Below are positions 1 through 64,000 of a stretch of 64,000 bases of DNA, one piece after another. Source of the stretch: an uncultured bacterium (lineage in GTDB: Bacteria; Patescibacteriota; Minisyncoccia; UBA6257; 2-01-FULL-56-20); NCBI GenBank assembly GCA_963719425.1, contig OY970382.1, positions 650,880 to 714,879 on the forward strand. The letters are read 5' to 3'. The notes under the pieces are model-generated. The model was not told the DNA's origin. It searched no databases and was given only the letters and a program-made list of their open reading frames with translations. Within the stretch, counting starts at the first letter, position 1, and each line of letters starts with the position of its first letter. A program made the position numbers and the translations under genes.

Positions 1-441
1 TGGCGTATGCCGCGTTGGATGTTCTCGGCGAGATTGTCGGAATAATACTTGGACTGACCGAACGCCACTTGGAGCATGAATAACCCCTGCGGGGTAGGTT
101 CAAACCAAAAAGTCGGAAAGCGCAGGGAGACGACCTGCTTCTGATCCACGGCGTAGATGATGCGGCCGCCGTCTATGCTGTTTCTGGCCAGCCTGTCGGG
201 ATGCCACGCAAGGATGCCCACGCCGTCGCTCTTCTCAATGCGAGCCATCATCTCGCCAAACACTTCGCGGCCTGGCGTCTTCGCGCTTTTCGACTCTTGA
301 AATTCGGTGACGATTTCAAGCTTTTCTCTACGGGCATACTCGCGCAACTCGAACAACTGCGCCTCGATGCTCATCACTTGACGGTCGTCGTCCTCGCTGG
401 ACTTCCTAGCGTAGAGAAAATATTTTGGCTTGCCGTTCATC
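1..441 (-). CDS. Large serine recombinase, N-terminal catalytic (resolvase) domain; partial, continues past window start
   Basis: Minus-strand translation from ATG at 439-441 reads MNGKPKYFLYARKSSEDDDRQ…SIEAQ…GILAWHPDRLARN…, a resolvase-type catalytic Ser motif. Paralogous to the N-terminus of ORF 7541..8896. Not in ORF track because it is truncated at the window edge. Confidence 0.8.
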
Positions 442-577
442 GTTTTTATTTATATGATCGCCCTGTTTGAATTTTCCGAACCCAGCCAGTTTGCCGCGAA
501 GCGGCGCGAGATTTTGGCAGTTGCGTCCGCCGCGCGGACGCAGGGTAAATTTCTTTCTGATCGCGAAGTCTCTATTT

Positions 578-843
578 GCGGTGAAATTCTGGCCTTTGCT
601 CGAACCTATTTTGAGAGAATAGCATAGCAATCCACCCCTTCAAATACCCCTTCAATTGCCCCGCGCCAATTTGAAGGGGTAGCGGATCAAGATTGCCCCG
701 AAAAATCTGGGCTTTCCGACCATCGCCCGACAAAATCCAAAGTCCTACTTCACTCCGCTAGACCCCCTCCGAAATGGTGTGCTCAGCCCCTCGGCCTGCT
801 GGCCTCGGGGCTTCGCGTATGGCGCGCCCAAATTCCTCCCCCA
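578..843. repeat. Left copy of a perfect 266-bp inverted repeat (IR-L)
   Basis: Reverse complement of 2416..2683 matches 578..843 base-for-base (checked in blocks 601-637, 680-739, 740-800, 799-843). Contains an internal 11-bp hairpin CCCCTTCAAAT…ATTTGAAGGGG. Confidence 0.9.
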
Positions 844-909
844 CAAAAAACGCTCGAGGCCGCGTGGCCGAGGTCGATATTTTTTTATAAAGAGTTATAC
901 TGACAGTAA

Positions 910-1980
910 ATGCCTTTTATCAAATCATTGGGTGCGTTTGTTATCGGGCTATTTATCACCTTGAGCGGCGTTTTTGGTTTGCATAAAAATCTCCCGAGTA
1001 GTCCAATTGCGCCCCCTCCCGAACAAAATCAGATAAGTATCACAACCGCAAGCAATACGCCAACTCTGAAAAAGAATGTTAGTTCTAGTGATGATATAAA
1101 AGTAAAACCCCCCAGCATTATTTTAAGCCAACCTAAAATCGAACAGAACACAACGCCAGAAGCATCAGTTACAACCGACTCAGAATCTCAGAAAATATTA
1201 ATATCTGAAGTAGATACATTGCAGAGTTTCCTTAATTTCTATCAAACGTTTTTATTGGAAACACAGAAAGGGATACCACAAGCGTTAAGTTCGATTACCA
1301 CGGACTACAACTCAGCTACGGGCGCAATAACTGCTGAGTATAATATGAATAAAGATTCTTTGACCTCGCAATACAATATGGGTGAATCATATTTAGCAAG
1401 AGCTAAAGATAAAATTAGTCTGAGCCCCGGGATAATAAAAAGCGTCGAGGATAATTATGTGCTTGCTAAAAGCTCGTTTGAATCTTTATATCAAGACGAG
1501 TCGCAACAGCTCCAATCCTCTTATAGCCAATGCACAAATCAAGCGAGCAGTGTAGAAAAATCCAATACCGATAATTACCAATCCATGTCGAGTTACATAT
1601 CTTTAGAACTACCAATCATCAGTTCTCAGCTAAATTTATTGAATCAGTTTAGCAATAAACTTTCGTCGCCACTTTCCGTGTCGGATTTAGCAGAAATAAA
1701 TGCCTCTCTGAGTCAAAACTTTCCTGAATTACAAAATTCAAACTACTATGATTCTTCCGAGGGCGCAATCGTAGAAAGGCCGGAATATGCAAATGGATTT
1801 CCTGCAAACGCCATAGCACAATGCAATGACGGAACATATAGTTTCAGCGAAAATAGCAGCGGGACTTGCTCCTCGCATGGGGGCGTGAATAGTCTGCTAT
1901 ATACGCCACAAGTGAGCGATTGCGTTTCGGCTGCTGCCGATCTGCCATTGGATGATTTACAAAGCCAACTCGGTCTTTAG
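910..1980 (+). CDS. Hypothetical membrane-anchored Ser/Thr/Gln/Asn-rich protein (N-terminal TM helix)
   Basis: 356-aa ORF with N-terminal hydrophobic helix (GAFVIGLFITLSGVFGL). About 37% GC against ~55% background. A TATACT box lies 8 nt upstream of the ATG. Sits inside the IR-bounded cassette. Confidence 0.55.
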   Translation: MPFIKSLGAFVIGLFITLSGVFGLHKNLPSSPIAPPPEQNQISITTASNTPTLKKNVSSSDDIKVKPPSIILSQPKIEQNTTPEASVTTDSESQKILISEVDTLQSFLNFYQTFLLETQKGIPQALSSITTDYNSATGAITAEYNMNKDSLTSQYNMGESYLARAKDKISLSPGIIKSVEDNYVLAKSSFESLYQDESQQLQSSYSQCTNQASSVEKSNTDNYQSMSSYISLELPIISSQLNLLNQFSNKLSSPLSVSDLAEINASLSQNFPELQNSNYYDSSEGAIVERPEYANGFPANAIAQCNDGTYSFSENSSGTCSSHGGVNSLLYTPQVSDCVSAAADLPLDDLQSQLGL

Positions 1981-2016
1981 TTTAGCCACGAGAGAGGTTA
2001 TTTAAAAAAACAAATT

Positions 2017-2223
2017 ATGAAAAAATATATCCCAGCACCAATTGTAATTGTGTCGTTTGTCGGATTGCTTTTGGCATATCACTTTGCGCCTTGGTGGCTT
2101 TTTGAACTCATTATCGTTGCTTTCATAGGAATAATTTGGGGAGGGCTTTGGTTGCTTGGAGGATATGCCGAAAGAAAGAAAAAAGTAAATCCTAATCAAG
2201 AACAGGAGAAAACAGAAAAATAA
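2017..2223 (+). CDS. Small hypothetical membrane protein (2 TM)
   Basis: 68-aa ORF with two hydrophobic helices and a Lys/Glu-rich tail. AT-rich like the upstream gene. Inside the IR-bounded cassette. Confidence 0.4.
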   Translation: MKKYIPAPIVIVSFVGLLLAYHFAPWWLFELIIVAFIGIIWGGLWLLGGYAERKKKVNPNQEQEKTEK

Positions 2224-2415
2224 GATTAATTTATTAAATCAGATATTTCCAAGGGAGCTAGATCGCCTCTTGCCCGCGCAATGGGAGGGCTGGGGCAAGG
2301 GCAAGAACCGCTTTCTGAAGGGTCAGACACACAAAGACGTAGGATTTTCTCACTAGACAGGAATAGGGTCGCAAGACGCGGGACTACCACCTCTGAGCGC
2401 GCCTCAAAGGAGGGG

Positions 2416-2683
2416 TTGGGGGAGGAATTTGGGCGCGCCATACGCGAAGCCCCGAGGCCAGCAGGCCGAGGGGCTGAGCACACCATTTCGGAGGGGGTCT
2501 AGCGGAGTGAAGTAGGACTTTGGATTTTGTCGGGCGATGGTCGGAAAGCCCAGATTTTTCGGGGCAATCTTGATCCGCTACCCCTTCAAATTGGCGCGGG
2601 GCAATTGAAGGGGTATTTGAAGGGGTGGATTGCTATGCTATTCTCTCAAAATAGGTTCGAGCAAAGGCCAGAATTTCACCGCC
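2416..2683. repeat. Right copy of the perfect 266-bp inverted repeat (IR-R)
   Basis: Reverse complement identical to 578..843. Outer tip ends …GAATTTCACCGC|C. The 16-mer CACCGCCCGTTAGTGC (2677-2692) recurs at 11016-11031. Confidence 0.9.
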
Positions 2684-2843
2684 CGTTAGTGCAGCGGTTC
2701 GAGAGACCTCCCGGCCTCGGATTTTGCCATCTTTTTGAAACGCAGTTTAGGCGATGAAAGTCGGCGAGTGTCTAGGATTCGAACTTTGCATTTTGCGGAT
2801 CAACAAGTAGCCCCCCTGATTATAAAAAGCGGAATGGGTTGGG

Positions 2844-3506
2844 TTACAACTTAAAGAAGCTGAAAAGATTTGCGAAAAAGCTCATAACGGATCCAAAGAA
2901 CCCCTGGCTGACTGTCGCTGTTGAGGTTGAGACAGGCGTCGAACTTGGAGAATCATTGCGATAGCCCGGAAACGTGCCGCTTGCGAATGGCGGCGTACCG
3001 GAAGGTGTCCCTGTCGGGCGATTGTCGATGCGAAGCGTGCTCGAAGGTGTTCCCGTTGGGCGAGTGCCAATGCGAGGAGGCGTACCGCTTGTGTTGATTG
3101 GGCGGGTACTGGAACCCATTCCGCCTGGTCGTCCCGGATAATTACCACTACCGCCGAGACCATCCAGAATACTCGTTGCAATCACTGAATTACCGTTGAC
3201 CGTTCCTTGTACCATAACGGTGTCGCTGACAGCGATATTAGAGAGCGAAGATGCCGACCCATTTTTCGTCACGCTGGCATTTGAGGCATCAACCGTGTAG
3301 GTCGTACTGTTGCGACTATCTGTATCTGTAATGGTAATAGTTGTACCGTTAATTGCGGTTACCTGCCCGAAAACACCAGGGGGCTGACCCATTCCTCCGC
3401 CTCCGGGACCGCCAGCGGGCGGATACGACTCTGCAAGAACGGGTCCTGCGACAAGAACAAACGATGAAATTACGACTGCTGAAATTCCCCATAATCTCTT
3501 TTTCAT
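2844..3506 (-). CDS. Hypothetical secreted Gly/Pro/Thr/Ser-rich protein (signal peptide)
   Basis: 220-aa ORF with N-terminal signal-like sequence MKKRLWGISAVVISSFVLVAGPVLA and low-complexity G/P/T/S-rich regions. Confidence 0.55.
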   Translation of the reverse strand: MKKRLWGISAVVISSFVLVAGPVLAESYPPAGGPGGGGMGQPPGVFGQVTAINGTTITITDTDSRNSTTYTVDASNASVTKNGSASSLSNIAVSDTVMVQGTVNGNSVIATSILDGLGGSGNYPGRPGGMGSSTRPINTSGTPPRIGTRPTGTPSSTLRIDNRPTGTPSGTPPFASGTFPGYRNDSPSSTPVSTSTATVSQGFFGSVMSFFANLFSFFKL

Positions 3507-3592
3507 GACAGTGTTTTAATGTTTATACTCTATATACTGGCCGCTCGCAGAAAAAGTTTCATAATTCAATAAAGTTGCGAGAAGATCCACGC

Positions 3593-4816
3593 CTATTCGT
3601 ACCGTAAGGCCTCGATGGGATTCAAGCCAGCCGCCCGGCGTGCAGGGAAATAGCCGAAAACGATGCCGATCAGCATGGAAACTCCTACCGCAAGAAGCAC
3701 GGAATACATGGAGACGGTGGCGGTAAGAAGCCCGGTCAACGTGATAATATATGAAGCGCCGTATCCTATGACAACGCCGATGATGCCCCCGGTCATGGTG
3801 AGCGCAACTGCTTCAGTAAGAAACTGAATGCTGATGTCTCTTTTCTTCGCGCCGATTGCCTTGCGCAGACCGATCTCTTTCGTTCTCTCGGTAACGGTCG
3901 TAAGCATCATATTCATAATACCGATCCCTCCTACGATAAGGGATATCGATGCGATTGCCGCGAGGAGATAGGTAAGCGTGGTGGTGATGCTTGAAAGCGT
4001 CGAAGAAAGACTTGCCTGACTCTCAATGTTGAAATCTGCATTCGCCGAATCAGAAATACGGTGCCGCTTTAAAAGTAGCGCAGTGATACCATCTTGTACG
4101 GACTGTGAATCGCTGGAGGTGTCGGCCTCGACAGATATATCGCTCAGATATTGATTGCCCGTGATCATCTGTTGGGCGGTGGTGAGGGGAATATATGCGG
4201 CGTTATCCGGATTGTTAAATCCCGACCCCCCCTTCGCTTTAGTAATGCCAATGACAGTGAATTCAAGATTATCGATGCGAACAGTCTGGCCGATCGCTTC
4301 CGCGCCCGCGCCGAAGAGATCATCACGCGCCGTGGGGCCGAGAACCACAACCCGCGCATACCCTTGCAAGTTCTTATCTGAGATGAACGATCCCTCCTGC
4401 ATATCCACATTGTGCACGGTCGCGTATACCGTTTCGACGCCGTAGATCGAGGTATTGGTGTTTTTACTCGCCGCGACGATCTGCTGATTCGTGCTTACCT
4501 CGGGCGAAACATTCGCCACTCCGGAGACATGGTCTTGAATTGCGGTAGCATCGTCCCGGGTGAGGCTTTGCGCTGATCCACCGCTTCCCCGAACTTGGCT
4601 GCCGGGAGTCCTTGCCGCCCCCGCCGAAACGGTCAAGAGGTTCGAGCCCAGCCCTTGGATGTTCGACTGGATCGAACTGCTCGTGCCGTTGCCGACCGCA
4701 AGCATGATGATGACCGAAGCGATGCCGATCACAATGCCAAGCACGGTAAGTCCGGATCGTGACTTATTGCTGAGGAGCGCCGACGCGGTTTCCCGATATA
4801 GGTTGCGAATGGTCAT
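3593..4816 (-). CDS. ABC transporter permease (MacB/FtsX-like)
   Basis: 407 aa with N-terminal TM, large periplasmic domain and C-terminal FtsX-like 3-TM region. 4-bp overlap with upstream ATPase gene; operon with 4813..5529 and 5541..7220. Confidence 0.85.
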
Positions 4817-5529
4817 GCGGGAAGGTTTTTATCGAGATTTTTTTGATTTGGATTCTTCTTGTCTTCAAGAATGAGGCCATCCTTGATAAAAATGATCCGC
4901 TCCGCACAATTCGCCGTATCAGGATCATGGGTGATCAGAATCATCGTGACCTTGTGTTCCTTATTGAGGCGCTGAAAGGTGCCAAGAACGATCTCTCCCG
5001 TTTTTGAGTCAAGATTGCCCGTCGGCTCATCCGCCATAATGACCGAAGGATTATTAACAAGCGATCGAGCGATGGCCACGCGCTGGATCTGCCCTCCTGA
5101 AAGTTGGTTCGATTTATGTGTCCACCGATTTTCGGGAAGTCCTGCCGACTGAAGAGCGGCGGCGGCACGCGGTTCAAGTTCGGCCTCGGGCGCACCGGAA
5201 TATACCAGCGGCAAGGTTACATTGCGCATTACCGTAGTGCGCGGCAGCAAATTGAACGCCTGAAATACGAATCCGATCTTACTCGAACGTATGTCCGCAA
5301 GTTCATCATCGGAAAGCTTTGAAACGTCCTTGCCGTCAAGAAAATATTGTCCCGACGTTGGAGTATCGAGGCATCCCAAGATGTGCATAAGCGTGGACTT
5401 CCCCGATCCGGAGGGGCCGATAATGGCAACGAACTCCCCGTCTTTAATGGAAAACGAGACCCCTTTCAATGCTTGGGTTTCTTCTTCGCCGCTTCCATAG
5501 ACTTTTGTGAGATTTTTGCATTCAATCAT
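4813..5529 (-). CDS. ABC transporter ATP-binding protein (MacB/LolD-like)
   Basis: Walker [10 protein letters not shown], signature [15 protein letters not shown], Walker [12 protein letters not shown]. Confidence 0.9.
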
Positions 5530-5540
5530 GGGATATATAT

Positions 5541-7220
5541 TTAGGCACCGGGGCCGCCCAATAGCCCTCCCGATGATGTCTTGGTAGCGCCCGTAACGGT
5601 ATGCGTTACGATGAGTTCGCCCTCGGTGAGGCCGGAAGTGATAACGGTATTTAAGTTGTCGGAATCTCCCGTTTGCACCGTAACGGAATGCGGGGCGGTA
5701 GTTAATGAAATCGTCGCGCCGTCCTTCGCTCCGGCCACCCCGTCAAGCACCTGCACCGTTGAATTTGACCCCACGCTTAACACTGCTGAGTTAGGGACAA
5801 GGAGCACTCCAGTATCCTGTCCGATAGTTATTGTCGCCGAAACACTCATCCCCGGCTTCACTCCTTGGCCTGAGGCATCGAAAACAATTTTTGCATTATA
5901 ACTCACCACCCCTTGGGTAACCGTACCGATGGTATCGATCTGAGAGACTGTGCCCGTTGCCGTAACGCCGGGCAACGCATTGAAGGTAATGGTTGCTGTA
6001 TCGCCGAGCTTCACCTGCGCCGCATCGACTTCGTTCAACGAGATTTTTGCAATCTGCTCTTTGGTTATGACGGTGGCAATAACCGTATTGGTATTCACGA
6101 CATCGCCGACCGAAACGTTCACGGCGGCAACAACACCGCCAAACGGAGCTTTGATAAAGCTTTGATCGTAGGTGTTCTGAGCGGCTTGCAGTGCCGCCGT
6201 ATCGTTATCGAGCTGCGCCTTCGCCGTTGCGATGTCTTCGGGAAGAACCGGGGCAGTCGTTTGGTTATATGATGCCTGATTTTGTGCAAGCGACGAGGAG
6301 GCAGTTTGAACACTTTGCCCCGCCGCAAGCACGCTTGAAATGTCAGATGAAATGGTCGCCCGCGCCGAATCGACGGTGGTTATATAACTCGTCCCCGCAG
6401 AGGCGGGCACGATATAATTGGTGAGAACGCTCAGCATATCGTTAAGAAACTGGCTGGTCGAAGCGAGGTTGGTGTTGGTTGTCGCGAGCGCCGCAGCAAG
6501 ATCATTGACGTTGATATTCCCCGTGGAGGAGGCGGCCTTTGCAATTTGATCTTGCCATGTCGAAAACATATATTGAGCGCTCAGCCTCTCGTCGTTTATG
6601 TTGTTTTGAAGCTGGGTATTGGTCACGGTACCGCCCGGAACGGAAAATTGCGGATTAGCCGTCGTATTATTTGCATTGCCAAAAAATCCGTTCGTGTTGG
6701 TGAATACCACGGAAAATGTGTCGTTATAGGCACTCTGCAAACGGTTTATGAGTGTTTGTTCGGCATTTTGTAACGAGAGTTGAGCAGAGGCCACCTGCGC
6801 CTGACTCACTGCCACGCTTTGGCTGGTCGCCCCCGCCACCACTTTGTCATAATTTGCCTGTGCGCTTTCAACATTCGCTTTTGCCTGTGTGAGCTGTGTA
6901 AGAGCACTCGCATTACCAATGACCGCAATTTGTTCACCCGCAGTTACGGTGTTGCCTTGTTTTACATCCACCTCAGTAATCGTTGACGCGGACTGAGTCG
7001 TACCCTGCGGTTGGAGATCGACTTGGCTTTCGGCCTCCACTTGGCCAGTGCCATTCACGGTAATTGCAAGATTCCCCTTGGTCACTGTCCCGACCACATA
7101 TTGGGTCGGAGACCCCTTTCCTGCACTCACAATAAAGAATCCGCCAATTACAAGAACGACTACCACAGCAACAGATAGTATCTTGTGCGCTCCCACCCAC
7201 GCAAGAATCTTTTGTTTCAT
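5541..7220 (-). CDS. Efflux periplasmic adaptor subunit (HlyD/MacA family) with long coiled coil
   Basis: 559 aa with N-terminal TM anchor, long Ala/Gln-rich coiled-coil segments and a β-barrel-like C-terminal region. First gene of the three-gene export operon. Confidence 0.8.
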
Positions 7221-7233
7221 ATTGTTAGTTCTA

Positions 7234-7476
7234 TTACGGTCGCTCTTTTAAAATTCTGGCGATTTTCCCCAAATGTTCCGTGAAGGCTTTTGCTTTTACG
7301 ATGACAATGCCGTCATCAAAAGGAGTGCCTATGATAAGGAATCGTTCGCCCGATTTTATATGGAGTTTTTTCCGCGCTTCCGCCGGGATGACAACTTGCC
7401 CCTTCTCGTTGATCGTCGATGTCCCATAGATTTCCGACATGGGAGGTATAAAATTACCCTTTTTATTACTTTTCAT
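7234..7476 (-). CDS. AbrB/MazE/SpoVT-family DNA-binding protein (possible antitoxin/regulator)
   Basis: 80 aa. GQVVIPAEARKKLHIKSGERFLI matches the swapped-hairpin AbrB/MazE motif. Immediately downstream of the serine recombinase on the same strand. Confidence 0.6.
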   Translation of the reverse strand: MKSNKKGNFIPPMSEIYGTSTINEKGQVVIPAEARKKLHIKSGERFLIIGTPFDDGIVIVKAKAFTEHLGKIARILKERP

Positions 7477-7540
7477 ATACTTATTATACTACCTCTGGCG
7501 CTATTTTGTTTCAATTTGCAAAATAAGCGCCCAAAAATCA

Positions 7541-8896
7541 TTATAAAATGTCGCTCTTCTTTTCAATCACAAGCTGCTTATTCTTCAGCACCAGCCAGCT
7601 CTTGAGGTTCGTTAGCAACTCCCTTTTCTCCGTAATGCTACCCTCTTTGAGGAGGTATTTAGCATAGGTCTTGAAATCGATGTCGTTGGTTTCTTTCCTG
7701 ATTTTCTCCTCGATTTTGTCGGTACCAAACATCGCCCGCTTAAAGTGTTTATAGCGTTCAATCTCTTCTTCAAATTTCTTTTTGACGCCGAGCTCGTTCA
7801 TGTCGATCCGGTCCATGAGTTTCACGAGCTGTGCAATCAAATCCTCCTCGCGGATCGCACCGCCCTTGCAGTGCAGATCCCTCGATCGTGTGCAGGCGTA
7901 ATAGACGTAGCGATGCACGTTCCCATTTTTCTGCTTCTTGAATTTCTCATCGGCCGTAATGCCCGATCCACACTCGGCGCATTTGATGAGCTTTGTAAAA
8001 GCGAACTCTTTTGATTCCCGTTGGATATGATCTCGCTTTAGTTGTTCCTGTACCTTGTCGAATAAATCTCGCGAGATGAGCGGCTCATGCTTCCCATTGT
8101 ACCAGTTGCCACTTTTCTGCGGATACTCGAAGACGCCGTAATAAAAGGTATTTTGGAGAAGAACATAAATATTTCCGAGCGATAAATGGTGGTTGCTCTT
8201 AGTCCGGAAATTCAGCTCAAATTTCAACCAGTGGAAAAGCTTCCTCCCCGACCAGCGGTCGAAGGCCACCTTTTCGAACATCTTCTTGATAACGGGCGCG
8301 CGCTCGGGATCAATAATAACTTGGCATTTCCGCTCGGCGAGCCGTTGCGTGAGATAGCCCGTGGGTGGGGTTGTCGGCCATAAACCCATCTCGCATCGCG
8401 CCCGCTGCCCTCTCTTTATATTCACGCCTCGGTTGTCGTTCTCAAGCTTCGCCTGCGAGCACAGGATCATGAGGAGGAACTTCTCGTTTGGCGAGTTACT
8501 GAATCGCTGACCGTAAGTGCGGATCTCCATAAGGAGCTTCTGGTCCATGAGGTCCACGAGCGATCCAAGGTCGCCCGCGTTCCTTGAGAGCCGATCAGGT
8601 GCCCACGTGAGGATGCCGTTGAACTTGCCCATGCGAAGATCGTTGATCATCTCGTTGAAGATGGGTCGTTGTCCGGTCGCTTTCGCCGAATGGCTCTCGC
8701 GCTTCATCTCCACGATTTCAAGATTCTCGCGCTCGGCAATCTGGAGCATCTCCTTTATCTGCGAATCAATGGAAAGGATCTGACGCTCCTCCGATTCCGT
8801 GCTTTTCCTCGCGTAAAGGCAGTATTTGACCTTTATGGGAGCCTCCACTGCCGTCTGGGTCCCGACTCCCCGGGGATCCGTTGTTTTTGCTGTCAT
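7541..8896 (-). CDS. Large serine recombinase (resolvase domain + recombinase domain + zinc ribbon)
   Basis: 451 aa. N-terminal YARKSTESEERQ…SIDSQ catalytic Ser region, central recombinase domain, C-terminal CAECGSG…C zinc-ribbon and coiled coil. Confidence 0.9.
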   Translation of the reverse strand: MTAKTTDPRGVGTQTAVEAPIKVKYCLYARKSTESEERQILSIDSQIKEMLQIAERENLEIVEMKRESHSAKATGQRPIFNEMINDLRMGKFNGILTWAPDRLSRNAGDLGSLVDLMDQKLLMEIRTYGQRFSNSPNEKFLLMILCSQAKLENDNRGVNIKRGQRARCEMGLWPTTPPTGYLTQRLAERKCQVIIDPERAPVIKKMFEKVAFDRWSGRKLFHWLKFELNFRTKSNHHLSLGNIYVLLQNTFYYGVFEYPQKSGNWYNGKHEPLISRDLFDKVQEQLKRDHIQRESKEFAFTKLIKCAECGSGITADEKFKKQKNGNVHRYVYYACTRSRDLHCKGGAIREEDLIAQLVKLMDRIDMNELGVKKKFEEEIERYKHFKRAMFGTDKIEEKIRKETNDIDFKTYAKYLLKEGSITEKRELLTNLKSWLVLKNKQLVIEKKSDIL

Positions 8897-8948
8897 ACCA
8901 CAAGGGATGACGCAACGGTGGATGGAGTCCAGACCCCTCGGAAGGCCC

Positions 8949-8977
8949 TTGAAAAACCCCTAAAAATGTGGTATTCT
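8949..8977 (+). promoter_or_regulatory. Putative sigma70-like promoter for the 9047..10460 gene pair
   Basis: TTGAAA (8949-8954), 17-nt spacer, TATTCT (8972-8977), about 70 nt upstream of ATG 9047. Confidence 0.4.
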
Positions 8978-9046
8978 CATGGGAAATAAGCCCTCGAAAT
9001 TGAGAGAAAGGTCGATTGTGTAAAATCAGCTAACAACAATATTTTC

Positions 9047-9631
9047 ATGACCAAAGAAACATTCTCAAAAGAACTCAAAGAGATCCTCGAGCTTGTAAAA
9101 ATGTGCCCACAAAATCTCCAAGAAAAATGCTTCGAGATTCTTCTTAATGATGCGCTGACATCAATGAAGGGAGGGCGGCGCGCGGACACGGGAGCGAAGG
9201 GAGAAATACCTGACCGCGCCGACGTCGGGGCATCGGGCGTACCCCCCGAGATCAAAAAACGAATCAAGGTCTTCGCCGAACATCACCAGCTTTCCGATGT
9301 TGAGATTTATAAAGTGTTCGGCGTCGACGAAGCGGGAAATGTAAGCATCGAGGCTGCGGATTTGAAGTCTAAGAAAGTTGCGCAACAACAGCGGCGGCTA
9401 GCGTTGCTAATCGGTGTCAAGCATCAATTCGCAGAGAGCAGCTTTGATGTACCAAAGGATGAGTTGCGCGAAGCGTGCGTAACCTATGGAGCATACGACG
9501 CCGCAAACTTTGTGCAGAATCTCAAAAATATGAAAGAGATATTCGCCGGCTTCAAGCCAACCGCGACCAACAAATTATCTCCCTTGGGGAAGACACAAGC
9601 AGCGGCTCTCGTTAAGGAATTAGCTTTGTAA
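9047..9631 (+). CDS. Hypothetical protein (first gene of two-gene module)
   Basis: 194-aa ORF, no recognisable motifs. Stop lies 8 nt before the start of the next ORF, suggesting translational coupling. Confidence 0.55.
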   Translation: MTKETFSKELKEILELVKMCPQNLQEKCFEILLNDALTSMKGGRRADTGAKGEIPDRADVGASGVPPEIKKRIKVFAEHHQLSDVEIYKVFGVDEAGNVSIEAADLKSKKVAQQQRRLALLIGVKHQFAESSFDVPKDELREACVTYGAYDAANFVQNLKNMKEIFAGFKPTATNKLSPLGKTQAAALVKELAL

Positions 9632-9641
9632 ATTATGCCGC

Positions 9642-10460
9642 ATGGTAGAACAACTGGAACGCTTCCTGTCGTCCCTTGCGGAACTTCAAGAAGCCATCAA
9701 GAAAAATAAATCCGACTTTATTTCTCGCTCCGCTCTGCGAGGTAGCGTTGCAGATTGCGGGAAGTTTTGGCTTGGTAAGCTCTCGACCCAAATCCGTGGT
9801 GAGGGGTTGATTGACGATCAAATTCTTAACGCGATAGATGAAAAAATCGAAAAGTTGTTAGAGTTGACTTCGAATAACAACCGAAAAAACTCTTACCTCG
9901 GTTTGCTCAACGCGCTGCCGAAGGAAATCCAAAAGGGAGTCCTCGTCCCTATTATCAAGAAAACGAAAACGGCGCAAAATCCACTCGCCGCCTCGATCCT
10001 GTCGAAGATTTATTCCAGCCTCTCTTCTGACGAGGAGAGAAAATATTTTGAGGAGGCTGCTCGGGCGGCGGCCAGTGAGTGCTATAAGGCTGCAACAGTA
10101 ATGGTATGGTGCGCAGCAATTGATAGGCTTCGAAAGGTGGTTGAGAAGTTAGGTTTGAAAAATTTTAATAAAACCTCGAAACAGCTGAAGGCGCGGAAGA
10201 CCGGGTACTATAAACGTTTTTCTAAAGAATTTGATATATCACAGACCAACGAATTACCGGAGGTTTTTGATAAAGATTTGATCACGGTTCTTTCGGCAAT
10301 GGTAAATCTGGATTTGAACGAACTAGCAGCGATTATCCACCTCTTTGACGTACGCAACCACTGTGCCCATCCGTCTAGCTACGTCATGGACGAATTGGCC
10401 TATATCAACTACCTCAATGAGGTGTTGAAACTGGTGCTGTCCAATCCAAAATTTCTATAA
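9642..10460 (+). CDS. Hypothetical protein with C-terminal Rx4H HEPN-like motif (Abi/HEPN-like RNase candidate)
   Basis: 272 aa, mostly α-helical. The C-terminal …LFDVRNHCAHPSSY… fits the HEPN Rx4-6H motif, reminiscent of Abi2/AbiD-type HEPN domains (inference from the motif only). Confidence 0.55.
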   Translation: MVEQLERFLSSLAELQEAIKKNKSDFISRSALRGSVADCGKFWLGKLSTQIRGEGLIDDQILNAIDEKIEKLLELTSNNNRKNSYLGLLNALPKEIQKGVLVPIIKKTKTAQNPLAASILSKIYSSLSSDEERKYFEEAARAAASECYKAATVMVWCAAIDRLRKVVEKLGLKNFNKTSKQLKARKTGYYKRFSKEFDISQTNELPEVFDKDLITVLSAMVNLDLNELAAIIHLFDVRNHCAHPSSYVMDELAYINYLNEVLKLVLSNPKFL

Positions 10461-10479
10461 ATTTTCTGCTCTCGGGCAG

Positions 10480-10920
10480 GATCAAATGAGACATCGCCCC
10501 GAGACACGCAAAAAGTGTCTCATTTGTCTCATTTGATCAAAAAAAGTCTTATTTTACGGGCTTCGGTTTTTCGAAATGAGACACTGGTTTGTCCCACTGG
10601 AACACCCAGTTTTGTGTCTCATTTTGTCCCATTTCGGACACGTCCGGAATGCCGTTTTGGTGTCCGATTTGTCCGATTTGGCACACCGGGATGGCACACG
10701 AAAAAGTGCCTATGCTGTGTGCCATTTGTGCCATTTTCTCCCAAAATGTTACATGCCCCGGCAGTGTAACATTTGTAACATTTTGGGCGTTGCGCTTGGG
10801 ATGTTGCATTCCGGATCCCTTGAAAACACACATATTTTCGGTCTTGGCTGGCCACCCCACCGCAGAGGTGTCATTTCCCAAATGTTACACATCGTGTTGC
10901 ATTTGGTGCATGTTGCATTT
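10480..10920. repeat. Degenerate dyad/direct-repeat array of GT-NNN-CATTTG words with stepwise-varying cores
   Basis: Tandem pairs gtctcatttg×2, gtcccatttcg, gtccgatttg×2, gtgccatttg×2, gtaacatttg×2, gttgcatttg/gtgcatgttgcattt, each preceded by a matching inverted half-site (gagacac…gtgtctc, ggacacgtcc, ggcacac…gtgcc, tgttaca…tgtaaca). Region is open in 5 of 6 frames; the translated products look non-proteinaceous. Confidence 0.8.
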
Positions 10921-11100
10921 ACCCTAAATCCAAGAGCGACCTCCCGGCTTCAAAAACCGCTTTTCCAAGAAAGCCCTGAAAGGCTCATCAAAAAGAGGTT
11001 CCCGACCGAGGATCACCGCCCGTTAGTGCGTAAGTTTGAGGGGCCGCTTTGCCTAGTTTAACGCATTTCCACCCTGAGCTATAATTAGGGCATCAATAAT

Positions 11101-11274
11101 ATGAAGTTCAATATTTCTTCAAAATATTTTATCCCAATAGGAATCGCGCTCTATATTATTTTTCTTATCATAGGAGGCGTTATCGGCAGCGCAATTGGAA
11201 CAGTCGGATTTATCTTGTTTCTGTTGGGCCTCTTTGACATACTGCGTTCATGGTTTAAGAAGGGCAAGTCATAA
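11101..11274 (+). CDS. Small hypothetical 2-TM peptide (57 aa; below ORF-track cutoff)
   Basis: ATG at 11101 preceded by TATAAT (11079-11084). Product MKFNISSKYFIPIGIALYIIFLIIGGVIGSAIGTVGFILFLLGLFDILRSWFKKGKS has two hydrophobic helices. Confidence 0.35.
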   Translation: MKFNISSKYFIPIGIALYIIFLIIGGVIGSAIGTVGFILFLLGLFDILRSWFKKGKS

Positions 11275-11409
11275 TATGAATAAAGGAGGTGATTTGAATT
11301 GCGATAAATGCGGAAGAACAATAAAATCAAAACCGAACTAATCCTTTATTGGCTATTTCAGTATTTGAAGTTCGTGTAAATAATCGAAATCTTACTTATA
11401 TCGTAGACA

Positions 11410-11868
11410 ATGATAGATAAAAATCCAAAAGGACTTTTTAGGGAGGATTTGAAAAGCGCCAAAGTTATAAGCGTGGGGAATAAATTTGGTATTGAGGCGG
11501 AATACATTGGTGGCGAAAAAGAATTACTCCACGATTCGTTTAATTCTTCCGATGAAGCTCAAAAGGAGATTGACGAGACTCTAAAATGGGTCGGTAGAAT
11601 TTCCCTATCAGATTCAATTAAGGCGACGGACGAGGTATTTGTTAAGATTGTTGACAACATTAAATGGGAGGCGAATGACCTCGCGCTCATTGGTATCTTA
11701 TTCACATTGATGGTTGGGCTGATTCCCCTGGTCAACCTTCTAGTTAAAAATTTATTCGCAGCCTGTATAATTGCTGTTATTAGCACAACAATCCTAATGG
11801 TGATAATTGCGAAGATAAAGATTGTTAAACGCCCTATAATCATATTCTTTAGATGGCTTTTGAAATAG
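11410..11868 (+). CDS. Hypothetical protein with soluble N-domain and two C-terminal TM helices
   Basis: 152 aa. C-terminal LALIGILFTLMVGLIPLVNLLV and IIAVISTTILMVIIAKI hydrophobic segments. AT-rich. Confidence 0.5.
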   Translation: MIDKNPKGLFREDLKSAKVISVGNKFGIEAEYIGGEKELLHDSFNSSDEAQKEIDETLKWVGRISLSDSIKATDEVFVKIVDNIKWEANDLALIGILFTLMVGLIPLVNLLVKNLFAACIIAVISTTILMVIIAKIKIVKRPIIIFFRWLLK

Positions 11869-11920
11869 AATCATAAAGTCGAGTATGTTCTCGTTATTCT
11901 ACTGACGGATCCGGGTTTTG

Positions 11921-12010
11921 GGGAAATAGACCCCGACCGACCCGCCTCAAATGACCGATTTCCAAGAACGTTGCGATGGATTGCCAGGATTTGGTTCTAG
12001 ACCTCTTCAC
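11921..12010. repeat. Direct repeat A (~95 nt), upstream flank of the nucleotidyltransferase gene
   Basis: About 80% identical to 12881..12975. Conserved core …CCGAC(C/T)CGCCTCAAA(T/C)G(A/G)CCGATTT(C/T)CAAGAA(C/T)GTTG…GGATTTGGTTC…CACCGC. Confidence 0.7.
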
Positions 12011-12038
12011 ACCGCCAGTTGGGAAAAACACAAATATT

Positions 12039-12830
12039 ATGAGTGAAAATTTAGATCATATACTAGAACACAAAAGATTCGCTCCAACCCCGGAATCGCT
12101 TAGCGCCATGAAAAATATCCGAGACATGCTTGAGGGCATACAAAAAAATATTCCCGGAATCCGCGGGATAGGTTTTATGGGGTCGCGAACAAAAGGCCAG
12201 GAAAAAGCAGATTCAGATTTAGATATTGTTGTTTTTTACGACTGGAATATAGTATTTAACACCAAGAAATATATAAACAAAGAAGTTATTCGAGATTCAT
12301 TTCCAGTAGATATCCCCCTCGATGTGGAGCATTATGGTGCTTTACATTTGGTAGAGATAGGTAAAGGGTCATTAGATTCTGAAATTTCTGACCTTGTTGC
12401 CACAGCCAATGAGATTGCTGAAGGAGAAAATATTCCAGTGGAACAAATTCCCACATTACCTTTCCGGTCACCTTTGAGCAATTTATTTATGCTTGCGGTT
12501 GGTGACCAGGTTTATAAAGCGAGGAGATATGTGCTTGAACAATTACAGTCCAAACCTTACGGAGAAAAATACCTTCAACTTTTAATGAAGCAACTCTCTA
12601 AAGACGAACGCGAAGGAACCAGGAAACGAATAAGCCCGCAATATCCGAATTACCCTAAAACTTTTGAAGACGCAGAAAAGTTTTTTATTACCGAACCCTA
12701 CGATCTTGAAGAATTAAACGCGCCACTTATATCGCCGGCCAAAGAAGAGCCAAGGCGTTTAGGAGAAACTATTACAGCAGCGATTAACAAATTCTATTTG
12801 AACCTTAAATCGAAGAAGGGACGTGAGTAA
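12039..12830 (+). CDS. Nucleotidyltransferase-domain protein (pol-β/minimal-NTase fold with C-terminal helical domain)
   Basis: GIGFMGSRTKGQEKADSDLDIVVFYD (GS…DxD) plus a third acidic residue at DIPLDVEH about 30 aa later. Start placed at ATG 12039 because the upstream part of ORF 11976 overlaps repeat A. Gene is about 27-30% GC. Confidence 0.7.
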   Translation: MSENLDHILEHKRFAPTPESLSAMKNIRDMLEGIQKNIPGIRGIGFMGSRTKGQEKADSDLDIVVFYDWNIVFNTKKYINKEVIRDSFPVDIPLDVEHYGALHLVEIGKGSLDSEISDLVATANEIAEGENIPVEQIPTLPFRSPLSNLFMLAVGDQVYKARRYVLEQLQSKPYGEKYLQLLMKQLSKDEREGTRKRISPQYPNYPKTFEDAEKFFITEPYDLEELNAPLISPAKEEPRRLGETITAAINKFYLNLKSKKGRE

Positions 12831-12880
12831 TGATCTGAGTTTGTGTAAAAAATTGGGTGCCATCTATATCGTTATAACGG

Positions 12881-12975
12881 AAAATTGAACCCTACCGACT
12901 CGCCTCAAACGGCCGATTTTCAAGAATGTTGTAACGGCTTGCTGGGATTTGGTTCCCGACCGAGGAACACCGCAG
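12881..12975. repeat. Direct repeat B (~95 nt), downstream flank of the nucleotidyltransferase gene
   Basis: Aligns with 11921..12010. Ends GGTTCCCGACCGAGGAACACCGC, sharing GGTTCCCGACCGAGGA(T/A)CACCGC with 10999..11021. Confidence 0.7.
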
Positions 12976-13184
12976 ATTTGGTTGAAGATTATTTTCCACC
13001 GCGAGCGGCCACGCTTCGCGTGGCATGAAATCTAGCTTTCCCTCGCCGAGCCGGGAGTTCGGGGCTGCCTAGCATCCATAGGTTCTCGCCCTCAGGTTTT
13101 AGCATCGCAAAAAATTTAGGGATAAATCGGAGAGGATCGCCGATCCGGAAAAAATGACGAAAAAAAGGTTATAATCTGATATAT

Positions 13185-13973
13185 ATGATCGAAGTAAGTA
13201 ATTTGACCAAAAAATATGGTGATCTTACGGCAGTAAATAACGTGAGCTTCACCGTGAACGACGGAGAGGTGTTCGCGTTCCTCGGTCCCAACGGCGCGGG
13301 TAAAACTACGACCGTGAAGATGCTCACGACGCTGCTTCATCCCACTGCGGGGGTTATGAGGCTTAATAATATTGATCCCGTACGCGAACCGGAGCAGGCG
13401 CGCCGAACATTCGGGATTGTGTTTCAGGATCCAAGCTTGGATGACGACCTGACCGCCTGGGAAAATATGGATTTGCACGGGGTGCTCTATGACGTGCCGG
13501 ATGAGGCGCGACGGAAAGGGTGCGAGGAACTCCTGAAGTTCGTTGATCTCTGGGATCGCAAAGATAGCGTAGTCAAAGAATTTTCCGGAGGAATGAAGCG
13601 TCGGCTTGAAATCGCCCGGGGACTCTTGCACGAACCCAAGATCCTCTTCCTTGATGAGCCGACGACAGGCCTCGACCCTCAAACGCGGAACCTCATGTGG
13701 GACCGCCTGCAGGATCTCAATAAGACCAAGGGAATGACGATCTTTCTCACAACCCATTACATGGAGGAAGCCGACAGGATGGCGAATCGCATCGCCATAA
13801 TGGATGAAGGCAAGATCATCGCCACCGGGACTCCGGACGAACTGAAGAAGCAAACGAATACCGAGTTCCTTGAGGATGCGTTCCTCGCGCTCACGGGCAA
13901 GACCATTCGCGACGAAGGGGCCAGTTCCACCGACCACGCGAGAACCATAGGCCGCCGGATGGGAAGAAGATAA
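13185..13973 (+). CDS. ABC transporter ATP-binding protein (ABC-2/DrrA-like)
   Basis: Walker A GPNGAGKTT, signature FSGGMKRRLEIARGLL, Walker B ILFLDEPTTGLD. TATAAT at about 13171. Confidence 0.9.
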   Translation: MIEVSNLTKKYGDLTAVNNVSFTVNDGEVFAFLGPNGAGKTTTVKMLTTLLHPTAGVMRLNNIDPVREPEQARRTFGIVFQDPSLDDDLTAWENMDLHGVLYDVPDEARRKGCEELLKFVDLWDRKDSVVKEFSGGMKRRLEIARGLLHEPKILFLDEPTTGLDPQTRNLMWDRLQDLNKTKGMTIFLTTHYMEEADRMANRIAIMDEGKIIATGTPDELKKQTNTEFLEDAFLALTGKTIRDEGASSTDHARTIGRRMGRR

Positions 13974-13987
13974 AACATCCTCAACAT

Positions 13988-14737
13988 ATGAAAAAAATCT
14001 ATTATCTTTGGCTTCGGCAAATCAAGAAATACCTGCGCTCCAGGGCGCGCATGATCGGCACGCTCGCACAGCCGATCATATTCCTCGTCATGTTCGGTTA
14101 TGGTTTCGGCGGCTCGTTCGGAGCAGGAGGGGGCAACTACCTTGACTTTCTGGCGCCCGGCATCGTCGGAATGAGCATTATCTTCACCGCCATTTTCACG
14201 GGTATAGAAGTAATTTGGGACCGCCAGTTCGGATTTTTGAAAGAAACGCTCGTAGCTCCCATGCCGCGCACCGACGTCATGATCGGCAGAACCGCGGGTG
14301 GCGCAACCGTTGCCACCATACAGGGCATTATCGTGTTGCTCATTTCCACCCTCTTTGGTTTCCAGCCGGCAAGCTGGGCGGCGGTTTTTCCCGTAATATT
14401 CATCATGTTTTTTATCGCGATTATTTTTGCATCGATCGGCACCATCATCGGTTCATTTCTCGACGACATGCAGGCCTTTTCGCTCATCATGAACTTTTTG
14501 GTCATGCCGCTTTTCTTCCTTTCGGGCGCGCTCTTCCCGCTGCAAGGACTGCCAGGTTGGCTTACGTTCATCTCCCGCATCGATCCCTTGACGTACGGCG
14601 TCGATGCCCTGCGCGTCCTCCTCGCCAACATCGGCCATCACGATCTGGGGCTGGGGACGGATGCGCTCGTCCTTGTGGGGATGGCAGTGGTATTTTCATT
14701 GGTGGGTGGTTATTTCTTTGAGAAAATTCAAGTTTGA
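13988..14737 (+). CDS. ABC-2 type transporter permease
   Basis: 249 aa with 6 predicted TM helices, immediately downstream of the ATPase gene. Confidence 0.85.
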   Translation: MKKIYYLWLRQIKKYLRSRARMIGTLAQPIIFLVMFGYGFGGSFGAGGGNYLDFLAPGIVGMSIIFTAIFTGIEVIWDRQFGFLKETLVAPMPRTDVMIGRTAGGATVATIQGIIVLLISTLFGFQPASWAAVFPVIFIMFFIAIIFASIGTIIGSFLDDMQAFSLIMNFLVMPLFFLSGALFPLQGLPGWLTFISRIDPLTYGVDALRVLLANIGHHDLGLGTDALVLVGMAVVFSLVGGYFFEKIQV

Positions 14738-14778
14738 CCTGATATGTTATATAATGGCCACAAGGTGCGAATAATTCC

Positions 14779-16323
14779 ATGAAACAGTTTTTCACTGTCC
14801 ATATCCGTTTTGTTGCTGCGGTTGTCGTTGTTCTCGTTGCCGGCGGCGCGGCGTGGTATGTTGCTTCAAATGCGGCGCCTGCGCTTGGTTCTTACACCGT
14901 TGCGCGCGGAAATGTCGCCGAGGCGATTGATGAACCGGGGACGGTGGCCGCAGAGAATAATGCGGAAATTTCCTTTCAAGAAGCAGGCCGGATAACGCAT
15001 GTGTACGTGAAGGAAGGGGATACGGTGAGTATAGGAGAAACGCTTGCGAACTTGGATACCGCATCCTTGGAAACGGGCGTTGAACAAGCGAACGCGGCTC
15101 TTGCGGCGGCCCAGGCGAAGCTTGACGCGCTGCAGACGGGCGCCACGCCGCAGACGATCGCCGTATCACAAACCGCGCTCGCGTCGGCAGAACAATCGCT
15201 CGCAAATGGCTACACAGGAGTTCAGAATGCGCTGAATGACTCCTATGCGAAAGCGAACGATGCGGTACGCAACCAGCTTGCCGCATTCTTCTCCACGCCG
15301 GAAGGAATCAATCCGCAGCTTACGTTCAGCGTGAGCGATTCTCAAGTGCTTAATAATATTCAAAGTCTGAGGGTTTCCGCGAGTGCAGAGCTTAATGCGT
15401 GGCAGGGAGAGCTTGCAAGCACGACCGCGAACGCTCCTGATTCGGTTTTGGATACCGCGCTCCAAAACGCCGCGGGTCATCTTTCGACAATCCAGAATCT
15501 TGCGGACGACACCATGACGGCGCTTACCGATGAGACCGGCTTATTAGCATCAACGCTCGCGGCCTATAAAGTTTCGGCGACAACGGGATTGAATGAAGTG
15601 AATGGGGCAGTCACGGAGATCACCGCTGTCGAACAGAATATCGCTTCCGAAAAAGCTGCCATCGCGCAGGCGCAGGCGGGGTTGAACCTTACAACCGCAA
15701 GTTCAACATCCCAGGTTATCCAGGAGCAGCAGGCTGCCGTCGCGCAAGCGCAGGCCGCCGCTGCCGCCGCACAAGTCGCGCTGGACAATGCTTCGCTCGC
15801 CGCACCGTTCCCCGGTACGGTGCAAGCCCTCACCGCGCAGGTCGGGCAGGTAATCACGCCCAGCGCTCCGGTGCTTTCACTCTTAAATAACGACGGGCTT
15901 AAAATTCAAACCTACGTTTCCGAAGCCGACGTCGCAAAAATGAAAGCGGGCGATGCGGCCGAAGTAACCCTGGACGCGTTCGGTACCGGCACGACGTTTC
16001 CCACGACCGTAACGACGATAGACAGCGCGGAAACGCAAGTGAACGGCACGCCGTCGTACCTCATTACGCTTCACTTCACGAATTCCGAACCGCAAGTGAA
16101 GGACGGCATGACGGGCAATGTTCACATCGTTCTCGCCGAAGATGACAACGTAATCGTTGTACCGAGCCGCCTCGTGCTCAATAACGGCAACCGATATTTC
16201 GTGCTCGTAAAAACCTCCTCCGGGATCGAACAGAAGCAGGTTCAGATCGGCCCTGTGGGCGACAACGGCACGACGGAAATTACGTCGGGAATCAATGAGG
16301 GCGATACCCTCGCAAATTTCTAA
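14779..16323 (+). CDS. HlyD-family periplasmic adaptor/membrane fusion protein with long coiled coil
   Basis: 514 aa with N-terminal TM anchor, Ala/Gln-rich coiled coil and a barrel-sandwich hybrid-like C-terminus. Confidence 0.7.
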   Translation: MKQFFTVHIRFVAAVVVVLVAGGAAWYVASNAAPALGSYTVARGNVAEAIDEPGTVAAENNAEISFQEAGRITHVYVKEGDTVSIGETLANLDTASLETGVEQANAALAAAQAKLDALQTGATPQTIAVSQTALASAEQSLANGYTGVQNALNDSYAKANDAVRNQLAAFFSTPEGINPQLTFSVSDSQVLNNIQSLRVSASAELNAWQGELASTTANAPDSVLDTALQNAAGHLSTIQNLADDTMTALTDETGLLASTLAAYKVSATTGLNEVNGAVTEITAVEQNIASEKAAIAQAQAGLNLTTASSTSQVIQEQQAAVAQAQAAAAAAQVALDNASLAAPFPGTVQALTAQVGQVITPSAPVLSLLNNDGLKIQTYVSEADVAKMKAGDAAEVTLDAFGTGTTFPTTVTTIDSAETQVNGTPSYLITLHFTNSEPQVKDGMTGNVHIVLAEDDNVIVVPSRLVLNNGNRYFVLVKTSSGIEQKQVQIGPVGDNGTTEITSGINEGDTLANF

Positions 16324-16335
16324 CCTATTTTTGAT

Positions 16336-16989
16336 ATGGAAGAAGAATTAAAAACCGGGCAACCATCAAAGGGCAACCGCCGTGCAATCAGATCCACGGC
16401 TATTGTCGCCCTCATTGCTTGCGTCGCTATCGGCGGCGGAGCATACTGGTACATTGCATCGAGGACGGTCTATATTGATCTGTCGGTCATTCAGGCACCA
16501 GTCATTAATTTATCGCCGACAGATTCGGGACCGCTCCAGGCTGTGTTTGTGAATGTCGGCGACCTCGTAATGGCGAATCAGCCCATTGCCCGCGTCGGGG
16601 ACGAGATTGTCGAATCAAAAACGAGCGGCGAGATAGTTTCAGTTGATCAAAACATCGGCGAGTTTGAAAACGCCATGACCGGACAGTCCGTTGTGGCGAC
16701 GATGATTGATCCTACCCAGCTTCGCGTCGTGGGCCACCTGGACGAAGATAAGGGACTTGCAAACGTGATGGTGGGCGATGTGGCGAAGTTCACGGTTGAT
16801 GCATTTGGTTCAAGGGAGTATTACGGCGTCGTCGATGAAATAGGCCAGATTTCACAAGGGAACACAACTTCCAATATTTTCAGCCAGCGCCCGACAGACC
16901 AATTCAATGTGTATGTCCGCTTCAATCCGGCGAGGTATCCCGAACTCAAGGATGGCATGTCGGCGCGCATCTGGGTCTACGTGAAATGA
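16336..16989 (+). CDS. HlyD-like barrel-sandwich hybrid domain protein
   Basis: 217 aa with N-terminal TM and biotin-lipoyl-like β-domain (VNVGDLVMANQPIARV). Last gene of the 13185-16989 operon. Confidence 0.55.
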   Translation: MEEELKTGQPSKGNRRAIRSTAIVALIACVAIGGGAYWYIASRTVYIDLSVIQAPVINLSPTDSGPLQAVFVNVGDLVMANQPIARVGDEIVESKTSGEIVSVDQNIGEFENAMTGQSVVATMIDPTQLRVVGHLDEDKGLANVMVGDVAKFTVDAFGSREYYGVVDEIGQISQGNTTSNIFSQRPTDQFNVYVRFNPARYPELKDGMSARIWVYVK

Positions 16990-17116
16990 GCCGAGCAGAC
17001 CGGTAGCAAATTTCTTGAATCGCTTGGCGATGAGGTCTTAGACGGTGTTGTAGTGACCGCCGGCCGAGCCGGCGCAAACCAGTTTCAAAATCCGCGCGAT
17101 AGGGTAAAATAGGTTT

Positions 17117-18364
17117 ATGGAAGGGAAGAACGGCGGCGCAAAAAAGACCTCATACCCTAAAAACAAGATCAAGGTTTTGCTTTTGGAAAATATCCACGCG
17201 GACGCGGCAAAAACATTCTCTGATGAAGGATATCCCGTAAGGACGGTGGATCGGGCACTGGACGAAGCGGAACTTACAAGGGAACTCGCCGATGTTTTAA
17301 TCCTCGGCATTCGCTCAAAGACGAAGATCACGAGCCGCGTTTTGGCCGCGGCACCGCGCCTTCTTGCCATAGGAGCGTTCTGCATCGGGACAAACCAAAT
17401 CAACCTTGCTGAATGCGACAAGAAGGGTATCGCCGTTTTCAATGCGCCGTATTCCAACAGCCGCAGCGTCGTGGAGCTCGCGCTCGGCGAAATGCTGATG
17501 CTTTTGAGAAAAGTTTTCAACAAGAGCGAGAAGCTCCATGTGGGGGTTTGGGACAAAAGCGCGTCCGGCAGTTTTGAGGCGCGCGGTAAGCGCTTGGGCA
17601 TCGTGGGATATGGCAACATTGGTTCGCAACTTTCCGTCCTGGCCGAAGCGCTCGGCATGGAAGTGTACTTCTACGATATTGAGGAAAAGCTTGCCCTTGG
17701 GAATACGAAACGGTGCAGGTCGCTCGCGGAACTTCTCCGAAAATCCGACATCGTGTCGCTGCACGTTGACGGCCGCCCGGAAAATAAAAATCTGATCGGA
17801 GAGAAAGAGCTCGCACGCATGCGCCCCGGTTCGTATCTCGTGAATATCAGCCGCGGCAACGTCGTAGACCTTGATGCGCTCGCGAAACACCTCGCCGCGG
17901 GCCATATAGCCGGCGCCGCCGTGGATGTATTCCCCGAGGAACCCAAGGGCAACGGCGAACTTTTGGTAAGTCCACTGCAGGGTCTCCCGAATGTGATCCT
18001 CACCCCTCACATCGGAGGCAGCACCGAAGAGGCGCAGAAAAATATCGCCGGATATGTTGCGGGCCGCATCATTGACTTTATAAACAACGGTGATACCAGT
18101 ATGTCCGTCAACCTCCCTAACGTCCGGCTGCCGCTTTTGAAGAAAGCCCACCGCATCATTCACATCCACGAAAACATCCCCGGCATGCTCGCGCGCGTCA
18201 ACGAGATCTTTGCCGCGCACAAGATCAACATTGTCGGGCAATATCTGAAAACCACCGAAACGATCGGCTACACGATCACGGACATTGAGAGCGCCCACGG
18301 GAACGAAGTCATTGCCGCGCTCAAGGCCGTGCCGCACACTATCAAGGCGAGAATTTTATATTGA
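17117..18364 (+). CDS. serA: D-3-phosphoglycerate dehydrogenase
   Basis: 415 aa. AIGAFCIGTNQINLAECDKKGIAVFNAPYSNSRSVVELALGEMLMLLR aligns closely with E. coli SerA. GYGNIGSQ NAD-binding motif; C-terminal ACT-like domain. Confidence 0.9.
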   Translation: MEGKNGGAKKTSYPKNKIKVLLLENIHADAAKTFSDEGYPVRTVDRALDEAELTRELADVLILGIRSKTKITSRVLAAAPRLLAIGAFCIGTNQINLAECDKKGIAVFNAPYSNSRSVVELALGEMLMLLRKVFNKSEKLHVGVWDKSASGSFEARGKRLGIVGYGNIGSQLSVLAEALGMEVYFYDIEEKLALGNTKRCRSLAELLRKSDIVSLHVDGRPENKNLIGEKELARMRPGSYLVNISRGNVVDLDALAKHLAAGHIAGAAVDVFPEEPKGNGELLVSPLQGLPNVILTPHIGGSTEEAQKNIAGYVAGRIIDFINNGDTSMSVNLPNVRLPLLKKAHRIIHIHENIPGMLARVNEIFAAHKINIVGQYLKTTETIGYTITDIESAHGNEVIAALKAVPHTIKARILY

Positions 18365-18400
18365 ACACCCGCGCCGCCGCGCGCGCAGCCAGCCACGCCC

Positions 18401-19531
18401 ATGAACCCCACTCCAAAACCCGCTCCAAAACCCGTCTACTTCACCGTCGGCCCCAGCCAGCTGCATCCGAAGTTTGAAACCTTCCTCCGCGAGGCAAGCC
18501 GCGAAACGATCGGTTCCATCTCTCACCGCAGCGACCGATTTTGCAAACTCCACGCCGATCTCACGCAAAATCTGAAAAAACTTTTTGCGGTGCCGGAGGA
18601 TTACGCGGTGTTCTTCGCCACCTCGGCAACGGAGTTTATGGAGCGCACCGTACAAAATTGCGCTCAAAAGAACACGTTGCATTTCGTGAACGGAGTATTC
18701 TCAAAAAAGTTTTTTGAAATCGCGCAAGCGAACGGCAAGGCAGCGGTCGCGGTCCCACCGAAAGACGACCAATCCTTTTCCCTTGACCGCCTGCCCCAGG
18801 GCGCGGACGCACCGCCGGAATTGATCTGCCTTACACACAATGAAACAAGCAACGGCACGACGCTCCCCCGCGACTTCCAGGAATCGGTGCGGACCACATT
18901 TCCCGATGCGCTCCTTGCCCTTGATATCGTTTCCTCCGCACCGACGAGCGAAATTGACTGTGCCAAATTTGATTGCATCTTCTTTTCCATACAAAAGGGC
19001 TTCGGATTGCCTGCAGGCCTCGCCGCAATGTTTGTGAGCCCGAGGGCGCTCCGGAAGGCAGAACAGATTGAGTCGCAGCAAGCCGAACCGGGCAGCTCAC
19101 AATACACCGGCTCGTTCCATTCGTTCGCCAATCTTCAAAAACACGCGGAAAAGCATCAAACGCCCGAAACGCCCAATGTCCTCGGCATGTATCTTTTAAA
19201 CGAGGCCTGTCTTGATTTTCTCGCGCGCGGTATCGCAACGCTGCGGGCCGAAACCAAAGAAAAAGCCGCGTTAATCTATGCCGCGATTGAAAAATGTCCC
19301 GCGCTCACTCTCACCATACACAACGAAAAAATCCGCTCGCAGACGGTTGTGGTCGCCGAGGCAAAGCACGGCTCAAAAAAAATCATAGAAGCGCTCGCGC
19401 AAAAAGGATTCGTGATCGCAAGCGGCTACGGAGATAAAAAAGATTCCCAAATAAGGATCGGGAATTTCCCCAGCCACACCAAAGAGCAAGTAGCGAAGCT
19501 TTGCGAGGTGCTTCGCGATCTTCCTGTTTGA
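18401..19531 (+). CDS. serC: Phosphoserine aminotransferase (class V aminotransferase)
   Basis: 376 aa. FTVGPSQLHP N-terminal motif. SIQKGFGLPAGLA resembles the SerC PLP-lysine region GAQKNIGPAGLT. Adjacent to serA. Confidence 0.75.
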   Translation: MNPTPKPAPKPVYFTVGPSQLHPKFETFLREASRETIGSISHRSDRFCKLHADLTQNLKKLFAVPEDYAVFFATSATEFMERTVQNCAQKNTLHFVNGVFSKKFFEIAQANGKAAVAVPPKDDQSFSLDRLPQGADAPPELICLTHNETSNGTTLPRDFQESVRTTFPDALLALDIVSSAPTSEIDCAKFDCIFFSIQKGFGLPAGLAAMFVSPRALRKAEQIESQQAEPGSSQYTGSFHSFANLQKHAEKHQTPETPNVLGMYLLNEACLDFLARGIATLRAETKEKAALIYAAIEKCPALTLTIHNEKIRSQTVVVAEAKHGSKKIIEALAQKGFVIASGYGDKKDSQIRIGNFPSHTKEQVAKLCEVLRDLPV

Positions 19532-19610
19532 GTAGCAAGGAGACAACGCCCTTTTTAAAGACGCGCGTCGGCAAGCTCACCTGCCCAACAAGCTTGGCCG
19601 GAAACCGAAA

Positions 19611-20912
19611 TTGACTTATGCTGTAAACACAATGGTTGAGAAGTGGAAAACCGAATCGAACGAACAACCATCGGAGGAACTTATTCGCAAGCTCTCAAAG
19701 ACGGTCCTCCATACCTCAGAAAGAGGACGAAGATCGCTATTCCAGACGTTGACGGCCGCGAACGCCGAAAGGATCGCCGCACTCTCAGAAAAGAAACCTA
19801 TTTTTTATGAGGACAGAGATTCCTCGCCTCAACAACTTCTTCTTGACCCAGAGATAGCCAGCGCGCTTTCGGAAGAATTTTACAAGAACCCGACTCAGTG
19901 GATTGAACAACAAAGTGATATTGATCGCGGACACGCGGAGGGAAGCCTACCTACAGGAGAAACCATCAAAGAACTTTGGCGGAAACCGTACGACGTGAGC
20001 AAGGTGAAAGAATTTGAGGTTGAGCTAAAAGACAAAAAAATCATCGAGATTGTTTCCAAGCGTATAAGGCCAGACCAACTCGCAGAGGTTGCGCGAGCGC
20101 AACGAGCCCTGGAGATGGGGATTCCAACTCCGAAAATCTTTGGGGAAATATTGGATCACGGCAATGCCTATGCGTGGTTTGAACACCTGCCGGGCATCAA
20201 TCTCTTGGCTGCCGAGGAACGGCTATATGAAAAGGGCGACCTTGCCGCGAAGATAAACTCTATCGCCCTTTCAGAAACGTTCTTGCAACTTGAAGGTGCT
20301 CTCGCTAAATTGCCGGCACTTTCTCGCGAGGGACGCGACAGGATACATAGACTCTGGAGAAGGAACCGACATGTCATCGTCCAGCGAGAATCCTTCAGTC
20401 TGCTACAGTCCATTCAGGAGAAGTTTGGCGTAGCCGGCCCTGAGAGCGACGCGAAACAAAGCCTGCATGAATTCATCGATTACATAAATATATCGCACGT
20501 TTTTCGCGAAGGTGTTCAGGAAGCGCTGGCGTCAATCGGTTATGACAATTTAGAGTCGTGTGTCTATGACGTCCAAAAAGCCCAGAAAGACTGGCCACGT
20601 CTGCCTCAAAAAGAAAAAGTTGATGATAAGATGAAAAGAATAATGGAAAGTATAGCCAGGCTTGAAGAGAAATTTAGAAAGGTGATAGTTGAAGACATTT
20701 TTGGTTTTGATTACTTTGAGGAACGACGACGACTCCAAGATTTGTGCATAAAGAAGGGAGTTGAGCATAAGGACCTGAACGAAAGAAATTTGTTGGTACT
20801 GTGGGACTTCAAGAAGAACAGGCCTCTTCCAAGGTCACAAAACGACCCGAAACTTTATATTCTAGATTGGGAGTCGCCATCATCTAATCAGTCGCGTCCC
20901 AAGCCGGCGTAA
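19611..20912 (+). CDS. Hypothetical protein kinase-like fold protein
   Basis: 433 aa. VEHKDLNERNLLV resembles the protein-kinase catalytic loop HxDLxxxN, followed by ILDWE (DFG-like). Confidence 0.45.
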   Translation: MTYAVNTMVEKWKTESNEQPSEELIRKLSKTVLHTSERGRRSLFQTLTAANAERIAALSEKKPIFYEDRDSSPQQLLLDPEIASALSEEFYKNPTQWIEQQSDIDRGHAEGSLPTGETIKELWRKPYDVSKVKEFEVELKDKKIIEIVSKRIRPDQLAEVARAQRALEMGIPTPKIFGEILDHGNAYAWFEHLPGINLLAAEERLYEKGDLAAKINSIALSETFLQLEGALAKLPALSREGRDRIHRLWRRNRHVIVQRESFSLLQSIQEKFGVAGPESDAKQSLHEFIDYINISHVFREGVQEALASIGYDNLESCVYDVQKAQKDWPRLPQKEKVDDKMKRIMESIARLEEKFRKVIVEDIFGFDYFEERRRLQDLCIKKGVEHKDLNERNLLVLWDFKKNRPLPRSQNDPKLYILDWESPSSNQSRPKPA

Positions 20913-20937
20913 GTGCGAGCATGGTATAATTCACAAA

Positions 20938-21891
20938 TTGCGCATCACTAAAAAAACCGGACCCTATCTTGTGTTCTTCGCCGCAATGCTCTGGGCGACG
21001 GACGCGCCGTTCCGCCTTTACCTCACCAAGGGGTTAAGCAGCAACTTTATTGTCCTTGCGGAACACACGGTGGACATACTCGTTCTCCTGCCGATCCTCA
21101 TCGCGGGCTTCGCGGGCATCAAAAAACTTTCGTGGAAGGGGTGGCTCGCGGCGCTTGCGATCGGCATAGGCGGGAGTGCACTCGCCTCGGTCGCCTACAC
21201 GCAGGCCTTCCATTATCTCAATCCATCGGTCGCGATCCTGCTCCAAAAATTGCAGCCCCTGATCGCGATCGGACTCGCAGCCGCACTCCTCAAAGAACAG
21301 CTCGGCAAAAAGTTCTGGCTCTGGGCAGCGGTCGCGATCGCGGGCGCCTATCTCATTTCATTCCCCAATCTGAATCCGCAAGTTTCTTTCGGCGGCGGAT
21401 TGAATCCCAATCTCTTGGGCGTGGGGCTCGCGCTTTTCGCCGCGCTTCTCTGGGGCGCCTCAACCGTGCTTGGAAAATACGTCCTCCGCGAAATTGACTT
21501 TCGGCTCATGACCGGCCTGCGTTTCGCGTTCGGGTTCCTGTTTCTTCTGTTTTTGAATTTCTGGCAGCAGTCATTTCCCGCGCCCGGCCAATTTACTCCA
21601 CGCGACGCGCTCTATATTCTCATCATAGCCGTTGCCTCCGGCGTCGTTTCGCTTTTGATCTATTACAAGGGGCTTGAGTACACGAAAGCGTCCGTGGCAA
21701 CGATTGCCGAGCTCGGATTCCCTATGGCAGCCGTGGTCGTGAACTGGATCTTCTTAAGCGCCGCGCTCGCGCCGATGCAGATCGCGGGTATCGCGGTGCT
21801 GCTCTTCGCCGTCTTCAAGCTCACGGGCAGCAACGAGAAAACTGCCGCTGGCGACGCCGAGGCCGCGGGCGGCGCGGAGGTCGCGGGATAA
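20938..21891 (+). CDS. EamA/DMT-family transporter
   Basis: 317 aa, about 10 TM helices, duplicated EamA-like halves. Confidence 0.8.
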   Translation: MRITKKTGPYLVFFAAMLWATDAPFRLYLTKGLSSNFIVLAEHTVDILVLLPILIAGFAGIKKLSWKGWLAALAIGIGGSALASVAYTQAFHYLNPSVAILLQKLQPLIAIGLAAALLKEQLGKKFWLWAAVAIAGAYLISFPNLNPQVSFGGGLNPNLLGVGLALFAALLWGASTVLGKYVLREIDFRLMTGLRFAFGFLFLLFLNFWQQSFPAPGQFTPRDALYILIIAVASGVVSLLIYYKGLEYTKASVATIAELGFPMAAVVVNWIFLSAALAPMQIAGIAVLLFAVFKLTGSNEKTAAGDAEAAGGAEVAG

Positions 21892-21911
21892 CTACGTGCT
21901 ATTATCTCATT

Positions 21912-22580
21912 ATGAGCGGGCTGCATAAGAACAAGGAATATTTCGCGAGTGTTGACCGGACGGCGGAAAAGGTACGAGAGGAAATCAATAACGGATTGAC
22001 GTTGCTTAACAAAATTGACAAGCCCATTGTCACGTTTTTCGGTTCCCACAGGGTTTCGCCCAAGAGCGAATACTATCAGCATGCAAAACGGGTTGCGTTT
22101 GAACTTGGGGAAAAGGGTTACGCAATATTAAGCGGGGGTGGGCCAGGCATTATGCATGCGGCGAACTCCGGGGCAACTGAAGCAAAAGCGCCCTCCATCG
22201 GCCTGAGAGCGGAACTTCTCAAGGGAGAGAAGGTTCGTGATCCTATTTTCACTCATGAGCTATCTTTCCATTTTCTTTTTGCCCGGCGATTTATCATGGC
22301 AATAAAAAGCGCAGCTCTTATTTTCTATCCCGGCGGCTACGGAACCCTCAACGAACTTTTTGAATATACCGTTCTCATGCAAACGGAAATTGTTGATACA
22401 GTACCAATTATTTGCACAAACAGGAAATACTGGAATGGTCTATTGGACTGGCTAAAAGACAACCCTTTAAAACAAGATTTTCTTGTCCACGACCTCCAAG
22501 ACTTGAATTTGCTTCATCTTGTTGATGACGTTGAAGAGGTGACGCGGCTGATTGAACTCAGTCGGAACATAACTTCCTGA
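21912..22580 (+). CDS. LOG-family (TIGR00730) nucleotide-binding protein / cytokinin riboside 5'-monophosphate phosphoribohydrolase-like
   Basis: FFGSHR…ILSGGGPGIMHAANSGA…PGGYGTLNELFE motifs typical of the LOG/YgdH family. Confidence 0.85.
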   Translation: MSGLHKNKEYFASVDRTAEKVREEINNGLTLLNKIDKPIVTFFGSHRVSPKSEYYQHAKRVAFELGEKGYAILSGGGPGIMHAANSGATEAKAPSIGLRAELLKGEKVRDPIFTHELSFHFLFARRFIMAIKSAALIFYPGGYGTLNELFEYTVLMQTEIVDTVPIICTNRKYWNGLLDWLKDNPLKQDFLVHDLQDLNLLHLVDDVEEVTRLIELSRNITS

Positions 22581-22962
22581 TAGCTTCAATATCCTTTGTG
22601 ATTGCCGCGACGAGGTCTTCTTGTTTCGCAAATTTTTCGCCGTCGCGAATTTTCTTGTACGCGACAACAATGAGCCGCTCGCCGTACAGCTCTCCGGAAA
22701 AATCAATGAGGTGCGCCTCCACGACGTTTTTCCCATTCTCTTTGTAGATCGCCGCGGGATATACGGTCCCCTTCCACATTACCTCTCCCGCGTAAATGCC
22801 GCTCGGCACGGACTGCGCCGTACGAATGTTCGCCGTTGGGAACCCAAGCTTGCTCCCTTCCCTGTCTCCTTGCTGCACGACGCCCTCCACCCTGAAAAGA
22901 AAGTCGCGGTTTGAGCGCATATCTTTCAATTTTACCACAGCACCGCTGCGCGTCTCCGTCAC
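22558..22962 (-). CDS. Riboflavin kinase (monofunctional RibF C-terminal-type domain)
   Basis: 134 aa with GFPTANI…, VEAHLIDFSGELYGERL and ITKDIE motifs of the flavokinase domain. Confidence 0.75.
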   Translation of the reverse strand: MTETRSGAVVKLKDMRSNRDFLFRVEGVVQQGDREGSKLGFPTANIRTAQSVPSGIYAGEVMWKGTVYPAAIYKENGKNVVEAHLIDFSGELYGERLIVVAYKKIRDGEKFAKQEDLVAAITKDIEAIRKLCSD

Positions 22963-23009
22963 ATCGTCGAACCAGATGCACCAAGAAAAACACGTGATAT
23001 ACTGAAAGC

Positions 23010-23327
23010 ATGAAGAGGAACGAATGTTGCCGTGTTATTATAAGCGCTCCTTTTAAGAAAGAGGCCTACGTCATTTCAAAGAGCCTTGTCCAGAAGAAAT
23101 TGGTTGCCGGGACTATAATCAACAAGGGAGATTGCCACTACTGGTGGAGTGGCAAAGTTGTGGCAAAAGAATATTACAATGTTGAGACGTTTTCCCTTCT
23201 GCGGCACAAGGAGAGGATTATTAGCGATGTCAAAAGACTCCATAGCGATAGGTGTCCTATCATTGCCTTCCACGAAATTGATGGCAATAAAGAATTTCTG
23301 AATTGGATTCGGGAATCTGTCTTATGA
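23010..23327 (+). CDS. cutA: Divalent-cation tolerance protein CutA
   Basis: 105 aa with typical CutA1 length and ferredoxin-like pattern (…CHYWWSGKV…). Confidence 0.75.
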   Translation: MKRNECCRVIISAPFKKEAYVISKSLVQKKLVAGTIINKGDCHYWWSGKVVAKEYYNVETFSLLRHKERIISDVKRLHSDRCPIIAFHEIDGNKEFLNWIRESVL

Positions 23328-23977
23328 AAATCACCCGTCGCGATACAAAAGAAAAAATTTTTTTTCCTCCACCGCTTTACGTATCGGCCATCGTGGCCAC
23401 GGCAGAGAGCGATGGCGGGGACGTGTTTGATATAGCCCTCGGCCTTACGCAAAGCATGACCGCTAAGCTTAAGGAGCGATCCATTGACCCGACGGACGAT
23501 GCAATCCAAAAAAATACCGGCGATCGAAAACGTTTCGGCGAAGGGTCATATGAAGCATGGTATACGAAACAGCGTGTTCCCTTCGCACTTATCCATAGAT
23601 CAACCAACGCGCTCGCCGCGCTCATTTGGCTCGGCCCTAAACCACTCGGGAAAAAATCGGCACGGTTCTCAACTTCAGCGAAGGCGGCCGCCACGCCTCC
23701 CTCAACTCTCGATAAAATAGCCAACGCGCGCGGCGAGTGGCATACCGTCACGCTGCGCTCTTATCCTCCGTTTCGAGGCAAAGGCTTAATGAAAGATTTT
23801 GCACGATTCGCGATTGCGATTTATCGAGAACGTTTTCCCGGTGCGCGGTTTTGGATCGGAACCGACCCAGAAAACAGTGCGATGATCGCGCTTGCCAAGA
23901 AACTCGAATTTATCACGCGAGAGGAACTTTCCGACCGCTCTACACACTGGCTTGTGATGACGCAGGACTGGAAGTAA
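23324..23977 (+). CDS. GNAT-family N-acetyltransferase
   Basis: C-terminal RSYPPFRGKGLMKDFARFAIAIY acetyl-CoA-binding-like motif. Start placed at ATG 23324, overlapping the cutA stop by 4 nt. Confidence 0.65.
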   Translation: MKITRRDTKEKIFFPPPLYVSAIVATAESDGGDVFDIALGLTQSMTAKLKERSIDPTDDAIQKNTGDRKRFGEGSYEAWYTKQRVPFALIHRSTNALAALIWLGPKPLGKKSARFSTSAKAAATPPSTLDKIANARGEWHTVTLRSYPPFRGKGLMKDFARFAIAIYRERFPGARFWIGTDPENSAMIALAKKLEFITREELSDRSTHWLVMTQDWK

Positions 23978-24002
23978 GCCGCGAAGGGAGTATAATGGAA
24001 CC

Positions 24003-24449
24003 ATGAAAATCACGGTTATCCTCTTCGTCTTTGTCTCGGCAGGACTGCTTTTTTCCGGTTACTTGAGCGCCGTGAAACTTTTCTCCGGTACCTGCGCATT
24101 CAACGAATCGTGCCCGTACTTTTTGGGCTATCCCGCCTGTTGGTACGGATTTTCCATGTACCTTTTTATGTTCATCGCGACGGGCATAGGACTCACACGG
24201 AAGCTACCCCTCTCCGCCCTGTGTAAAGCAGACGCGACGGTATCGCTCCTCGGCATCATATTCGCAGGCAGTTTCGTTATCCAAGAAATCGCGGCGGCGC
24301 AGGTTACGGGAACGCTTGGACTCTCCACCTGCGTGTATGGCCTCATTTTTTACATCGCCATTTTTGCGACCGCCCTTGTCGGCCTCGGAAAATCCCGTGC
24401 CGCCACGTCCCCCGCCACAGAACGCCCCGCCACAGAACACCATGTATGA
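24003..24449 (+). CDS. Hypothetical membrane protein (4 TM)
   Basis: 148 aa, hydrophobic, several Cys but no CxxC motif. Confidence 0.5.
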   Translation: MKITVILFVFVSAGLLFSGYLSAVKLFSGTCAFNESCPYFLGYPACWYGFSMYLFMFIATGIGLTRKLPLSALCKADATVSLLGIIFAGSFVIQEIAAAQVTGTLGLSTCVYGLIFYIAIFATALVGLGKSRAATSPATERPATEHHV

Positions 24450-25536
24450 GCACGTCTTGAGACCGATCCTTTTCCGTTTTGATCCGGAAGGGGTGCATGA
24501 TTTTTTTGTAGCGCTCGGCGAAGCGCTCGGAAAATTTTCTCTCACGCGCCGCATCACGGGCACTTTTTGCGAATACGACCACCCCGCCCTCCGCACGCGG
24601 GTGCTCGGCATTGACTTCAAAAATCCCGTCGGGCTTGCAGCGGGATTTGACAAAGATATGCGCCTCACGGGGATTATGCCGTCAGTCGGATTCGGCTTCA
24701 TGGAGGTTGGCGCGGTGACGCACTATCCCTACGAAGGGAACAAGGGCCTCCGGCTCGCCCGCCTCCCGGCCGACCAGTCGCTCATCGTCTATTACGGCCT
24801 CAAGAACGTCGGGGCGGAAGCCATTCAGAAAAAACTGCAGCGCCTGCATTTCGCGATACCCGCGGGCGTAAACATCGCAAAAACAAATCGCGCGGATATC
24901 AAAGGAGAAAAATCGATTGAAGATTATGCTGCGACTTACCGGATGCTCGGGAAATATTTTTCGTACGTAACACTCAATGTTTCCTGTCCCAACGCGCAGG
25001 ACGGTTGCATGTTCCAGGATCCAAAACTGCTGGGCGGCCTTTTGAAAACGATCGCAAAAGAAAAAAAGCCCTGCCCGGTGCTTCTCAAAATTTCCAATCA
25101 TCTCACCGAAAAGGAGGCGGATGAAATCCTTGCGGTCGTAAAAAAATATCCGTTCGTGGACGGATTCGTCGTCGGCAACCTTTCCAAACGGCGTGACATC
25201 CTCGCGCTCAAGTCACCGAAGGAGCGGCTCAATCTCATCCCCGCGGGCGGCATTTCGGGAAAGCCCATCCGCGACCTTTCCACAAATCTTATCCGACACA
25301 TTTACCGCACAACGAAAGGGAAATACATCATTGTCGGACTTGGCGGAATCTTCACCGCGGAAGATGCGTACGAGAAAATCAAGGCCGGCGCCTCGCTCGT
25401 GCAGATCATCACTGGACTCATCTACGGCGGACCGACGGCAGTGAAAAAGATCAACCGCGGTCTCGTGCAATTCCTCGCGCGCGACGGCTATTCGCACATA
25501 AGCGATGCAATTGGGAAAGAAACCGGGCGGTCTTAA
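24442..25536 (+). CDS. pyrD: Dihydroorotate dehydrogenase (quinone), class 2
   Basis: MYEHVLRPILFRFDPEGVHDF… aligns with the PyrD N-terminus. NPVGLAAGFDKD and GASLVQIITGLIYGGP motifs. Start moved from 24316 to ATG 24442, same frame. Confidence 0.85.
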   Translation: MYEHVLRPILFRFDPEGVHDFFVALGEALGKFSLTRRITGTFCEYDHPALRTRVLGIDFKNPVGLAAGFDKDMRLTGIMPSVGFGFMEVGAVTHYPYEGNKGLRLARLPADQSLIVYYGLKNVGAEAIQKKLQRLHFAIPAGVNIAKTNRADIKGEKSIEDYAATYRMLGKYFSYVTLNVSCPNAQDGCMFQDPKLLGGLLKTIAKEKKPCPVLLKISNHLTEKEADEILAVVKKYPFVDGFVVGNLSKRRDILALKSPKERLNLIPAGGISGKPIRDLSTNLIRHIYRTTKGKYIIVGLGGIFTAEDAYEKIKAGASLVQIITGLIYGGPTAVKKINRGLVQFLARDGYSHISDAIGKETGRS

Positions 25537-26090
25537 GTAATAGTCGTGGGCTCGCGCTGCTCATACAGCGCTTTCCTGCTTTTCCTAAGCAGCCAGTGCA
25601 CGAACCACGCCGAGGCAAGGCCGACGAGCGCACCCCCCAGAATATCAAACGGCCAGTGGACGCCGACGTAGATGCGCGCGATGCCCATAAGCGCGGAAAG
25701 CCCGAAGAACCACCATCCCCATTTCCGATTCGCGTACCACGCGACGAGCGCGAGTGCGAAAAACCATGCCATGTGTCCCGAGGGAAAAGACCAACCGGAT
25801 TCCGCGATGAGCGGCGCGAAATTATAAAACGAGAATGGACGCTCGTGATGGTAAAAAAGTCGGATGATTTCGGTGAGCAATCCGCGCGCGAGCATGACGG
25901 CAATCGCGCCCTCGGCAAACAGGTAGAGCTTTTTCCGTGAGCCGCTTTCGTACCACACAAGCAACAAAAAAGCCGCGACCAGGAGGTACGGCAGATACTC
26001 CGCAAGAAAGATGCCGAGATCGTCAAGAAAAAAATTCCGGCCGGCGAACTGATGGACAAGTTGAAAAAGCGCTTGGTTGAATGCGGCCAT
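25533..26090 (-). CDS. PAP2-family phosphatase (undecaprenyl-diphosphatase/PgpB-like)
   Basis: PSGHMAWFFALAL and RIYVGVHWPFDILGGALVG are PAP2 motifs 2 and 3. Confidence 0.8.
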   Translation of the reverse strand: MAAFNQALFQLVHQFAGRNFFLDDLGIFLAEYLPYLLVAAFLLLVWYESGSRKKLYLFAEGAIAVMLARGLLTEIIRLFYHHERPFSFYNFAPLIAESGWSFPSGHMAWFFALALVAWYANRKWGWWFFGLSALMGIARIYVGVHWPFDILGGALVGLASAWFVHWLLRKSRKALYEQREPTTIT

Positions 26091-26122
26091 ATCACTTAAT
26101 TAAACCACATCCGCTGAGCGAA

Positions 26123-26326
26123 CTACTTAGCAATGTAGGCCAAAAGGCCCATATACCGCGCGCGCTTGATCGCCTGCGCAAGCTTCCGCTGGTGCTTTGC
26201 GCAAACGCCCGTGTGGCGCGGATCAATGATTTTCGCCTGGCTGGAAACAAAACGCCGCAGGAGATCCACCTCCTTATAGTCAACGTTCTTCAAATTCTGC
26301 GAGCAGAAAAAACACTGTTGGGGCAT
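26123..26326 (-). CDS. rpsR: 30S ribosomal protein S18
   Basis: 67 aa. CFFC…VDYKEVDLLRRFVSSQAKIIDPRHTGVCAKHQRKLAQAIKRARYMGLL. Confidence 0.9.
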   Translation of the reverse strand: MPQQCFFCSQNLKNVDYKEVDLLRRFVSSQAKIIDPRHTGVCAKHQRKLAQAIKRARYMGLLAYIAK

Positions 26327-26362
26327 TGTGCTAGTAACGAGTTACCGGTAACCAGTTTCTGG

Positions 26363-26935
26363 TCATATTTTTTTTACTTGCAATGAGTCTAACTCCACTG
26401 CCGTGTCCCTACCGAATATGGGGACTAATACCTTCACGCTTCCCTTTTCTTCGTTCACTTCCGCAATCTTGCCGTCGTAGTCCTTGAACGGCCCGTCGGT
26501 TATTTTTACCAAATCGCCCACCTTGAGGTCAAGAACCATCTTGCTTTCGGCAGCGCCCGTGCGCGCGAGTAACTGGTCCACCTCTTCCTTAGAAAGCGGC
26601 GTTGGCGTCGTGTTGTCAGGACCGACAAACCCCGTCACGCGCGGCGTATTCCGCACCACGTACCACGAATCCTCGGAGAGGATCATTTCCACGAGCACAT
26701 AGCCCGGGTAGATCTTCTCCTCAATGGTCTGACGCTTGCCGCCTTTCACTTTGACCATTTTTTCCTTCGGAACCAAAATGTTGAATATCTTGTCGCCCAT
26801 CGTGAGCGACTCCACGCGTTGCTTCAAATAACGCGCAACGGCTTCCTCATAACCGGAATACGTCTGCACCGCGTACCATTGTCGCGATTTCGTCTTCTCG
26901 CTGTGCATGCCGGGACGCGAAGGATATAATGCCAT
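26363..26935 (-). CDS. nusG: Transcription termination/antitermination factor NusG
   Basis: 190 aa. WYAVQTYSGYEEAV NGN domain. C-terminal KOW GDLVKITDGPFKDYDGKIAEV. Confidence 0.9.
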   Translation of the reverse strand: MALYPSRPGMHSEKTKSRQWYAVQTYSGYEEAVARYLKQRVESLTMGDKIFNILVPKEKMVKVKGGKRQTIEEKIYPGYVLVEMILSEDSWYVVRNTPRVTGFVGPDNTTPTPLSKEEVDQLLARTGAAESKMVLDLKVGDLVKITDGPFKDYDGKIAEVNEEKGSVKVLVPIFGRDTAVELDSLQVKKI

Positions 26936-26936
26936 G

Positions 26937-27134
26937 TTAGCGGGTAATCAATACTTTAATGACGTTGGTAAAAAGATAATCCCACAAACCGAGGAACGCA
27001 GCGATGCCGAGAGAAATGCCGATCACGATCATCGTGAGCCGCACGGCCTCCTCGCGCGTCGGCCAGTTCACATGCCGCAGCTCCTGCCGCGACTCCGCAA
27101 AAAAATGTTTGATGCGCGCGAACATAGTAATCAC
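26937..27134 (-). CDS. secE: Preprotein translocase subunit SecE
   Basis: 65 aa, single C-terminal TM with RHVNWPTREEAVRLTMIVIGISL. Start is GTG at 27134 or ATG at 27125. Confidence 0.8.
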   Translation of the reverse strand: MITMFARIKHFFAESRQELRHVNWPTREEAVRLTMIVIGISLGIAAFLGLWDYLFTNVIKVLITR

Positions 27135-27190
27135 TATACCTCCCTAAATAAAATACCGCTATATCTGCGGCATTCGGAGGCATTGTGGGA

Positions 27191-27219
27191 AGTATAGCGC
27201 CGCGAGAGACGCCCGTCAA
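27191..27219 (-). promoter_or_regulatory. Putative sigma70 promoter for secE–nusG
   Basis: Minus strand reads TTGACG (27214-27219 rc), 17-nt spacer, TATACT (27191-27196 rc), then a GGGAGG RBS upstream of the secE start. Confidence 0.5.
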
Positions 27220-27339
27220 GCTTTTTCAATATGCTTTCATCGTAATGATAAAAAGAACAATTGCAAGCTTTCTTTAATAATTTTTTAATGCTCCCTCCAC
27301 ATAATTTTACCATGCCCAGACCTGGGTATTTTAGAAAAC

Positions 27340-27600
27340 GTCGGGAGCGGCTCCTGCGGGAAGACCCGCACTGTTATTGGTGCCGAAGAGAATTAAAACT
27401 ATGCCCCGACTACGGAAAGAACGGCTTTAAGGCGACGCCCCCGAAGATTATGCCACGATTGACCACCTTACCTCGGCGTTTATGGGGCCAAGAAAAGATG
27501 CCCAGATGAGGATGCGGACGCTCGTGCTTGCCTGCCCACCATGCAACAACGCGAGAAACGCAAAAGAAATGAAACGGCACCCGTGGCTCGTCCGATGGAA
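27340..27600 (+). pseudogene. Possible frameshifted HNH-endonuclease remnant
   Basis: Frame 1 encodes HCYWCRREL…C, an HNH-like first Cys pair. A +2 frame encodes …IDHLTSAFMGP…LVLACPPCNNARNAKE, a DH…/CxxCN HNH-like C-terminal half. No single intact ORF. Confidence 0.3.
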
Positions 27601-27795
27601 ATCCGGTTCATTCCCGTCCCCCCTGCGATGGCTCGGAAAATTATTGAAACAACACCGGTCGCGTAAACTTGAGGATTAAGCCGTGCACCGGCCTGGACGA
27701 TTTTCGAACGATTTTGTCCAAGTCTAAGGTTGTAAGAAGTTTATAAGCTTAGATCTGGAGGGGCGACCGAGGCCGCCCCCCGGGTTAAATAAAGG

Positions 27796-28785
27796 TCACT
27801 TCTTGAGATACTCGATCGACCGCTTTGTATTCGGCCGAAGGTTGTGGTCGTTCTCGTTGATCTCGAGAACGAACGGCATTCGCAAACAGTTCAAATCGTT
27901 GACGACGATCGGCAGCTGAGTGATGTCGCCCTCGCCGAGGGCAACGCCCTCTTCGAAGGTTCCGCCGTTCCGCGTGTACAGCCCACGGCCATCGTTCAGG
28001 TGAACAAGGTCCGTGGAATGGAGCGCGCGAACATCTCGCCACAGTCCCGCTCGAAGATACTTTAGGTCCTCTGGGAAAAGGATACCCATTGTTTCCTTCT
28101 TAGAGAGCTCTGCCATCTTGTAAATGGTGCGACTGTGGCAGAGATCCAAACAGACGCCGACGCCGGAGGCCCGAAGTTCTTGGAAACCCCAATTTCCCGT
28201 AAGATAGAAGGGGTTGCGGAGATCCCGCAGGACAACTCCACGATACTGACGTTCGTCACTGCTGAGATCGCCGAATTCTGGAACAGGTACTGTTTCCACT
28301 TTAAGGGCGATGCCTTGCAATAGCGCATAACTCGCCAAATGTCCGAGGACCGGGCAGATACGCTTTTCGAAGTAGCGGCGCCACGAGGCTGCGGTTTGCT
28401 CGATAAACTCCTCCTCCGTCACGAGCGTATTCAGGTGAAACGTGACGGTCCGAGAACTTCCGATCGGAAGTTCTTCGGCGAAGAGAATACCGGCATTTAC
28501 GTGCCGGATCGCAACCTCCGTATTGTGCAGGAAATCGATCTCGCCGATCGGCAGGTTCGAGAGCATGATAACGACCGGCTTATTGCCATACCGCTCTTGG
28601 ATCTTTTCGAGATTGGCATACTGGAGTTTGCGCTTCTCTCCGGTCACGCCCTTTAATCCGCCTCGGATCACAAGCATAAAACCGAAGTCGTAGCCTGCCT
28701 CTTGTAGCAAGCTACCGATCTCAAAGCTTCCCCCGATGTCACTTTCAAACTCCGCGACCGTAGGGACAAACACTAAGTTTTTCAC
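27796..28785 (-). CDS. Hypothetical protein (possibly xylose-isomerase-like TIM-barrel / sugar-phosphate isomerase-epimerase family)
   Basis: 329-aa ORF with GTG start preceded by a GGAAAAGGAGGG RBS. LHSTDLVHLNDGRG resembles the HxxD metal motif of AP-endonuclease-2 / TIM-barrel enzymes (weak). Confidence 0.55.
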   Translation of the reverse strand: MKNLVFVPTVAEFESDIGGSFEIGSLLQEAGYDFGFMLVIRGGLKGVTGEKRKLQYANLEKIQERYGNKPVVIMLSNLPIGEIDFLHNTEVAIRHVNAGILFAEELPIGSSRTVTFHLNTLVTEEEFIEQTAASWRRYFEKRICPVLGHLASYALLQGIALKVETVPVPEFGDLSSDERQYRGVVLRDLRNPFYLTGNWGFQELRASGVGVCLDLCHSRTIYKMAELSKKETMGILFPEDLKYLRAGLWRDVRALHSTDLVHLNDGRGLYTRNGGTFEEGVALGEGDITQLPIVVNDLNCLRMPFVLEINENDHNLRPNTKRSIEYLKK

Positions 28786-28840
28786 CTCGCCCTCCTTTTC
28801 CTTTCAAGCTGCTAGATGCAGCATCTATACGCCGTAATCA

Positions 28841-28868
28841 GAATAACATATCAAAGACCATATGTCAA
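28841..28868 (-). promoter_or_regulatory. Putative promoter for 27796..28785
   Basis: Minus strand reads TTGACA (rc of 28863-28868), 16-nt spacer, TATTCT (rc of 28841-28846). Confidence 0.35.
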
Positions 28869-28904
28869 ATTTTATCATTTCGACTAATGCGCACGAGGTA
28901 GGAT

Positions 28905-28934
28905 TCGAACAAAAAAGCGCTGCCTCACGCTTTT
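28905..28934 (-). terminator. Rho-independent terminator downstream of gyrB
   Basis: Minus strand forms AAAAGCG-TGAGGCAG-CGCTTTTTTG (7-bp stem plus U-run). An additional 11-bp-stem hairpin lies at about 28985-29031. Confidence 0.5.
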
Positions 28935-29088
28935 GGAACCGTGCGGAGGCCGAGCAAAAAATCCGCGAGCGAATAGGAAATCCGCCGGGCACCCGGGAGC
29001 AGCGACAGGGTGGCGGATTTCCGTACATGAGCGAGCTGGATTTTTGCGAGGCCGGAGAGGGTTCCGAAAAATCGGAAGGGCTGCGCGC

Positions 29089-31161
29089 TTATGCTTGAAG
29101 ATCCAAGTTCTGCACGGTCGCCGCGTGCGCCTGGATGAAATTCTTTCGCGGTTCCACGGCGTCGCCCATCAGTATGTCAAAAAGTTTGTCCGCCTTTTCC
29201 GCATCGTCAACCATCACCTGCTTCATCATACGGTTCTCCGGATTCATGGTTGTTTCCCAAAGCTGTCCAGCATTCATCTCACCCAGGCCCTTGTAACGCT
29301 GGATGTTCGGGAGGCGCGTACTGCCGCCCGCGCTTTCGCTCTCTGGCACTGCTTCTAGGTCCGCCGTGGATATAGAAGCAGCACTGGACGGGGCCGCTTT
29401 CTGTTTCGCAGATCTTTTCTCCGCCGGCTTTTCCTTCTGCATCTCCGCGATCACCCTATCCTTCTCCGCGTCCGAGAATGCATACCGCACGGCCTTGCCG
29501 AGCTGGATGCGATACAGCGGCGGCTGCGCAATATAAAGATAGCCGCCTTCCACCACTTCTTTGAAGTAACGGTAGAAAAGCGTGAGAAGCAACGTCCGGA
29601 TGTGCGCGCCGTCCACGTCCGCGTCCGTCATGATGATGACCTTGTGATACCGGAGCTTCCCTATGTCAAACTCCTCGCCGATCGCCGTGCCGATCGCGAC
29701 CACAAGCGCGCGCACCTCCGCATTCGCAAGCATCTTGTCCAAGTGCGCCCGCTCCACGTTTAAAATTTTTCCGCGCAAAGGCAATATCGCCTGCGTGTGG
29801 CGATTTCTCCCCTGCTTTGCCGTACCTCCCGCGGAATCGCCTTCCACAATGAAGAGCTCCGATTCCGCCGCATTCTTTGAAATGCAGTCGGCAAGCTTGC
29901 CCGGCAACGTAAGCCCCTCAAACGCGCCCTTTCGTAAAACGGTTTCCCGCGCTGCGCGCGCGGCAAGCCGCGCCTTTGCGGTAAGCAATACCTTCGCCAC
30001 AATGTTCTTCGCTTCCTGCGGGTGCTTCTCCAAAAAATCCTTTAGCGCCTCATTCACAACGCTTTCCACCGCCGTTCTTGCCTCGGGATTTCCCAACTTC
30101 GCCTTGGTCTGCCCCTCAAACTGCGGCTCGCGGAGTTTCACGGAAATCACGGCCACCAACCCCTCTCGCACGTCGTCGCTCGTCAGGTTCTCGTCCTTTT
30201 CTTTCAGGTATCCTTCTGCACGCGCATAGGCATTCAAAGAACGCGTGAGTGCCGAACGGAAACCGGTGAGATGCATCCCACCGTCAGGCGTGTAAATGTT
30301 GTTCGCAAAGCTCATCTCCTGCACTTTCGTGTCGTCCACGTACTGGAACGCTGTTTCTACCTCTATCTTCTCCTGTTCTTTATCAACGTAAAAAATATCT
30401 TCCTGCAGCTTGTTCTTCTTCTCGGCAAGAAACCGCACGAAAGAAAGAAGGCCTCCTTCAAAATAAAATCCGTAGAATACCGGCATCTTCTGCCGCCGAT
30501 CAAATATGTTGATCCGCACACCTTTCGTAAGATAGGCCTGCTGGCGCAAGTGATCCAAAATCGTCTTGTCGTCAAATTCGAGTTCGGTGAGAATCTGCGG
30601 GTCAGGCGAAAAGGTCACCTTCGTGCCGTGCCGCTTGGAAGGGCCGACTTTTTTCACTTTATATTTCGGCTTGCCGCGCACGTACTCCTGCACATAGAGT
30701 CCGCCGTCGCGCTCCACTTCCACCTTGAGCCATTCCGAGAGCGCATTCACGACCGACACGCCCACGCCGTGCAACCCGCCCGAAACCTTGTACGATTCGC
30801 CGCCGAACTTACCTCCGGCGTGGAGCGTCGTCATCACGGTCTCAAGCGCCGATTTCTTCGTCTGCGCGTGCCTCTCCACCGGGATCCCGCGGCCGTCGTC
30901 CGTCACCGCAACTTTACTTCCAGGCAAGAGTTCAACGGTGATGTTCTTCGCGTATCCCGCCATCGCCTCGTCAATAGAGTTGTCCACGACCTCCCAGATC
31001 AGGTGGTGCAATCCAATGGAGCCCGTGGAGCCGATGTACATCCCGGGCCGCCTGCGCACCGGCTCAAGCCCTTCAAGAACGTAAATATCCTTCGCGCTGT
31101 AGGAGGCGCTGCCCTTATTAGTATCCTTTTTGGCTCCTTTTTTCGCTTGTTTTCCAGGCAT
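29089..31161 (-). CDS. gyrB: DNA gyrase subunit B
   Basis: 690 aa with GHKL ATPase motifs (…LHAGGKFGGESYKVSGGLHGVGVSVVNALS…), TOPRIM EGDSAGG and a C-terminal tail. Confidence 0.9.
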   Translation of the reverse strand: MPGKQAKKGAKKDTNKGSASYSAKDIYVLEGLEPVRRRPGMYIGSTGSIGLHHLIWEVVDNSIDEAMAGYAKNITVELLPGSKVAVTDDGRGIPVERHAQTKKSALETVMTTLHAGGKFGGESYKVSGGLHGVGVSVVNALSEWLKVEVERDGGLYVQEYVRGKPKYKVKKVGPSKRHGTKVTFSPDPQILTELEFDDKTILDHLRQQAYLTKGVRINIFDRRQKMPVFYGFYFEGGLLSFVRFLAEKKNKLQEDIFYVDKEQEKIEVETAFQYVDDTKVQEMSFANNIYTPDGGMHLTGFRSALTRSLNAYARAEGYLKEKDENLTSDDVREGLVAVISVKLREPQFEGQTKAKLGNPEARTAVESVVNEALKDFLEKHPQEAKNIVAKVLLTAKARLAARAARETVLRKGAFEGLTLPGKLADCISKNAAESELFIVEGDSAGGTAKQGRNRHTQAILPLRGKILNVERAHLDKMLANAEVRALVVAIGTAIGEEFDIGKLRYHKVIIMTDADVDGAHIRTLLLTLFYRYFKEVVEGGYLYIAQPPLYRIQLGKAVRYAFSDAEKDRVIAEMQKEKPAEKRSAKQKAAPSSAASISTADLEAVPESESAGGSTRLPNIQRYKGLGEMNAGQLWETTMNPENRMMKQVMVDDAEKADKLFDILMGDAVEPRKNFIQAHAATVQNLDLQA

Positions 31162-31265
31162 TTTCGGGCCCTTCCGGCCCTCTTCAAAAAATAATCCCGC
31201 CGGAACGGATACCTTATTCTAGCATATTTCCGGGCAAAATTCCAAGCGTTTATGAACGCCAAAAA

Positions 31266-31619
31266 TCAAGCAGCGGCGCGGGATTTCAGGTAGCGAACGT
31301 CCTCCTTCAGATAGTGGACATCCCCTTTCAGGTAATGAATATCTTCCTTAAGTATCTTCACGTCTTCTTTAAGCACCCTGACGTCATCCTTGAGAACCCT
31401 AATGTCAGCACCCTGGGACACAACCTCCCGCTCCAGTTTCCCCATTCTCTCCTCCATCCGATCTGTTTTTTGAGAAAGCACGGCTACCCGCTCATCGATG
31501 CGGACAATGAGCTCTTTTGTGGAGCCGAGCAAAAGCGTGGAGATCCAGTTGCCGATAGTTTGAGCAATGGTAAGTTTTTCATCCATGGTAGTAGACAATC
31601 TCATCGTAGCGATCGCCAT
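31266..31619 (-). CDS. Hypothetical coiled-coil protein with heptad repeats
   Basis: 117 aa. C-terminal tandem VRVLKEDVKILKEDIHYLKGDVHYLKEDVRYLK is encoded by degenerate 21-bp tandem DNA repeats at about 31290-31400. Confidence 0.5.
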   Translation of the reverse strand: MAIATMRLSTTMDEKLTIAQTIGNWISTLLLGSTKELIVRIDERVAVLSQKTDRMEERMGKLEREVVSQGADIRVLKDDVRVLKEDVKILKEDIHYLKGDVHYLKEDVRYLKSRAAA

Positions 31620-31669
31620 GATAATGTCAAAAGGTTTTTAATAATCTTTTAATCTGGTTTTTCGCGCGT

Positions 31670-32842
31670 TCAAAATTGCGCGGTCTGCGGGACGCCGAGT
31701 CCGGTCACGTAGTCGTAGCGCGCGCGGGCGTTGCAATAATATTTGCAGGTGCCGTTCGCGCCGCTCGTGATGTCGCGGAAATATTTGAGCGTGTCGCCGG
31801 ACGCCTTGTCTGAATAGAGTTTTTGCAGCGAAACAGAGAGGTTGAGCGCGTGGATTGCTGCCCATTGCGGCGCACCGGCAGAGGTGCCGCCGACCGTGTA
31901 CCAGCCGTTTTTTGATGAACCGGTGGTGCGATACACGACGAATCCGGATTTTGGATCCGCATTATAAGCCACGTCAGGAACCGCACGATGGCCGCTCGCT
32001 TTGGGAATGTTGTACGCTTTTTGATAATCAGGCTCCGGCTCGTAGGCACTCACGCCGCCGCCGCTCCCCGCCCACGCCGATTCCGAAATGAACGCACCAC
32101 TTTTGAAAAGTTCCAGCGACGTGCCGCCGACGCCCACCACGTTCGGCGACGCGGCTGGCCACTCCGCGCCCGCGCCGTCGTCGCCGGACGCCGCAAAGAA
32201 TACCGCCCCCGCCTTGCTCACAAGATGTGAATCAAGCGAAAGCTCTTCGGGAAATTCCTCGCCGCCCCAGCTCATGGAGATCGCGACCACATCCTTGCGC
32301 GATGCCGCATAATCAACCGCCGCAAGCAGGTTTGCCCCGCTCGCCGTTTTTGCTTCCACAAGCAAAATTTTTGCCTGCGGCGCTATCGCATGCGCCCACT
32401 CAACGTCAAGTGATTCCTCCAACGCCCACCCGCCATTCGTAGCCGTGGAACTCGCTATTTTATGTTTTTCCAAACAACCGTTCTTCGTCGTGCACGCGGG
32501 CAATCCGTAGGTTTTATTGAACACCGCGAGATTACTCTCAATGTTCGGGGCGTCGTATGCGTCAATAATGGCAATTGTCCCCTGGCCACCCGTGGACGGC
32601 AGATTATAAATCCTTTTGATCTCCGCGGGAGTCACGCCCGCGGGCGCTTTCTGCGCCGATCGGAAAATGTGAATCGGCGGCTTGCCTAAAAAGCCAGAGA
32701 AGTGATAGGTTGCCTCCGCCGTCTGCGACGGCGACAAAGCCAGCGACAAAACCGGCAGCCACACCCACGCCGCCCATATCGCCCACGCCCAACCGCCCGC
32801 AACCGCGACGCACAAAACGCCCGACAAAATTTTGTTTTTCAT
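31670..32842 (-). CDS. Secreted subtilase/sedolisin-like serine peptidase (S8/S53)
   Basis: Signal peptide, IAIIDAYD (catalytic Asp region), ASGDDGAG, GVGGTSLE (catalytic Ser region). Confidence 0.65.
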   Translation of the reverse strand: MKNKILSGVLCVAVAGGWAWAIWAAWVWLPVLSLALSPSQTAEATYHFSGFLGKPPIHIFRSAQKAPAGVTPAEIKRIYNLPSTGGQGTIAIIDAYDAPNIESNLAVFNKTYGLPACTTKNGCLEKHKIASSTATNGGWALEESLDVEWAHAIAPQAKILLVEAKTASGANLLAAVDYAASRKDVVAISMSWGGEEFPEELSLDSHLVSKAGAVFFAASGDDGAGAEWPAASPNVVGVGGTSLELFKSGAFISESAWAGSGGGVSAYEPEPDYQKAYNIPKASGHRAVPDVAYNADPKSGFVVYRTTGSSKNGWYTVGGTSAGAPQWAAIHALNLSVSLQKLYSDKASGDTLKYFRDITSGANGTCKYYCNARARYDYVTGLGVPQTAQF

Positions 32843-32887
32843 GCCGCAATCCTAGCACAAAGGGCATTAAAACTTTGTTAAAGGAAC

Positions 32888-33448
32888 GTGATATCATTTC
32901 CACATATGGCCCACGAAACGGAAACGACAGTGCTGAACATTGACGCCCGCGCGATCACAGAAAAACTTACGGCACTTGGAGCTGTGAAAACGCAGGACAC
33001 GATGCTTTCGGTTGATTGGTACCGGATCAGAGGAACAAAAGAGGGCAAGGATCCGTGGTTTCTGCGGATCCGCTCCGACGCCCGCGGCATGCACGAGGTG
33101 ACATGGAAAGCGAGATCGGACATTTTGGGAACCACGCGGCGGCACAAAGAGATCAATTTTCTGATCGCGGAACCCGCGAAGCTGGCCAATCTCTTTGAGG
33201 AACTGGGACTCGAGAAATACGCACATCAGGATAAAAAACGGACATCATTCCGGTTCAAGGACTGGTCATTTGACATTGACACGTATCCAAAGATGCCGCC
33301 CTATCTTGAAATTGAGGGCACAAGCGAAAAGCACGTAAGGGAAGCAATCGTGCTCCTCGGTCTCCAAGGCCACCGCACATGGGCAGAGGGCGAACGCATC
33401 CTTGCTCAAAAAATTTACGGGCTTGACTGGTACGAGATGCAGTTTTAG
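32888..33448 (+). CDS. CYTH-domain protein (CyaB-like class IV adenylate cyclase / triphosphatase family)
   Basis: 186 aa, β-rich, with acidic/basic pattern (ExExK-like N-terminus, RIR, EIEG) consistent with a CYTH tunnel fold (moderate). Confidence 0.55.
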   Translation: MISFPHMAHETETTVLNIDARAITEKLTALGAVKTQDTMLSVDWYRIRGTKEGKDPWFLRIRSDARGMHEVTWKARSDILGTTRRHKEINFLIAEPAKLANLFEELGLEKYAHQDKKRTSFRFKDWSFDIDTYPKMPPYLEIEGTSEKHVREAIVLLGLQGHRTWAEGERILAQKIYGLDWYEMQF

Positions 33449-33481
33449 CCGCGCGCACCCGGCGCTGGATCCTGCGTGCTC

Positions 33482-34903
33482 CTACCCCTTCGTGCTGCGG
33501 TCGTTCACGCTCACAAAACGGAATCCTTCCGAGCGCATGGCGGGGAGGATATAGGGCGTGTCGTCGTTCTCCATGGAAAGCGTGGGGCGCGCGGGTGAGA
33601 GGTGCGTGACGCGGCTCAAGGCCTGCGGCAAGCTTTCGTCAAAGCGAAGGTGCATGGTTGGACCGACGACCTCGCCGTCCTTCACAAGAAAGACGCCGTG
33701 GAGCGTGGTGCCGGTCGCGCTGCCGTCCTGCTGGTGCGTCGCACGGATATAGTGAAGCGTCGTGATCCAGAGCGCGGGCCTCTTTGACGCGCGGATCATC
33801 TCTTCCACACTTGAGGTACCGCCCTGGATGGCGAGATGCAGCGGCAGGGCGCCGAAACTGCGGGCGGAAGCGGGCAGCGCATGGCCGGTGGACACCGTGC
33901 CGTATTTTTTCGCGAGCGCGTTGTCGTATGCCACGCTTTTTGCGATACCGTTCTCCACCAACACAAGTTTTTGTTTTGGGAATCCTTCATAATCAAACGC
34001 CTGCGGGATGCCAAGCGGATTCAACGGGTCATCAACAATAGTGATGTTCTCCCCCATCACGCGCGTGCCGAGCTTGCCGGAGAAAAAGCTCGTGCCCTCC
34101 TGATATGCCTTCCCGTTCCACGCCTCCGCTTGTCCCGAAAAAATGGCGAGGAGTCCCGCCCAGCACGACGGCTCCATGATCACGTCAAACCGCTGTGGTC
34201 CAGGTTTCCCGTCAAAAGGATCAATGTACTTCCCGCCGTGCGCGGAAAGGTACTTCTTCTGGATCTCCAATTTCTTTTTCACGTCCTCCGCGACCGCAGC
34301 GACTCCGAATCCTTTGAGCGACTTCCCCGCCACCGTGCGATACGCGGAGATGGAGCGGTCCTTCGGATCAAAACCGAATATGGAAAGTTCGGTGCTTGTG
34401 GACTTCGCGCTCTGCAAGGTGCCCGCCGAATTTGCGAACGTAAGCTCGCCCACGCCTTGCGCGATCGCGCCGTCAAATATGAATCCCGCGGGCTCTATGA
34501 TGCCGTTTATTTCCTGAATGGTGTACACGAGTTTCCCGTCGTCCATTTGCGCGGTTTCCGCGTCGTAAAGGAGCGATTCAGGGACCGACGCTTTTGGAAA
34601 CGGCTTTGCGGGGATGAAAAGTTCCTCCTTTTCGCGCGGCAGGAGGCGCGCTTTCACGAACAAATTTTCTATCTCACCCGGGAGCGCATCCAATGAATCA
34701 CATGAGGCATTCACCCGCTTGCCGTCAATGATACAGCTCACCATAATGGAAATGCCCTCGCCTGCCGTCGGCTGATAACTCTCACCGTCCGTGATGCGTT
34801 TGAAGGAGCGCGAGCCCTGCACGACCATCACCTCCGTGAACGCCGCGCCGCGCCGTTTCGTATCCTCAAGAACTTTTGCGATTATTTCTTGTACGTTTTT
34901 CAT
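33482..34903 (-). CDS. TldD/PmbA-family metallopeptidase (peptidase U62)
   Basis: 473 aa, typical TldE/PmbA length. Adjacent and co-directional with the paralog 34900..36534 (4-bp overlap). Confidence 0.8.
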   Translation of the reverse strand: MKNVQEIIAKVLEDTKRRGAAFTEVMVVQGSRSFKRITDGESYQPTAGEGISIMVSCIIDGKRVNASCDSLDALPGEIENLFVKARLLPREKEELFIPAKPFPKASVPESLLYDAETAQMDDGKLVYTIQEINGIIEPAGFIFDGAIAQGVGELTFANSAGTLQSAKSTSTELSIFGFDPKDRSISAYRTVAGKSLKGFGVAAVAEDVKKKLEIQKKYLSAHGGKYIDPFDGKPGPQRFDVIMEPSCWAGLLAIFSGQAEAWNGKAYQEGTSFFSGKLGTRVMGENITIVDDPLNPLGIPQAFDYEGFPKQKLVLVENGIAKSVAYDNALAKKYGTVSTGHALPASARSFGALPLHLAIQGGTSSVEEMIRASKRPALWITTLHYIRATHQQDGSATGTTLHGVFLVKDGEVVGPTMHLRFDESLPQALSRVTHLSPARPTLSMENDDTPYILPAMRSEGFRFVSVNDRSTKG

Positions 34904-36534
34904 TTTTTTGCTGTCGCCGAGCGCGACGAGTCAACATTAATATTCTTGTACCAGGTGGGCGGCGTGCAGTGTCCGGTCGCCATGGTTTGCACTGGCCTCC
35001 CCTTGCCGCAATTGCCCACGCCGAGCAAGAGCGCGCTCTTCGCGTCCGCGGGCGTCACGCAATTCCGGAAGAATTGTTTCAGATTGTCGCCGCGGTAGAC
35101 CGGATTGCGCCGCGGCTCCCAAACCACCTTCCCGTTCCGCATCACCTTCTCCCACCCGGTCTCCGTGCCGAATTGGAAATCGCGGCGGTACGGATCAATG
35201 GACCAGCTCTTGTTGTTGCCGAAGCGGATCGTGCCCACGGGCACGCGATCCAGCATCTCTTCATAGGAAATTTCGCCGGGCAAGAGCGATATGTTGTTCA
35301 TGCGGATGAGCGGGAATGAGGCGTAACTTGACGCGCGCATGGCGCCGCTCGCCTCCGTGAAATAATTTTTGCCGAGCTTGCGGTTAAGCGACGGCGCACT
35401 CTCGCGGGAAACAAGAAGTCCCTTCCAAATGCCACAATCCACAAGGACGGTTCTTTTCGCAGGAATCCCTTCGTCATCGCACGCGAACGTCCCCACGCCG
35501 CCCTCGGTCAAACTGTCCGCAACAATGCTCACCGCATCGGAGCCGAACCGGAACGAGCCGATTTCCGGAAGCACGAGCGAGAACAAGCTGCCGCCGGAGA
35601 GCGACCACTCTTTGTCGTCCACGCGATCCCCTTCCGCGCCGTGCACCGTTTCGTGCGTCGCGTGCAGATTGTTCTGCTCCGGCATCAAAATGATGTCGCG
35701 GACGCCCGTCGGCGTCTCGGGCGCATCCAAAAACCGATCCGCCTCTTCCGCGACCCGTCCCGCATTCCCCACAAGATCAAAATCAAGCACCGCTTCCCAC
35801 CCTTTTTGCATAACCGACGGGAAGTGCGACGGATGCGAACAGGTCTGCTTGTCGGGATCGGCGTGGTCGCGCTCCGCCGTCGCCGTGACGCTTGCGCCGA
35901 CACGCATGAATGTCTGGTCGGCAAACACATTGTCGCTCGTGAACAGAATCTTTCTGAAGCGACGCGAATTTATATGCCCCTTCCGCAAAAACACGCGCTT
36001 ACTCACTTCGGCCATCGCGCGGTCCGCGCGCAAAAGCAGTTCCACCTTTTTGTCAACCGCGATGGAGAACGGATCAGTCTCGTATTTGGAGGTGTAACGA
36101 TGCTCCTTTCCGCGTTCACCGTCACTCAAAGAAAGTAACTCCACCGGATGCTTACGCGTTGCCGCATTCGCGCGGGCGTTCGCGACCGCGCGTTCAACGA
36201 CCTTCGCAATCTCCGCCTTGTCCAGCGTGTCGGTCGCGTAAAAACCCCACGCGCCATCGCAGAGCACCCGCACACCGAACCCGGCATGCGTGCCCGTGTT
36301 CACGGCAACCACTTCGCCGTTCTCCGTTTCCACCTCTTCAAAACGATCCTCGGGGTACACGCGTATATCCGCATAAGAGGCGCCCGCGCGCTTCGCGCGC
36401 TGAATCGCTTCCTCCGTGAACGAACGCCAATCTTCCATGGTGCTTTCCATTGTAAGAAAATCCAGCCCTAAACGCCAGAGTCCGTCTACGGCCCCTGGCA
36501 CCAATTTCCCCGCGCTTTTCGTATAAATATCCAA
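34900..36534 (-). CDS. TldD/PmbA-family metallopeptidase (TldD-like)
   Basis: 544 aa with conserved central Gly-rich region and C-terminal HxxxxH-like segment. First gene of the TldD/E pair. Confidence 0.8.
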   Translation of the reverse strand: MDIYTKSAGKLVPGAVDGLWRLGLDFLTMESTMEDWRSFTEEAIQRAKRAGASYADIRVYPEDRFEEVETENGEVVAVNTGTHAGFGVRVLCDGAWGFYATDTLDKAEIAKVVERAVANARANAATRKHPVELLSLSDGERGKEHRYTSKYETDPFSIAVDKKVELLLRADRAMAEVSKRVFLRKGHINSRRFRKILFTSDNVFADQTFMRVGASVTATAERDHADPDKQTCSHPSHFPSVMQKGWEAVLDFDLVGNAGRVAEEADRFLDAPETPTGVRDIILMPEQNNLHATHETVHGAEGDRVDDKEWSLSGGSLFSLVLPEIGSFRFGSDAVSIVADSLTEGGVGTFACDDEGIPAKRTVLVDCGIWKGLLVSRESAPSLNRKLGKNYFTEASGAMRASSYASFPLIRMNNISLLPGEISYEEMLDRVPVGTIRFGNNKSWSIDPYRRDFQFGTETGWEKVMRNGKVVWEPRRNPVYRGDNLKQFFRNCVTPADAKSALLLGVGNCGKGRPVQTMATGHCTPPTWYKNINVDSSRSATAKK

Positions 36535-37157
36535 TGAAAAAATATCTCCTGTCTTTCTTTCTCGTCATCGCGTTCGCGTTTTACGTTATGCTCAACAACC
36601 AGAGCTCGGTGGATGTCGGTCCCTCTGCGGGCGCACCGATAACTGCGAACACCGGTGCCAATACGAATAGCGTAGCGAACTTGCCCGCTGAGCCGACACA
36701 AAGGAACACTGGCAGCGGCACGACGGGCCAGACAGAGGACACGAGCCCGGAGGACGGAGGAACCGCAACGCCAGCACCTTCGCCCGCGCCGACACCGGCG
36801 ACGACACAAACGCCAACCCCGGCGCCAGTGCAGACACCCACCCCAACCCCGGCGCCGGCACAAACCGCCAGCATGTATAAAGACGGCTCGTACACCGGGA
36901 GCGTGGCTGATGCCTTCTACGGCAACGTTCAGGTGCAAGCCATCATTCAGAACAGAGCATTGAGCGATGTGCAGGTTCTGCAATACCCGAGCGACCGCAG
37001 CACTTCGCGCGAAATCAACGGCGCGGCGATGCCGCAGCTCGTGCAGGAAGCAATCCAGGCGCAGAGCGCAAACGTCAATATCGTATCGGGCGCCACGCAA
37101 TCAAGCGAGGCTTTCCGACAATCGCTCGCTTCGGCGCTTGTGGCGGCGAAGGCATAA
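36534..37157 (+). CDS. Membrane-anchored FMN-binding domain protein (predicted ApbE flavinylation substrate)
   Basis: N-terminal TM helix, Pro/Thr/Ala-rich linker, and an FMN_bind-like domain carrying the IVSGATQSS [S/T]GAT flavinylation motif. Confidence 0.7.
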   Translation: MKKYLLSFFLVIAFAFYVMLNNQSSVDVGPSAGAPITANTGANTNSVANLPAEPTQRNTGSGTTGQTEDTSPEDGGTATPAPSPAPTPATTQTPTPAPVQTPTPTPAPAQTASMYKDGSYTGSVADAFYGNVQVQAIIQNRALSDVQVLQYPSDRSTSREINGAAMPQLVQEAIQAQSANVNIVSGATQSSEAFRQSLASALVAAKA

Positions 37158-37170
37158 ACCGCACCGCACG

Positions 37171-37929
37171 ATGAAAGAAACACGCATCCTTATGGGCATG
37201 CCGGTTACGGTGGAGATCGTGGATGCGGCAGATGCAAAAACCGCAGAAGAAGCCGTGCGCGCAGTGTTCAATTATTTCAGATACGTAGACGAAAAATTCA
37301 GCACCTACAAAGACATGAGTGAGGTCACGGCGATCAATGAGGGACGCCTGCACGCACGCGACTGGAGTGAGGACATGAAAACGATCTTCGCGCTCGCGGA
37401 GGAGACGAAGCGGCTCACCGACGGCTATTTTGACATCCAGCGGCCGGACGGCACGTACGACCCGTCGGGCATAGTGAAGGGCTGGGCAATCCGGAATGCC
37501 GCGAATCTGATAGAAAAACGCGGCTTCAAAAATTTCTACGTGGATGCAGGCGGCGACATTCAAACGCACGGCACGAACGCGGAGGACAAAAAGTGGGCAG
37601 TGGGGATCAAAAATCCGTGGAATGAGAACGAAAGTGTGAAAGTGGTGTACGCAAGCGGCGAGGGCATCGCGACCTCGGGAATCTACATCCGCGGCGGGCA
37701 CATTTATAATCCGAAAACTGGCAGAGCGGCGGATGAGATCGTAAGTTTGACCGTTGTGGGGCCGGACGTCTACGAAGCGGACCGCTTCGCGACCGCCGCG
37801 TTCGCCATGGGCCGCGCGGGCATTCATTTCATAGAAAAGTTGGATGGCTTTGAGGGGTACCTGATAGATAAAAACAAAACGGCGACCATGACGAAAGGAT
37901 TTGAAAAATATGCTCAACGCAATAGATAG
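37171..37929 (+). CDS. apbE: FAD:protein FMN transferase (ApbE family)
   Basis: GYFDI…, DPSGIVKGWA, YVDAGGDI and ATSGIYIRGG ApbE motifs. Start moved to ATG 37171 just after the upstream stop. Confidence 0.8.
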   Translation: MKETRILMGMPVTVEIVDAADAKTAEEAVRAVFNYFRYVDEKFSTYKDMSEVTAINEGRLHARDWSEDMKTIFALAEETKRLTDGYFDIQRPDGTYDPSGIVKGWAIRNAANLIEKRGFKNFYVDAGGDIQTHGTNAEDKKWAVGIKNPWNENESVKVVYASGEGIATSGIYIRGGHIYNPKTGRAADEIVSLTVVGPDVYEADRFATAAFAMGRAGIHFIEKLDGFEGYLIDKNKTATMTKGFEKYAQRNR

Positions 37930-39442
37930 CTTCCTCAACCGGATCACGATGTACTGGCTCCTGCTCTATGTGCTCGCCGCGTCCCTTGTGATCGCCGCCG
38001 CGTTCGGCGCCCTGGGCATCCTTCCCTATTCGCCGGTCGCAATCGCGTTTTCAACCGCAGTGCTCCTCGCCGTCGCATGGATCACAAACCAGCTCTTCGC
38101 AAAAACCTTCGGCGCGCAACCGAACGTGGAATCCGTCTACATCACGGCGCTCATTTTGGCGCTCATCATCGCGCCCGTCATGCCTTCCGGCATCCCTGCC
38201 AATATGACAGGCATCTCGTTCCTTATTTGGGCGGCGGTGTGGGCAATGGCGTGCAAATACATGCTCGCAACCAGGAAAAAACATTTCTTTAACCCGGCGG
38301 CCTTCGCGGTCGCGCTCACCGCCCTCACCATCAATCAATCCGCGAATTGGTGGATTGGCGGAAATCTGCCCATGCTCGCCTTTGTTTTGATCGGCGGGTT
38401 TCTCATCGTGCGGAAGATACGACGCTTTGATCTCGTCCTTAGCTTTCTTACCGTTGGTCTTGCGACGGTCTTGCTCACAAACAGCGGCGAGAATCCGCTG
38501 ACCGCACTCCAACAGGTGTTCCTCCATACGCCGATCTTTTTCCTCGCAGCAGTGATGCTCACGGAACCATTGACAACACCTCCCACGCGCACGGGAAGAA
38601 TCGCCTACGGCGCGCTCGTCGGATTTCTCTTTGCGCCCGCAATCCATCTCGGCTCCATCTATTCCACGCCGGAGCTCGCGCTTCTTGTCGGCAACGTTTT
38701 TTCATATTTCATAAGCCCGAAAGGAAAATATATGTTCTCTCTCAAAAAGAAAGCCCAGACCGGTACCGACACGTACGACTTCGCGTTTGGAACGAAGGAG
38801 CCAATCTCTTTCCGCCCTGGCCAATATATGGAGTGGACTTTGGGGCATAAAAAAAGCGACAGCCGCGGCAACCGGCGCTACTTTACCATCGCCTCGTCGC
38901 CCACCGAGCCCGCACTGCACCTCGGCGTGAAATTTTACGAGCCCGCAAGCAGTTTCAAAAAGCGCATGCGTGCCCTGCAGCCGGGCGATGAAATCGTTGG
39001 CGGACAGCTTGCGGGAGATTTTGTGCTGCCGAAGGACGAACGCAAAAAACTTGTCTTCCTCGCCGGCGGCATTGGTATCACGCCCTTCCGCAGCATGGTC
39101 AAATATCTCGCGGATTGCGAAGAAAAACGGGACATTGTGCTCCTCTATTCAAACCGCACCGCGGACGAGATCGCCTACCGCGAAATTTTCGACGAGGCGG
39201 CGCACACGATCGGGCTCAAGACGATCTATGCCGTAACGAGTACGGAAGGGACGCTCCCGCCGAACGGGTACCGCGGACGCATTGATGCCGGCCTTATCGT
39301 GAAAACCATTCCCGATTATCGTGAGCGGACTTTTTACATTTCCGGAACGCGTGCGATGGTGACTTCGCTCCGCGAAACGCTCCGCGCGATGCATATTCCC
39401 GGCCGCCACATCAAAACCGACTTCTTCCCGGGGTTCGTATAG
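37901..39442 (+). CDS. Membrane oxidoreductase: polytopic N-terminal domain fused to ferredoxin-NADP reductase-like FAD/NAD(P)-binding domain
   Basis: About 290-aa multi-TM N-terminus, then RRYFTIASSP (RxYS FAD motif), GGQLAGDF, LAGGIGITPF (NAD(P) motif) and a C-terminal YISGTRAM region. Confidence 0.75.
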   Translation: MKNMLNAIDSFLNRITMYWLLLYVLAASLVIAAAFGALGILPYSPVAIAFSTAVLLAVAWITNQLFAKTFGAQPNVESVYITALILALIIAPVMPSGIPANMTGISFLIWAAVWAMACKYMLATRKKHFFNPAAFAVALTALTINQSANWWIGGNLPMLAFVLIGGFLIVRKIRRFDLVLSFLTVGLATVLLTNSGENPLTALQQVFLHTPIFFLAAVMLTEPLTTPPTRTGRIAYGALVGFLFAPAIHLGSIYSTPELALLVGNVFSYFISPKGKYMFSLKKKAQTGTDTYDFAFGTKEPISFRPGQYMEWTLGHKKSDSRGNRRYFTIASSPTEPALHLGVKFYEPASSFKKRMRALQPGDEIVGGQLAGDFVLPKDERKKLVFLAGGIGITPFRSMVKYLADCEEKRDIVLLYSNRTADEIAYREIFDEAAHTIGLKTIYAVTSTEGTLPPNGYRGRIDAGLIVKTIPDYRERTFYISGTRAMVTSLRETLRAMHIPGRHIKTDFFPGFV

Positions 39443-39500
39443 ACACGCAAAGAACAGATTTACAGCCGCCGCGGAAACTGCCAGAATACCATCATAGCGC

Positions 39501-40652
39501 ATGCCCTACTGTGAACATTGTTTTCCGTTCCCGCCACGGCACCTGGAGAATTGGTTCAACGACCTTCTGGAACTCTTGTTCTATCCTCCTTTTGAACGCA
39601 TAACACCGTCTCTTTTCAATTCGCAGTTTTTTGAAAAGGCGATCACAGACTGCTTTGTTTTTGCCGGCATCGTGCGGAAGGAAAAAGAATTCCCGCTTAA
39701 AGAAATAAATCCTATCGCGGCGCTTTTCATACAACACGGCAGGGCAAGAGGAATAGAATTTGAAGCCCTGCGGGGACCCTTCGGCTACCTCACGTTTTTC
39801 CGGATGCGCATCGGAGGGCAGTCGTACGAATTTGACCGCCTCCCCGGCGCCTCGGCGAACTCCCTTGCCGCGGACGATAAATGGCACACGAAAAAAGCGC
39901 TCCGCAAGCTGGGCTATCCGGTCGCAGAAGGAATGCCGTTCTGGTGGTTCCAAAAGCGCAGGGCGGCACGCTACGCGGAAACACTGGGATACCCCGTCGT
40001 CGTAAAACCGCGCAAGGGATCATTGAGCCAGCACCTCTTCGTCGTAAAATGCGCTTCCGAGCTCCTGCCGGCGCTCCAGAGCGTCGCGCAATACTCGCCG
40101 GTATTCATAGTGGAAAAATTTGTTCCCAATGCCACGCTCTACCGCATCACAATCGTGGACGGCAAGAAAATGTTCGTCGTGAAGCGCTTCCCCGCGGAGG
40201 TCGAGGGCGACGGGAAAAGCACGCTCCGAGCGCTCGTCCGCAAAATAGAATTCAATCCCAAAAACCTTGACAAGGTCATTCTCAAGGAACAAAGAGTCAG
40301 TATTAGCTCGGTTATCGCAAAAGGAAAAAGGATATTCCTCCAGCGCAAAGCCATCCTCGCGCTCGGATCAAAGATAGAGAAGGTTCCTATCGCCGAAGTG
40401 CATCGCGACATTGTCGCCATGGGCCGCGCCGTTGCAAAACACTTCCGCTTGCCGCTCGTCGGCATTGACATCCTCCTTCGCAACCACACGCGGCCACTCA
40501 AGGATCAAACCGCCGCGATCCTGGAACTCAACACCCTCCCCAACATCCTCATGCACACGTTCAAGAAAAAGGGTAAAACGGAGAACGAAGTCGCCGACGC
40601 GCTCGTGGATCTCGCATTTGCACACTTCGACGAACAGACAAATCAGCGTTAG
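39501..40652 (+). CDS. ATP-grasp domain protein
   Basis: YPVVVKPRKGSLSQHLFVV…, VFIVEKFVPNATLYRITIV and an LNTLPN C-terminal loop, consistent with the ATP-grasp fold (RimK / cyanophycin-synthetase-like). Confidence 0.6.
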   Translation: MPYCEHCFPFPPRHLENWFNDLLELLFYPPFERITPSLFNSQFFEKAITDCFVFAGIVRKEKEFPLKEINPIAALFIQHGRARGIEFEALRGPFGYLTFFRMRIGGQSYEFDRLPGASANSLAADDKWHTKKALRKLGYPVAEGMPFWWFQKRRAARYAETLGYPVVVKPRKGSLSQHLFVVKCASELLPALQSVAQYSPVFIVEKFVPNATLYRITIVDGKKMFVVKRFPAEVEGDGKSTLRALVRKIEFNPKNLDKVILKEQRVSISSVIAKGKRIFLQRKAILALGSKIEKVPIAEVHRDIVAMGRAVAKHFRLPLVGIDILLRNHTRPLKDQTAAILELNTLPNILMHTFKKKGKTENEVADALVDLAFAHFDEQTNQR

Positions 40653-41203
40653 CGCTCGTCCGGAAATTCAAACATCGGCGCGTCAGAATCCATAATGATG
40701 CGACCGCCATCAAGCTCTTCGGAATCCCACTGAATTATCCAACGATGCCGTGGGTTCCGATTGCATTGGCATTTGGTCATCAAGTTTTCTGTAGACCCCC
40801 CGATGGGCTGCTTCCCTCCGCAGCCGGGATAGGGACAAAGGAAAGGCCTCTCAAGTGCTCTTTGCCTTTTAAGCTCTCCCTCTTTCCTGTCTGGTATTCT
40901 AAATTTCTCTCCAAATGAAAGTGGTTTTGGCTGCGGTGGGAACTCCCCCTCTTTCGCCAGATAATCCAAATACCCAGGAATTTCCGGCGGCCCTTCTTCG
41001 GGTTTCTCCACATGCGAACGCCTCGGCATACCCGCATTATAGTAAACATGGAATGTCCCGGCAACATCTTTGCAGATACGACCGCGCACGATCTTAGTTC
41101 TCAAAAGGAATCCTTTTGATTTTACCTTTATTTTCTTGCAAATATCTTCTGATTCTATCGTCTGCCTCTTCTCTAAACTCATCAATGATTTTCCTCCAAT
41201 CAC
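40649..41203 (-). CDS. Hypothetical protein (start uncertain)
   Basis: 184-aa ORF overlapping 41094..41642 by 110 nt; an internal Met at about 41029 is a more likely start. Confidence 0.4.
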   Translation of the reverse strand: MIGGKSLMSLEKRQTIESEDICKKIKVKSKGFLLRTKIVRGRICKDVAGTFHVYYNAGMPRRSHVEKPEEGPPEIPGYLDYLAKEGEFPPQPKPLSFGEKFRIPDRKEGELKRQRALERPFLCPYPGCGGKQPIGGSTENLMTKCQCNRNPRHRWIIQWDSEELDGGRIIMDSDAPMFEFPDER

Positions 41204-41642
41204 GAGAGAACCTATCCCGAACCGTGGGAACGTACCTCATAACAAAGTCTTGCAGGTCAGTACCTTCAATGGGATAGGTATCTACGAAATATAACCTATT
41301 CCCCTGATTATTCTTTTTATCTTGGCCGAAAATAAAATTTTCCCCTTTTAGATCGGGAGTTAAGAAGTGTGGTATCGGATCGCTGCCGTAGTAAAAAAGA
41401 TTGTTTATATAAGTATCAATGGCTCGCCTCAAGAATAACCTAAGCTGCTCGGCTACTTTTTCATCATATTTCAAATGATCTAAATTCTGCCCCTCGATCC
41501 TGTCCTGGATTATATACACGGTTTTTTTACCGCGCTCGTTTTTACCGACAACGAGTTGACTGTTCGGGATAAATTCCCCGAAGTTTTCTTTCAAAAAATC
41601 TAGGTTGGATTTGATATGGTCGGGGTCTGCCAACGGGTGCAC
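41094..41642 (-). CDS. Hypothetical protein
   Basis: 182-aa ORF, no recognisable motifs. Confidence 0.45.
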   Translation of the reverse strand: MHPLADPDHIKSNLDFLKENFGEFIPNSQLVVGKNERGKKTVYIIQDRIEGQNLDHLKYDEKVAEQLRLFLRRAIDTYINNLFYYGSDPIPHFLTPDLKGENFIFGQDKKNNQGNRLYFVDTYPIEGTDLQDFVMRYVPTVRDRFSRDWRKIIDEFREEADDRIRRYLQENKGKIKRIPFEN

Positions 41643-41804
41643 GCCTTCTTCATCGCCCTTTTTCCACTCCGTCCTCGCAACTTTTGCGATAAGATCGGGA
41701 TCGTCAACTGGTACTTTTACTTCAAAGTATTTTCCTCCGCCGACGTCCTCTAGTTCACGAAGGGGGGTTTCGTCGGGAATGGAAGCTTGCGGAACTCGGA
41801 CTCG

Positions 41805-42035
41805 AAAAAGTTCGAATCCTTGCCCCCTGCGACTTTTCGTCGCCTAATCTGACCTTCTGCAAGTATTGGGAAGCCGAGGGGGGACTGTCCCTCGAACGGG
41901 CGCACAACCCTGCGGGAGCGAACCGACACCAACTAAACTCGAAATAAGTATTGAAAAATCTGCATTTTTATTTCCCGCTTTGCCCCGAATTGGTTCGAAT
42001 CTCATCCGGGTCGTTAAAATTATTCCGGTTTCTTT
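41805..42035. repeat. Intergenic repeat family, copy 1 (~230 nt)
   Basis: About 75% identical to 43880..44105. Starts AAAAGTTCGAATCC, ends GGTTCGAATCTCATCC. Internal GAGGGGGGACTGTCCCTCGAACGGGCGCACAACCCTGCGGGAGCGAACCGAC block. Confidence 0.75.
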
Positions 42036-42054
42036 CCATAACCTGGTCCGAGGG

Positions 42055-43794
42055 TTACGCTACTTCTGTCTGGTAACACCGTTCGCAATATACCATCTCG
42101 GGTTGGTCTGGAGCGTATGGGGTTTCAAACTCAACTGGACATCTGGCGGTATGCTCGTGCTTCTCTTTCGCACACATGCATTGCCGATGCCACAATTCCA
42201 AAGGATTGCGCATAGCGAACCGTTCGTAATGCCGGCAATTTGGACAAAGATGGGGTAGCGGTATTCCACGCGCACGATAGAACGCAAGTTCATTTGGTAT
42301 TATTTTGAATGCCGCGGTGCACTGATGCAAACACTTTTCTTTATGCTCACACTCAATGATGTCCTCAAGGATTTTGTCGCTCGCTTCGCCAATCAAATCG
42401 GGGATATCGATGTTTTTCCGCGTCACCGCGTAATCTCTGGCATCCGTGTCTCTCCACCGAAATCCTTTGGCTACGGCTTCATTTTTTGTCAGTGGGAAAT
42501 ATTGCTGCGTGAGCGATTCATTGTATGCATACGGGCAAAAATCAAGCGGGAAAAATTCTCCGTATTTCCACGCCCGACCCCGCCGGTCAACATACGGCAT
42601 CTCGTTCATGTGCGCGATAATCTTAGGAAGAAGTGCTTCATATTCTTCTTTTGAGTATTGTTTGTTGAGAATGCAATACTGTTTATTCCTTATCCCGATG
42701 CAGCCGAACAAGTTACTGCCGGAAGTTTGATTTTCGCAGTAAGCAATATTGTTGCCCTGAGGATTCGTGTTCATGATAAATTTTGCGTTCTGGCTAGGAG
42801 AACCGACGTTAATACCCTCGTAGATCAGCTCGCCCCCCGCAAATCCGAACGCGTCGTAGGTGTCTTTGGAGCGGAAAACTCGACAGGTATATTTCACATC
42901 TTCCAGATCAAATCCCTCAAATACCATTTTGCTGTTCTTCGCGTTCTCAATATCGTCTCCGGTGGCATTAGTAGTTTTCTCAAGATAGGCATATTTATGG
43001 ATCGCCCCTCGCTTCATTTTTTGGAATTCCGCTTTCAATGATTCACTTGCTGCGTGGCTTGCAAGATTAACTTCCTTTATTTTCTGTTCATATTCTCCTT
43101 TCGCGAGCTGTTGATTACGAAATACGTATTGCTTGTTGCGGAGATTACTACTCATAAAACAGCGTTGGCAATTTCTACAATCGAAAAGAAATGAGCATTG
43201 GATACAATCCGAGCAATCCAGAAGGTATTCTGATTGAAACACGCGAGAGCAACCTACATTTTCGTACACGAGCTCTCCTTTGTTTACGCTGTAAGAATCG
43301 TACACCTGGCGACTGCCAGATACGGTGCGCGAATAGTAGATCTCTTCGCTTTCAACAATAGAAAAAGAAAGGTATGTATTGTGGGCGTCTTTGAGATAGC
43401 TGGAATACGCTGCATTTAGGTTATTTCCATACTCCTGAAGCGGCAAAATGGGGACGGTCTTTTTGAGTTCCGCATATTGTTCAAAAAACGGTTTTTTGAA
43501 ATCATAATCCCTGCCGTACAACATGGGATCCCATTTGTCGCTCCACCAACAATCCCGGCAGTACACAACAAAATCTGACTCTGGAGCGTAGTGCGCAATG
43601 GTGCGCTTATGACAAAGATCGCAGTTTCTTGGGTAGAGAGTTCTCTCATTCCTAAAATAGAGTCGTCGTACGAGGCGACACTGAGGGCACCAGGTCGGCG
43701 GCGGCACTTTAATTTTCTCATAGAACGTGAAATCTTCCGGTTCTATTGTAAACTGGGTTTTGCAGTTCTGACACACCCTTATTTCCTGCTCCAT
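42055..43794 (-). CDS. Hypothetical Cys-rich protein with multiple CxxC pairs (zinc-ribbon-like)
   Basis: Start set at MEQEIRVCQNCKTQF (ATG 43794, preceded by GAGGT) because the 5' part of ORF 42055..44028 overlaps repeat copy 2. Repeated CxxC…CxxC modules throughout. Confidence 0.6.
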   Translation of the reverse strand: MEQEIRVCQNCKTQFTIEPEDFTFYEKIKVPPPTWCPQCRLVRRLYFRNERTLYPRNCDLCHKRTIAHYAPESDFVVYCRDCWWSDKWDPMLYGRDYDFKKPFFEQYAELKKTVPILPLQEYGNNLNAAYSSYLKDAHNTYLSFSIVESEEIYYSRTVSGSRQVYDSYSVNKGELVYENVGCSRVFQSEYLLDCSDCIQCSFLFDCRNCQRCFMSSNLRNKQYVFRNQQLAKGEYEQKIKEVNLASHAASESLKAEFQKMKRGAIHKYAYLEKTTNATGDDIENAKNSKMVFEGFDLEDVKYTCRVFRSKDTYDAFGFAGGELIYEGINVGSPSQNAKFIMNTNPQGNNIAYCENQTSGSNLFGCIGIRNKQYCILNKQYSKEEYEALLPKIIAHMNEMPYVDRRGRAWKYGEFFPLDFCPYAYNESLTQQYFPLTKNEAVAKGFRWRDTDARDYAVTRKNIDIPDLIGEASDKILEDIIECEHKEKCLHQCTAAFKIIPNELAFYRARGIPLPHLCPNCRHYERFAMRNPLELWHRQCMCAKEKHEHTARCPVEFETPYAPDQPEMVYCERCYQTEVA

Positions 43795-43879
43795 TACCTC
43801 AATTCTATCAGAACGAGAAATTGTAGGCCTTTTGGTCTGTCCGATACTCAAACTGGTCGCTCTGGCAGTGAGCCCATTA

Positions 43880-44105
43880 GCATAATTAACGAAAAGTTCG
43901 AATCCTGGCGCCCTGCTCGGATTCGTGACATAAACTGAGCTCCCGGAAGCATTGAAAAACCGAGGGGGAGCCGTCCCTCGAACGAGCGCACAATCCTGCG
44001 GAGGCGAACCGACTATCACTAGTCTCAAAAAAGTATTGAAAAAACCTACATTTTATTTTTCTGCTCTGCACTAATTCGGTTCGAATCTCGTCCAGGTCGT
44101 TCAAC
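43880..44105. repeat. Intergenic repeat family, copy 2 (~225 nt)
   Basis: Aligns with copies at 41805 and 48345. Causes the shared KFESWRPARIRD(I/V)N peptide in spurious ORFs 43591..43938 and 48171..48398. Confidence 0.75.
43951..43980 (-). terminator. Rho-independent-terminator-like hairpin within repeat copy 2
   Basis: Minus strand forms CGAGGG-ACGGCTCC-CCCTCG then GTTTTTC. Lies 125 nt downstream of the 44105 stop. Equivalent hairpins occur in the other two copies. Confidence 0.45.
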
Positions 44106-45877
44106 TACAACCCCGTAATCACCCCCTTCTGAATATCCCCTTGAAGCTGGGAGCCGCTTCTCTCGGAAAGATTATATAGCCATTCTATGGCTTGCGCAGT
44201 GGGCATAATGTTTGGCTGACTTCTTGCGCTCCGTACTGGAATGAGCTGGCAGGTAACTCCCGAATCACTGAATTGCAGCTCTACCATCAACTCATTTTGA
44301 GTATCATCGGAAAAATATTGATCGAAAATGAAATTGCCGAGTGAATAGAAAATCAACTTACCCTTATATTTTTCTATACCCTCGACAACGTGCGGATGTG
44401 CACCGATGATCATGTTGGCTCCTGCATCTATGAGATCGTGGGCAAGTGACTGTTGCTGTTGATTCTCCGTCAGGCTGTATTCGTCTCCCCAGTGCGCAAG
44501 GACGATAAGAAAAGCATCCGGCTGTTCTTGCTTAATGTTGGTTATTAGGCTGACAGCGTCTTGTTCCGGGAAATACGGATCGGTGCCATTGATGGCAATG
44601 AAGGCAAATTTCTTTCCGTTGATGAATTTGATGGATGTGTACTTTTTATCAACGCTGTACGGGTTGCCGACGGAGTCTATCGAATAATCTCCAAGATATT
44701 TTTGTGTGCTCAGATAGCCGCTTTCTCCAAGGTCATAAGAATGGTTGTTTGCAAGCGAGAGGACTTTGAAATTATTTTGCGCGAGAAGCTGGGCGACCTT
44801 CGGCGCGAAGGAAAATTGTATTGAAGTGCTCGAGTTTTGCGGTTGATTCGAAGTAATCGGACCTTCCAAATTGCCAATTACCGCATCAAACGCATTGAGC
44901 GATCCTGCAATCTTTTTAAATGGATAACTCTCGCCGTATCGGTTCATGAGCGTAGCAACATATCTTCCGAGCATAATATCTCCCACTGCGGCTACGGTAG
45001 CGGTGGAAGAAGTTGGCACATAAAATTGAGTTATATAACTCGTCGCGCTGGTCAATTTTTCCTTGGTGTAATCTTGAGAATTCTTATCGGCGATGATATT
45101 AGGCGCTGCCCCGAAAATATCTTTCTGCACCCGCATTTGGACGTATTGAGAAGCTATAGAATCGAGGTTGTCCGACTGGTTGAGAGAGAAAAGTTTTTCT
45201 GGGTCGTCGCTTTTAAGAACCGCAAGCGTCTGACGGTCTTTAGTATTGGCAACGGCCTTGGGAAGGTAGTGAGAAAAATCGGTGCTCTGTACGATAAGCG
45301 TGCGTTTATCAATATTTTGTTCTAAGAGATCCACAAATGCGCTGAGTTCGCTCTGCGTCGTACTCTCCTTGAGGGCGATTGCTACCACTGGCACGCCGGG
45401 GAAATAATGCGCCACGAACGGTAGCTCCGCCTCAATGCCATGTTCTCTGTAAAAAAAGTCTGCTGTGGAAACGAACGGCAATTGTGTCAGCTGATCGACA
45501 AAATGGGTGTCTGTTTCAAGTTCGCCCAAAACGGTGCTCAAGTTGCGCCGTGAAATCGAGATGTCGGTACTGCCAAGGTTGTAGTGATCCGGACTCAAAA
45601 TAATAATCCGATCATATGAGCCGCGGGAGGCTAGAAGGAATGCCTGGGCGATGAGGTCCGAGGCGAGAAGGTGATGCGGCACCGTGATGCCGGAAACTTT
45701 TTCATCAAGCGGAGTCCCTGTAGCATTTAAAATCGGCGTTAGGAAAATGGAGGTGTCCGTGAACTCTGGCGGTATCGGCCTTTCCGTATCGGCGTGTGAC
45801 GGGACGACAGACAGGACAAGTCCGACAAAAAACACCGAATAGAGAACAACTCTATATCGTCGAAGCACCTTCGTCAT
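44105..45877 (-). CDS. Secreted fusion protein: Memo-like domain + CapA/PGA_cap metallophosphoesterase-like domain
   Basis: Signal peptide MTKVLRRYRVVLYSVFFVGLVLSVVPSHA (start moved to ATG 45877). N-terminal region with GITVPHH…ILSPDHY (Memo-like). C-terminal VAAVGDIMLGRYV…HWG…GAHPHV (CapA-like). Confidence 0.65.
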   Translation of the reverse strand: MTKVLRRYRVVLYSVFFVGLVLSVVPSHADTERPIPPEFTDTSIFLTPILNATGTPLDEKVSGITVPHHLLASDLIAQAFLLASRGSYDRIIILSPDHYNLGSTDISISRRNLSTVLGELETDTHFVDQLTQLPFVSTADFFYREHGIEAELPFVAHYFPGVPVVAIALKESTTQSELSAFVDLLEQNIDKRTLIVQSTDFSHYLPKAVANTKDRQTLAVLKSDDPEKLFSLNQSDNLDSIASQYVQMRVQKDIFGAAPNIIADKNSQDYTKEKLTSATSYITQFYVPTSSTATVAAVGDIMLGRYVATLMNRYGESYPFKKIAGSLNAFDAVIGNLEGPITSNQPQNSSTSIQFSFAPKVAQLLAQNNFKVLSLANNHSYDLGESGYLSTQKYLGDYSIDSVGNPYSVDKKYTSIKFINGKKFAFIAINGTDPYFPEQDAVSLITNIKQEQPDAFLIVLAHWGDEYSLTENQQQQSLAHDLIDAGANMIIGAHPHVVEGIEKYKGKLIFYSLGNFIFDQYFSDDTQNELMVELQFSDSGVTCQLIPVRSARSQPNIMPTAQAIEWLYNLSERSGSQLQGDIQKGVITGL

Positions 45878-45878
45878 C

Positions 45879-48302
45879 CTACTTGACGATGAGTGATTGG
45901 TACCAGAAGTTTTTTGTCGGAAGTGAGGAGGTGACATTGTATACCCAATTCCTCCATTCCTCATCCGTCAGCCGTTGGCCTCCAAGGGGCTGCGTGAACT
46001 CGTAGTGATTGAACGCGAGTCCGACGACTATGCGGGGGTTATTCTCATCATTAACATAAGTCAGCATGAGATATGGATTTCCGTCACCCTCGTAGAGTAT
46101 CTGGTTAGTAAGCGCATCGGTATGGATGTCGGCGACAAGCGCAGGTTTCCCGGAATCCTTGTCCGGTTCGTCTTGACCGCCGAATGGCTGAGCCATGAAT
46201 GACAAGCTGGTCGTACGGAGTTTTTCGTAATCATCGTCGCTGATTGGTGCCCCATTCATTTCCTTTTCGGCCAACCCATCATAGAAACCTACAATACTCT
46301 TAAAGTCATCGAGCCGCGAGAATGCCGCACTATTTTGAAATAGATTGTATTGGTTGTAGAAATCCTCTGTTCGATTGATGAGTCCTTGAAGTTTTTTCCA
46401 AAAAGCGACATTAGGTTCGACGAACCCTCGAACCAATGGCTGGATCGTGCACTCTTCCTCCCCGCCTCCTTTTTCGGCATAGCTCTGTTTGGCGTACAAA
46501 AGTGTGTCGTGTTTTAGCTCGGTGTACGATCCAAGGAATGTTTGAATTTGTTTATCGGAAAAATTCGGCGATTGCATATAGAGCGGATAGCTGCTGCCAT
46601 ATTGTCCGGTAAGCGTCGAGAGTACATTGAGCCACGCGCTGCCGAGCGAATTTTGCCATTCGTCGGCGGTTATCGCCTGAAGCTGTCCAGATTTTTGGTC
46701 AAGAGCCGCCATGAACCCCGCGATATCGGCTTGGGTAAAACCGCTATTCAAGAGAAACTGCGCTGTGTCGCTTTGCGCTTGCGTGTCCCCGAAAGCCGCT
46801 GGCACAAACAGCGCGGAGGGCATTGATGGCAATCTGGTCTGCGTTGCTTCTTGTCCAGCGGTAAGATCGTTCAAAATCCATGCGTCAAAGGTGAATTTTT
46901 GTCCGAAGATTCTGAATCCCAGAGATTGTTTCAATAGATCAGCCTTCGTTAACGATCCAATATTTGGGTTCACAACAACGCTAGAAAATATCTTAGGGAG
47001 CTTCAATTGACCGATGTTGCTATCCAAAGTGCTAAGGGTTGCGGCGCTCGCCAGATTCTGAGGCGTAGAGTTGAATCCGTTTCCTAGAACGTTGTTAAGG
47101 AAACTTTGCCATTCGGTATATGTGATATCGTCGCTCTGGCCAGCGTAAAAACTTGTCACATCGCTAATGTGTTGCCAGGATGAAAGCGGTACATTGCCAT
47201 CGCTGCTCGTCGCCAAAAAGAGATTGGTGAGAAGATTGATATCTTCCACGCCGATGTCTTTCCCGAGGAAATAGCTGTTGCGGCCAAGGTACATCATCGC
47301 TCTGAAGTACGCACGCAGGGCGGAGTTCTTCGTATAATGGCTTCTTGGCGTGAATTGTGTATAGTCACTTTGCAAATCGTCTTTATACTGACCCCAGAGG
47401 GGCGAGGACGTTATATCGCTTGCAGCGTAAATGAGTTGAAGTTCCGAAAGAGCTTCGCTCGCCAAGTCGGGAGTGAGGAATGAAGAGTATTTTACGAAAA
47501 TCGTTTTCGCGTTGGCAAAACTGTCTATGGTTTGGTCTTGAGTAAGATAGGCGTTTTCGGCATCAGGACCAGAGAAATAGTCAGGTTCCGGCGGGCTTTG
47601 ATTTTCAAGTAGAACCCGAGCGACCGTAAGTTGCGCGAGAATATTCTGATATCGCGCTGCAACATCGGGGGTGGCCTGAGTTATTTCTTGCGCTACGTTG
47701 CCGGTAATCTCGGTCAAAAACTTTTCGAGAGCTGGAGAAAGATCGGTTTGCTCAAGCTCCGCGAGCGAGAGATCGAAGTATTTGTGGTAAGCGTGTAGAA
47801 CGATGTCGGGGGTCACGAACACAGCGTCCTCGGGCGCTCGATAACAGGGGTCATAAGGCCCACCAATTCTATCAAATGCATCGAGCATGCTATCGAAACT
47901 GTAATCAGATACCTGGCTCACAGGCAAGAGCAAAAACTTATTCTGTTCTAAATAATCAGCTTGTGCCTGAGAAAGTTGTAAGTTGTATGCAGTTGCGACG
48001 TTGTCAAGGTTATACGCTTTCCCCACAGTACTCACGCTCGTGAACAAGGCTGATGCTGTTGAGGACTGCGTCGCCATTGATGATGTGACCGCTTCGGTAG
48101 TGGTTGCACTTATGGTAGAAGATGGCTGGATTACAGAAAGTGATTGAGCGGTTGAAGACTCCGTTGTCTGTTGGGTTGGAGTGGTCGGGGAAATGTTTGG
48201 TCTTTTCATAAACACAAAGCCAGCCCCGATTATCGCTATCAGCACAACGGCGACAATGATGCCAATAAGAACTCCGGAGAAGCCGCCCCTCCTAGGGATC
48301 AT
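45879..48302 (-). CDS. Large hypothetical membrane-anchored protein (N-terminal TM, Ser/Thr-rich linker, ~650-aa extracytoplasmic domain)
   Basis: 807-aa ORF with N-terminal GVLIGIIVAVVLIAIIGAGFVF helix followed by a T/S/Q-rich linker. Confidence 0.6.
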   Translation of the reverse strand: MIPRRGGFSGVLIGIIVAVVLIAIIGAGFVFMKRPNISPTTPTQQTTESSTAQSLSVIQPSSTISATTTEAVTSSMATQSSTASALFTSVSTVGKAYNLDNVATAYNLQLSQAQADYLEQNKFLLLPVSQVSDYSFDSMLDAFDRIGGPYDPCYRAPEDAVFVTPDIVLHAYHKYFDLSLAELEQTDLSPALEKFLTEITGNVAQEITQATPDVAARYQNILAQLTVARVLLENQSPPEPDYFSGPDAENAYLTQDQTIDSFANAKTIFVKYSSFLTPDLASEALSELQLIYAASDITSSPLWGQYKDDLQSDYTQFTPRSHYTKNSALRAYFRAMMYLGRNSYFLGKDIGVEDINLLTNLFLATSSDGNVPLSSWQHISDVTSFYAGQSDDITYTEWQSFLNNVLGNGFNSTPQNLASAATLSTLDSNIGQLKLPKIFSSVVVNPNIGSLTKADLLKQSLGFRIFGQKFTFDAWILNDLTAGQEATQTRLPSMPSALFVPAAFGDTQAQSDTAQFLLNSGFTQADIAGFMAALDQKSGQLQAITADEWQNSLGSAWLNVLSTLTGQYGSSYPLYMQSPNFSDKQIQTFLGSYTELKHDTLLYAKQSYAEKGGGEEECTIQPLVRGFVEPNVAFWKKLQGLINRTEDFYNQYNLFQNSAAFSRLDDFKSIVGFYDGLAEKEMNGAPISDDDYEKLRTTSLSFMAQPFGGQDEPDKDSGKPALVADIHTDALTNQILYEGDGNPYLMLTYVNDENNPRIVVGLAFNHYEFTQPLGGQRLTDEEWRNWVYNVTSSLPTKNFWYQSLIVK

Positions 48303-48344
48303 AATGAAATTGTAGCATATGATTTGGCTGTTTTAGGCAGCAGC

Positions 48345-48458
48345 TCCTATAAAAAGTTCGAATCATGGCGCCCTGCTCGGATCCGTGACGTAAACTGATT
48401 CTCCGCGAGCATTGGAAAATATAGGGGGAACTGTCCCGCGAGCGGGTGCACACTCCCG
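48345..48458. repeat. Intergenic repeat family, copy 3 (partial, ~115 nt) abutting the 3' end of tRNA-Ser
   Basis: AAAAGTTCGAATCATGGCGCCCTGCTCGGATCCGTGAC…GGGGGAACTGTCCCGCGAGCGGGTGCACACTCCCGCGG aligns with the first halves of copies 1 and 2. Confidence 0.7.
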
Positions 48459-48545
48459 CGGAAGGGGCGAGATTCGAACTCGCGGTACCATTTCTGGTAC
48501 ACGATCTTTCCAGGATCGCCAGTTAAACCACTCCTGCACCCTTCC
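48459..48545 (-). tRNA. tRNA-Ser (anticodon GGA), class II with long variable arm
   Basis: Minus strand folds as GGAAGGG-TG-CAG/D-loop/CTG-G-CGATC-CTGGAAA-GATCG-variable arm GTACCAGAAATGGTAC-GCGAG-TTCGAAT-CTCGC-CCCTTCC-G. Anticodon loop CTGGAAA gives GGA. No encoded CCA. Confidence 0.85.
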
Positions 48546-48589
48546 CCGTCCCGCGCCATATTTCCGCAAGGAAATCCGGCACCGGGAAA

Positions 48590-49282
48590 CTACCCAATAA
48601 TAGTGCCCTGAAAGTCCTTTCCGTTCAAGAGGTTGCGGAAGTTGGGGAGATTGCGGCCGTCTGCGATGATCGCTTTCACGCCCTCGCGCGCGGCGAGCGC
48701 GGCGCCCACGGGATCCACCGGCGCGTGGAGGCCCGGCTTCCACTTCCGCGGAATGAGCCGCCGATACTCGCGCCACGTAAGCTTGTGGAACGGCTTCGCG
48801 TCGGCATACTTCGCATGGTCTTTGTCGTACACATGTGCGGGCTTTCCCGCAACAACCACCTCTCCCACACCGAGATCCGCCGCAATCCGAATTGCGACGT
48901 AATCCGTGGACCATCCCGGCCGCCAGCCCGAGGCGATCGTGATGGGATATTTTAATTTCTTCACCTTCTCGCGCGCGTCAACGATCACGGGATCCGCGCT
49001 CTCGCGGAAGATGGTGCGCAGGAGATGGGCATTGAGCCGCGTCGCATGAATGCCAATCCAGTCCTTGTCTTCATCGGTCACCCGCGTTACCCTTGCCGCC
49101 GCTTCCTGAAAACGGCGGGATAATTTACCGCCGCCGATCACAAGCACGAACTTTACGCCGCGCCGGAGGTAGGGCACGACGAATGATTTGAACTTTTTGA
49201 TAAACGCCGTATCAATCTCGTCCGGATATATCACAGAGCCGCCGAGGGCCACCACTATTGTTTTTCCGAACGAGTATCTCAT
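48590..49282 (-). CDS. Amino-acid-kinase family protein (UMP kinase-like)
   Basis: TIVVALGGSV, VIGGGK and D…G motifs of the carbamate/UMP kinase fold. Start moved to ATG 49282 to avoid overlap with htpX. Confidence 0.55.
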   Translation of the reverse strand: MRYSFGKTIVVALGGSVIYPDEIDTAFIKKFKSFVVPYLRRGVKFVLVIGGGKLSRRFQEAAARVTRVTDEDKDWIGIHATRLNAHLLRTIFRESADPVIVDAREKVKKLKYPITIASGWRPGWSTDYVAIRIAADLGVGEVVVAGKPAHVYDKDHAKYADAKPFHKLTWREYRRLIPRKWKPGLHAPVDPVGAALAAREGVKAIIADGRNLPNFRNLLNGKDFQGTIIG

Positions 49283-49289
49283 GGGCGTG

Positions 49290-50258
49290 CTAGACGGAAA
49301 TTGCTTTGAGCGCCGCGATGCGTTCTTCAATCGGAGGGTGGGTCATGAAAAGCTTGTGCCACCAGGAGGCCTGCGAACCCTTGAATGGATTGTCCAGCCA
49401 CATATGCGCCGTGGAGTCCTTCGCGGAACGCATGGGCGTGGAATCCTCTCCGATCTTCTGTAAAGCCGAAATCAGCCCTTCCGGATAGCGCGTGAGCAAA
49501 ACGCCTGAGGCGTCCGCGAGCGCCTCGCGTCGGCGCGAAATCGCGAGCTGAATCAGCATCGTGCCGATCGGCGCCAAAATAGAAAGGATGATCGCGAAAA
49601 TGAAAAACATCTCACCGCCCTCGCTATTGCTGCGCCGGCCACCGCCCAGTCCCATACCTCCCATGAAAAGCGACCGCAGAAAGAGATCGGCGACAAGCGA
49701 GATGATGCCCGCAAGGATCGCGGCAACGGTGGATACGAGGATGTCGCGGTTGCCGACATGCGAAAGCTCGTGGGCGAGCACTCCTTGCAGCTCGTCCTTA
49801 TTCAAACGCGCGAGCGCGCCCTGCGTGACCGCGACCGCCGCATGCTGCGGATCGCGCCCGGTCGCAAACGCGTTGATCTGCATCTCGGGCGTGATATAGA
49901 GCTTCGGCATCGGCAAGCCAGCGGTAATGCAAAGATTTTCTACGATATTGTAGAGCATCGGATTGTCGCTCTTCTCAATTGGCTTCGCGCGAGCGAGTGA
50001 AAGCGCGATCGCCGCGGAGGAATAATAACTGATGAGTGAATATACGACGCTGAAGATCAGCGCGAACACAATGAAGCTCGGATCACCGTACGCCTGCGAG
50101 AACACATACCCGATGCCCATGACCACGACAAAAAATACCGCGAACAAAACCCATGTTCTGCGGACGTTCGCAGATTGATACGTGTAAAGATTAGCCATAA
50201 ACGGTACATCCATTATACGACTGAGAAATGAAAAAGTAAACCGAATAAGTTGACGCAA
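49290..50258 (-). CDS. htpX: Zinc metalloprotease HtpX (M48)
   Basis: HELSHV zinc motif (LAHELSHVGNRDIL), 4 TM helices, C-terminal MTHPPIEERI. Confidence 0.85.
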   Translation of the reverse strand: MRQLIRFTFSFLSRIMDVPFMANLYTYQSANVRRTWVLFAVFFVVVMGIGYVFSQAYGDPSFIVFALIFSVVYSLISYYSSAAIALSLARAKPIEKSDNPMLYNIVENLCITAGLPMPKLYITPEMQINAFATGRDPQHAAVAVTQGALARLNKDELQGVLAHELSHVGNRDILVSTVAAILAGIISLVADLFLRSLFMGGMGLGGGRRSNSEGGEMFFIFAIILSILAPIGTMLIQLAISRRREALADASGVLLTRYPEGLISALQKIGEDSTPMRSAKDSTAHMWLDNPFKGSQASWWHKLFMTHPPIEERIAALKAISV

Positions 50259-50332
50259 TAAAAGAATTCACCTATAACCTGTCTTAGTGGCCCACGCGTC
50301 ACGTTGTCATTTCAAAGCGAGAGGAGAACGAA

Positions 50333-51004
50333 ATGAAGAGCATCCTGAAAATCGCTGCGGTCCTATTGGTAATCCTTCTTTCACCATCGCCGTCTGCCGC
50401 CCAGGTAATCAGGCCGGTCTGGGACGACATAAACAGTAACCTCAAAGGCCTAGAAAAACACCTCGCCGCGTACGAAGAGGCGCGCGCCCAAGCATGGGAA
50501 AGCTTCGTCGTCCTCAGGCAGATAAAGGGTCTGTCCTCTTCAAAAACGGATGTTGTTGAAATGGCCCGCCGATACTTCAACGCAAAACGGCAGACCGCCA
50601 AGGGCATGAGAAAAGATTTGATCAGAAACAATAATGAGGTTTCGAGATGGGTCAGCGAGAATGTATCTCCTTGTGTGAATAATGAAAGAAAGGAGATAAC
50701 CGCTGAGTGTTGGTCCGAGATGAGCCGAGAGGAACGGCGGGGAAAGTTGGATGATGCCTATGATCGTCTTGATAGGATTCATGCGGCAATTCGCCAGGCG
50801 AATGTGGAAGAGAAGAAAAGGGACGAGGAGATACACAGGGTCATACCGGAGCCTGATGACGTAGCATCACCCCCCTCGCATCCGCCGGCGACGGGAACCT
50901 CCACCGGACAACAACAAACGTGTCGCAACGACGCACAGTCACGTAAGCCCAGAGAAAATACCCTCTGGGCTTGCACTTTTTATAATCCTCGCGCCTCTGT
51001 TTAG
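50333..51004 (+). CDS. Hypothetical secreted protein
   Basis: Signal peptide MKSILKIAAVLLVILLSPSPSAAQ followed by a charged helical domain. Confidence 0.5.
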   Translation: MKSILKIAAVLLVILLSPSPSAAQVIRPVWDDINSNLKGLEKHLAAYEEARAQAWESFVVLRQIKGLSSSKTDVVEMARRYFNAKRQTAKGMRKDLIRNNNEVSRWVSENVSPCVNNERKEITAECWSEMSREERRGKLDDAYDRLDRIHAAIRQANVEEKKRDEEIHRVIPEPDDVASPPSHPPATGTSTGQQQTCRNDAQSRKPRENTLWACTFYNPRASV

Positions 51005-51552
51005 AACTTCACCTGCACCGGCTGCTTCTCGGCTTCCGTGAGGTCGCCGAAGAAATCCATTTGTTTGAAACCGAACGCGTTCGCGAACATGTTCGTCGGG
51101 AAAACTTGGATTTTTATGTTCAGGTCACGGACCATACCGTTGTAGAAGCGGCGCGCGGCCTGGATCTTATCCTCGGTGTCGGTCAATTCGTTCTGTAAGC
51201 TCAAGAAGTTCTGGTTCGCCTTGAGGTCGGGATAATTTTCCGCAACCGCGAACAAAGATTTGAGTGTTTGCGAGAGCTGGTTTTCCGCACCCGCCTTCGC
51301 CGTACCCGTCGCCTGCATCGCCTGCGCGCGCGCTTTCGTCACGTCCTCAAACACCGTCTTTTCGTGCGCGGCGTAGCCCTTCACCGTTTCCACAAGGTTC
51401 GGAATCAGGTCGTACCTACGCTTCAATTGCACGTCAATATCCGACCACGCCTCCTGCGCGCGATTCCGCGTCTGCACAAGGCCGTTGTACGCAAGCACAA
51501 GCCATAGCAAAATAATGACGATGAGAATCAAAATAATCCAAAGCGCAATCAT
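51001..51552 (-). CDS. LemA-family protein
   Basis: N-terminal TM, then YNGLV…RN…EAWSDIDVQLKRRYDLIPNLV, the conserved LemA core. Confidence 0.8.
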   Translation of the reverse strand: MIALWIILILIVIILLWLVLAYNGLVQTRNRAQEAWSDIDVQLKRRYDLIPNLVETVKGYAAHEKTVFEDVTKARAQAMQATGTAKAGAENQLSQTLKSLFAVAENYPDLKANQNFLSLQNELTDTEDKIQAARRFYNGMVRDLNIKIQVFPTNMFANAFGFKQMDFFGDLTEAEKQPVQVKF

Positions 51553-51599
51553 GTGAGATGTGGTCTTAGTATATCACGCAACGCGAAACAAGCAAGGAA

Positions 51600-53276
51600 T
51601 CAGTAATCCTCGCCACCCATTCCCTCCATCCCGCCGCCCGGCGCCGGCGGATTCTTCTTCTCCGGAATGCTCGTGATGGCCGCCCCCACCGTAAGATAAT
51701 TCGCGGCGACGGAAACGGCATTCACAAACGCCGCGCGCACCACCTTCAAGGGATCAACGATACCGGCCTCTTTAAGATCTCCGATTTCGTTGGTCACTGC
51801 ATTGAATCCGCTCCACGGTTCGCCCCGCCGCTTCCGAAGATCGCCCACCACGCGGTCCGGCGATTCGCCGCTGTTTGCGACGATCGCGCGGAGTGGCGAT
51901 TCAAGCGCGCGCTCAAGGATGTCCACCACGCCGTCGTTGATCGTCGCCGTTCCATGGCCACCGCCGCCCTCCGCACCACCCCTCGCACTGCGCTTCTCTC
52001 CCACGGTCGGCAACACGTTAAAAAGCGCGATGCCACCGCCTGGAACGATTCCCTCTTCCATCGCGGCGCGGGTCGCGGCGACCGCATCCTCCACGCGCTG
52101 CTTCAGCTCCTTCTGCGCGGCCTCGGTCGGCGCGCCAACTTTGATCACCGCGACGCCGCCCGCGAGCTTACCCAACCGCTCTTTCAATTTCTCCTTATCA
52201 AAATCAGAGTCGGCCTTTTTGATCTGCGCCTTGATCTGCGCCACGCGATCGTCGATCGCCTTCTTTTCCCCCTTGCCGCCGACGATCGTCGTATTGTCTT
52301 TGTTTGACACCACGCGATGCGCGTGGCCGAGGTCATCAACCTCCGCGTTCTCCAGTTTCTTTCCAAGGTCCTCCGAAATGAACGTGGCGCCGGTCACGAC
52401 CGCAATGTCCTGTAACATCTCTTTCTTTCGGTCGCCGAAGCCAGGCGCCTTCACCGCAAGCACATTGAAGATGCCGCGCAGCTTGTTGACGACTAACGTC
52501 GCAAGCGCTTCACCCTCCACCTCGTCCGCGACGATCAGAAGCTCTTTTTTCCCGCTCTGCACGATCTTTTCCAAGAGCTGAAGGATATCCTGAATGGAAG
52601 AGATTTTCTTGTCGGTCACCAAGATGTATGGATCTTCCAAAACGGCCTCCATCCGCTCCTGATTGGTCATCATATAAGGGCTCACGTAGCCGCGGTCAAA
52701 CTGCATGCCTTCTACGATCTCATGAGAATTGCTGATGGTATTGGAATCCTCAGTGGTCACCACCCCTTCCTTGCCGACCTTCTCCATCACCGTCGCGATG
52801 AGCTCGCCGATCTCCGCATCCTTCGCCGAGAGCGTCGCGACTTCCCCTATTTTTTTATTGTCGATGAGTTCGCGCTGGTCCTCAAGCGCTTTGATGACCG
52901 ACTGGCTCGCCTTGCGGAGTTCCTCCGCAAGCTGGATCACGTTGAATCCCTTCTCGCGGATCACTTTCTCGCCCTCGTCAATCATCGCGTGCGCGAGGAT
53001 CGTCGCCGTGGTCGTCCCGTCCCCCACGCCGTCGTTCGTCTTGTCGGCTGCCTGCTTGATAAATTCCGCGCCGACGTTCTCCCACTTGTCTTCCAGCTCA
53101 ATCTCCTTTGCCACGTTCACGCCGTCAAACGTGACTTGCGGCGCGCCGTAGCCCCTTTCAATTACAACCGCGCGGCCCCGCGGCCCAAGCGTCATCGTGA
53201 CCGCCTTCGCCAGTTTGTCTATCCCGCGCTTGATTGCCGCGCGCGCGTCCTCGTTGAATTTAATCTGTTTTGCCAT
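51600..53276 (-). CDS. groL: Chaperonin GroEL
   Basis: AKQIKFNEDAR…GPRGRAVV…, C-terminal GGM-like repeat (GGGMEGMGG). Confidence 0.95.
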   Translation of the reverse strand: MAKQIKFNEDARAAIKRGIDKLAKAVTMTLGPRGRAVVIERGYGAPQVTFDGVNVAKEIELEDKWENVGAEFIKQAADKTNDGVGDGTTTATILAHAMIDEGEKVIREKGFNVIQLAEELRKASQSVIKALEDQRELIDNKKIGEVATLSAKDAEIGELIATVMEKVGKEGVVTTEDSNTISNSHEIVEGMQFDRGYVSPYMMTNQERMEAVLEDPYILVTDKKISSIQDILQLLEKIVQSGKKELLIVADEVEGEALATLVVNKLRGIFNVLAVKAPGFGDRKKEMLQDIAVVTGATFISEDLGKKLENAEVDDLGHAHRVVSNKDNTTIVGGKGEKKAIDDRVAQIKAQIKKADSDFDKEKLKERLGKLAGGVAVIKVGAPTEAAQKELKQRVEDAVAATRAAMEEGIVPGGGIALFNVLPTVGEKRSARGGAEGGGGHGTATINDGVVDILERALESPLRAIVANSGESPDRVVGDLRKRRGEPWSGFNAVTNEIGDLKEAGIVDPLKVVRAAFVNAVSVAANYLTVGAAITSIPEKKNPPAPGGGMEGMGGEDY

Positions 53277-53294
53277 GATGGTATGTGAAATTAT

Positions 53295-53612
53295 TTATTC
53301 AATGATCGCCAAGATGTCGTCCTCGTCGCCGACCAGATATTTCTTCTCGTCAATCTCGATCTCGTCCGGCCCGTATTTCTTGAAGAGGACGATATCGCCG
53401 ACTTTGACCGACATTGGCGTGAGCTCGCCTTTCTCATTACGCTTCCCGGGACCAACCGCGAGCACTTTCCCTTTTATCGGCTTTTCTTTCTCCGCCGTTT
53501 CCGGAAGCACGATGCCGCCCTTTGTTTTCTTTTCCTCCTCCACCGGCTCAAGGAACAAATGATTGGATAATGGTTTGAAATTCATTACTGTTTTAAATGT
53601 TTTAGCACTCAC
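53295..53612 (-). CDS. groS: Co-chaperonin GroES
   Basis: 105 aa with KPLSNHLFLEP…GGIVLPETA…GDIVLFKKY… typical Hsp10 pattern. Confidence 0.95.
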   Translation of the reverse strand: MSAKTFKTVMNFKPLSNHLFLEPVEEEKKTKGGIVLPETAEKEKPIKGKVLAVGPGKRNEKGELTPMSVKVGDIVLFKKYGPDEIEIDEKKYLVGDEDDILAIIE

Positions 53613-53657
53613 GACCTTTGAGTGCCAATAGGTATTTTATGCCGAACGGCGGCGTTG

Positions 53658-53879
53658 TCAAGCGCGCCAAAATCTTCTCGCAGAGAGTTGTGATTGTTTT
53701 ATGATAGACCGCATAGTGCCTTTCGGAATCTCCAGCTTGTTCATCGGTACTATCACAACGATCGCCCCTCGCGCATCAATCTTTCTATATTTCCCATGGC
53801 TGCCTTTCTGTGAAATAAAAACGAAGCCCTCCCGGAGGAGGACCGCAACCACCTGCTTTGATGAAAACAGTTTAGACAT
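53658..53879 (-). CDS. hicA: Type II toxin HicA-family mRNA interferase
   Basis: KQVVAVLLREGFVFISQKGSHGKYRK matches the HicA/YcfA dsRBD-like motif. Start set at MSKLFSS (ATG 53879). Confidence 0.7.
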   Translation of the reverse strand: MSKLFSSKQVVAVLLREGFVFISQKGSHGKYRKIDARGAIVVIVPMNKLEIPKGTMRSIIKQSQLSARRFWRA

Positions 53880-54108
53880 ACACCAGGTGGTCGTGAGTGC
53901 GAATGGAAGGATTACCGATCCGGGTGATCTCCGCCGATGAGGCATCTTCCAGATACAACTCCAACGCTTCTTTGAGGTTTTTTAACGCCCCGTTTTTCGT
54001 TGTGCCGAAGCTTGAAATATCCACATTCAAACACTGGGCAACGTAGTATTTGCCTTCTTTCCAAATCGCGGTCGCAAATTGCATTTTTTTCATGCGTTTT
54101 CGTTTCAT
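53872..54108 (-). CDS. hicB: HicB-family antitoxin
   Basis: …YYVAQCLNVDISSFGTTKNGALKNLKEALELYLED resembles the HicB RNase-H-like fold consensus. 8-nt overlap with hicA. Confidence 0.6.
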   Translation of the reverse strand: MKRKRMKKMQFATAIWKEGKYYVAQCLNVDISSFGTTKNGALKNLKEALELYLEDASSAEITRIGNPSIRTHDHLVYV

Positions 54109-54142
54109 AATGGCATAGTGTGATGAAAATGCAAGAATTCTT

Positions 54143-55099
54143 TTAGCTTTTTTTAATGTGGTCGTAGATGTTCAAAACGGCCTTTACGGCGTCGCCGGCG
54201 GAGATGTTGTTCTGCCGGTACAAGACGTCCGTCACATCCCCTACTGCCCAGACGCCGGGGCATGAGGTGGCCTGGGTCCGCGCGTCAACGACCACGTGGC
54301 CGCGTTCATCAAGCTTCACAAGATCTTTCACGAAGTCGGAATTGGGAAGTAAGCCGACTTCCACAAAAACGCCGTCAAGCGAGAGGTCGCGCCCTTCGCT
54401 GGTCTTCGTATTTTTGATATGAACGCCGGTCACAAAATCCTTGCCCTGTATCGTTTCTACCACCGTGTTCCACAAAATGGTCACCTTGGGGTCATTTTTT
54501 ACCTTGTCCTGTGAGATGGGGTCGCCCCTCAAAATCTCCGAGCGGACGATCAAATAAATCTTGGATGAGTAGGGAAACAGATCCATGACCGACTCAAGCG
54601 CGGAATTCCCGCCGCCAACCACGGCGGTCACTTTGTCCTTGAAAATGGGTGCATCGCACGTGGAGCAATACACCACGCCCTTCCCGTCAAATTCCTTCTC
54701 GCCGGGAACGCCAAGTTTTCTCCTGCGGCTGCCGGACGCCAAAAGCACGAATTTCGTTTCGTATGTCTTACCATTCCTCGTCGCAACGGAGAAACCCTGC
54801 CCAGCACCACTCGCAGGCGAGTGGTGCTGCGCGGCGCTATCGTCCTTTTTGATTCCTGTGACGAGATCGTCGTCCACGATGTCAATATCCTCCTGCGCGC
54901 GGAGGTGTTCTTCAAGCGATTTCGCAAGATCGTAGCCGGAAATGGACTTCGTCCCGATCCAATTCTGCACCTCGCCCGAAACCGACGACTGGCCACCGAA
55001 GCTGTCGGTGATAAGCAATGTCTTTATTTTCTTCCGCGCAGCGTAAACACCCGCGGCGACGCCGCCCGGCCCACCGCCAATGATAATCAGGTCGTACAT
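54143..55099 (-). CDS. trxB: Thioredoxin-disulfide reductase
   Basis: YDLIIIGGGPGGVAAGVYAARK FAD motif, CSTCDAPIF redox-active CxxC, VVGGGNSALE NADPH motif. Start moved to ATG 55099. Confidence 0.85.
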   Translation of the reverse strand: MYDLIIIGGGPGGVAAGVYAARKKIKTLLITDSFGGQSSVSGEVQNWIGTKSISGYDLAKSLEEHLRAQEDIDIVDDDLVTGIKKDDSAAQHHSPASGAGQGFSVATRNGKTYETKFVLLASGSRRRKLGVPGEKEFDGKGVVYCSTCDAPIFKDKVTAVVGGGNSALESVMDLFPYSSKIYLIVRSEILRGDPISQDKVKNDPKVTILWNTVVETIQGKDFVTGVHIKNTKTSEGRDLSLDGVFVEVGLLPNSDFVKDLVKLDERGHVVVDARTQATSCPGVWAVGDVTDVLYRQNNISAGDAVKAVLNIYDHIKKS

Positions 55100-55121
55100 G
55101 GCATACCTCAAAAAAGAATGG

Positions 55122-55364
55122 CTACTCCTTCGCGGGCAGGAGGAGACTTTCCAACGTCTTCTTGTCAAAACCGATGATGACCTCGCCGCCCACGTCAATC
55201 ACGGGAACGCCCATTTGGTGGGACTTCGCGAACATCTCTTCGCGCGCTTTCGCGTCAGCGGCCACATCGTGTTCCTCATACGCGATCCCGTTCTTTTGAA
55301 AGAAATCTTTCGCCATCCTGCAATAGACGCAGGTCGGCGTGCTGTAAATCACAACTTTTTTCAT
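55122..55364 (-). CDS. Glutaredoxin-like protein (NrdH/Grx family)
   Basis: 80 aa with CVYC active site and C-terminal GVPVIDVGGEVIIGFD. Confidence 0.75.
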   Translation of the reverse strand: MKKVVIYSTPTCVYCRMAKDFFQKNGIAYEEHDVAADAKAREEMFAKSHQMGVPVIDVGGEVIIGFDKKTLESLLLPAKE

Positions 55365-55555
55365 GGATTTGTTTGTGACGGACCTTTATTATTTCGTTGC
55401 TCGCCGAAGAGCAACCAACTGTTCACGAGGATAAGAATAAGGCCGCAGAGGATGCTGCTCCACTTCGCGATTGAGATATTCGCAAATCCCAAAAGCCACG
55501 GCGAAAGCAAAATCCAAAATCCGACGATGCCTTCTATCCAATATTCCACCACCAC
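55361..55555 (-). CDS. Small SPW-repeat-like membrane protein
   Basis: 64 aa, two TM helices, LSPWLLGF motif. Confidence 0.4.
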   Translation of the reverse strand: MVVEYWIEGIVGFWILLSPWLLGFANISIAKWSSILCGLILILVNSWLLFGEQRNNKGPSQTNP

Positions 55556-55587
55556 TCTATTTTAGGAGTCGGCCACGCCCGAGTCAA

Positions 55588-56478
55588 CTATTTGACTGCC
55601 GCATCAATGGCTGCAAGGACCGCGCTCCCGTTCGCACCGACGCTCTGGCCAGCCGCATCCGTCGCTTCTTTCCCGTTCACGAACGTCATCGGCGTTGAAT
55701 TAACCCCGGCGTTCATGGCAGCAGCGTAATCCGCAGTGACCGTCGCAGTATATTTCCCGCTGTCAATGCAACTCGCAAATGCGGTGGTATTCATACCAAG
55801 CTGGCCCGCGAGCGTGAGGAACAGTGCGCGGTTAAAAAACCCATCATCCTCTGTGCCACCCTTCGCCTCGTCAGTCGCCTTCGCGGCATAGAGCGCATCG
55901 TGATACGGCCAGAATTGGTTCTCATCCTTGGCGCACTCCGCCGCCGCCCCGGCCGCGTGCGATTCCCCCACGCTGGATGAGGTGATCTCCGCGCCATCAA
56001 GGAATGGGAAGTCCCTAAATACGAGTTTTGCCTTTCCCGCGTTCACATAGTTCTGGATGATAAGCGGCTGAACCTGCTCGTAGAACCGCACGCAGAAGGG
56101 GCACTGGTAATCGCCGTATTCAATGACCGTGACGGGCGCGCTCGCATTGCCCAAGATCACATCGCGGGACCCGAGGGCGGGCGCCGTAGCTACCGCGGCT
56201 GAAGGAGCTTGCGCCGTCCCGCCGTTCGCGGCTGGGGCGCCGACGTTTCCCGCACCGGCGTTCCCTGTGCCGGCGCTTGGCGTACTCACGCCCGGCCGAT
56301 ACAGTGCCAAAAAAAGAACCGACCCGCAAATAAGCACCGCGGCAACGATAATGCTTATCGGAAGAAAGCGGTCTCTGCCCCTTGCCGGCAGTTTTTCTTC
56401 AACGGATATCTCATACCCATCTCCCCGCTTTGCCTTCTCGATAGTTTCCTTGAATGAAATTTTTTCTTGTTCTTCCAT
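55588..56478 (-). CDS. DsbA-like thiol:disulfide oxidoreductase (membrane-anchored)
   Basis: N-terminal TM, Ala/Gly-rich linker, thioredoxin fold with CPFC active site (YGDYQCPFCVRFYE). Confidence 0.7.
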   Translation of the reverse strand: MEEQEKISFKETIEKAKRGDGYEISVEEKLPARGRDRFLPISIIVAAVLICGSVLFLALYRPGVSTPSAGTGNAGAGNVGAPAANGGTAQAPSAAVATAPALGSRDVILGNASAPVTVIEYGDYQCPFCVRFYEQVQPLIIQNYVNAGKAKLVFRDFPFLDGAEITSSSVGESHAAGAAAECAKDENQFWPYHDALYAAKATDEAKGGTEDDGFFNRALFLTLAGQLGMNTTAFASCIDSGKYTATVTADYAAAMNAGVNSTPMTFVNGKEATDAAGQSVGANGSAVLAAIDAAVK

Positions 56479-56490
56479 GGGAAAAGTATA

Positions 56491-57186
56491 TCAGCCCCCA
56501 CCCCTCTGCGTCAACAAGGAATGGCCGTGAGGCCTATGGGCAAATAGTGCGTAATCGTTCGGAAAAAACTTCGCGGTGATCGCAAACACGCCGTACATGA
56601 TGAAGGGCGCCGCGAACACGTCAATGGAATAATGCACGTGCGCGAGAAGCACGGCGGCGCCGAAGACGACGGTGGCAACGATGAAAAAGCGGCGCCAGAA
56701 CTTTTCATCCCAAAAAATGAGCGCCATGAGATACGGAAATGCGGTGTGGCCCGAGAAGAAAAGATTCCCCTGGAACGTGAGGAGGTGATAGAAGCCGAAG
56801 CCGGTGTTCAGAGCGCTTGGCACGACGCCGCCGGGATAAATCCCTTCGCGGGTCAGGTTCATGAAAAACGCCCGACAGATGACGAACAACGCGATTGCCT
56901 TAATTCCAAACAGCAGGTAACGCGGGCGAACAACAAGCAAAAAGCAGGAAAAAATCCAAAAAAGAATGATGGCGCCCACGATGAGGAACCCAAGATTGAC
57001 GACGGGAAGATTGTCCAGAAAAAGGTCGCTTTCGGGAGGCGCCAAGAGCGCGTGGTTCGCGGAATAATGCCCGGCGCTTACCTGGACGAAAATCGCGATC
57101 GCCACAAGGAAAAGTCCGAGGTAGAGCGACCGCTTGCGCGCGGCGGTCCAGAAACCACCTCTGTGTTCGCGAAAAATATCAGGCAC
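56491..57186 (-). CDS. PAP2-superfamily membrane protein
   Basis: Polytopic protein with SGHTAF and HVHYSIDV motifs. Confidence 0.55.
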   Translation of the reverse strand: MPDIFREHRGGFWTAARKRSLYLGLFLVAIAIFVQVSAGHYSANHALLAPPESDLFLDNLPVVNLGFLIVGAIILFWIFSCFLLVVRPRYLLFGIKAIALFVICRAFFMNLTREGIYPGGVVPSALNTGFGFYHLLTFQGNLFFSGHTAFPYLMALIFWDEKFWRRFFIVATVVFGAAVLLAHVHYSIDVFAAPFIMYGVFAITAKFFPNDYALFAHRPHGHSLLTQRGGG

Positions 57187-57242
57187 GAAAATAGTATACC
57201 ATCTCGGAGGAAGCGGATGGAGTATAATGAATCGGTTATCTC

Positions 57243-57839
57243 ATGCCGTTCGCATCCCCCATCGCCTCGTGGCTTCTTACGTATCGCTATCCCATCCTCT
57301 ATCCGCTCGCGGTCGTGGAAGGACCAGTGGTCATGATGATCTCGGGCTTCCTTGTGCGCTTGGATTTCTTTTCATTCTGGCCGGTGTACCTCCTGCTCGT
57401 GGCCGGGGATCTTACGGGCGATATCCTTTGGTACCTGCTCGGCCGCCACGGCGCGCGGTCTTTCATAGAAAAATACGGGAGATTTTTCAGCATCACGGAG
57501 GAGAACGTGGAAAAGGCAGAGCAGTTTTTCCACAAGCACCAAGTAAAAATACTTTTCATATCAAAAATCACCATGGGATTCGGCTTCGCGCTCGCCACGC
57601 TCATCGCGGCCGGCGCCGCCAAAGTGCCGTTCAAGAAATATTTGACCATCAATTTCCTGGGGCAATTCGTCTGGACGGGGGTGCTGATGGCAGTGGGATA
57701 TTTCCTCGGCAACTTGTACATCATGGTTGATAAAAGCTTGCGCTGGGCGTTCATCATCGCCTTGATTGTGATCGCGGCCTTCGCGGCATACGGCTTCGGA
57801 AAATTCATGCGAAACCGCATACGCGGAGAGATAAATTAA
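57243..57839 (+). CDS. DedA/TVP38-family membrane protein
   Basis: …GDLTGDILWYLLGRHGAR… and KITMGFGFALATLIAAG motifs of the DedA family. Confidence 0.8.
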   Translation: MPFASPIASWLLTYRYPILYPLAVVEGPVVMMISGFLVRLDFFSFWPVYLLLVAGDLTGDILWYLLGRHGARSFIEKYGRFFSITEENVEKAEQFFHKHQVKILFISKITMGFGFALATLIAAGAAKVPFKKYLTINFLGQFVWTGVLMAVGYFLGNLYIMVDKSLRWAFIIALIVIAAFAAYGFGKFMRNRIRGEIN

Positions 57840-57852
57840 TATATCCTTCCCT

Positions 57853-59448
57853 ATGAAAATCTCCGTCATTATACCCACACTCAACGAAGAAGAGGCGATA
57901 GAAAAGACGCTGCGCCAGATCCACGATAACCTGACGGCGTTTGACCACGAGCTCATCGTGACCGACAGCGGGAGCACCGACCGCACGGTCGCGATCGCGA
58001 AACGGTACGCGCGGGTGGTCGTGGATGCGAGCCCGAGCCACACGATTGCGAGCAACCGGAACAACGGGGTGCGCATCGCACACGGCGAATTCCTCGTGTT
58101 TATTGATGCCGATGTCATTATCCCCGATCCAAACGCGTTCTTCAAAACCGCGCTCCAAGATTTTGCTGCCGACAAAAACCTCGTTGCAATCACTGCGCGG
58201 CTTATGGTATTTCCAGAATCCGCGACGCGCGCGGATAACTTCTTCTTCACATTGGTAAGCGTGGACCACTGGCTCAACAACAACGTAATCCGCATGGGAA
58301 GCGCCTCCGGTGAGTTCCAGATGATACGGCGGAGCGCTTTTGAGGCAGTCCATGGCTTCCAACCGCAGCTCGCCGTCGCGGAAGACAACGATATGTTCCG
58401 CCGCCTCACGAAGGTCGGCCGCACCAGGATGGAATGGCGCCTTATGGTATATCACACTGGCCGACGCATGCACGAACTGGGATGGCCGCGGGTGCTTTGG
58501 GATTGGGGCATCAACTATTTCTACGTCCGGCTCTTCAATCGTTCCTACAACAAAGAGTGGCGCCCGGTCCGCCTCATGAAATTGAGCTTCGTCATCCCCG
58601 CCTACAACGAGGAGCACTATCTCCCCGACTGCCTCAATACCATCTTGAAGCAAAAAGAAAAACTCCCATACGACATTGAGATTATCGTGGTGAACAACGC
58701 CTCCACCGACCGGACGCGGGAGATCGCCCGGTCATATGCACACAAGGGAATTATTGTGGTCAACGAACTGAAGAAGGGCCTCGTCCGCGCGCGTGCTGCG
58801 GGATTCCGCGCCGCGACCGGCGACCTTATCGCAAACGTAGACGCCGACACGCGCCTCACGCCGGGCTGGATAAAGAAGGTGATGGAGGCCTTTGCCAAAG
58901 ACGAAAAACTCGTTGCGTTCTCCGGCCCGTTCATCTATTACGACGTGCCGCGAACGATAAAAATGCTCACGAAAGTATTTTACTACCCCGGATTCTTGTT
59001 TTACCTCATCAACCGCTTCGTTCTCCGCGCAGGATCCATGCTGCAGGGCGGAAACTTCATCGTACGCCGGAGCGCGCTCACGAAAGCCGGCGGGTACAAC
59101 ACCGACATTGATTTCTACGGCGAGGATACGGACATAGCACGGCGCATGAGCAAGGTCGGGAAAGTGCGCTTCACGTTCAGTCTTCCGATGTATTCCTCCG
59201 GCCGGCGGCTCGCTAAAGAAGGAGCATTTACAATGGGCCTACGCTATGGGCTCAATTACTTCTGGATAATTTTCTTCAAGCGTCCGTTCAGTAAAGTATC
59301 GGCGGACATCCGCCTCACGAAAAAAAATGTGGCCGTCTACCAGCCGGAAAACCGCAAAAAGGAACTCATGATCGCCGCGGCCGCGCTCCTCATCTTCCTC
59401 GCGCTCCTCTGCGGCATTGGGTACCTCGTTTACCGCCTCGCGCATTGA
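57853..59448 (+). CDS. Tandem family-2 glycosyltransferase (two GT2 domains) with C-terminal TM
   Basis: Two copies of VIIP(T/A)(L/Y)NEE…DSGSTD/NNASTD…DAD GT-A motifs. Confidence 0.8.
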   Translation: MKISVIIPTLNEEEAIEKTLRQIHDNLTAFDHELIVTDSGSTDRTVAIAKRYARVVVDASPSHTIASNRNNGVRIAHGEFLVFIDADVIIPDPNAFFKTALQDFAADKNLVAITARLMVFPESATRADNFFFTLVSVDHWLNNNVIRMGSASGEFQMIRRSAFEAVHGFQPQLAVAEDNDMFRRLTKVGRTRMEWRLMVYHTGRRMHELGWPRVLWDWGINYFYVRLFNRSYNKEWRPVRLMKLSFVIPAYNEEHYLPDCLNTILKQKEKLPYDIEIIVVNNASTDRTREIARSYAHKGIIVVNELKKGLVRARAAGFRAATGDLIANVDADTRLTPGWIKKVMEAFAKDEKLVAFSGPFIYYDVPRTIKMLTKVFYYPGFLFYLINRFVLRAGSMLQGGNFIVRRSALTKAGGYNTDIDFYGEDTDIARRMSKVGKVRFTFSLPMYSSGRRLAKEGAFTMGLRYGLNYFWIIFFKRPFSKVSADIRLTKKNVAVYQPENRKKELMIAAAALLIFLALLCGIGYLVYRLAH

Positions 59449-60347
59449 AGGGTTTTTTTAATCCCATCGGTAAATTCGATCTCGGGTTTCCAGCCCAGAA
59501 TTTTTTTGGCCTTGTAGTTGGTTATTGAAATTCTTTTCACCTCTCCCTTCCTGAAGGGAACGTACACTGGTCTTTCTTTAAATCCGGTCCACCTGGCTAT
59601 GGCATCAAAAACCATTTGATCACTTATTTCCTTGCCAAGCCCGAGGTTGAGCGTCTCATCTTTGCCGCGTCTCAAAGCCAAGATATTGGCTCTTACTACG
59701 TCGTCAATGTGAATGTAATCCCTTGTTTTCGTGCCGTCACCGAAAATTGTCGGCCGCAGCCCCCCCTTCATCAATCTGCCGAATATCGCGACAGCTCCTG
59801 CTTCGCCTTTGGGATCTTGTCTTGGACCATACACATTGGCGTATCTGAAAATCAGATAGCGAAAGCCAAAGTTCCTTGCGTAGAATTTTATACATATTTC
59901 ATCAATATTTTTTGAGAGCGCGTACGGAGAAAGAGGCATCAGTTCCGTGGTTTCATCGGCCGGAAGTTTCTTTGGTTCTCCGTATATAGTTCCACCCGTT
60001 GATGGGAAAATGAACTTTTTAATACGGTACTTCCCGCCAGCGAGCAGTATGTTTATGGTTCCGGTTACATTGGTATCGAATGTCAGCATTGGATCGTGGA
60101 GCGATATGGCCACCCCCGATACCGCTGCAAGATGATTTACTACTTCTGGCCTTTCTTTGCTGAAAACGTCGCTGATTTTTTTTGCGTTGCGTATATCGAT
60201 TTCGTAGAATTTAGCTTTGGGATTTAGATTTTTCTTGAATCCCGTTGAGAAATTGTCAACAACCGTAACTTTGTGGCCGGCTTTGAGGTAAGAATCAACG
60301 ATGTGCGAACCTATGAATCCGGCTCCGCCCGTTACTAATATTCTCAT
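59430..60347 (-). CDS. NAD-dependent epimerase/dehydratase (UDP-sugar 4-epimerase-like SDR)
   Basis: MRILVTGGAGFIGSHIV Rossmann motif and YALSK catalytic YxxxK. Confidence 0.85.
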   Translation of the reverse strand: MRILVTGGAGFIGSHIVDSYLKAGHKVTVVDNFSTGFKKNLNPKAKFYEIDIRNAKKISDVFSKERPEVVNHLAAVSGVAISLHDPMLTFDTNVTGTINILLAGGKYRIKKFIFPSTGGTIYGEPKKLPADETTELMPLSPYALSKNIDEICIKFYARNFGFRYLIFRYANVYGPRQDPKGEAGAVAIFGRLMKGGLRPTIFGDGTKTRDYIHIDDVVRANILALRRGKDETLNLGLGKEISDQMVFDAIARWTGFKERPVYVPFRKGEVKRISITNYKAKKILGWKPEIEFTDGIKKTLQCARR

Positions 60348-60421
60348 GGTATATATTGTATCAGACAGTCTCTGTCTATAGAATAGTAGTCCTTTTTACC
60401 CTATACTATCGGTAAGTGTAA

Positions 60422-61732
60422 ATGATAAGAATAAAACAATTCATCCTGTTTTTGGGCGATATACTGCTCCTTTATGGGACGCTTTTTCTCACGATTTACG
60501 CGAGATATGGAGAAATAAATCATGGGCTTCTTAGGGCCCATCTTGTGCCCTTTTCTGTAATCTTTGTCATTTGGCTGGGACTTTTCTATTCGGCGGGATG
60601 GTACGAAATCAAAGCTATCGGGAAGAATCTGATCCTTTTGGAAACTATCATTGTTACGCTTATTGTGGGATTCGGCCTTGCCATCATCATCTTTTATTCC
60701 GTTCCGTACTTTAATATCGCGCCCAAAACCAACCTGGCGATTTTTACCGTACTTTTTGCAGCATTCGCTTTTCTCTGGCGTCTCTTGGTCGGCGCCGCCA
60801 TCAAAACGCCGCGTGAGAAAGTCCTGTTGATAGGCGGGAGTGCCGATGCCGAAGAGGTCAAGGAGCATCTGAAAAAAAATCCCCACATCGGATACAAAAT
60901 CCAATTCCACATGAAGAGTCCGTCGGCTCCCGAAGTTGAAAAATTGGGCGGTGTCATAGCGCGAGAGGGCACACACACGATAGTTATTCTCGAGACAGAA
61001 CAAAACAAAAACTACGTTGCCGCATCACTTTATAAGAATCTCGGTATGGGCGTTGAAATAATCCCCTTCGCAGATTTTTACGAAATGGTTTTCGGGAAGG
61101 TTCCCCTGGGAGAGCTCCGCGAAGAATGGTTTTTTGAGAACATTGCGAGGCGGCACAGGGGATATAACTTCGTGAAGCGCGGCACGGATATAATTGCCGG
61201 CGTTCTCGTAGGTATTTTTTTTGTGATCGTGTGGCTGCCCCTGTACCTTATGGTTACGTTTACATCCAAGGGGCCGTTTATCTTCAAGCAGACGAGGGTC
61301 GGCAAAAGCGGCACCACATTTACTCTCTACAAAATCCGCACTATGTACGAGCGTGATGGAAAAAATGGCTGGGAAGATTTGGATGACCATGTGACGCCGG
61401 TCGGCAGGATTCTCCGCACGACGCATTTGGATGAATTGCCGCAACTCTGGAATATCCTGAGGGGCGATGTTTCTCTCATTGGACCGCGGCCGGATTTCAT
61501 AGATTTCTTCAAAAAATTGGAAGAGAAAATTCCTTACTATGCCATTCGCACTCTCGTTAAGCCCGGCGTTACTGGTTGGGCTCAGACCAACTACCCAGTC
61601 ACGGCTTCGCTTGAAGAAACACGCGTGCGTCTGTCTTACGATTTGTTTTATTTGAAACATTACTCGTTCATGGTTGACTTGCTTATAGTTTTGAAGACGT
61701 TGAAGACGGTTTTCACGGCCGCCGGACGTTAA
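60422..61732 (+). CDS. Polyprenyl-phosphate sugar phosphotransferase (bacterial sugar transferase, WbaP/WcaJ-like)
   Basis: N-terminal TM bundle, then KRGTDII…SKGPFIFKQTRVG…LYKIRTM…DELPQLWNILRGDVSLIGPRP. Confidence 0.85.
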   Translation: MIRIKQFILFLGDILLLYGTLFLTIYARYGEINHGLLRAHLVPFSVIFVIWLGLFYSAGWYEIKAIGKNLILLETIIVTLIVGFGLAIIIFYSVPYFNIAPKTNLAIFTVLFAAFAFLWRLLVGAAIKTPREKVLLIGGSADAEEVKEHLKKNPHIGYKIQFHMKSPSAPEVEKLGGVIAREGTHTIVILETEQNKNYVAASLYKNLGMGVEIIPFADFYEMVFGKVPLGELREEWFFENIARRHRGYNFVKRGTDIIAGVLVGIFFVIVWLPLYLMVTFTSKGPFIFKQTRVGKSGTTFTLYKIRTMYERDGKNGWEDLDDHVTPVGRILRTTHLDELPQLWNILRGDVSLIGPRPDFIDFFKKLEEKIPYYAIRTLVKPGVTGWAQTNYPVTASLEETRVRLSYDLFYLKHYSFMVDLLIVLKTLKTVFTAAGR

Positions 61733-61750
61733 ACGGGTAAGGTATAACGC

Positions 61751-62734
61751 ATGAGCAACATCATCGTAACAGGTGCCGCGGGGTATGTCGGAGGAATGGT
61801 GGTTGATCGGCTGCTTGAAATTCATCCCGAGGTATCTGTCGTGGGAATCGATCTTCTGCCGATGCCGAAAGAGTGGCATCTGAAAAAGCGCGTTTCTTGG
61901 ATTCAAGCAGATTTGGCTACGGATGAGTGGCAAAAGAAAGCTCTCGGGCGTGGTCCGATTGACGCCATCATCCATTGCGCTTTCAGGATCCGCACGCCAT
62001 TTGGGAAGATTAAAGCCTATGAGAAAAACAATCGGACTGCTTCCGAAAATACTTTTGCATTCGCTTTTAAAAATAGAATTCCTTCCCTGGTTTATTTGAG
62101 CACCGTGTCCTTGTACGGAGCGCGCAGGGAAAACATCGGCCGGCTTTTGAAAGAAAATGATCCGTTTTTGGAAACGAAGAACCCGTATGGATATCAGAAG
62201 AAATTGATCGAGGAAGATTTGAATAGGCTCATCAGGTATATGAATCCAGTCACTCGGATAACAACACTTCGTTTGAACAGTGTGACCGGTCCCCGAAGCC
62301 AGAGCTTGTCCTCAAAATTCGGATTGATAACTTTTCTCAAGAAACTATTGCCGTTTGTCATTGAACTCAATCCGCATTGGGCGAGGCAATTCGTCCACGA
62401 AGATGATGTCGTCGACGCCATATTAGCTTCCTTGGCGCGTAACGGAGGAGAGATAATGACGCCTTACAACGTTGCGCCGAAACGATTTTTGGAGGTAGCC
62501 GATATCGCGCGCGCGTTGAATAAAAAAATCCTGCGCTTGCCGCCGTGGTTGGTCAAAGCAGCACTGTTTGTTCTCTGGCCCGTGAGTTTCGGAAAATTGG
62601 TTCCGGCGAGCGCGGCCGATGGCCTCATATATCCCGTCAACGTTGACGGTTCAGCCATTGAAAAGGATTTAAATTTCAAATATCGCTACACAGCCGAAGA
62701 AGCCCTCATCGGCAAGGTTGGCCGTTATGCATAG
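61751..62734 (+). CDS. NAD-dependent epimerase/dehydratase family protein
   Basis: IIVTGAAGYVGG Rossmann motif and YGYQK YxxxK. Confidence 0.75.
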   Translation: MSNIIVTGAAGYVGGMVVDRLLEIHPEVSVVGIDLLPMPKEWHLKKRVSWIQADLATDEWQKKALGRGPIDAIIHCAFRIRTPFGKIKAYEKNNRTASENTFAFAFKNRIPSLVYLSTVSLYGARRENIGRLLKENDPFLETKNPYGYQKKLIEEDLNRLIRYMNPVTRITTLRLNSVTGPRSQSLSSKFGLITFLKKLLPFVIELNPHWARQFVHEDDVVDAILASLARNGGEIMTPYNVAPKRFLEVADIARALNKKILRLPPWLVKAALFVLWPVSFGKLVPASAADGLIYPVNVDGSAIEKDLNFKYRYTAEEALIGKVGRYA

Positions 62735-62793
62735 TTCACAGTGCGGCGCGCCGCGACGCCAACTCGCGCGCTTCACGTATTTCCCCGCCTTCT

Positions 62794-63300
62794 TCAACCC
62801 GATTCCTTCGCCAGACGCCTTTTTACATATTCATCCAAAAGCCACGAGCTTGACTGCACCTTGCCGCCGATACCGACATTGAAGACCATTTTAATCCCGT
62901 ACTTTTTGCAAGTATCAATGTCCCAGTAGAGCGACGAGGCGGGATTTGCTGCGTTCTTTTTGTTTCGGTCGCCGCCGTTCGCGAAAATGTCCGGTCGCAG
63001 CGCGCGCAACTCGCGGGAAACGCTCATGGCTTTCGGGCCTTTCGGGTCAGGCCCATGTTTCGTGAGCACCACGCGATCCACCGGCCGCAATGCTTCAATC
63101 ACTTCTTTCCGCTCACGCTCCGGCATAAACACGTGATGCTTCTTCTTCCGCAGCCAGTGGTCGTTATTCAAAATCACCACCAGTTCATCGCCCAGCGCCC
63201 TCGCGTGCTCAAATAACCGCACGTGGCCGACATGAATCGGATCAAAACCACCGCTCACGGCAACCACGGTCTTCCCGCGTTGAACTGTCTTTCGTTTCAT
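62794..63300 (-). CDS. Cytidylyltransferase-like nucleotidyltransferase (HxGH; RfaE-domain-II / glycerol-3-phosphate cytidylyltransferase-like)
   Basis: VVAVSGGFDPIHVGHVRLFE (HxGH motif), 168 aa. Confidence 0.7.
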   Translation of the reverse strand: MKRKTVQRGKTVVAVSGGFDPIHVGHVRLFEHARALGDELVVILNNDHWLRKKKHHVFMPERERKEVIEALRPVDRVVLTKHGPDPKGPKAMSVSRELRALRPDIFANGGDRNKKNAANPASSLYWDIDTCKKYGIKMVFNVGIGGKVQSSSWLLDEYVKRRLAKESG

Positions 63301-63354
63301 TTCACGAAATGCTGATTTTACGGTATCCTTACGAATGATTATATCACATCCGCG

Positions 63355-64000
63355 ATGTTCCGAAAGTTAAAGTCTTTCCTTTTTGAAAACAAGACGGCGA
63401 AGCAAACCGTCGCCAAAAATACGCTCTGGCTTAGTATTTCCAATTTCGGCGGAAGAGCGCTCAAGGCCGTCATTATCATCTATGCCGCCCGCGTCCTCGG
63501 CACTGCTGGCTACGGCGTCTTTTCGTATGCCGTGACCCTGGCCGGCTTCTTCACGTTCTTCGTTGATCCCGGCGTAAATTCTATCCTGGTCCGCGACGGG
63601 TCGCGAGCGAATACGGAAGACCGGCGGGAACTTTTTTCGTCCTCGTTCATCCTGAAACTGGCATTTATCGCGATCGGCGTCGTTTTCGTGCTCTCCGTCG
63701 CGCCTTTTTTTTCGACGCTCCCCGGCGCAAAAACACTCCTTCCTCTCGTCGCGCTTATCGTTGTTTTTGACAGCTTACGGGATTTCTTTTCGTCCTTCTT
63801 CCGCGCAGAGGAAAAAATGCAATGGGACGCATTCACATATATCCTTGAAAACTTAGGTATCGCCGTATTTGGGTTCCTATTCCTGCGTATCGCGTCTACG
63901 CCGCTTTGGTTCAGCCGGGCGTATGTCGCCGGCACCGCTTTCGGCGCCCTGATTGCCGTTTGGCTCATCCGCCGTTCCCTTCGCGCGCTCGTATCGCACG
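63355..64000 (+). CDS. Polysaccharide flippase (Wzx/MOP family), partial, runs off window end
   Basis: ATG at 63355. Product is multi-TM (…NTLWLSISNFGGRALKAVIIIYAARVLGTAGYGVFSYA…), typical of the Wzx N-terminus. No stop before the window end. Confidence 0.6.
   Translation, partial: MFRKLKSFLFENKTAKQTVAKNTLWLSISNFGGRALKAVIIIYAARVLGTAGYGVFSYAVTLAGFFTFFVDPGVNSILVRDGSRANTEDRRELFSSSFILKLAFIAIGVVFVLSVAPFFSTLPGAKTLLPLVALIVVFDSLRDFFSSFFRAEEKMQWDAFTYILENLGIAVFGFLFLRIASTPLWFSRAYVAGTAFGALIAVWLIRRSLRALVSH

What the first reader, a model, noticed from the sequence alone, without database searches (positions are those of the whole stretch)
440..2700. AT-rich 1.57-kb two-gene cassette bounded by perfect 266-bp inverted repeats next to a serine-recombinase promoter region
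Positions 578-843 and 2416-2683 are exact reverse complements over 266 bp, far longer than classic invertase sites or IS terminal repeats. They enclose a ~37% GC segment in a ~55% GC background. The segment encodes a 356-aa membrane-anchored S/T/Q/N-rich protein and a 68-aa 2-TM peptide and has its own A/T-rich upstream region with a TATACT box. The left repeat starts about 135 bp from the start codon of the window-edge large serine recombinase, and the intervening spacer carries a CGTCCGC-CGCG-CGGACG palindrome. Perfect identity over 266 bp implies recent duplication or ongoing homogenisation by recombination. Three readings fit: a recombinase-driven invertible (phase-variable) surface-protein cassette, a non-autonomous mobile insertion cassette with long terminal inverted repeats, or a foldback structure. 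Flipping would also re-orient the cassette relative to the recombinase promoter.
Basis: seen in the sequence. Interest (0 to 1): 0.8.

Follow-up and report, generated by a model that had tools for sequence, protein, structure and literature searches.

The report
Integrase mini-island with duplicated attachment site
The two perfect 266-base mirror repeats are two copies of the docking region of a small mobile DNA island that a large serine integrase inserts at the end of a tRNA gene in tiny Saccharibacteria-type genomes. The AT-rich genes between them are the island's swappable cargo, not a proven on/off switch.

Summary
Arms 578-843 and 2417-2682 are 100% complementary, and no other copy is in the window.

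The cassette is only part of a larger unit. At least 11 related loci in Saccharibacteria and other CPR genomes share one architecture:

tRNA | a' - large serine recombinase - a.b - cargo - b' | flank

- The right arm (b') is the P arm of attR, so the element ends at 2682.
- The left arm (b), together with spacer 441-577 (a), is an intact second attP in inverted orientation.
- Junction sequences show textbook attL/attP/attR relations with a 5-6-bp core at the tRNA 3' end.
- A GTTCG motif lies 18 nt from the core in the tRNA and 22-24 nt from it in the P arm, the known offset between attB and attP.

Cargo differs completely between close relatives and is often defence genes. Arm pairs are near-identical within an element but only 81-96% alike between elements, which indicates concerted evolution.

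Module orientation is mostly fixed. Exceptions (C2, L029, L028) show flips or alternative integration over evolutionary time. Nothing shows rapid phase variation.

Why attP is duplicated is inferred, not shown. This is a new variant of serine-integrase islands, and no description was found in the searched literature.

The parts
1..440 (-). 5' part (146 codons) of the large serine recombinase gene. The rest of the gene, the outer a' arm and the left junction lie beyond the window edge.
   Evidence: PF00239 Resolvase domain, E = 1.4e-21. The 146 aa are identical to the N-terminus of P0123 (516 aa, on an 887,956-nt contig) and 96.6% identical to the L010 recombinase. The L010 recombinase has Resolvase + Recombinase + Zn_ribbon_recom domains.
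441..577 (.). Arm 'a', central copy. It is the P' side of the internal attP and an inverted duplicate of the 3' coding end of the recombinase gene. It contains the GCGTCCGC-CGC-GCGGACGC palindrome.
   Evidence: ORF 430..627 encodes ALFEFSEPSQFAAKRREILAVASAARTQGKFLSDREVSICG, identical to the C-terminus of P0123, the window's own recombinase. In L010 the homologous 130 nt form a 100% inverted repeat around the recombinase gene (3509-3638 / 5039-5168).
574..583 (.). Internal crossover core J, at the a|b boundary 577/578. The core reads GCGG on the + strand, CCGC on the other.
   Evidence: The reverse complement of the central site (...GAATTTCACCGC|AAATAGAGAC) matches attR (...GAATTTCACCGC|ccgttagtg) up to this point. 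In L010 and four further elements, attL, the central site and attR share a 5-6-bp core here.
578..843 (+). Arm 'b', central copy (the left repeat). The first ~56 nt are the P arm of the internal attP and include AAAATAGGTTCGAGC. The remainder is a highly conserved module with hairpins.
   Evidence: 100% inverted repeat with 2417-2682. It is 81-96% identical to arms in 20+ loci. Two hairpins are supported by compensatory changes.
844..871 (.). 'Hairpin A': a conserved GGCC-GCGT-GGCC hairpin followed by a T-run, at the inner edge of the central arm.
   Evidence: Conserved in L004, L010, C1b, C3, L009 and L016 at the same position. Homology with L010 ends at 871.
872..2251 (+). Variable AT-rich cargo. 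It holds a promoter-like site (874-901), ORF 910-1980 (356 aa: N-terminal membrane anchor, S/T/N/Q-rich region, C-terminal DUF3761) and ORF 2017-2223 (68 aa, two predicted TM segments).
   Evidence: GC is 39.5% over the ORFs. DUF3761 E = 1.1e-16. No PADLOC or PHROG hit for the 356-aa protein; only a weak PHROG 'membrane protein' match (E = 0.004) for the 68-aa one. L010 has unrelated cargo at this position even though its recombinase is 96.6% identical. Logan contig L001 is identical to 821-2289.
2252..2416 (+). 'extB': a conserved non-coding extension joined to the outer arm, with a -10-like box at its left edge on the G-rich strand.
   Evidence: 84-91% identical in L003, L009, L014, L016, L020, L022, L024 and L025. 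Frame-breaking indels rule out coding.
2417..2682 (-). Arm b', outer copy (the right repeat). This is the P arm of attR, and the element ends at 2682.
   Evidence: Repeat identity stops exactly at the CCGC core. Homologous to L010 7133-7401, where it abuts the flank in the same way.
2683..2787 (+). B' half of the chromosomal attachment site (the sequence normally downstream of the tRNA), containing GTTCGAG.
   Evidence: 88% identical to the L010 attR flank. Paralogous copies lie at 41807-41915, 43893-44001 and 48353-48461. The last directly follows tRNA-Ser(GGA) at 48458-48545.

Best explanation
Window 1-2682 is the right-hand two thirds of a small (about 4 kb) integrative element. The element is mobilised by a large serine recombinase (LSR) and inserted at the 3' end of a tRNA-type site in a Saccharibacteria-like (CPR) genome. 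Its conserved layout is:

tRNA | a' - rec - a.b - cargo - b' | flank

**Shown**
1. The right 266-bp arm is the P arm of attR. The element ends at 2682, at a CCGC core shared with the target.
2. The left arm plus spacer 441-577 is an intact second copy of the attP region, inverted, lying between the recombinase and the cargo.
3. attP lies inside the 3' end of the recombinase ORF. Integration through that copy therefore replaces the last ~14 codons with tRNA-antisense sequence.
4. The AT-rich two-gene segment is replaceable cargo. Sister elements carry restriction-modification, GmrSD, MORC-like or arsenic-related genes instead.
5. The two copies of each arm evolve in concert.

**Inferred**
- The LSR recombines attP with the tRNA 3' end. 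It uses the universal T-loop GTTCGA as the binding motif for its zinc-ribbon domain (ZD) in attB.
- A free circle would carry two inverted attP regions that separate a recombinase module from a cargo module, much as the repeats of the yeast 2-micron plasmid do.
- The duplicated, highly conserved b arms act mainly as homology arms for RecA-type gene conversion, occasional module flipping, cargo replacement in either orientation, and tandem accretion of elements.
- The duplication also allows integration through either attP copy, giving two integrated forms that differ in the recombinase C-terminus and in its orientation to the tRNA.
- The arm hairpins are probably regulatory: a terminator, an operator, or a structured leader RNA for the recombinase.
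For: **Recurring architecture**
- A 20-mer from the arm finds 21 loci in small CPR genome assemblies.
- Adjacent 8-kb tiles were joined on the basis of ORFs of 439-661 aa spanning the tile junctions.
- Self-BLAST then shows two near-perfect inverted-repeat pairs per element:
  - L010: a 130 nt at 100%, b 269 nt at 98.9%.
  - C1b: 93 nt at 98.9% and 266 nt at 99.6%.
  - C2: 159 nt and 386 nt, both 100%.
  - C3: 141 nt at 92.9% and 266 nt at 100%.
  - C4: 124 nt at 99.2% and 267 nt at 100%.
  - L009, L030 and L032 show the same pattern.

**Link to the recombinase and the tRNA**
- A recombinase homologue lies beside the arms in 11 loci.
- The outer a' arm overlaps the 3' end of a tRNA gene by 4-6 nt. 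The tRNAs are Ser-GGA, Pro-GGG, Asn, Ala-CGC and Ser-GCT.

**Attachment-site logic**
- attL, the reverse complement of the central site, and attR share only a 5-6-bp core. In L010 this is ...gtcgcctCCGCAG|ATAGAG...TTTCACCGCAG|ATAGAG and ...TTTCACCGCAG|ggttgtg.
- GTTCG starts 18 nt before the core in all six tRNA B arms and 22-24 nt before it in the P arms. This matches the published 4-5-bp shift between attB and attP (PMC11722253).
- The enzyme has the LSR domain set.

**The window's own a arm is duplicated**
- The C-terminus of P0123 equals window ORF 430..627 up to ...SICG.

**The recombinase ORF reads through J**
- It runs on into tRNA antisense in L010, C2, C3 and L006.
- About 65 of 120 non-redundant homologues end in GIRT-type tails of this kind.

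**Cargo and concerted evolution**
- Cargo is unrelated between the window and L010 despite a 96.6% identical recombinase. Homology breaks at 871 and 2397.
- Sister cargo matches Pfam defence or resistance families and is AT-rich.
- Arms differ by 4-19% between elements but by ~0-1% within most elements.

**Alternative forms**
- L028 has the recombinase co-directional behind tRNA-Ser, with arms only 84-87% alike, so its assembly is unambiguous.
- C2 and L029 have the cargo flipped.
- L031 is a three-element tandem array whose inter-element junctions are intact a'.b' sites.
Against: - The left end of the window's own element (a' and the tRNA) is off the window. It is inferred from L010 and from P0123, whose tail DHRSGTSF is not the usual tRNA-antisense type.
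- No empty site from a close relative was recovered. The only stand-ins are a 74% similar paralogous tRNA-Ser plus flank and two stubs in the same window.
- No read-level data exist, so excision, circles and flipping rates are unobserved.
- Canonical LSRs do not recombine attP with attP, so the enzyme itself may never act on the internal copy.
- The functional reason for the duplication is inference. Homology arms, twin integration routes and regulatory hairpins are not distinguished by the data.
- Many 'native-tail' proteins and contig L027 come from short-read assemblies. There a perfect repeat can cause mis-joins, so they cannot count as evidence for free circles.
- Two of the recombinase genes in long-read genomes are frameshifted (C1b, C4). 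This may be pseudogenisation or sequencing error.
Confidence: 0.78

Rival explanations
1. Recombinase-driven invertible switch. The adjacent serine recombinase flips segment 844-2416 between the two arms at appreciable frequency, so that the surface protein is expressed in a phase-variable way.
For: - Perfect inverted repeats lie next to a serine recombinase gene.
- Concerted evolution of the arms implies that they recombine with each other.
- The cargo module is in the opposite orientation in C2 and L029.
- Precedent: the phage P1 C segment has 0.6-kb inverted repeats next to cin (own knowledge).
Against: - The enzyme is a large serine integrase with the full Recombinase + Zn-ribbon architecture, not a small invertase.
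- The arms are att arms whose crossover core lies at their OUTER end. A core-to-core reaction would be attP with attR, which LSRs do not perform.
- attP-attP synapses appear non-productive.
- Both arms are identical, and no outside promoter or split gene would be rewired. The right flank is the 3' end of a convergent gene.
- Seven of 8 single elements have the window's orientation. That is unlike a population near flip equilibrium.
Confidence: 0.1
2. Non-autonomous cassette or composite transposon. The unit 578-2682, bounded by long terminal inverted repeats, moves as a whole, mobilised in trans.
For: - Long terminal repeats bound foreign-looking AT-rich DNA.
- The arm sequence is dispersed, with several copies per genome in relatives.
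Against: - There is no target-site duplication.
- In every resolvable locus one arm abuts an a arm plus recombinase, and the other abuts a flank of the type found downstream of a tRNA.
- The arm's outer end shares the att core with the tRNA 3' end, which is the geometry of site-specific integration, not of transposition.
- Single-copy hits (L003, L004) lie on short contigs that end near the arm.
Confidence: 0.03
3. The repeat exists because the conserved b module is needed on both sides of the cargo. It may be a structured RNA gene, or a protein-binding promoter or terminator unit. The att function would be incidental to the repeat.
For: - b (positions 57-266) is 88-91% identical between elements whose recombinases are only 47% identical.
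- Two hairpins keep 97.5% pairing, with 21 compensatory cells. None of 500 shuffles reached the observed score, and slid controls pair at 27-49%.
- G.U pairs and tandem G.A pairs favour the G-rich strand, which is the recombinase's strand in the central copy.
- A three-copy motif (CCCCTTCAA twice plus TTGAAGGGG) changes in concert to CCCCATCA- and CCCCTACG-type variants.
- ~130-nt modules are tandemly duplicated in L003, L021, L022 and C5.
- A -10-like box lies upstream of extB.
Against: - No Rfam family matches at E <= 1.
- Only two helices show covariation, and the middle of the arm gave no consensus structure.
- Compensatory changes in palindromes fit DNA-binding sites equally well.
- This reading does not explain why the a arm, which is coding sequence, is duplicated too, or why arm identity ends exactly at the att core.
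- No transcription data are available.
Confidence: 0.2
4. Assembly artefact (foldback or chimeric join) in a metagenome-assembled genome.
For: - Perfect inverted repeats are a known assembler artefact.
- Short-read contigs break at these arms (L001, L026 and L027).
Against: - The same architecture, with different sequences and cargo, occurs in 11 or more loci from independent samples. These include complete chromosomes of 0.83-0.90 Mb and a 3-element array.
- The arms are only 266 nt, which long reads span easily.
- An independent Logan contig covers the left arm-cargo junction.
Confidence: 0.02

Closest known systems
Large serine integrase elements (phiC31, Bxb1, A118, SPbeta; TnpX/Tn4451)
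   Same: - The three-domain recombinase is the same.
- Short-core attP x attB recombination gives attL and attR with no long direct repeats.
- The ZD motif lies 4-6 bp closer to the core in attB than in attP.
- attP is adjacent to the integrase gene.
   Different: - This element carries a second, intact, inverted copy of a 360-560-bp attP region, so each module is bracketed by perfect inverted repeats.
- The target is the 3' end of tRNA genes, with the T-loop acting as half-site motif.
- The element is only 3-6 kb and has no phage or conjugation genes.
- No recombination directionality factor was identified.
Myxophage Mx8 intP/attP (own knowledge)
   Same: attP lies inside the 3' end of the integrase ORF, so integration changes the enzyme's C-terminus.
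   Different: - Mx8 Int is a tyrosine recombinase.
- Mx8 has no duplicated inverted attP.
Tycheposons of Prochlorococcus (bioRxiv 10.1101/2020.12.28.424599)
   Same: - Both are small tRNA-targeted integrative elements that carry variable niche or defence cargo in streamlined genomes.
- A minority of tycheposons use large serine recombinases.
   Different: - Tycheposons mostly use tyrosine integrases, with partial tRNA repeats.
- They often carry replication genes.
- No twin inverted att regions are described for them.
Yeast 2-micron plasmid and plastid inverted repeats (own knowledge)
   Same: - Two long identical inverted repeats divide the (inferred) circle into two unique segments.
- The repeats evolve in concert.
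- Isomers differ by the relative orientation of the segments.
   Different: - In 2-micron, the FLP tyrosine recombinase acts on the repeats for copy-number amplification.
- Here the repeats contain an integrase attP. The element is found integrated, and no replication function is known.
Phage Mu G / P1 C invertible segments (Gin, Cin)
   Same: - A serine recombinase gene lies just outside a segment bounded by inverted repeats. In P1 the repeats are 0.6 kb.
   Different: - Those systems use small invertases with an enhancer, and their crossover sites switch alternative tail-fibre gene ends.
- Here the enzyme is an integrase, the crossover core is the att core, and no gene is rewired.

Membership tests
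Large serine recombinase integrative element | Recombinase with Resolvase catalytic domain + Recombinase domain + zinc-ribbon domain | tested here: met
   The window fragment matches PF00239. The full-length homologue in L010 (96.6% identical over the window's 146 aa) has PF00239 + PF07508 + PF13408. P0123, the window's own protein (516 aa), is in the same 90% cluster.
Large serine recombinase integrative element | attL, attR and attP related by exchange at a short common core, without long direct repeats | tested here: met
   Junction triplets for L010, C1b, C2, C3, C4 and L009 share 5-6 bp cores. For the window, the internal attP and attR share ...TTTCACCGC and diverge exactly at 577/578 and 2682/2683.
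Large serine recombinase integrative element | B-type half-site has the ZD (zinc-ribbon domain) motif ~4-5 bp closer to the centre than the P-type half-site | tested here: met
   GTTCG starts 18 nt from the core in six tRNA B arms and 22-24 nt from it in the six P arms. The rule is taken from PMC11722253.
Large serine recombinase integrative element | Unoccupied attB in related genomes, or an excised circle | tested here: inconclusive
   Only a paralogous tRNA-Ser(GGA) plus a 74% similar flank in the same window. L027 looks like a circle but may be an assembly mis-join.
Small-invertase phase-variation switch (Hin/Gin/Cin type, invertons) | Small serine invertase (~190 aa, C-terminal HTH) or dedicated tyrosine invertase | tested here: not met
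   The enzyme is a 516-549-aa LSR.
Small-invertase phase-variation switch (Hin/Gin/Cin type, invertons) | Both orientations coexist within one population | not testable with these tools
   No reads are available. Across assemblies, 7 of 8 single elements share the window's cargo orientation. C2 and L029 are flipped.
Small-invertase phase-variation switch (Hin/Gin/Cin type, invertons) | Inversion rewires a promoter or alternative gene ends | tested here: not met
   The arms are identical, and no ORF crosses the outer arm boundary at 2682. The neighbouring gene 2844-3506 is convergent. The a arm, however, could swap the recombinase C-terminus if the recombinase module flipped.
Transposon or MITE with long terminal inverted repeats | Target-site duplication flanking the repeats | tested here: not met
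   The flanks are ...gaagtctctattt|GCGG and CCGC|ccgttagtg, with no direct repeat.
Transposon or MITE with long terminal inverted repeats | The repeat-bounded unit is found at varied sites independently of the recombinase | tested here: not met
   All resolvable copies are linked to a recombinase and a tRNA 3' end.
Known structured RNA families (Rfam 15) | Match to a curated covariance model | tested here: not met
   No hit at E <= 1 in window 1-4000 on either strand.

The most novel reading that the evidence does not exclude
The conserved b/extB module (about 210-430 nt) may be a new structured nucleic-acid component of these integrase elements. It has compensatory hairpins, a three-copy motif that changes in concert, and tandemly duplicated ~130-nt units. 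It is far more conserved than the recombinase.

Two readings remain open:
- It is an RNA made from the recombinase's strand that controls, or takes part in, recombination.
- It is DNA arms that let a single strand taken up by natural competence fold back into a duplex attP, as in CTXphi or integron attC, but for a serine integrase.

Either reading would make the twin-attP layout a mechanistic requirement rather than a by-product.
Probability: 0.15. Interest if true: 0.85.

Novelty: new variant of a known kind. Interest (0 to 1): 0.62.

Why it matters
- **Scale.** Homologues of this recombinase number in the thousands across CPR/Patescibacteria (4907 hits at E <= 1e-20). If the twin-attP layout holds across them, this is a major route by which these tiny genomes acquire and shuffle defence and surface genes. 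No description of it was found.
- **Defined sites.** The analysis gives exact attP, attB, attL and attR sequences for several natural integrases that read the universal tRNA T-loop. That is useful for genetic tools in Saccharibacteria and for integrase engineering.
- **Annotation.** It explains why very many database 'recombinase' proteins end in odd GIRT-type tails: the ORF reads on into tRNA antisense.
- **Open question.** It asks why an integrase element would keep a spare, inverted, perfectly homogenised attP. This can be tested.

Tried and rejected
- **Rfam** on 1-4000 at E <= 1 found nothing.
- **A 28-mer from the arm** against genome representatives and viral contigs gave 0 hits. A 20-mer from the inner end of the arm then worked.
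- **A viral-contig scan** with the window's recombinase found no relative, so no phage link.
- **PADLOC and PHROGs** gave no function for the window cargo.
- **Fetching the DNA left of the window failed.** The 220-aa neighbour and P0123 are not on record as exact gene products. The 356-aa and 407-aa look-ups returned only short Logan contigs.
- **L027** (3923 nt: cargo, 399-nt arm, recombinase, 399-nt arm) first looked like the free circle. I rejected it as evidence because its arm ends at the contig end and is a perfect repeat. That is what a collapsed assembly-graph path would give. For the same reason the ratio of native to tRNA-antisense tails (about 15 to 65 of 120) is not a reliable isomer frequency.
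- **Logan contig L026** stops 3 nt inside the outer arm. I considered this a sign of an empty site in that sample. The predicted attB branch point, from P0123's tail, would be 7 nt inside, so the stop remains unexplained.
- **Coding potential of the arm** (ORF 2527-2757) and of extB (ORF 2281-2502) is rejected because of frame-breaking indels and stop codons in homologues.
- **Origin of the layout** by simple inversion, or by tandem integration of a one-attP element, could not be derived on paper.
- **A pathway through a single-stranded dumbbell** gives the right structure but needs several unsupported steps. It is kept only as the novel case.
- **RNAalifold** found no consensus pairing in the middle third of the arm.

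Full report
**1. The observation**

The inverted repeat is real. Arms 578-843 and 2417-2682 are 266 nt long and 100% complementary, with 1573 nt between them. No other copy is in the 64-kb window.

The enclosed segment is AT-rich, though less so than stated. Its ORFs are 39.5% GC, the arms 55.6% and the window 51.7%.

The ORFs and small features described are present:
- A 356-aa protein with a C-terminal DUF3761 domain, and a 68-aa two-TM peptide.
- A TATACT box at 896-901.
- A serine recombinase N-terminus starting at 440 on the minus strand.
- The palindrome at 523-541.

**2. The arm is a dispersed, conserved element linked to recombinases and tRNA genes**

A 28-mer from the arm hit three metagenome contigs carrying 80-87% similar single copies. 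A 20-mer from the inner end of the arm hit 21 stretches in small CPR or Saccharibacteria-type genome assemblies, several per genome.

The stretches proved to be consecutive 8-kb tiles, because ORFs of 439-661 aa run across the tile joins. After joining them, self-BLAST shows the same layout again and again:
- One inverted pair 'b' (266-403 nt) flanks a 1.6-3.7-kb AT-rich cargo.
- A second inverted pair 'a' (93-163 nt) flanks the recombinase gene.
- The inner a and b copies abut each other.

tblastn finds a recombinase homologue beside the arms in 11 loci. ARAGORN finds a tRNA gene whose 3' end overlaps the outer a' arm by 4-6 nt. The tRNAs are Ser-GGA, Pro-GGG, Asn and Ala-CGC.

Three further relatives were fetched through the protein database. 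L030 and L032 have the same structure at tRNA-Ser(GCT). L031 is a tandem array of three such elements at one tRNA.

The layout is therefore:

tRNA | a' - rec - a.b - cargo - b' | flank

**3. Attachment-site logic**

For six elements I aligned three junctions: tRNA|a', the reverse complement of the central a|b site, and b'|flank. They have the classic attL/attP/attR relation with a 5-6-bp shared core, for example CCGCAG in L010.

In the window, the internal site (...GAATTTCACCGC|AAATAGAG) and the right junction (...GAATTTCACCGC|ccgttagtg) diverge exactly at 577/578 and 2682/2683. So the right arm is the P arm of attR, and the left arm belongs to an intact internal attP in inverted orientation.

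The motif GTTCG begins 18 nt before the core in every tRNA, where it is the T-loop. It begins 22-24 nt before the core in every P arm. This offset is the hallmark distinguishing attB from attP half-sites of large serine integrases (PMC11722253).

The enzyme has the complete LSR domain set.

**4. The recombinase gene runs through attP**

In L010, C2, C3 and L006 the ORF has no stop before the junction. It continues into the antisense of the tRNA.

The window's own recombinase is in the protein collection as P0123 (516 aa, from an 887,956-nt contig). Its N-terminal 146 aa equal the window's translation. Its C-terminus...ALFEFSEPSQFAAKRREILAVASAARTQGKFLSDREVSICG, is identical to window ORF 430..627, which lies in the central a arm. 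This shows that the a pair exists in the window's genome too.

In the central copy the same frame ends 14 codons past the core (EILAFARTYFERIA*).

Among 120 non-redundant homologues, about 65 end in tRNA-antisense tails (GIRTH/GIRTL type) and about 15 end in this 'native' tail. Within one 90%-identity cluster, the same C-terminus is followed by at least eight different tails. That argues for recent joining to many flanks.

One caveat applies. In short-read assemblies a perfect a repeat collapses, so native tails and the circle-like contig L027 may be mis-joins.

**5. Cargo and concerted evolution**

L010's recombinase is 96.6% identical to the window's over the 146 aa visible, and its arms are 96% identical. 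Its cargo is unrelated, with homology breaking at 871 and 2397.

Sister cargo includes GmrSD, a MORC-like ATPase-protease, an MvaI/BcnI restriction-modification pair, and an ArsR/ArsP set. All of it is AT-rich relative to its surroundings. The window's cargo has no match to known defence families.

Arm pairs are ~99-100% identical within most elements but 81-96% identical between elements. Window and L010 arms differ at 10 of 266 positions, and those differences are shared by both copies. The copies are therefore being homogenised.

Positions 57-266 of b are 88-91% identical even between elements whose recombinases share only 47% of residues.

**6. Orientation**

The recombinase is convergent with the tRNA ('isomer 1') in the window's relatives L010, C1b, C2, C3, C4, L009 and L006, and in L030 and L032.

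Hairpin A lies next to the central arm and extB next to the outer arm in WIN, L010, C1b, C3, L009 and L016. C4 has extB at the outer arm but a different hairpin at the central one.

There are exceptions:
- C2 has the cargo module flipped.
- L029 has a recombinase at least 90% identical to the window's, with cargo flipped, and is fused to a second truncated recombinase.
- L028 has the recombinase co-directional directly behind tRNA-Ser(CGA), with the native tail. Its arms are only 84-87% alike, so the assembly is unambiguous.

So flips, or integration through the other attP copy, do occur. The pattern is not that of a fast switch.

**7. Structure in the arm**

On the G-rich strand, two hairpins keep 97.5% pairing across 16 copies, with 21 compensatory cells. 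None of 500 shuffles reached the observed score, and slid controls paired at 27-49%. G.U pairs and tandem G.A pairs favour this strand, which is the recombinase's strand in the central copy.

A three-copy motif (CCCCTTCAA twice plus its complement) changes in concert to CCCCATCA- and CCCCTACG-type variants. Units of ~130 nt are tandemly duplicated in some loci.

Neither arm nor extB is coding, and nothing matches Rfam. The function of this structure is unknown.

**8. Interpretation**

*Shown:*
- The element's identity, boundaries and att logic.
- Variable cargo.
- Concerted evolution of the arms.
- The existence of alternative orientations.

*Inferred:*
- The free form is a circle with two inverted attP regions.
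- The conserved arms serve as homology arms for gene conversion, orientation-free cargo replacement and tandem accretion. The intact a'.b' inter-element junctions in L031 are what a single homologous crossover through b would give.
- The two attP copies give two integrated states that differ in the recombinase C-terminus and in its orientation to the tRNA.

Current knowledge suggests that LSRs synapse two attP sites but do not recombine them. Flipping is therefore more likely RecA-mediated.

**9. Novelty**

Searches of the held literature found no description of serine-integrase elements with a duplicated inverted attP, or of these CPR tRNA islets. The nearest concepts are:
- Ordinary LSR elements.
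- Mx8, whose attP lies inside int.
- Tycheposons.
- Flip-flop repeats of the 2-micron and plastid type.

I class the finding as a new variant of a known kind.

Noticed in passing
window 12967-13061: Solo 'a' arm of a second element type...ggaacaCCGCAG|ATTTGGTTGAAGATTATTTTCCACCGCGAGCGGCCACGC. It is 98.6% identical to the a arm of L009 and 83% to that of C1b. It is joined at a CCGCAG core to a tRNA-3'-like stub, and no recombinase lies beside it. It is probably the remnant attL of a lost element.
   Followed up: partly
window 41807-41915, 43893-44001, 48353-48461 (and 2683-2787): Four copies of a ~109-nt sequence (74-88% to L010's flank). At 48.4 kb this sequence directly follows tRNA-Ser(GGA) 48458-48545. 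The 41.9- and 44.0-kb copies follow a short tRNA-3'-like stub (GGTGTCGGTTCGCTCCCGC). Large accessory genes lie between them: DUF3160, a PGA_cap/Memo fusion, and a 657-aa protein. These may be reiterated attB-like sites or the boundaries of older islands.
   Followed up: partly
L031 (GCA_037139975.1) 870-14400: Tandem array of three recombinase-plus-cargo elements at one tRNA-Ser(GCT). Every module is bracketed by inverted a or b arms. The two inter-element junctions are identical and are intact a'.b' sites (191 nt, 100%).
   Followed up: partly
L029 7101-8299: The b arm is truncated at ...tatggcgcg and fused to the 3' two thirds of a second, different large serine recombinase. That gene ends at its own a arm, at the contig end. 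This is a deletion fusing two adjacent elements.
   Followed up: partly
L026 4805 = window 2680: An independent short-read (Logan) contig covering the chromosomal flank stops 3 nt inside the outer arm. A plain repeat break would be expected about 30 nt inside. No simple alternative junction explains the position.
   Followed up: partly
window 632-685 and 2575-2628; L003, L017/L024, L023/L025: The motif CCCCTTCAA occurs twice in direct and once in inverted orientation. All three copies change together in other elements, to CCCCATCA(T/C) and CCCCTACG(T) types. This suggests either alternative pairings or three binding sites for a co-varying factor.
   Followed up: partly
protein database (P0001-P0120): Thousands of CPR 'recombinase family' proteins vary in length (465-693 aa among the top 120). 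Their ORFs read through the att core into whatever flanks it. Most end in GIRT(H/L)-type peptides, which are the antisense translation of the tRNA T-arm.
   Followed up: yes
C5 = L023+L025: A rearranged locus at tRNA-Asn. It has three b copies (two direct, one inverted), a contiguous b'.a'-recombinase junction, a 57-nt direct repeat of the a' start, and an IS3-like transposase next to the recombinase.
   Followed up: partly
window 3593-7220: The element's right-hand neighbours look like ordinary chromosome: a DUF5666 secreted protein, and a MacB-type ABC exporter operon (FtsX/MacB_PCD permease, ABC ATPase, periplasmic adaptor).
   Followed up: no

Follow-up and report, generated by a model that had tools for sequence, protein, structure and literature searches.

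A tRNA 3′-end-like motif at the ends of putative serine recombinase-mobilized elements in a member of the Patescibacteria

The 23-mer GGTTC...CACCGC that recurs in the 64-kb window (the whole stretch of DNA analyzed) is probably the arm that terminates the distal end (R-end) of elements that are moved by a large serine recombinase (LSR) and inserted at the 3′ tips of tRNA genes; we put the probability of this reading at roughly 0.7. CACCGC matches the last acceptor-stem bases of a tRNA followed by discriminator G73 and C74, and GGTTC lies upstream of it at the T-loop spacing of a tRNA, so the element end imitates a tRNA 3′ end, a likeness missed in the initial annotation. That annotation had proposed a family of small elements; two small recombinase-less cassettes are present (D and E), but the main unit is the 8.3-kb, recombinase-bearing element B that precedes them (2683-11019), which comprises, in order, a U module, cargo, the LSR gene, two ORFs, a repeat-rich region and an R-end (Table 1). 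New relative to the earlier description are the link to tRNA genes, the large element and the logic of tandem accretion.

Table 1. Features of the window, with the matches to GGTTC-N(10-25)-CACCGC in the last row.
Feature	Position	Strand	Remarks
recA, second LSR gene, 5′ part	1..440	-	146 codons; cut by window start
Inverted-repeat left arm	578..843	-	266 nt, 100% complementary; outer tip ...CACCGC on minus strand
Inverted-repeat right arm	2417..2682	+	tip ...TTTCACCGC(C); element B left end joined here
Junction J1	2682/2683		element B left end
U module, conserved left end (P′-side)	2683..2784	+	begins right 3′ of ..CCGC(C), ends GATTCGAAC
Variable cargo of element B	2844..7476	-	DUF5666 protein, MacB/FtsX permease, ABC ATPase, HlyD-type adaptor, MazE/AbrB-like protein (Pfam)
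recB, LSR, 451 aa	7541..8896	-	Resolvase, Recombinase and Zn_ribbon_recom domains; PHROG integrase
Two ORFs, 194 and 272 aa	9047..10460	+	between recombinase and repeat region; function unassigned by Pfam/PHROG-type annotation
Non-coding conserved "word" region	10461..10935	+	five modules, each 9-mer with one inverted and two direct copies
R-end of element B	10935..11019	+	last 23 nt 10997-11019, GGTTCCCGACCGAGGATCACCGC, tRNA-3′-end-like arm
Junction J2	11019/11020		element B right end
Cassette D, no recombinase	11020..12015	+	truncated U-like start 11020-11054; 57-aa ORF, 152-aa membrane ORF; R-end repA
repA, R-end of cassette D	11921-12015	+	23-mer 11993-12015
Cassette E, no recombinase	12016..12973	+	nucleotidyltransferase gene 12039-12830 (Pfam NTP_transf_2); R-end repB
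repB, R-end of cassette E	12879-12973	+	23-mer 12951-12973
Array right flank	12974..13061	+	common to contig L109, there directly 3′ of R_11000-type end
R/U junction repeat	41802..42018	-	attP-like or tandem junction; related recombinase-less array
Second R/U junction repeat	43888..44104	-	same array as 41802..42018
tRNA-Ser(GGA) and U-type module	48347..48545	-	tRNA 48458-48545; U 48347-48462 directly 3′ of tRNA
Motif matches	578-606(-), 2654-2682(+), 10997-11019, 11993-12015, 12951-12973, 63908-63938		

The motif family itself is real, as first proposed: GGTTC-N(10-25)-CACCGC matches the window six times against 0.66 expected, a count reached by none of 100 shuffles. Its five reported copies are not equivalent, however. 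Only three are homologous, and their 23-mers form the final 23 nt of R-ends (R_11000, repA and repB) that are related over ~95 nt leftward of CACCGC, with repA and repB 77% identical over 95 nt. A related ~25-nt end had been claimed for all five copies, including one at 10999-11021 that actually lies at 10997-11019. The other two are the tips of a perfect 266-nt inverted repeat (IR) enclosing a 1.6-kb segment (844-2416) that adjoins recA, and are thus one and the same sequence; their GGTTC is 29 nt from the end versus 23 nt in the R-ends, only CACCGC is held in common, and their similarity to the R-ends is within shuffle range (69-104 of 500 shuffles). The match at 63908-63938 is dismissed as chance because it falls inside an ORF and fits neither profile (R or U).

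The 16-mer CACCGCCCGTTAGTGC does occur exactly twice, at 2677-2692 and at 11014-11029 (earlier given as 11016-11031), and similarity extends 35-42 nt downstream of the two copies, an extent that 3 of 500 shuffles attain. This 2682/11019 pair is the exception to the statement that the sequence following CACCGC differs in every copy, which holds for all the others. An inverted block reported at 2693-2740 is weak and amounts to one exact 9-mer, TCAAAAAGA (25 of 500 shuffles). By eye, the block is fainter in the homologous element of locus L001.

The architecture of element B is conserved in other genomes around different cargo, in agreement with the initial suggestion of mobile-element termini or recombination sites. 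Relatives whose recombinases are 90-93% identical retain U beside different cargo, and one of them, L001, keeps the R-end as well. U (106 nt when taken as window 2679-2784) is 86% identical to L001 12812-12707 and L005 8809-8704, where unrelated genes occupy the cargo position, and it is homologous to the D-family repeats beside tRNA-Ser(GGA). The R-end is 86% identical to L001 8224-8140, and parts of the word region are matched there too, with other cargo between. For the word region, identity to L067 is 76.6% across 478 nt, and parts also occur in L057, L040, L024 and L043. The 194- and 272-aa ORFs gave no tblastn match in related loci and are variable among relatives. No empty site or circular junction of element B was found.

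Metagenome copies of the element B R-end (L087, L109, L140) are 87-93% identical to it. Seven independent metagenome R-ends each carry a different flank directly 3′ of CACCGC, so the pattern of conserved end and variable flank stands. Across four different contexts the 11-mer preceding the change of flank, AGGATCACCGC, does not vary, and its constancy places the boundary at CACCGC.

The recombinase family is tightly and directionally tied to tRNA 3′ ends, which upholds the two LSRs as candidate cognate enzymes. Of the related loci that extend 1 kb or more downstream of the recombinase (n=72), 49 have a tRNA gene there, all 49 convergent and none co-oriented; an upstream tRNA was seen in 4 of 73. 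The downstream tRNA is tRNA-Ser in 36 of the 49. TATCGG stands right behind the tRNA end in 26 of 50 tails versus 1 of 50 heads, and GACCCGAG does so in 24 tails versus no heads (n=50 each). L047 and L024 share one P′ sequence, which lies 3′ of tRNA-Asp in the former and of tRNA-Ser in the latter. U of L005 starts right after an intact tRNA-Trp (...CGCCCCCGCC followed directly by CGATAGTGCAGCGG). Tandem arrays are also found. L001 reads tRNA-Ser(GCT), element 2, element 1, and the final 23 nt 5′ of U1 match the 3′ end of tRNA-Ser(GCT) exactly. In L144, tRNA-Ser(TGA), ending ...CCCCCACCGC, is followed by a recombinase-less cassette that carries a methyltransferase and has both a U-like start and an R-end. 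L077 has tRNA-Ser(GGA), then successive U-cargo-R units and then the recombinase, with the R tip TTCGTATCCCTCCGCCTCCGCC versus TTCGAATCTCACCGCCTCCGCC in its own tRNA.

Direct repeats of tRNA 3′ ends are present in L001, L027, L029 and L060, and most related loci lack long direct repeats. At the far ends of 46 related loci, a tRNA-3′-like 22-mer gave the same mean best match in sense and antisense (13.8 each), a negative outcome that counts against mimicry as a general feature. The mimicry is documented only in the window's subfamily and in L001 element 2, L027, L029, L060, L067, L057 and L077. Such repeats, and a tRNA-3′-like motif at island ends, would also arise if the copies were native tRNA 3′ fragments displaced by classical tyrosine-integrase islands, in which crossover falls within the tRNA and leaves the element to restore the gene, with the serine recombinases as bystanders; those islands typically form tandem arrays at tRNA genes (PMC4383910, PMC7192596). 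This origin is very unlikely. AGGATCACCGC remains constant across changing flanks and therefore travels with the element, not the target; tRNA-side acceptor strands differ among closely related elements, and that of L005 pairs with its own 5′ strand. The LSR-tRNA orientation is 49 to 0, and no tyrosine integrase was seen among the ORFs scanned near either array.

Presence or absence of the bounded segments in related DNA, a comparison proposed at the outset, is observed. Metagenome contig L109 lacks exactly window 11020-12973: its R_11000-type end runs straight into the post-repB flank (L109 251-361 versus window 12951-13061, 85.6% match). D and E together are therefore an indel bounded by the 23-mer, a presence/absence polymorphism whose edges coincide exactly with the motif. 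Junctions J2-J4 are reproduced in an independent assembly, L148. The L109 difference might instead be a deletion via short-homology recombination, which would count against LSR-mediated insertion.

A deletion of this kind, occasionally possible through the 23-nt identity, is what would be assumed if the repeats were non-mobile intergenic elements (a module serving as terminator or promoter, a repeat of the REP or MITE kind, or a small structured RNA) spread or retained for regulation. Every copy is intergenic, a promoter-like site lies at 11058-11085, 3′ of J2, and many U-equivalents in relatives seem by eye to hold a hairpin and a T-run. Against this, Rfam returned no match for the repeats, and the R-ends have no conserved or unusually stable fold (plus-strand z -1.11 to +1.94; on the minus strand R_11000 alone reaches z -2.66, and repA and repB are positive). 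The R/U junctions fold no better than shuffled sequence (z -1.2 to +1.1), promoter-like sites number 7 versus 7.0 expected, and position and polarity relative to the recombinase gene and the tRNA are fixed across genomes. A non-mobile origin is accordingly given little credence.

The sites could also serve mainly for local inversion, deletion or cargo shuffling, in the manner of a shufflon or invertible segment. The perfect IR ends in CACCGC around the segment beside recA, inverted T-loop-like GATTCGAAC motifs delimit the U and R modules (8 copies versus 1.3 expected), and CCGC offers candidate crossover dinucleotides that are palindromic and might permit either orientation. However, the three true R-ends and all R/U junctions are in direct orientation; the earlier claim of motifs in both orientations had the IR as its sole basis, and the IR tips lack homology to the R-ends. 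These end modules also stand in unrelated chromosomal contexts of other genomes, which requires movement between replicons or genomes, beyond local shuffling. A mainly local role is thus improbable.

To the left of element B, the N-terminal 146 residues of recA match short resolvase-domain proteins (PF00239, some with PF07508) at up to 88% identity, and recA and recB share 58-59% nucleotide identity. Since recA points left, the tRNA and U side of its element is predicted to lie beyond the window. At the 2682 junction (J1) the right IR tip forms the target side, and the right IR arm is possibly the distal end of the recA-element. That the tip at J1 lacks the 23-mer counts against the LSR reading, and by eye the sequence around CACCGC shows no clear dyad symmetry of the type usual in LSR att sites.

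If the elements are moved by LSRs, the R-end would be the distal, P-arm side, tipped by the 23-mer, and the tRNA 3′ end would make up the target's left half in the chromosome. Recombination, presumably catalyzed by recB or recA, would exchange strands at or just after ...CCGC(C). Insertion would leave the tRNA intact and followed by U, and the far end would read as tRNA-like arm, then former tRNA trailer. Such a junction resembles the target again, so further insertions could take place there and give tandem arrays. The window would then consist of the recA-element up to 2682, element B with recB, D, E and flank, with D and E probably moved in trans.

Judging by organization, the nearest parallels are found in SCC/ψSCC, tycheposons and genomic islands that target tRNA genes. 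Ccr insertion, target re-formation, tandem composites and recombinase-less ψSCC are established for SCC. SCC/SCCmec and ψSCC, served by Ccr LSRs, resemble the present elements in apparent insertion at the very 3′ terminus of a conserved housekeeping gene, which stays intact, in re-formed target sequence at junctions and in composite tandem arrays, and ψSCC also in cassettes without their own recombinase, with direct repeats at both bounds (comparison partly from the discussion in PMC10581047). They differ in target (rlmH or rimL versus a tRNA 3′ terminus), the hosts here being Patescibacteria. The ~95-nt distal module with tRNA-3′-like last 23 nt is a feature of the present elements, and SCC has no counterpart to the 106-nt U module or the word region; the likeness to Ccr systems is one of organization.

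Islander-type tRNA/tmRNA islands and Prochlorococcus tycheposons likewise show integration beside tRNA genes, partial tRNA-like end repeats, tandem accretion, degenerate or integrase-less units and variable cargo (PMC4383910; 10.1101/2020.12.28.424599). Both rely almost exclusively on tyrosine integrases (910 of 937 tycheposon-type elements, with an LSR only in the remainder), in contrast to the LSR here. Both cross over inside the tRNA, so that the element must restore the gene, whereas the boundary here falls at the 3′ tip and leaves the tRNA whole; the tRNA-like repeat here appears to be carried by the element.

Phage-type LSRs (Bxb1, phiC31, A118) share the three-domain architecture of recB and integrate via short sites with minimal crossover identity, which fits the scarcity of long direct repeats; their attP is ~50 bp, versus conserved end modules of 85-106 nt here. 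Known LSRs mostly target protein-coding genes, and to our knowledge neither P-arm/B-arm similarity nor tandem re-targeting is a feature of model LSR systems. In work by Askora and colleagues from 2011 (reference 22 of PMC7192596), the Ralstonia filamentous phage phiRSM reportedly uses a small resolvase-like serine recombinase with the tRNA-Ser 3′ end as attB. It thus shares a serine-family recombinase at tRNA-Ser with the present elements and differs in that the enzyme is the small one of an inovirus; phiRSM is not known to form arrays of cassettes or to have a long end module that mimics a tRNA. The term "tRNA genes" has no occurrence in a large LSR survey, which does not name them among targets (PMC10083194). 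Integron cassettes (IntI/attC) also form arrays of mostly single-gene, recombinase-less units beside a site-specific recombinase gene, each ending in a ~60-140-nt recombination element. However, IntI is a tyrosine recombinase and attC acts as a folded single strand, unlike the R-ends and R/U junctions, and no attI or Pc organization was seen here.

Relatives of recB number more than 8000 and belong mostly to Patescibacteria. This Patescibacteria (CPR)-wide LSR family appears to insert elements and small cassettes one by one at tRNA 3′ tips.

The motif GGTTC...CACCGC, proposed in the initial annotation as a shared terminus of several elements, is non-random in the window: GGTTC-N(10-25)-CACCGC occurs in six copies against 0.66 expected, and no shuffled sequence reached six. 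The copy at 63908-63938 is due to chance, since it lies within an ORF and fits none of the two profiles, R or U. Of the five others that had been grouped as one family, only three hold together. R_11000, repA and repB, which are distal end modules (R-ends) ending at 11019, 12015 and 12973, are homologous over ~95 nt to the left of CACCGC. The two outer tips of the inverted repeat (IR) differ, having in common with the R-ends just the terminal hexamer and a GGTTC at another distance, a likeness no better than that of shuffled sequence (69-104 of 500 shuffles). An alignment that reads the tips as R-ends with a 17-nt deletion was rejected, as it found no statistical support. The 16-mer CACCGCCCGTTAGTGC pointed out earlier does occur exactly twice, at 2677-2692 and 11014-11029, although the second copy had been placed 2 nt off. 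An inverted copy thought to lie at 2693-2740 is weak; the inverted match between the R-end and U, the left-end module of element B, is a single exact 9-mer (25 of 500 shuffles), and it is weaker by eye in the homologous element of another genome.

The IR is perfect over 266 nt (578-843 and 2417-2682) and encloses a low-GC segment of 1.6 kb beside the start of a truncated recombinase gene. The segment holds a gene for a DUF3761 protein and a membrane ORF of 68 aa, and it is to the right IR tip that element B is joined. A Logan contig (L147) corresponds to window positions 821-2289, starting 23 nt inside the left arm and ending ~130 nt before the right arm. An invertible segment or a duplicated element end are both possible readings of this structure.

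Features of the arrays and their repeats, in window coordinates
Feature	Position	Strand	Remarks
Motif copy	578-606	minus	outer tip of left IR arm
Motif copy	2654-2682		outer tip of right IR arm
Motif copies	10997-11019, 11993-12015, 12951-12973		final 23 nt of R-ends
Motif copy	63908-63938		inside ORF
Element B	about 2683-11019		8.3 kb
U module	2683-2784		right of the 2682 junction; about 106 nt; ends GATTCGAAC
Cassette D	11020-12015		truncated U-like start with the shared 16-mer, two small membrane ORFs, R-end repA
Cassette E	12016-12973		nucleotidyltransferase gene, R-end repB
Second array	41802-42018, 43888-44104, 48347-48545		order: tRNA; U-cargo-R; U-cargo-R; U
tRNA-Ser(GGA)	48458-48545	minus	48.35-kb U copy starts immediately past its 3′ end
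GATTCGAAC copies	2776, 41810, 41993, 43896, 44079, 48356; also 48471		48471 lies within the tRNA

The large serine recombinase (LSR) gene of element B, recB, lies on the minus strand at 7541-8896. Its product of 451 aa contains resolvase (PF00239), recombinase (PF07508) and zinc ribbon (PF13408) domains and corresponds to PHROG integrase phrog_95 (E=5.8e-65). The family is very large and strongly conserved: all 8000 scored candidates had E<=1e-20, and the best 120 relatives listed are 66-93% identical, the named ones being nearly all from Patescibacteria/CPR. Contigs L001 and L005, which carry the two closest relatives (90% and 93% amino acid identity), were compared with the window. All have a common layout consisting of U (86% identical), variable cargo and a recombinase gene aimed at U, with a short conserved stretch (38-40 nt at 90-92%) directly upstream of the recombinase start. 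L001 additionally has unrelated ORFs, part of a region of repeated 9-mer words and an 86% identical R-end that finishes in the tRNA-like 23-mer. Neither an R-end nor a word-region match was found in the L005 contig, and the distal end is documented in L001 alone.

Cargo is different in each case. Element B carries a MacB-type ABC exporter with its HlyD adaptor, a DUF5666 protein and a MazE/AbrB protein; the 4.7-kb element of L001 (element 1) carries HIT and S66-peptidase genes, and that of L005 carries abhydrolase, Mur-ligase, Ddl and VanY genes. Around such differing cargo and flanks the end modules are conserved (U and R-end in L001, U in L005), and the original reading of these sequences as termini or recombination sites of mobile elements, with conserved ends, changing flanks and large serine recombinases as candidate enzymes, is supported by these two contigs and by seven R-ends from metagenomes. 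A tblastn comparison of the window's accessory ORFs with all related loci gave no matches, nor did a scan of viral contigs for the U and R-end patterns. Positions 1-2900 and 4382-8660 of L005, the closest relative, contain both this cargo of a peptidoglycan type (Mur ligase, D-Ala-D-Ala ligase, VanY carboxypeptidase) and, on the upstream side of the recombinase, a gene of the bAvd family (PF22296), which is associated with diversity-generating retroelements, beside an unannotated 357-aa ORF.

The word region (10461-10935) is conserved and non-coding. It comprises five modules, each with its own 9-mer (TGTCTCATT, GTCCGATTT, GTGCCATTT, GTAACATTT and GTTGCATTT) found once inverted and twice in direct orientation. 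With positions 7399-7870 of the related locus L067 it shares 76.6% identity over 478 nt; it is partially present in L057, L040, L001, L024 and L043, and adjoins the distal end module in L067, L001 and the window. Operators, iterons or a single-strand origin could be represented here.

The relatives also reveal where such elements reside. In L005, an intact tRNA-Trp is followed directly by U. L001 is a tandem array in which tRNA-Ser(GCT) is followed by element 2, with a recombinase of its own, and then by element 1; the 23 nt that lead into U of element 1 match the 3′ end of tRNA-Ser(GCT) without a difference. Past the distal end of element 1, the flank at 8100-8140 reads AGTAACAATTTTTTATCGGAGCAACCC; as this is the left-end consensus of the family, the array may continue with a third element or what is left of one.

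The same association extends across the family. Species-representative genomes were scanned, yielding 80 loci whose recombinases share 61-69% identity with recB. A tRNA gene lies downstream of the recombinase in 49 of the 72 loci having at least 1 kb there, and all 49 are on the opposite strand with the 3′ end toward the recombinase (none is co-oriented), whereas only 4 of 73 loci have any tRNA upstream. Most are tRNA-Ser (36/49), the others being Gln, Trp, Asp, Arg and Lys. Between the recombinase stop and the end of the tRNA lie 115 nt to 8.1 kb, a spread that fits variable cargo placed between an end module of ~110 nt and the recombinase. Just after the tRNA, TATCGG is found in 26 of 50 tails versus 1 of 50 control heads, and GACCCGAG in 24 of 50 tails versus none of 50 heads. 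Identical post-tRNA sequence follows tRNA-Asp in one genome and tRNA-Ser in another. A conserved motif shared behind both tRNAs argues that element-borne sequence starts at the tRNA 3′ tip. Within the 150 nt past the tRNA 3′ end in loci L006-L085, a conserved (A/G)GACAATTTnnTATCGGnnnGACCCGAG stands directly after the tRNA, often with a hairpin and T-run ~80-110 nt further on (by eye); this sequence is probably an element-borne half-site. The tRNA predicted for element B itself is not in the window.

Alignment of all junctions gives one boundary, ...CC-G-C(C) followed by U, with tRNA-Ser ending in CCTTCC-G-C and the R-ends in CACC-G-C(C). By this shared boundary, CACCGC takes the place of the acceptor-stem end together with discriminator G73 and C74. 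Both the alignment and direct reading put GGTTCnnnnCC exactly at the T-loop position, 23-24 nt from the end, and a real tRNA-Ser(TGA) in metagenome contig L144 ends in ...GAGTTCGAATCTCACCCCCACCGC, that is, in the same hexamer. The R-ends are not whole degenerate tRNAs, as ARAGORN finds just tRNA-Ser(GGA) in the window and the acceptor 5′ strand is missing; their tRNA-like part is the 3′ 23-24 nt only. Family-wide, mimicry of the tRNA 3′ end at the far end of the elements was undetected (13.8 vs 13.8 matches of 22, 46 loci).

Differing flanks help to locate the break. Searching metagenomes for the 23-mer produced 61 matches, seven of which are true R-ends by profile; the other 54 are chance matches in high-GC DNA. 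Seven different sequences follow CACCGC immediately in these R-ends, and the window shares the 11-mer before the boundary, AGGATCACCGC, unchanged with L087, L140 and L146. A constant 11-mer with differing flanks indicates that the tRNA-like arm is part of the element and that the break falls at CACCGC or directly behind it. On the proximal side, closely related elements stand behind different acceptor strands (Trp in L005, Ser(GCT) in L001, the IR tip in the window), the L005 Trp strand pairing with its own 5′ strand, and homology among elements begins only where CCGC(C) gives way to CG(T/A)TAG, after the tRNA 3′ end. Together, the two sides would place strand exchange at the tRNA 3′ tip and leave the tRNA intact. 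The chimeric-looking T-stem halves of R_11000 and repA had pointed to a crossover in the T-loop instead; that site was rejected, given that the terminal 11-mer is constant across flanks and the tRNA-side acceptor strands are target-specific. No convincing LSR-type dyad symmetry was seen by eye around the boundary ...CCGC(C). Direct repeats were present in few loci by blastn-short, and most related loci lack long ones, as is expected because the enzymes are serine recombinases. For element B, neither an empty site nor a circular junction was obtained, and no circle was seen for the R-U junctions at 41802-42018, 43888-44104 and in L077, which look like an attP or a tandem junction.

Cassettes D and E both lack a recombinase, and the homologue search with the nucleotidyltransferase of E returned the window's own protein only. 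The comparison proposed earlier, for presence or absence of the bounded segments, is provided by L109, a metagenome contig that lacks exactly 11020-12973. Its sequence corresponds to window 10747-11019 (87.5%) and then directly to window 12951-13061 (85.6%), with the two overlapping in the 23-mer. Relative to L109, the window thus has 1954 bp extra, bounded exactly by the motif, and the window arrangement is reproduced in an independent assembly (L148). The flank after repB (12974-13061) is common with L109 274-361 for only ~88 nt and ends in AGTTCG(G/A). Beyond it divergence is complete, with an ABC-2 transporter operon in the window and small ORFs of AbrB type on the L109 side; another modular unit may begin with this flank.

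Similar arrays occur elsewhere. In L144, tRNA-Ser(TGA) and a short remnant precede a methyltransferase cassette that opens with a U-like stretch, closes with an R-end and again has no recombinase. In the L077 locus, the cargo that separates tRNA-Ser(GGA) from the recombinase is split up by four R-U repeats of ~160-210 nt. The window itself contains a second array, with three repeats, at 41.8, 43.9 and 48.35 kb, that are homologues of U in reverse orientation. This array has the same build as the first and low-GC cargo (a DUF3160 protein, a PGA_cap/Memo fusion and a 657-aa zinc-finger protein), with no recombinase in it. Its tRNA-Ser(GGA) is an ARAGORN call; an Rfam scan of the whole window at the gathering threshold gave no family, tRNA included. 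The 9-mer GATTCGAAC resembles an inverted T-loop and has TTCGAA as its palindromic core; it is present in 8 copies versus 1.3 expected and stands at the inner edge of U and R modules alike, at the transition to variable cargo. Near-identical 9-mers occupy the same edges in the L077 array, with exact GATTCGAAC in two copies and GATTCGAAT and GATACCGAA elsewhere.

A mechanism may be proposed around the observed architecture, tRNA linkage, junction positions and D+E polymorphism, with recombination of these sites by the recB product as its predicted activity. The LSR would recombine an element site, R-end arm plus U, with a chromosomal site, tRNA 3′ end plus trailer, at the tRNA tip, the element arm being an imitation of the tRNA end at equal spacing. 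Because the arm imitates the tRNA end, the distal product, arm plus trailer, would again resemble the target and could receive more elements or cassettes. From the sequences we infer both this catalysis and a direction, in that arrays would grow away from the tRNA, with recombinase-less cassettes moved in trans. The order in the window is A (the element of the second LSR gene), B, D, E and flank, D+E being what L109 lacks. In L077 the cassettes are on the tRNA-proximal side, so both junctions may be usable.

Several known systems resemble this arrangement in part. Like LSR integrative elements, element B has a three-domain recombinase and conserved attL/attR-type ends around different cargo and contexts. 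Integration at a tRNA, typical of classical tRNA islands, is found in the relatives (49/72 loci; tRNA-Trp in L005). However, classical islands have a tyrosine integrase, whereas the conserved enzyme here is a serine recombinase, and no Phage_integrase domain was found among the 27 ORFs scanned. In those islands the crossover lies inside the tRNA, the element restores the 3′ segment and the native fragment is displaced to the far end; here, homology starts after the tRNA end and the far-end 11-mer travels with the element. Integrons combine the IntI tyrosine recombinase with a single-stranded attC hairpin, in contrast to the LSR here and to ends without better-than-shuffle folds. Reconstructed R-U junctions fold with z of -1.2 to +1.1 versus shuffles, and the R-ends do no better than shuffles, apart from z = -2.66 on the R_11000 minus strand, which repA and repB do not share. 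The R-end consensus fold reaches just -4 kcal/mol, and nothing is conserved in single or consensus folds. An Rfam search of 400-13200 gave no match at gathering or E<=5 except one chance lncRNA match. A structured RNA or attC-like hairpin was rejected on this lack of an Rfam match and on the shuffle-level folds.

The closest functional analogues are SCC/ψSCC elements. In these, Ccr serine recombinases work on the 3′ end of rlmH, and the composite arrays that result contain some cassettes with no recombinase. Tandem arrays with recombinase-less units between the same repeats are found here as well (D and E, the L144 methyltransferase cassette, the L077 array and the L001 tandem), but the target is a tRNA 3′ end instead of that of rlmH (orfX). 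Phage phiRSM is known to have a small serine recombinase that integrates at tRNA-Ser. By genomic logic, tRNA-targeting islands and Prochlorococcus tycheposons are closest, and nearly all of these use tyrosine integrases with crossover within the tRNA (PMC4383910; 10.1101/2020.12.28.424599). Literature searches turned up no account of LSR-tRNA elements in CPR bacteria, and tRNA genes go unmentioned as targets in a large survey of LSRs (PMC10083194). The elements are therefore rated as a new variation on known systems.

Serine integrases are valued genome-engineering tools and are usually described with protein-coding gene targets. Here, an LSR family with >8000 relatives (the best listed ~66-93% identical) appears to use the tRNA 3′ tip, with its own attachment site mimicking the tRNA end. 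If confirmed, this would provide a simple rule to find attB and attP for hundreds of new LSRs, and a serine-recombinase counterpart of tRNA-island accretion and SCC-type cassette arrays. For the window annotation, repeats and low-GC genes that span about 13 kb and had no explanation become a defined tandem array. Mobile elements of CPR bacteria are poorly known, and confirmation would also explain how accessory genes, for instance those for exporters, nucleotidyltransferases, methyltransferases and cell-wall enzymes, spread in this group. More tentatively, with a probability of roughly 0.3, Patescibacteria may practice an LSR-run, integron-like gene capture, in which recombinase-less, often single-gene cassettes with ~95-nt tRNA-mimic ends would stack at tRNA 3′ tips because each insertion recreates the target, the distal junction resembling attB. 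On this reading, a palindromic candidate crossover (CG or GC), along with the inverted T-loop-like GATTCGAAC boundaries, might also permit inversion or cargo swapping. If true, the tiny genomes of Patescibacteria would have a dedicated, tRNA-anchored hotspot for gaining and exchanging accessory genes.

Follow-up and report, generated by a model that had tools for sequence, protein, structure and literature searches.

A putative two-gene HEPN module on a recombinase-linked insertion in a Patescibacteria genome

The window analysed here, a stretch of DNA 64,000 nucleotides in length from the genome of an ultra-small bacterium of the Patescibacteria (CPR), carries a mosaic insertion that spans about 5.7 kb (positions ~7521–13184). 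Our best reading is that this recombinase-borne island harbours a previously undescribed two-gene HEPN module, in which a 194-residue winged-helix protein is encoded directly upstream of a 272-residue protein with a predicted HEPN ribonuclease domain. The pair (9047–9631 and 9642–10460) is the sole conserved functional unit of the island and is probably a two-component abortive-infection or toxin–antitoxin-like defence module. The nucleotidyltransferase (NTase) and small membrane proteins encoded downstream, which the original prediction had joined with the HEPN-like gene into one system, belong to independent low-GC cassettes and are unrelated to the pair.

The insertion and its borders

The insertion occupies the intergenic space that separates two divergent MacB/HlyD ABC operons, one on each side, in agreement with the original prediction, and all of the open reading frames are located where that prediction had placed them (Table 1). 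Acquisition of the region 7521–13184 as a recombinase-linked, compositionally mosaic insertion is supported by a GC content of 45% in the island against 52–54% in the flanks and by two loci, L014 and L015, in which the neighbouring AbrB and HlyD genes are kept, the island is absent and different content occupies the insertion site. The horizontal origin proposed earlier is thus upheld. On the left side the homology break at 7520 abuts the recombinase stop codon (7541). A comparison of the left junction with positions 10400–13200 gave no significant inverted or direct repeat. The mosaic consists of a serine recombinase, the two-gene pair, a hairpin array and two low-GC cassettes bracketed by three direct repeats.

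The recombinase is of the large serine class, as had been proposed, with a catalytic Resolvase domain (Pfam, 1.4e-18), a Recombinase domain (1.1e-13) and a zinc ribbon (Zn_ribbon_recom, 6e-9) all present. It matches the PHROG 95 integrase family (5.8e-65), and CcrB partially and far under the cut-off. The AbrB-type identity of the adjacent gene was confirmed (TIGR01439, 7e-13). This gene had been counted as island cargo. It adjoins the HlyD gene in the island-free L014 and L015, with 94–97% amino-acid identity, and the DNA homology extends to 7520; it is a conserved core gene and lies outside the acquired region.

Table 1. Features of the insertion and its left border; positions are counted from the first nucleotide of the window.
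Feature	Position	Strand	Details
AbrB/SpoVT-type regulator	7234–7476	−	Flanking core gene, outside the insertion
Left junction of variable/inserted region	7521–7540		blastn homology ends at 7520 (L015) and 7493 (L014)
Large serine recombinase (integrase type)	7541–8896	−	Left end of island
Putative sigma-70-like promoter of the two-gene module	8949–8977	+	TTGAAA-17-TATTCT, extended TG, 9/12; consensus match alone
194-residue partner	9047–9631	+	N-terminal helical hairpin, variable linker, C-terminal winged-helix domain
272-residue PF27235 (AF_1680) protein	9642–10460	+	Helical domain, residues 1–120; predicted HEPN domain, residues 122–272
RNHCAH (Rx4H) codons, putative HEPN catalytic motif	10353–10370	+	Residues 238–243
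Dyad/hairpin array	10478–10925		~450 bp, about six units
Direct repeat rep1	10937–11019	+	3′ 23 nt 96% identical to rep3
Promoter-like site upstream of 57-residue gene	11058–11085	+	TTAACG-16-TATAAT, 10/12
57-residue hydrophobic peptide	11101–11274	+	Low-GC cassette A (GC 37.4%); hydrophobic residues 5–52, room for two TM helices
152-residue protein, C-terminal double-TM region	11410–11868	+	Low-GC cassette A (GC 37.9%); hydrophobic residues 87–147
Direct repeat rep2	11921–12018	+	95 nt, 77% identical to rep3
263-residue Pol-beta-superfamily NTase	12039–12830	+	Low-GC cassette B; family-specific helical C-terminal half
Direct repeat rep3	12879–12976	+	3′ end partly repeated once more at 12975–13005

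The winged-helix and HEPN pair

The two genes had been predicted to be coupled, and they are separated by 10 nt; the putative promoter, with its TG extension, is present at the expected position. In the partner, a protein with a winged-helix fold, the N-terminal hairpin carries the pattern CPxxLQEKCFExLL. The variable linker that follows (residues 42–61) is disordered, the only indirect hint of a labile antitoxin.

HEPN domains are recognized by an Rx4-6H motif in their last core helix, most often of the form R-[NHD]-x-x-x-H. This hallmark is present in the 272-residue protein within the segment VRNHCAH that the original prediction had singled out, and Arg238, Asn239, Ala242, His243, Pro244 and Ser245 are invariant amongst 14 homologues of 50–84% identity. 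Matches from three independent profile libraries fall on one domain of the protein: PHROG 27609 (1.1e-10, residues 131–268), PADLOC PD-T7-3 (1.3e-5, residues 122–244 on profile positions 8–121 of 432) and the PDB entry 9wx2, 'Dandelion-hepn' (2.6e-5). There is, therefore, homology at the profile level to an established HEPN family. The alignment to PD-T7-3 stops at the Rx4H motif, and the PDB sequence alignments to Dandelion cover the first HEPN helices only. The model of the protein is all-alpha and confident (pLDDT 90); structure searches with it were not HEPN-specific, and Pfam gave no HEPN family hit. From the conserved motif and the profile matches we assign the C-terminal half as a predicted HEPN domain, a ribonuclease of the DARNA (PD-T7-3) HEPN type by sequence, which bears out the HEPN character first suggested by the motif.

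The pair adjoins, with its order unchanged, in all nine independent contexts examined, and the spacing is 0–18 nt in each, including one where the partner is only 29% identical. An upstream partner of DNA-binding type, tightly coupled to a downstream nuclease, is the layout of type II toxin–antitoxin systems and was found at all loci. In six of the nine contexts restriction–modification (RM), AbiL or AbiE genes directly adjoin the pair. These neighbours are a type I RM system (REase_I, 2.6e-137), an EcoRI-like REase with a D12 MTase, a type II REase (1.2e-43) with an N6_N4 MTase, a type II C5 MTase (6e-126), AbiLi (1.5e-74) with AbiLii, and AbiEii (3.5e-47, in L008/L009). Housekeeping or non-defence neighbours occur in the other three (this window, L010/L011 and L012). 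Searches of IMG/VR viral contigs, of plasmids and of phages recovered no relatives, and a direct connection with known mobile defence cargo beyond chromosomal islands is accordingly lacking. Relatives of the island NTase or TM genes were absent from all other contexts of the pair amongst the nine examined. Co-occurrence across genomes, on which the original prediction could be judged, is established for the winged-helix and HEPN genes and fails for the NTase and TM genes. The suggestion of an abortive-infection or addiction locus fared in the same way: the defence-island contexts make the pair a reasonable candidate, and the NTase and membrane genes drop out.

The nucleotidyltransferase, membrane genes and hairpin array

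The NTase was correctly identified: the GS…DxD motif is present and the Pfam NTP_transf_2 model is matched with 23.5 bits (cut-off 21). Its relatives, 173 representatives covering residues 8–220, share invariant GS, SD and D residues, and its matches are to generic Pol-beta NTase models only. The GC content of the gene, put earlier at about 28%, was measured as 39.4%. The promoter-like site before the 57-residue gene was located as predicted, and the hydrophobic stretches of the 57- and 152-residue proteins fit two TM helices each. Profile searches, including Pfam, PADLOC and PHROG, assigned no family to the 57-residue peptide, and none was found for the 152-residue protein.

Could the whole island nevertheless be one multi-component system, either a toxin–antitoxin or Abi locus of the HEPN/MNT kind or one in which the NTase and small TM proteins form a CBASS-like unit? 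The NTase core is indeed most similar to MNT antitoxins (7ae2_B, 7e-7; MntA NF047752, 1e-3; PADLOC PDC-S09, 2e-4), and the HEPN-like and NTase genes lie on the same strand, 1.6 kb apart. This similarity, however, is restricted in the 7ae2_B PDB profile to about 55 residues of the GS..DxD core in a protein of 263 residues that has its own conserved, family-specific C-terminal half. The score against MntA NF047752 is 18.8 bits (cut-off 60) and MntA-family NTases comprise some 100–150 residues, so that membership of that family was rejected. Of six NTase-family contexts, three are Mur-ligase/NTase/TGT operons and the others include SIR2_2 or HigBA neighbours; PF27235 or any other HEPN neighbour occurs in none of the six. 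The HEPN/MNT type VII assignment was likewise rejected, since it is the winged-helix partner and not an NTase that adjoins the HEPN gene in all nine contexts of the pair. CBASS was dismissed because PADLOC and Pfam gave no CD-NTase, SMODS or CBASS model match and because no TM-protein neighbours were found for the NTase relatives. With the two sets of genes never occurring together in the other contexts examined, and with the NTase and TM genes confined to low-GC cassettes of their own between direct repeats, the one-system model is largely refuted and we regard it as having almost no chance of being correct.

The dyad array, noted in the original prediction, is real. It contains four matches to TGTNNNATTTGTNNNATT where zero are expected, it folds with z-scores of −7.8 on the plus strand and −5.8 on the minus strand, and an independent assembly (contig L185) reproduces it with 100% identity. 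Each unit is composed of tandem 9-mers, TGTnnnATT, with an upstream inverted copy that has the identical central triplet (CTC, CCC, CCG, GCC, AAC or TGC); the stem triplets covary, and duplication of the 3′ arms follows a 9-nt register. There is no Rfam match and no copy in 57 related loci. A type III (toxIN-like) toxin–antitoxin system was rejected since the array is downstream of the HEPN gene, heterogeneous and absent from those 57 loci. The direct repeats reported to flank the NTase gene were verified and a third copy, rep1, was identified. They are themselves mosaic, with rep1 sharing the 3′ part and rep2 the 5′ part of rep3, as hybrids of att sites would. The idea that the non-coding array and repeats constitute a new device, either an integron-like gene-capture platform linked to the serine recombinase or an array of structured RNA or ssDNA with a regulatory or decoy role towards the adjacent HEPN nuclease, is in our view very improbable.

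Proposed function and relationship to known systems

DARNA, or PD-T7-3 ('Dandelion'; PDB entries 9wx2 and 9wxf), is a single-protein HEPN tRNA anticodon nuclease of abortive-infection defence that is activated by ssDNA presented by the phage SSB and has the catalytic motif R117x4H122 (10.64898/2026.02.22.705581). The two proteins have the HEPN sequence type in common (YFEEa..a...CY+aATVM.W helices and Rx4H); the predicted effector chemistry is therefore cleavage of RNA, probably tRNA, leading to growth arrest. The architectures differ. DARNA has its HEPN domain at the N-terminus, joined to a Pds5-like ssDNA-sensing domain of about 300 residues, and the protein acts alone as a dodecamer. The HEPN domain considered here is C-terminal, behind an unrelated helical domain of 120 residues; the Pds5-like domain is absent, and a separate winged-helix protein is an obligatory partner. 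The similarity as a whole is low (E ~1e-5 to 1e-10) and confined to the domain. Membership of DARNA/PD-T7-3 was rejected on the length of the protein (272 against about 430–460 residues), the limited extent of the profile alignment (positions 8–121 of 432) and the separate partner gene.

HepT/MntA also combines a HEPN Rx4H RNase toxin, an activity predicted here, with a cognate partner encoded directly upstream. In our pair, however, the partner is a winged-helix protein rather than a minimal NTase and the HEPN domain is not DUF86/HepT; the island NTase is of another family and sits in another cassette at a distance of 1.6 kb. AbiEi/AbiEii offers a parallel in gene order, being a two-gene Abi/toxin–antitoxin operon with a winged-helix regulator or antitoxin upstream and the toxin downstream. 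The toxin of AbiE belongs to the NTases and modifies tRNA in a GTP-dependent manner, in contrast to the predicted HEPN RNase, and the 194-residue partner gave no sequence match to the AbiEi models of PADLOC. RnlA/RnlB, LsoA/LsoB and AbiF/AbiD are similar in having HEPN endoribonuclease effectors that a cognate protein or RNA antitoxin keeps inactive and that have a role in abortive infection; profile searches gave no sequence match to these families. The RNA antitoxin of AbiF is the sole parallel known for an array of structured RNA beside a HEPN gene, but the array described here is downstream, heterogeneous and absent from all other loci with the pair.

Since the pair elsewhere usually lies beside restriction or abortive-infection genes, it is probably a virus-defence or toxin–antitoxin module. 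In such a module the HEPN protein would dimerize, with Arg238 and His243 cutting RNA; if DARNA is a guide, tRNA anticodon loops would be the most likely targets, with translation brought to a stop. The winged-helix partner may restrain the nuclease, with its winged helix serving to autoregulate the operon. The N-terminal hairpin and the labile linker might neutralize the nuclease, which would be released when infection occurs or the element is lost. In an alternative scheme, the partner could be a nucleic-acid sensor that replaces the in-cis ssDNA-sensing C-terminal domain of DARNA.

Two other explanations of the pair were weighed. It might be a plain addiction (type II toxin–antitoxin-like) or regulatory pair that stabilizes mobile elements or RM cassettes and has no anti-phage activity. 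The canonical arrangement, with a DNA-binding partner upstream and tightly coupled nuclease downstream, is consistent with this, as are the recombinases, integrases or Rep gene that often lie beside the pair and its absence from viral contigs. Nevertheless, adjacency to Abi and RM genes is a classic defence-island signature, the closest characterized HEPN relative has a proven role in Abi defence, and toxin–antitoxin and Abi roles can coexist; we consider plain addiction rather unlikely. It is less probable still, and doubtful in our opinion, that the 272-residue protein processes or binds RNA without being toxic, or that its HEPN-like domain is non-catalytic, with coincidental neighbourhoods. 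Three contexts are housekeeping-like and the structure searches lack HEPN specificity, as such a factor might lead one to expect, but the Arg, Asn and His residues of the catalytic motif are invariant, the profile matches indicate a family of active anticodon nucleases, and the distribution of the pair is patchy and island-like with varying neighbours.

Recognition of the NTase and membrane genes as unrelated cassettes avoids the false annotation of a new multi-gene system. To our knowledge, few of the defence systems catalogued so far are known from CPR/Patescibacteria. If our reading of the pair as a defence module is correct, then a compact, conserved winged-helix and HEPN pair found beside RM, AbiL and AbiE genes in many genomes of this group would add an immune or addiction module typical of this lineage. 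The pair would also represent a natural 'split' relative of DARNA, in which regulation or sensing has moved to a separate protein, a layout useful for learning how HEPN nucleases stay silent and are then triggered.

The HEPN gene pair and its conservation

The conserved unit of the island is a pair of genes encoding a 194-aa winged-helix protein (the partner) and a 272-aa protein with a C-terminal HEPN domain. The two genes are adjacent, in constant order and 0-18 nt apart in 9/9 independent contexts (the window, L001-4, L005-7, L008-9, L010-11, L012-13, L058-60, L061-63 and L064, the L numbers denoting loci from other genomes or assemblies), and adjacency persists even where the partner is only 29% identical. 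The 194-aa protein has 42 homologue clusters, without a family. The 272-aa protein has 19, all with the precomputed Pfam family PF27235 ('AF_1680'), for which we found no literature; its named relatives are 'Minisyncoccia', and an 888-kb contig encodes it at 100% identity. The window belongs to a Patescibacteria (CPR) genome. The pair was not matched by tblastn against plasmids and phages, an IMG/VR scan for it returned zero matches and comparison of nine loci revealed no conserved operator 5' of the partner gene. A perfect DnaA-box-like 9-mer, TTATCCACA, lies just upstream of the partner gene in L005 and L064 and is missing from the window.

DARNA, formerly PD-T7-3 and also called 'Dandelion', acts in abortive infection through an N-terminal HEPN domain (R117x4H122) that cleaves the anticodon loops of most tRNAs; the trigger is ssDNA presented by phage SSB and the assembly is a dodecamer (bioRxiv 10.64898/2026.02.22.705581). 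The AF2 model of the 272-aa protein is confident (pLDDT of 90) and all-alpha, and its residues 122-272 are matched by three independent profile libraries with the same HEPN type. The matches are to PADLOC PD-T7-3 (1.3e-5; residues 122-244 on profile positions 8-121 of 432), PHROG 27609 (1.1e-10; residues 131-268) and PDB entries 9wx2 and 9wxf ('Dandelion-hepn' and 'Dandelion'; 2.6e-5), 9wxf being a 460-aa protein with 12 chains in the deposit. The PADLOC alignment stops at RNHCAH, the position of the DARNA catalytic motif, and Arg238, Asn239, Ala242, His243, Pro244 and Ser245 are invariant in 14/14 homologues of 50-84% identity. These profile matches and invariant residues bear out the original prediction that the protein is HEPN-like, made from its Rx4H motif. 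Foldseek, a check that had been proposed there, gave no match with E < 0.4 between the 272-aa model and the PDB, and the phmmer alignment of the HEPN half with PDB sequences stopped short of the Rx4H motif.

Positions of features in the window and in other loci
Feature	Sequence	Position	Strand
194-aa winged-helix gene	window	9047-9631	+
272-aa HEPN gene	window	9642-10460	+
Hairpin array	window	10478-10925	
Direct repeat rep1	window	10937-11019	
Direct repeat rep2	window	11921-12018	
Direct repeat rep3	window	12879-12976	
Partial extra repeat copy	window	12975-13005	
Promoter-like site	window	8949-8977	
Promoter-like site	window	11058-11085	
Tiny ORF with CxxC motif	window	11276-11341	
Second low-GC patch	window	1000-2250	
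DUF3761-containing ORF	window	910-1980	
Segment matching contig L185	window	8861-10982	
DnaA-box-like 9-mer	L005	~7385-7400	
DnaA-box-like 9-mer	L064	~2485-2500	
LexA/S24/C5 methyltransferase fusion	L005	5734-7311	-
AbiLi/AbiLii	L061	437-2197	
Inter-operon site, unrelated genes	L015	60-10879	
Inter-operon site, flipped operon	L014	4439-13599	
Mur-ligase/NTase/tgt	L051	11-3085	
Mur-ligase/NTase/tgt	L053	3701-6941	

The island and its edges

All of the predicted ORFs are present at the coordinates given for them. From sequence comparison the insertion appears to span roughly 7521-13184, bordered on both sides by MacB/HlyD-type ABC operons. DNA homology with L015, a relative without the island, ends at window position 7520, 20 nt from the stop codon of the large serine recombinase, which has Resolvase, Recombinase and Zn_ribbon_recom domains and a PHROG integrase match (5.8e-65). 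The recombinase keeps its place in the proposed list of accessory genes. The AbrB-type gene (TIGR01439, 7e-13) is not cargo but a core neighbour of HlyD: in L015 and L014, a second island-free relative, a homologue 94-97% identical adjoins the orthologous HlyD gene and the remaining island is missing.

In L015 the gap from AbrB-HlyD to the second ABC operon is occupied by unrelated genes (DUF5666, NTPase_I-T, AIR-synthase-like), about 8 kb in all. In L014 the right-hand operon is flipped, tandem instead of divergent, and only 1.5 kb separates the operons. Since content and orientation differ in this way, the site between the operons is a variable spot. Comparison of the left junction with the right part gave no att-like repeats better than shuffled sequence.

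The GC content is 51.7% for the whole window, 52-54% in the flanks, 45-50% in the recombinase and pair part and 37-39% in the part with the transmembrane (TM) and nucleotidyltransferase (NTase) genes; the NTase itself measures 39.4%, not the predicted 28% or so. A second low-GC patch (37-43%), overlapping a 356-aa DUF3761-containing ORF, may be another acquired segment.

Array, cassettes and the nucleotidyltransferase

The array, which lies between the HEPN stop codon and rep1, has about six units of tandem 9-mers, TGTnnnATT, with an upstream inverted copy. The central triplets of 9-mers and inverted copy match (CTC, CCC, CCG, GCC, AAC and TGC). Its 450 bp hold 14 forward and five reverse copies of TGTNNNAT, the strict double motif occurs four times against an expectation of zero and the region folds far better than shuffled sequence (plus strand, z = -7.8; minus strand, z = -5.8). 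Within the hairpin units the central triplets covary, and the duplicated 3' arm makes two pairing registers possible. The array is not an assembly artefact, because it is exactly reproduced in L185, a Logan contig assembled independently from short reads and also containing the pair. This contig ends within the recombinase 5' end and within rep1, perhaps owing to repeats there or to a heterogeneous population. A coding origin (CxxC-like Cys-x-Ile repeats) was rejected, the units being in different frames without Pfam support. The dyad pattern gave only isolated single-type 9-mer tandems in IMG/VR. The array is missing from every other locus with the pair and, among the loci read, occurs in this genome alone. 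Because it does not accompany the pair elsewhere, we keep it out of the module.

The TM genes lie in one low-GC segment and the NTase gene in another, each a single-function cassette of about 0.9-1.0 kb. Flanking them are direct repeats of about 95 nt, in three copies. The predicted repeats around the NTase correspond to rep2 and rep3, to which a third copy, rep1, is added; no further copies occur elsewhere in the window or in the fetched loci. Rep3 is matched by rep2 in its 5' two-thirds (77%) and by rep1 in its 3' 23 nt (96%), a mosaic that resembles hybrid att sites left by repeated insertion at one target. The repeats share no consistent fold, with good folding only for rep1 on the minus strand. 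A tRNA-fragment origin was rejected, as ARAGORN finds none. Rfam gave no family at the gathering threshold over the whole window and none at E <= 5 over 8900-13250, which includes array and repeats, and an IMG/VR scan for the repeat core returned zero matches. The array and these cassettes are the only island elements that could be categorically new.

The 57-aa and 152-aa proteins have hydrophobic stretches that fit the two TM helices predicted for each. Between their genes lies a tiny ORF with a CxxC motif (MNKGGDLNCDKCGRTIKSKPN) and a strong AGGAGG inside.

The HEPN, NTase and membrane genes had been proposed to form a single system, of HEPN/MNT or CBASS-like type, and co-occurrence across genomes was the suggested check. 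The 194-aa and 272-aa genes do occur together; the NTase, the TM genes, the array and the 95-nt repeats have no relative in any other pair context, and the single system is not supported. The NTase is of Pol-beta type, only just above the Pfam NTP_transf_2 cut-off. Exhaustive phmmer searches gave 173 representative relatives of 220-280 aa, aligned over residues 8-220, in which GS, SD.D and a family-specific C-terminal half (RFFLxVGDxVYxNRxYILD...ER) are invariant. Likeness to MNT antitoxins is limited to the catalytic core of about 55 aa (7ae2_B, 7e-7), the NTase reaches 18.8 bits with the NCBIfam model for MntA, whose cut-off is 60, and PADLOC CBASS or CD-NTase models leave the NTase unmatched, as does tblastn against plasmids and phages. 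Neither a HEPN nor a TM gene lies beside the NTase relative in any of the six loci recovered. The co-occurrence that defines each of the two readings is thus lacking in the loci read, both are very unlikely and we treat the NTase and membrane genes as independent of the pair. In three of the six loci (L051, L053 and L054) the relative has a Mur-ligase-family gene on one side and canonical tgt (tRNA-guanine transglycosylase) on the other, with translational coupling, in a conserved three-gene arrangement; one other adjoins a SIR2_2 protein and one a HigB/HigA-like pair.

A candidate defence module

Bona fide defence genes lie directly upstream of the pair in 6/9 contexts: type I RM; an EcoRI-like REase with a D12 MTase; a His-Me type II REase with an N6_N4 MTase; a C5 MTase; AbiLi with AbiLii (L061, one lineage; 1.5e-74 and 2e-8); and AbiEii (L008/L009; 3.5e-47). 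Recombinases, integrases or a rolling-circle Rep gene are near the pair in three contexts. In L005, and also in L006 and L007, the pair adjoins a 525-aa protein that combines a LexA DNA-binding domain, an S24 peptidase and a C5 DNA methyltransferase (PADLOC MTase_II, 6e-126 in L005), which could be an SOS-cleavable methylase.

The pair resembles the canonical type II toxin-antitoxin (TA) and abortive-infection (Abi) layout in having the DNA-binding partner first, the nuclease second and tight coupling. On the basis of this gene order and the defence neighbours we propose an effector and partner model, in which the sequences show the domain identities, the conserved pairing and the neighbourhoods, and the RNA target, neutralisation and trigger are what we infer. 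The HEPN nuclease would be the effector or toxin, probably a tRNA anticodon nuclease, and the winged-helix protein would act as its repressor and antitoxin. Alternatively, the winged-helix protein may sense nucleic acids and so take the role that the sensor domain has in cis in DARNA.

The original observation holds for the most part and its interpretation by half: the idea of a recombinase-linked island with a two-gene HEPN-motif candidate Abi/TA module is upheld, that of a HEPN-NTase-membrane system is not. The pair is absent as a system from PADLOC v2, and we regard it as a variant, not yet included there, of the HEPN nuclease Abi/TA modules.
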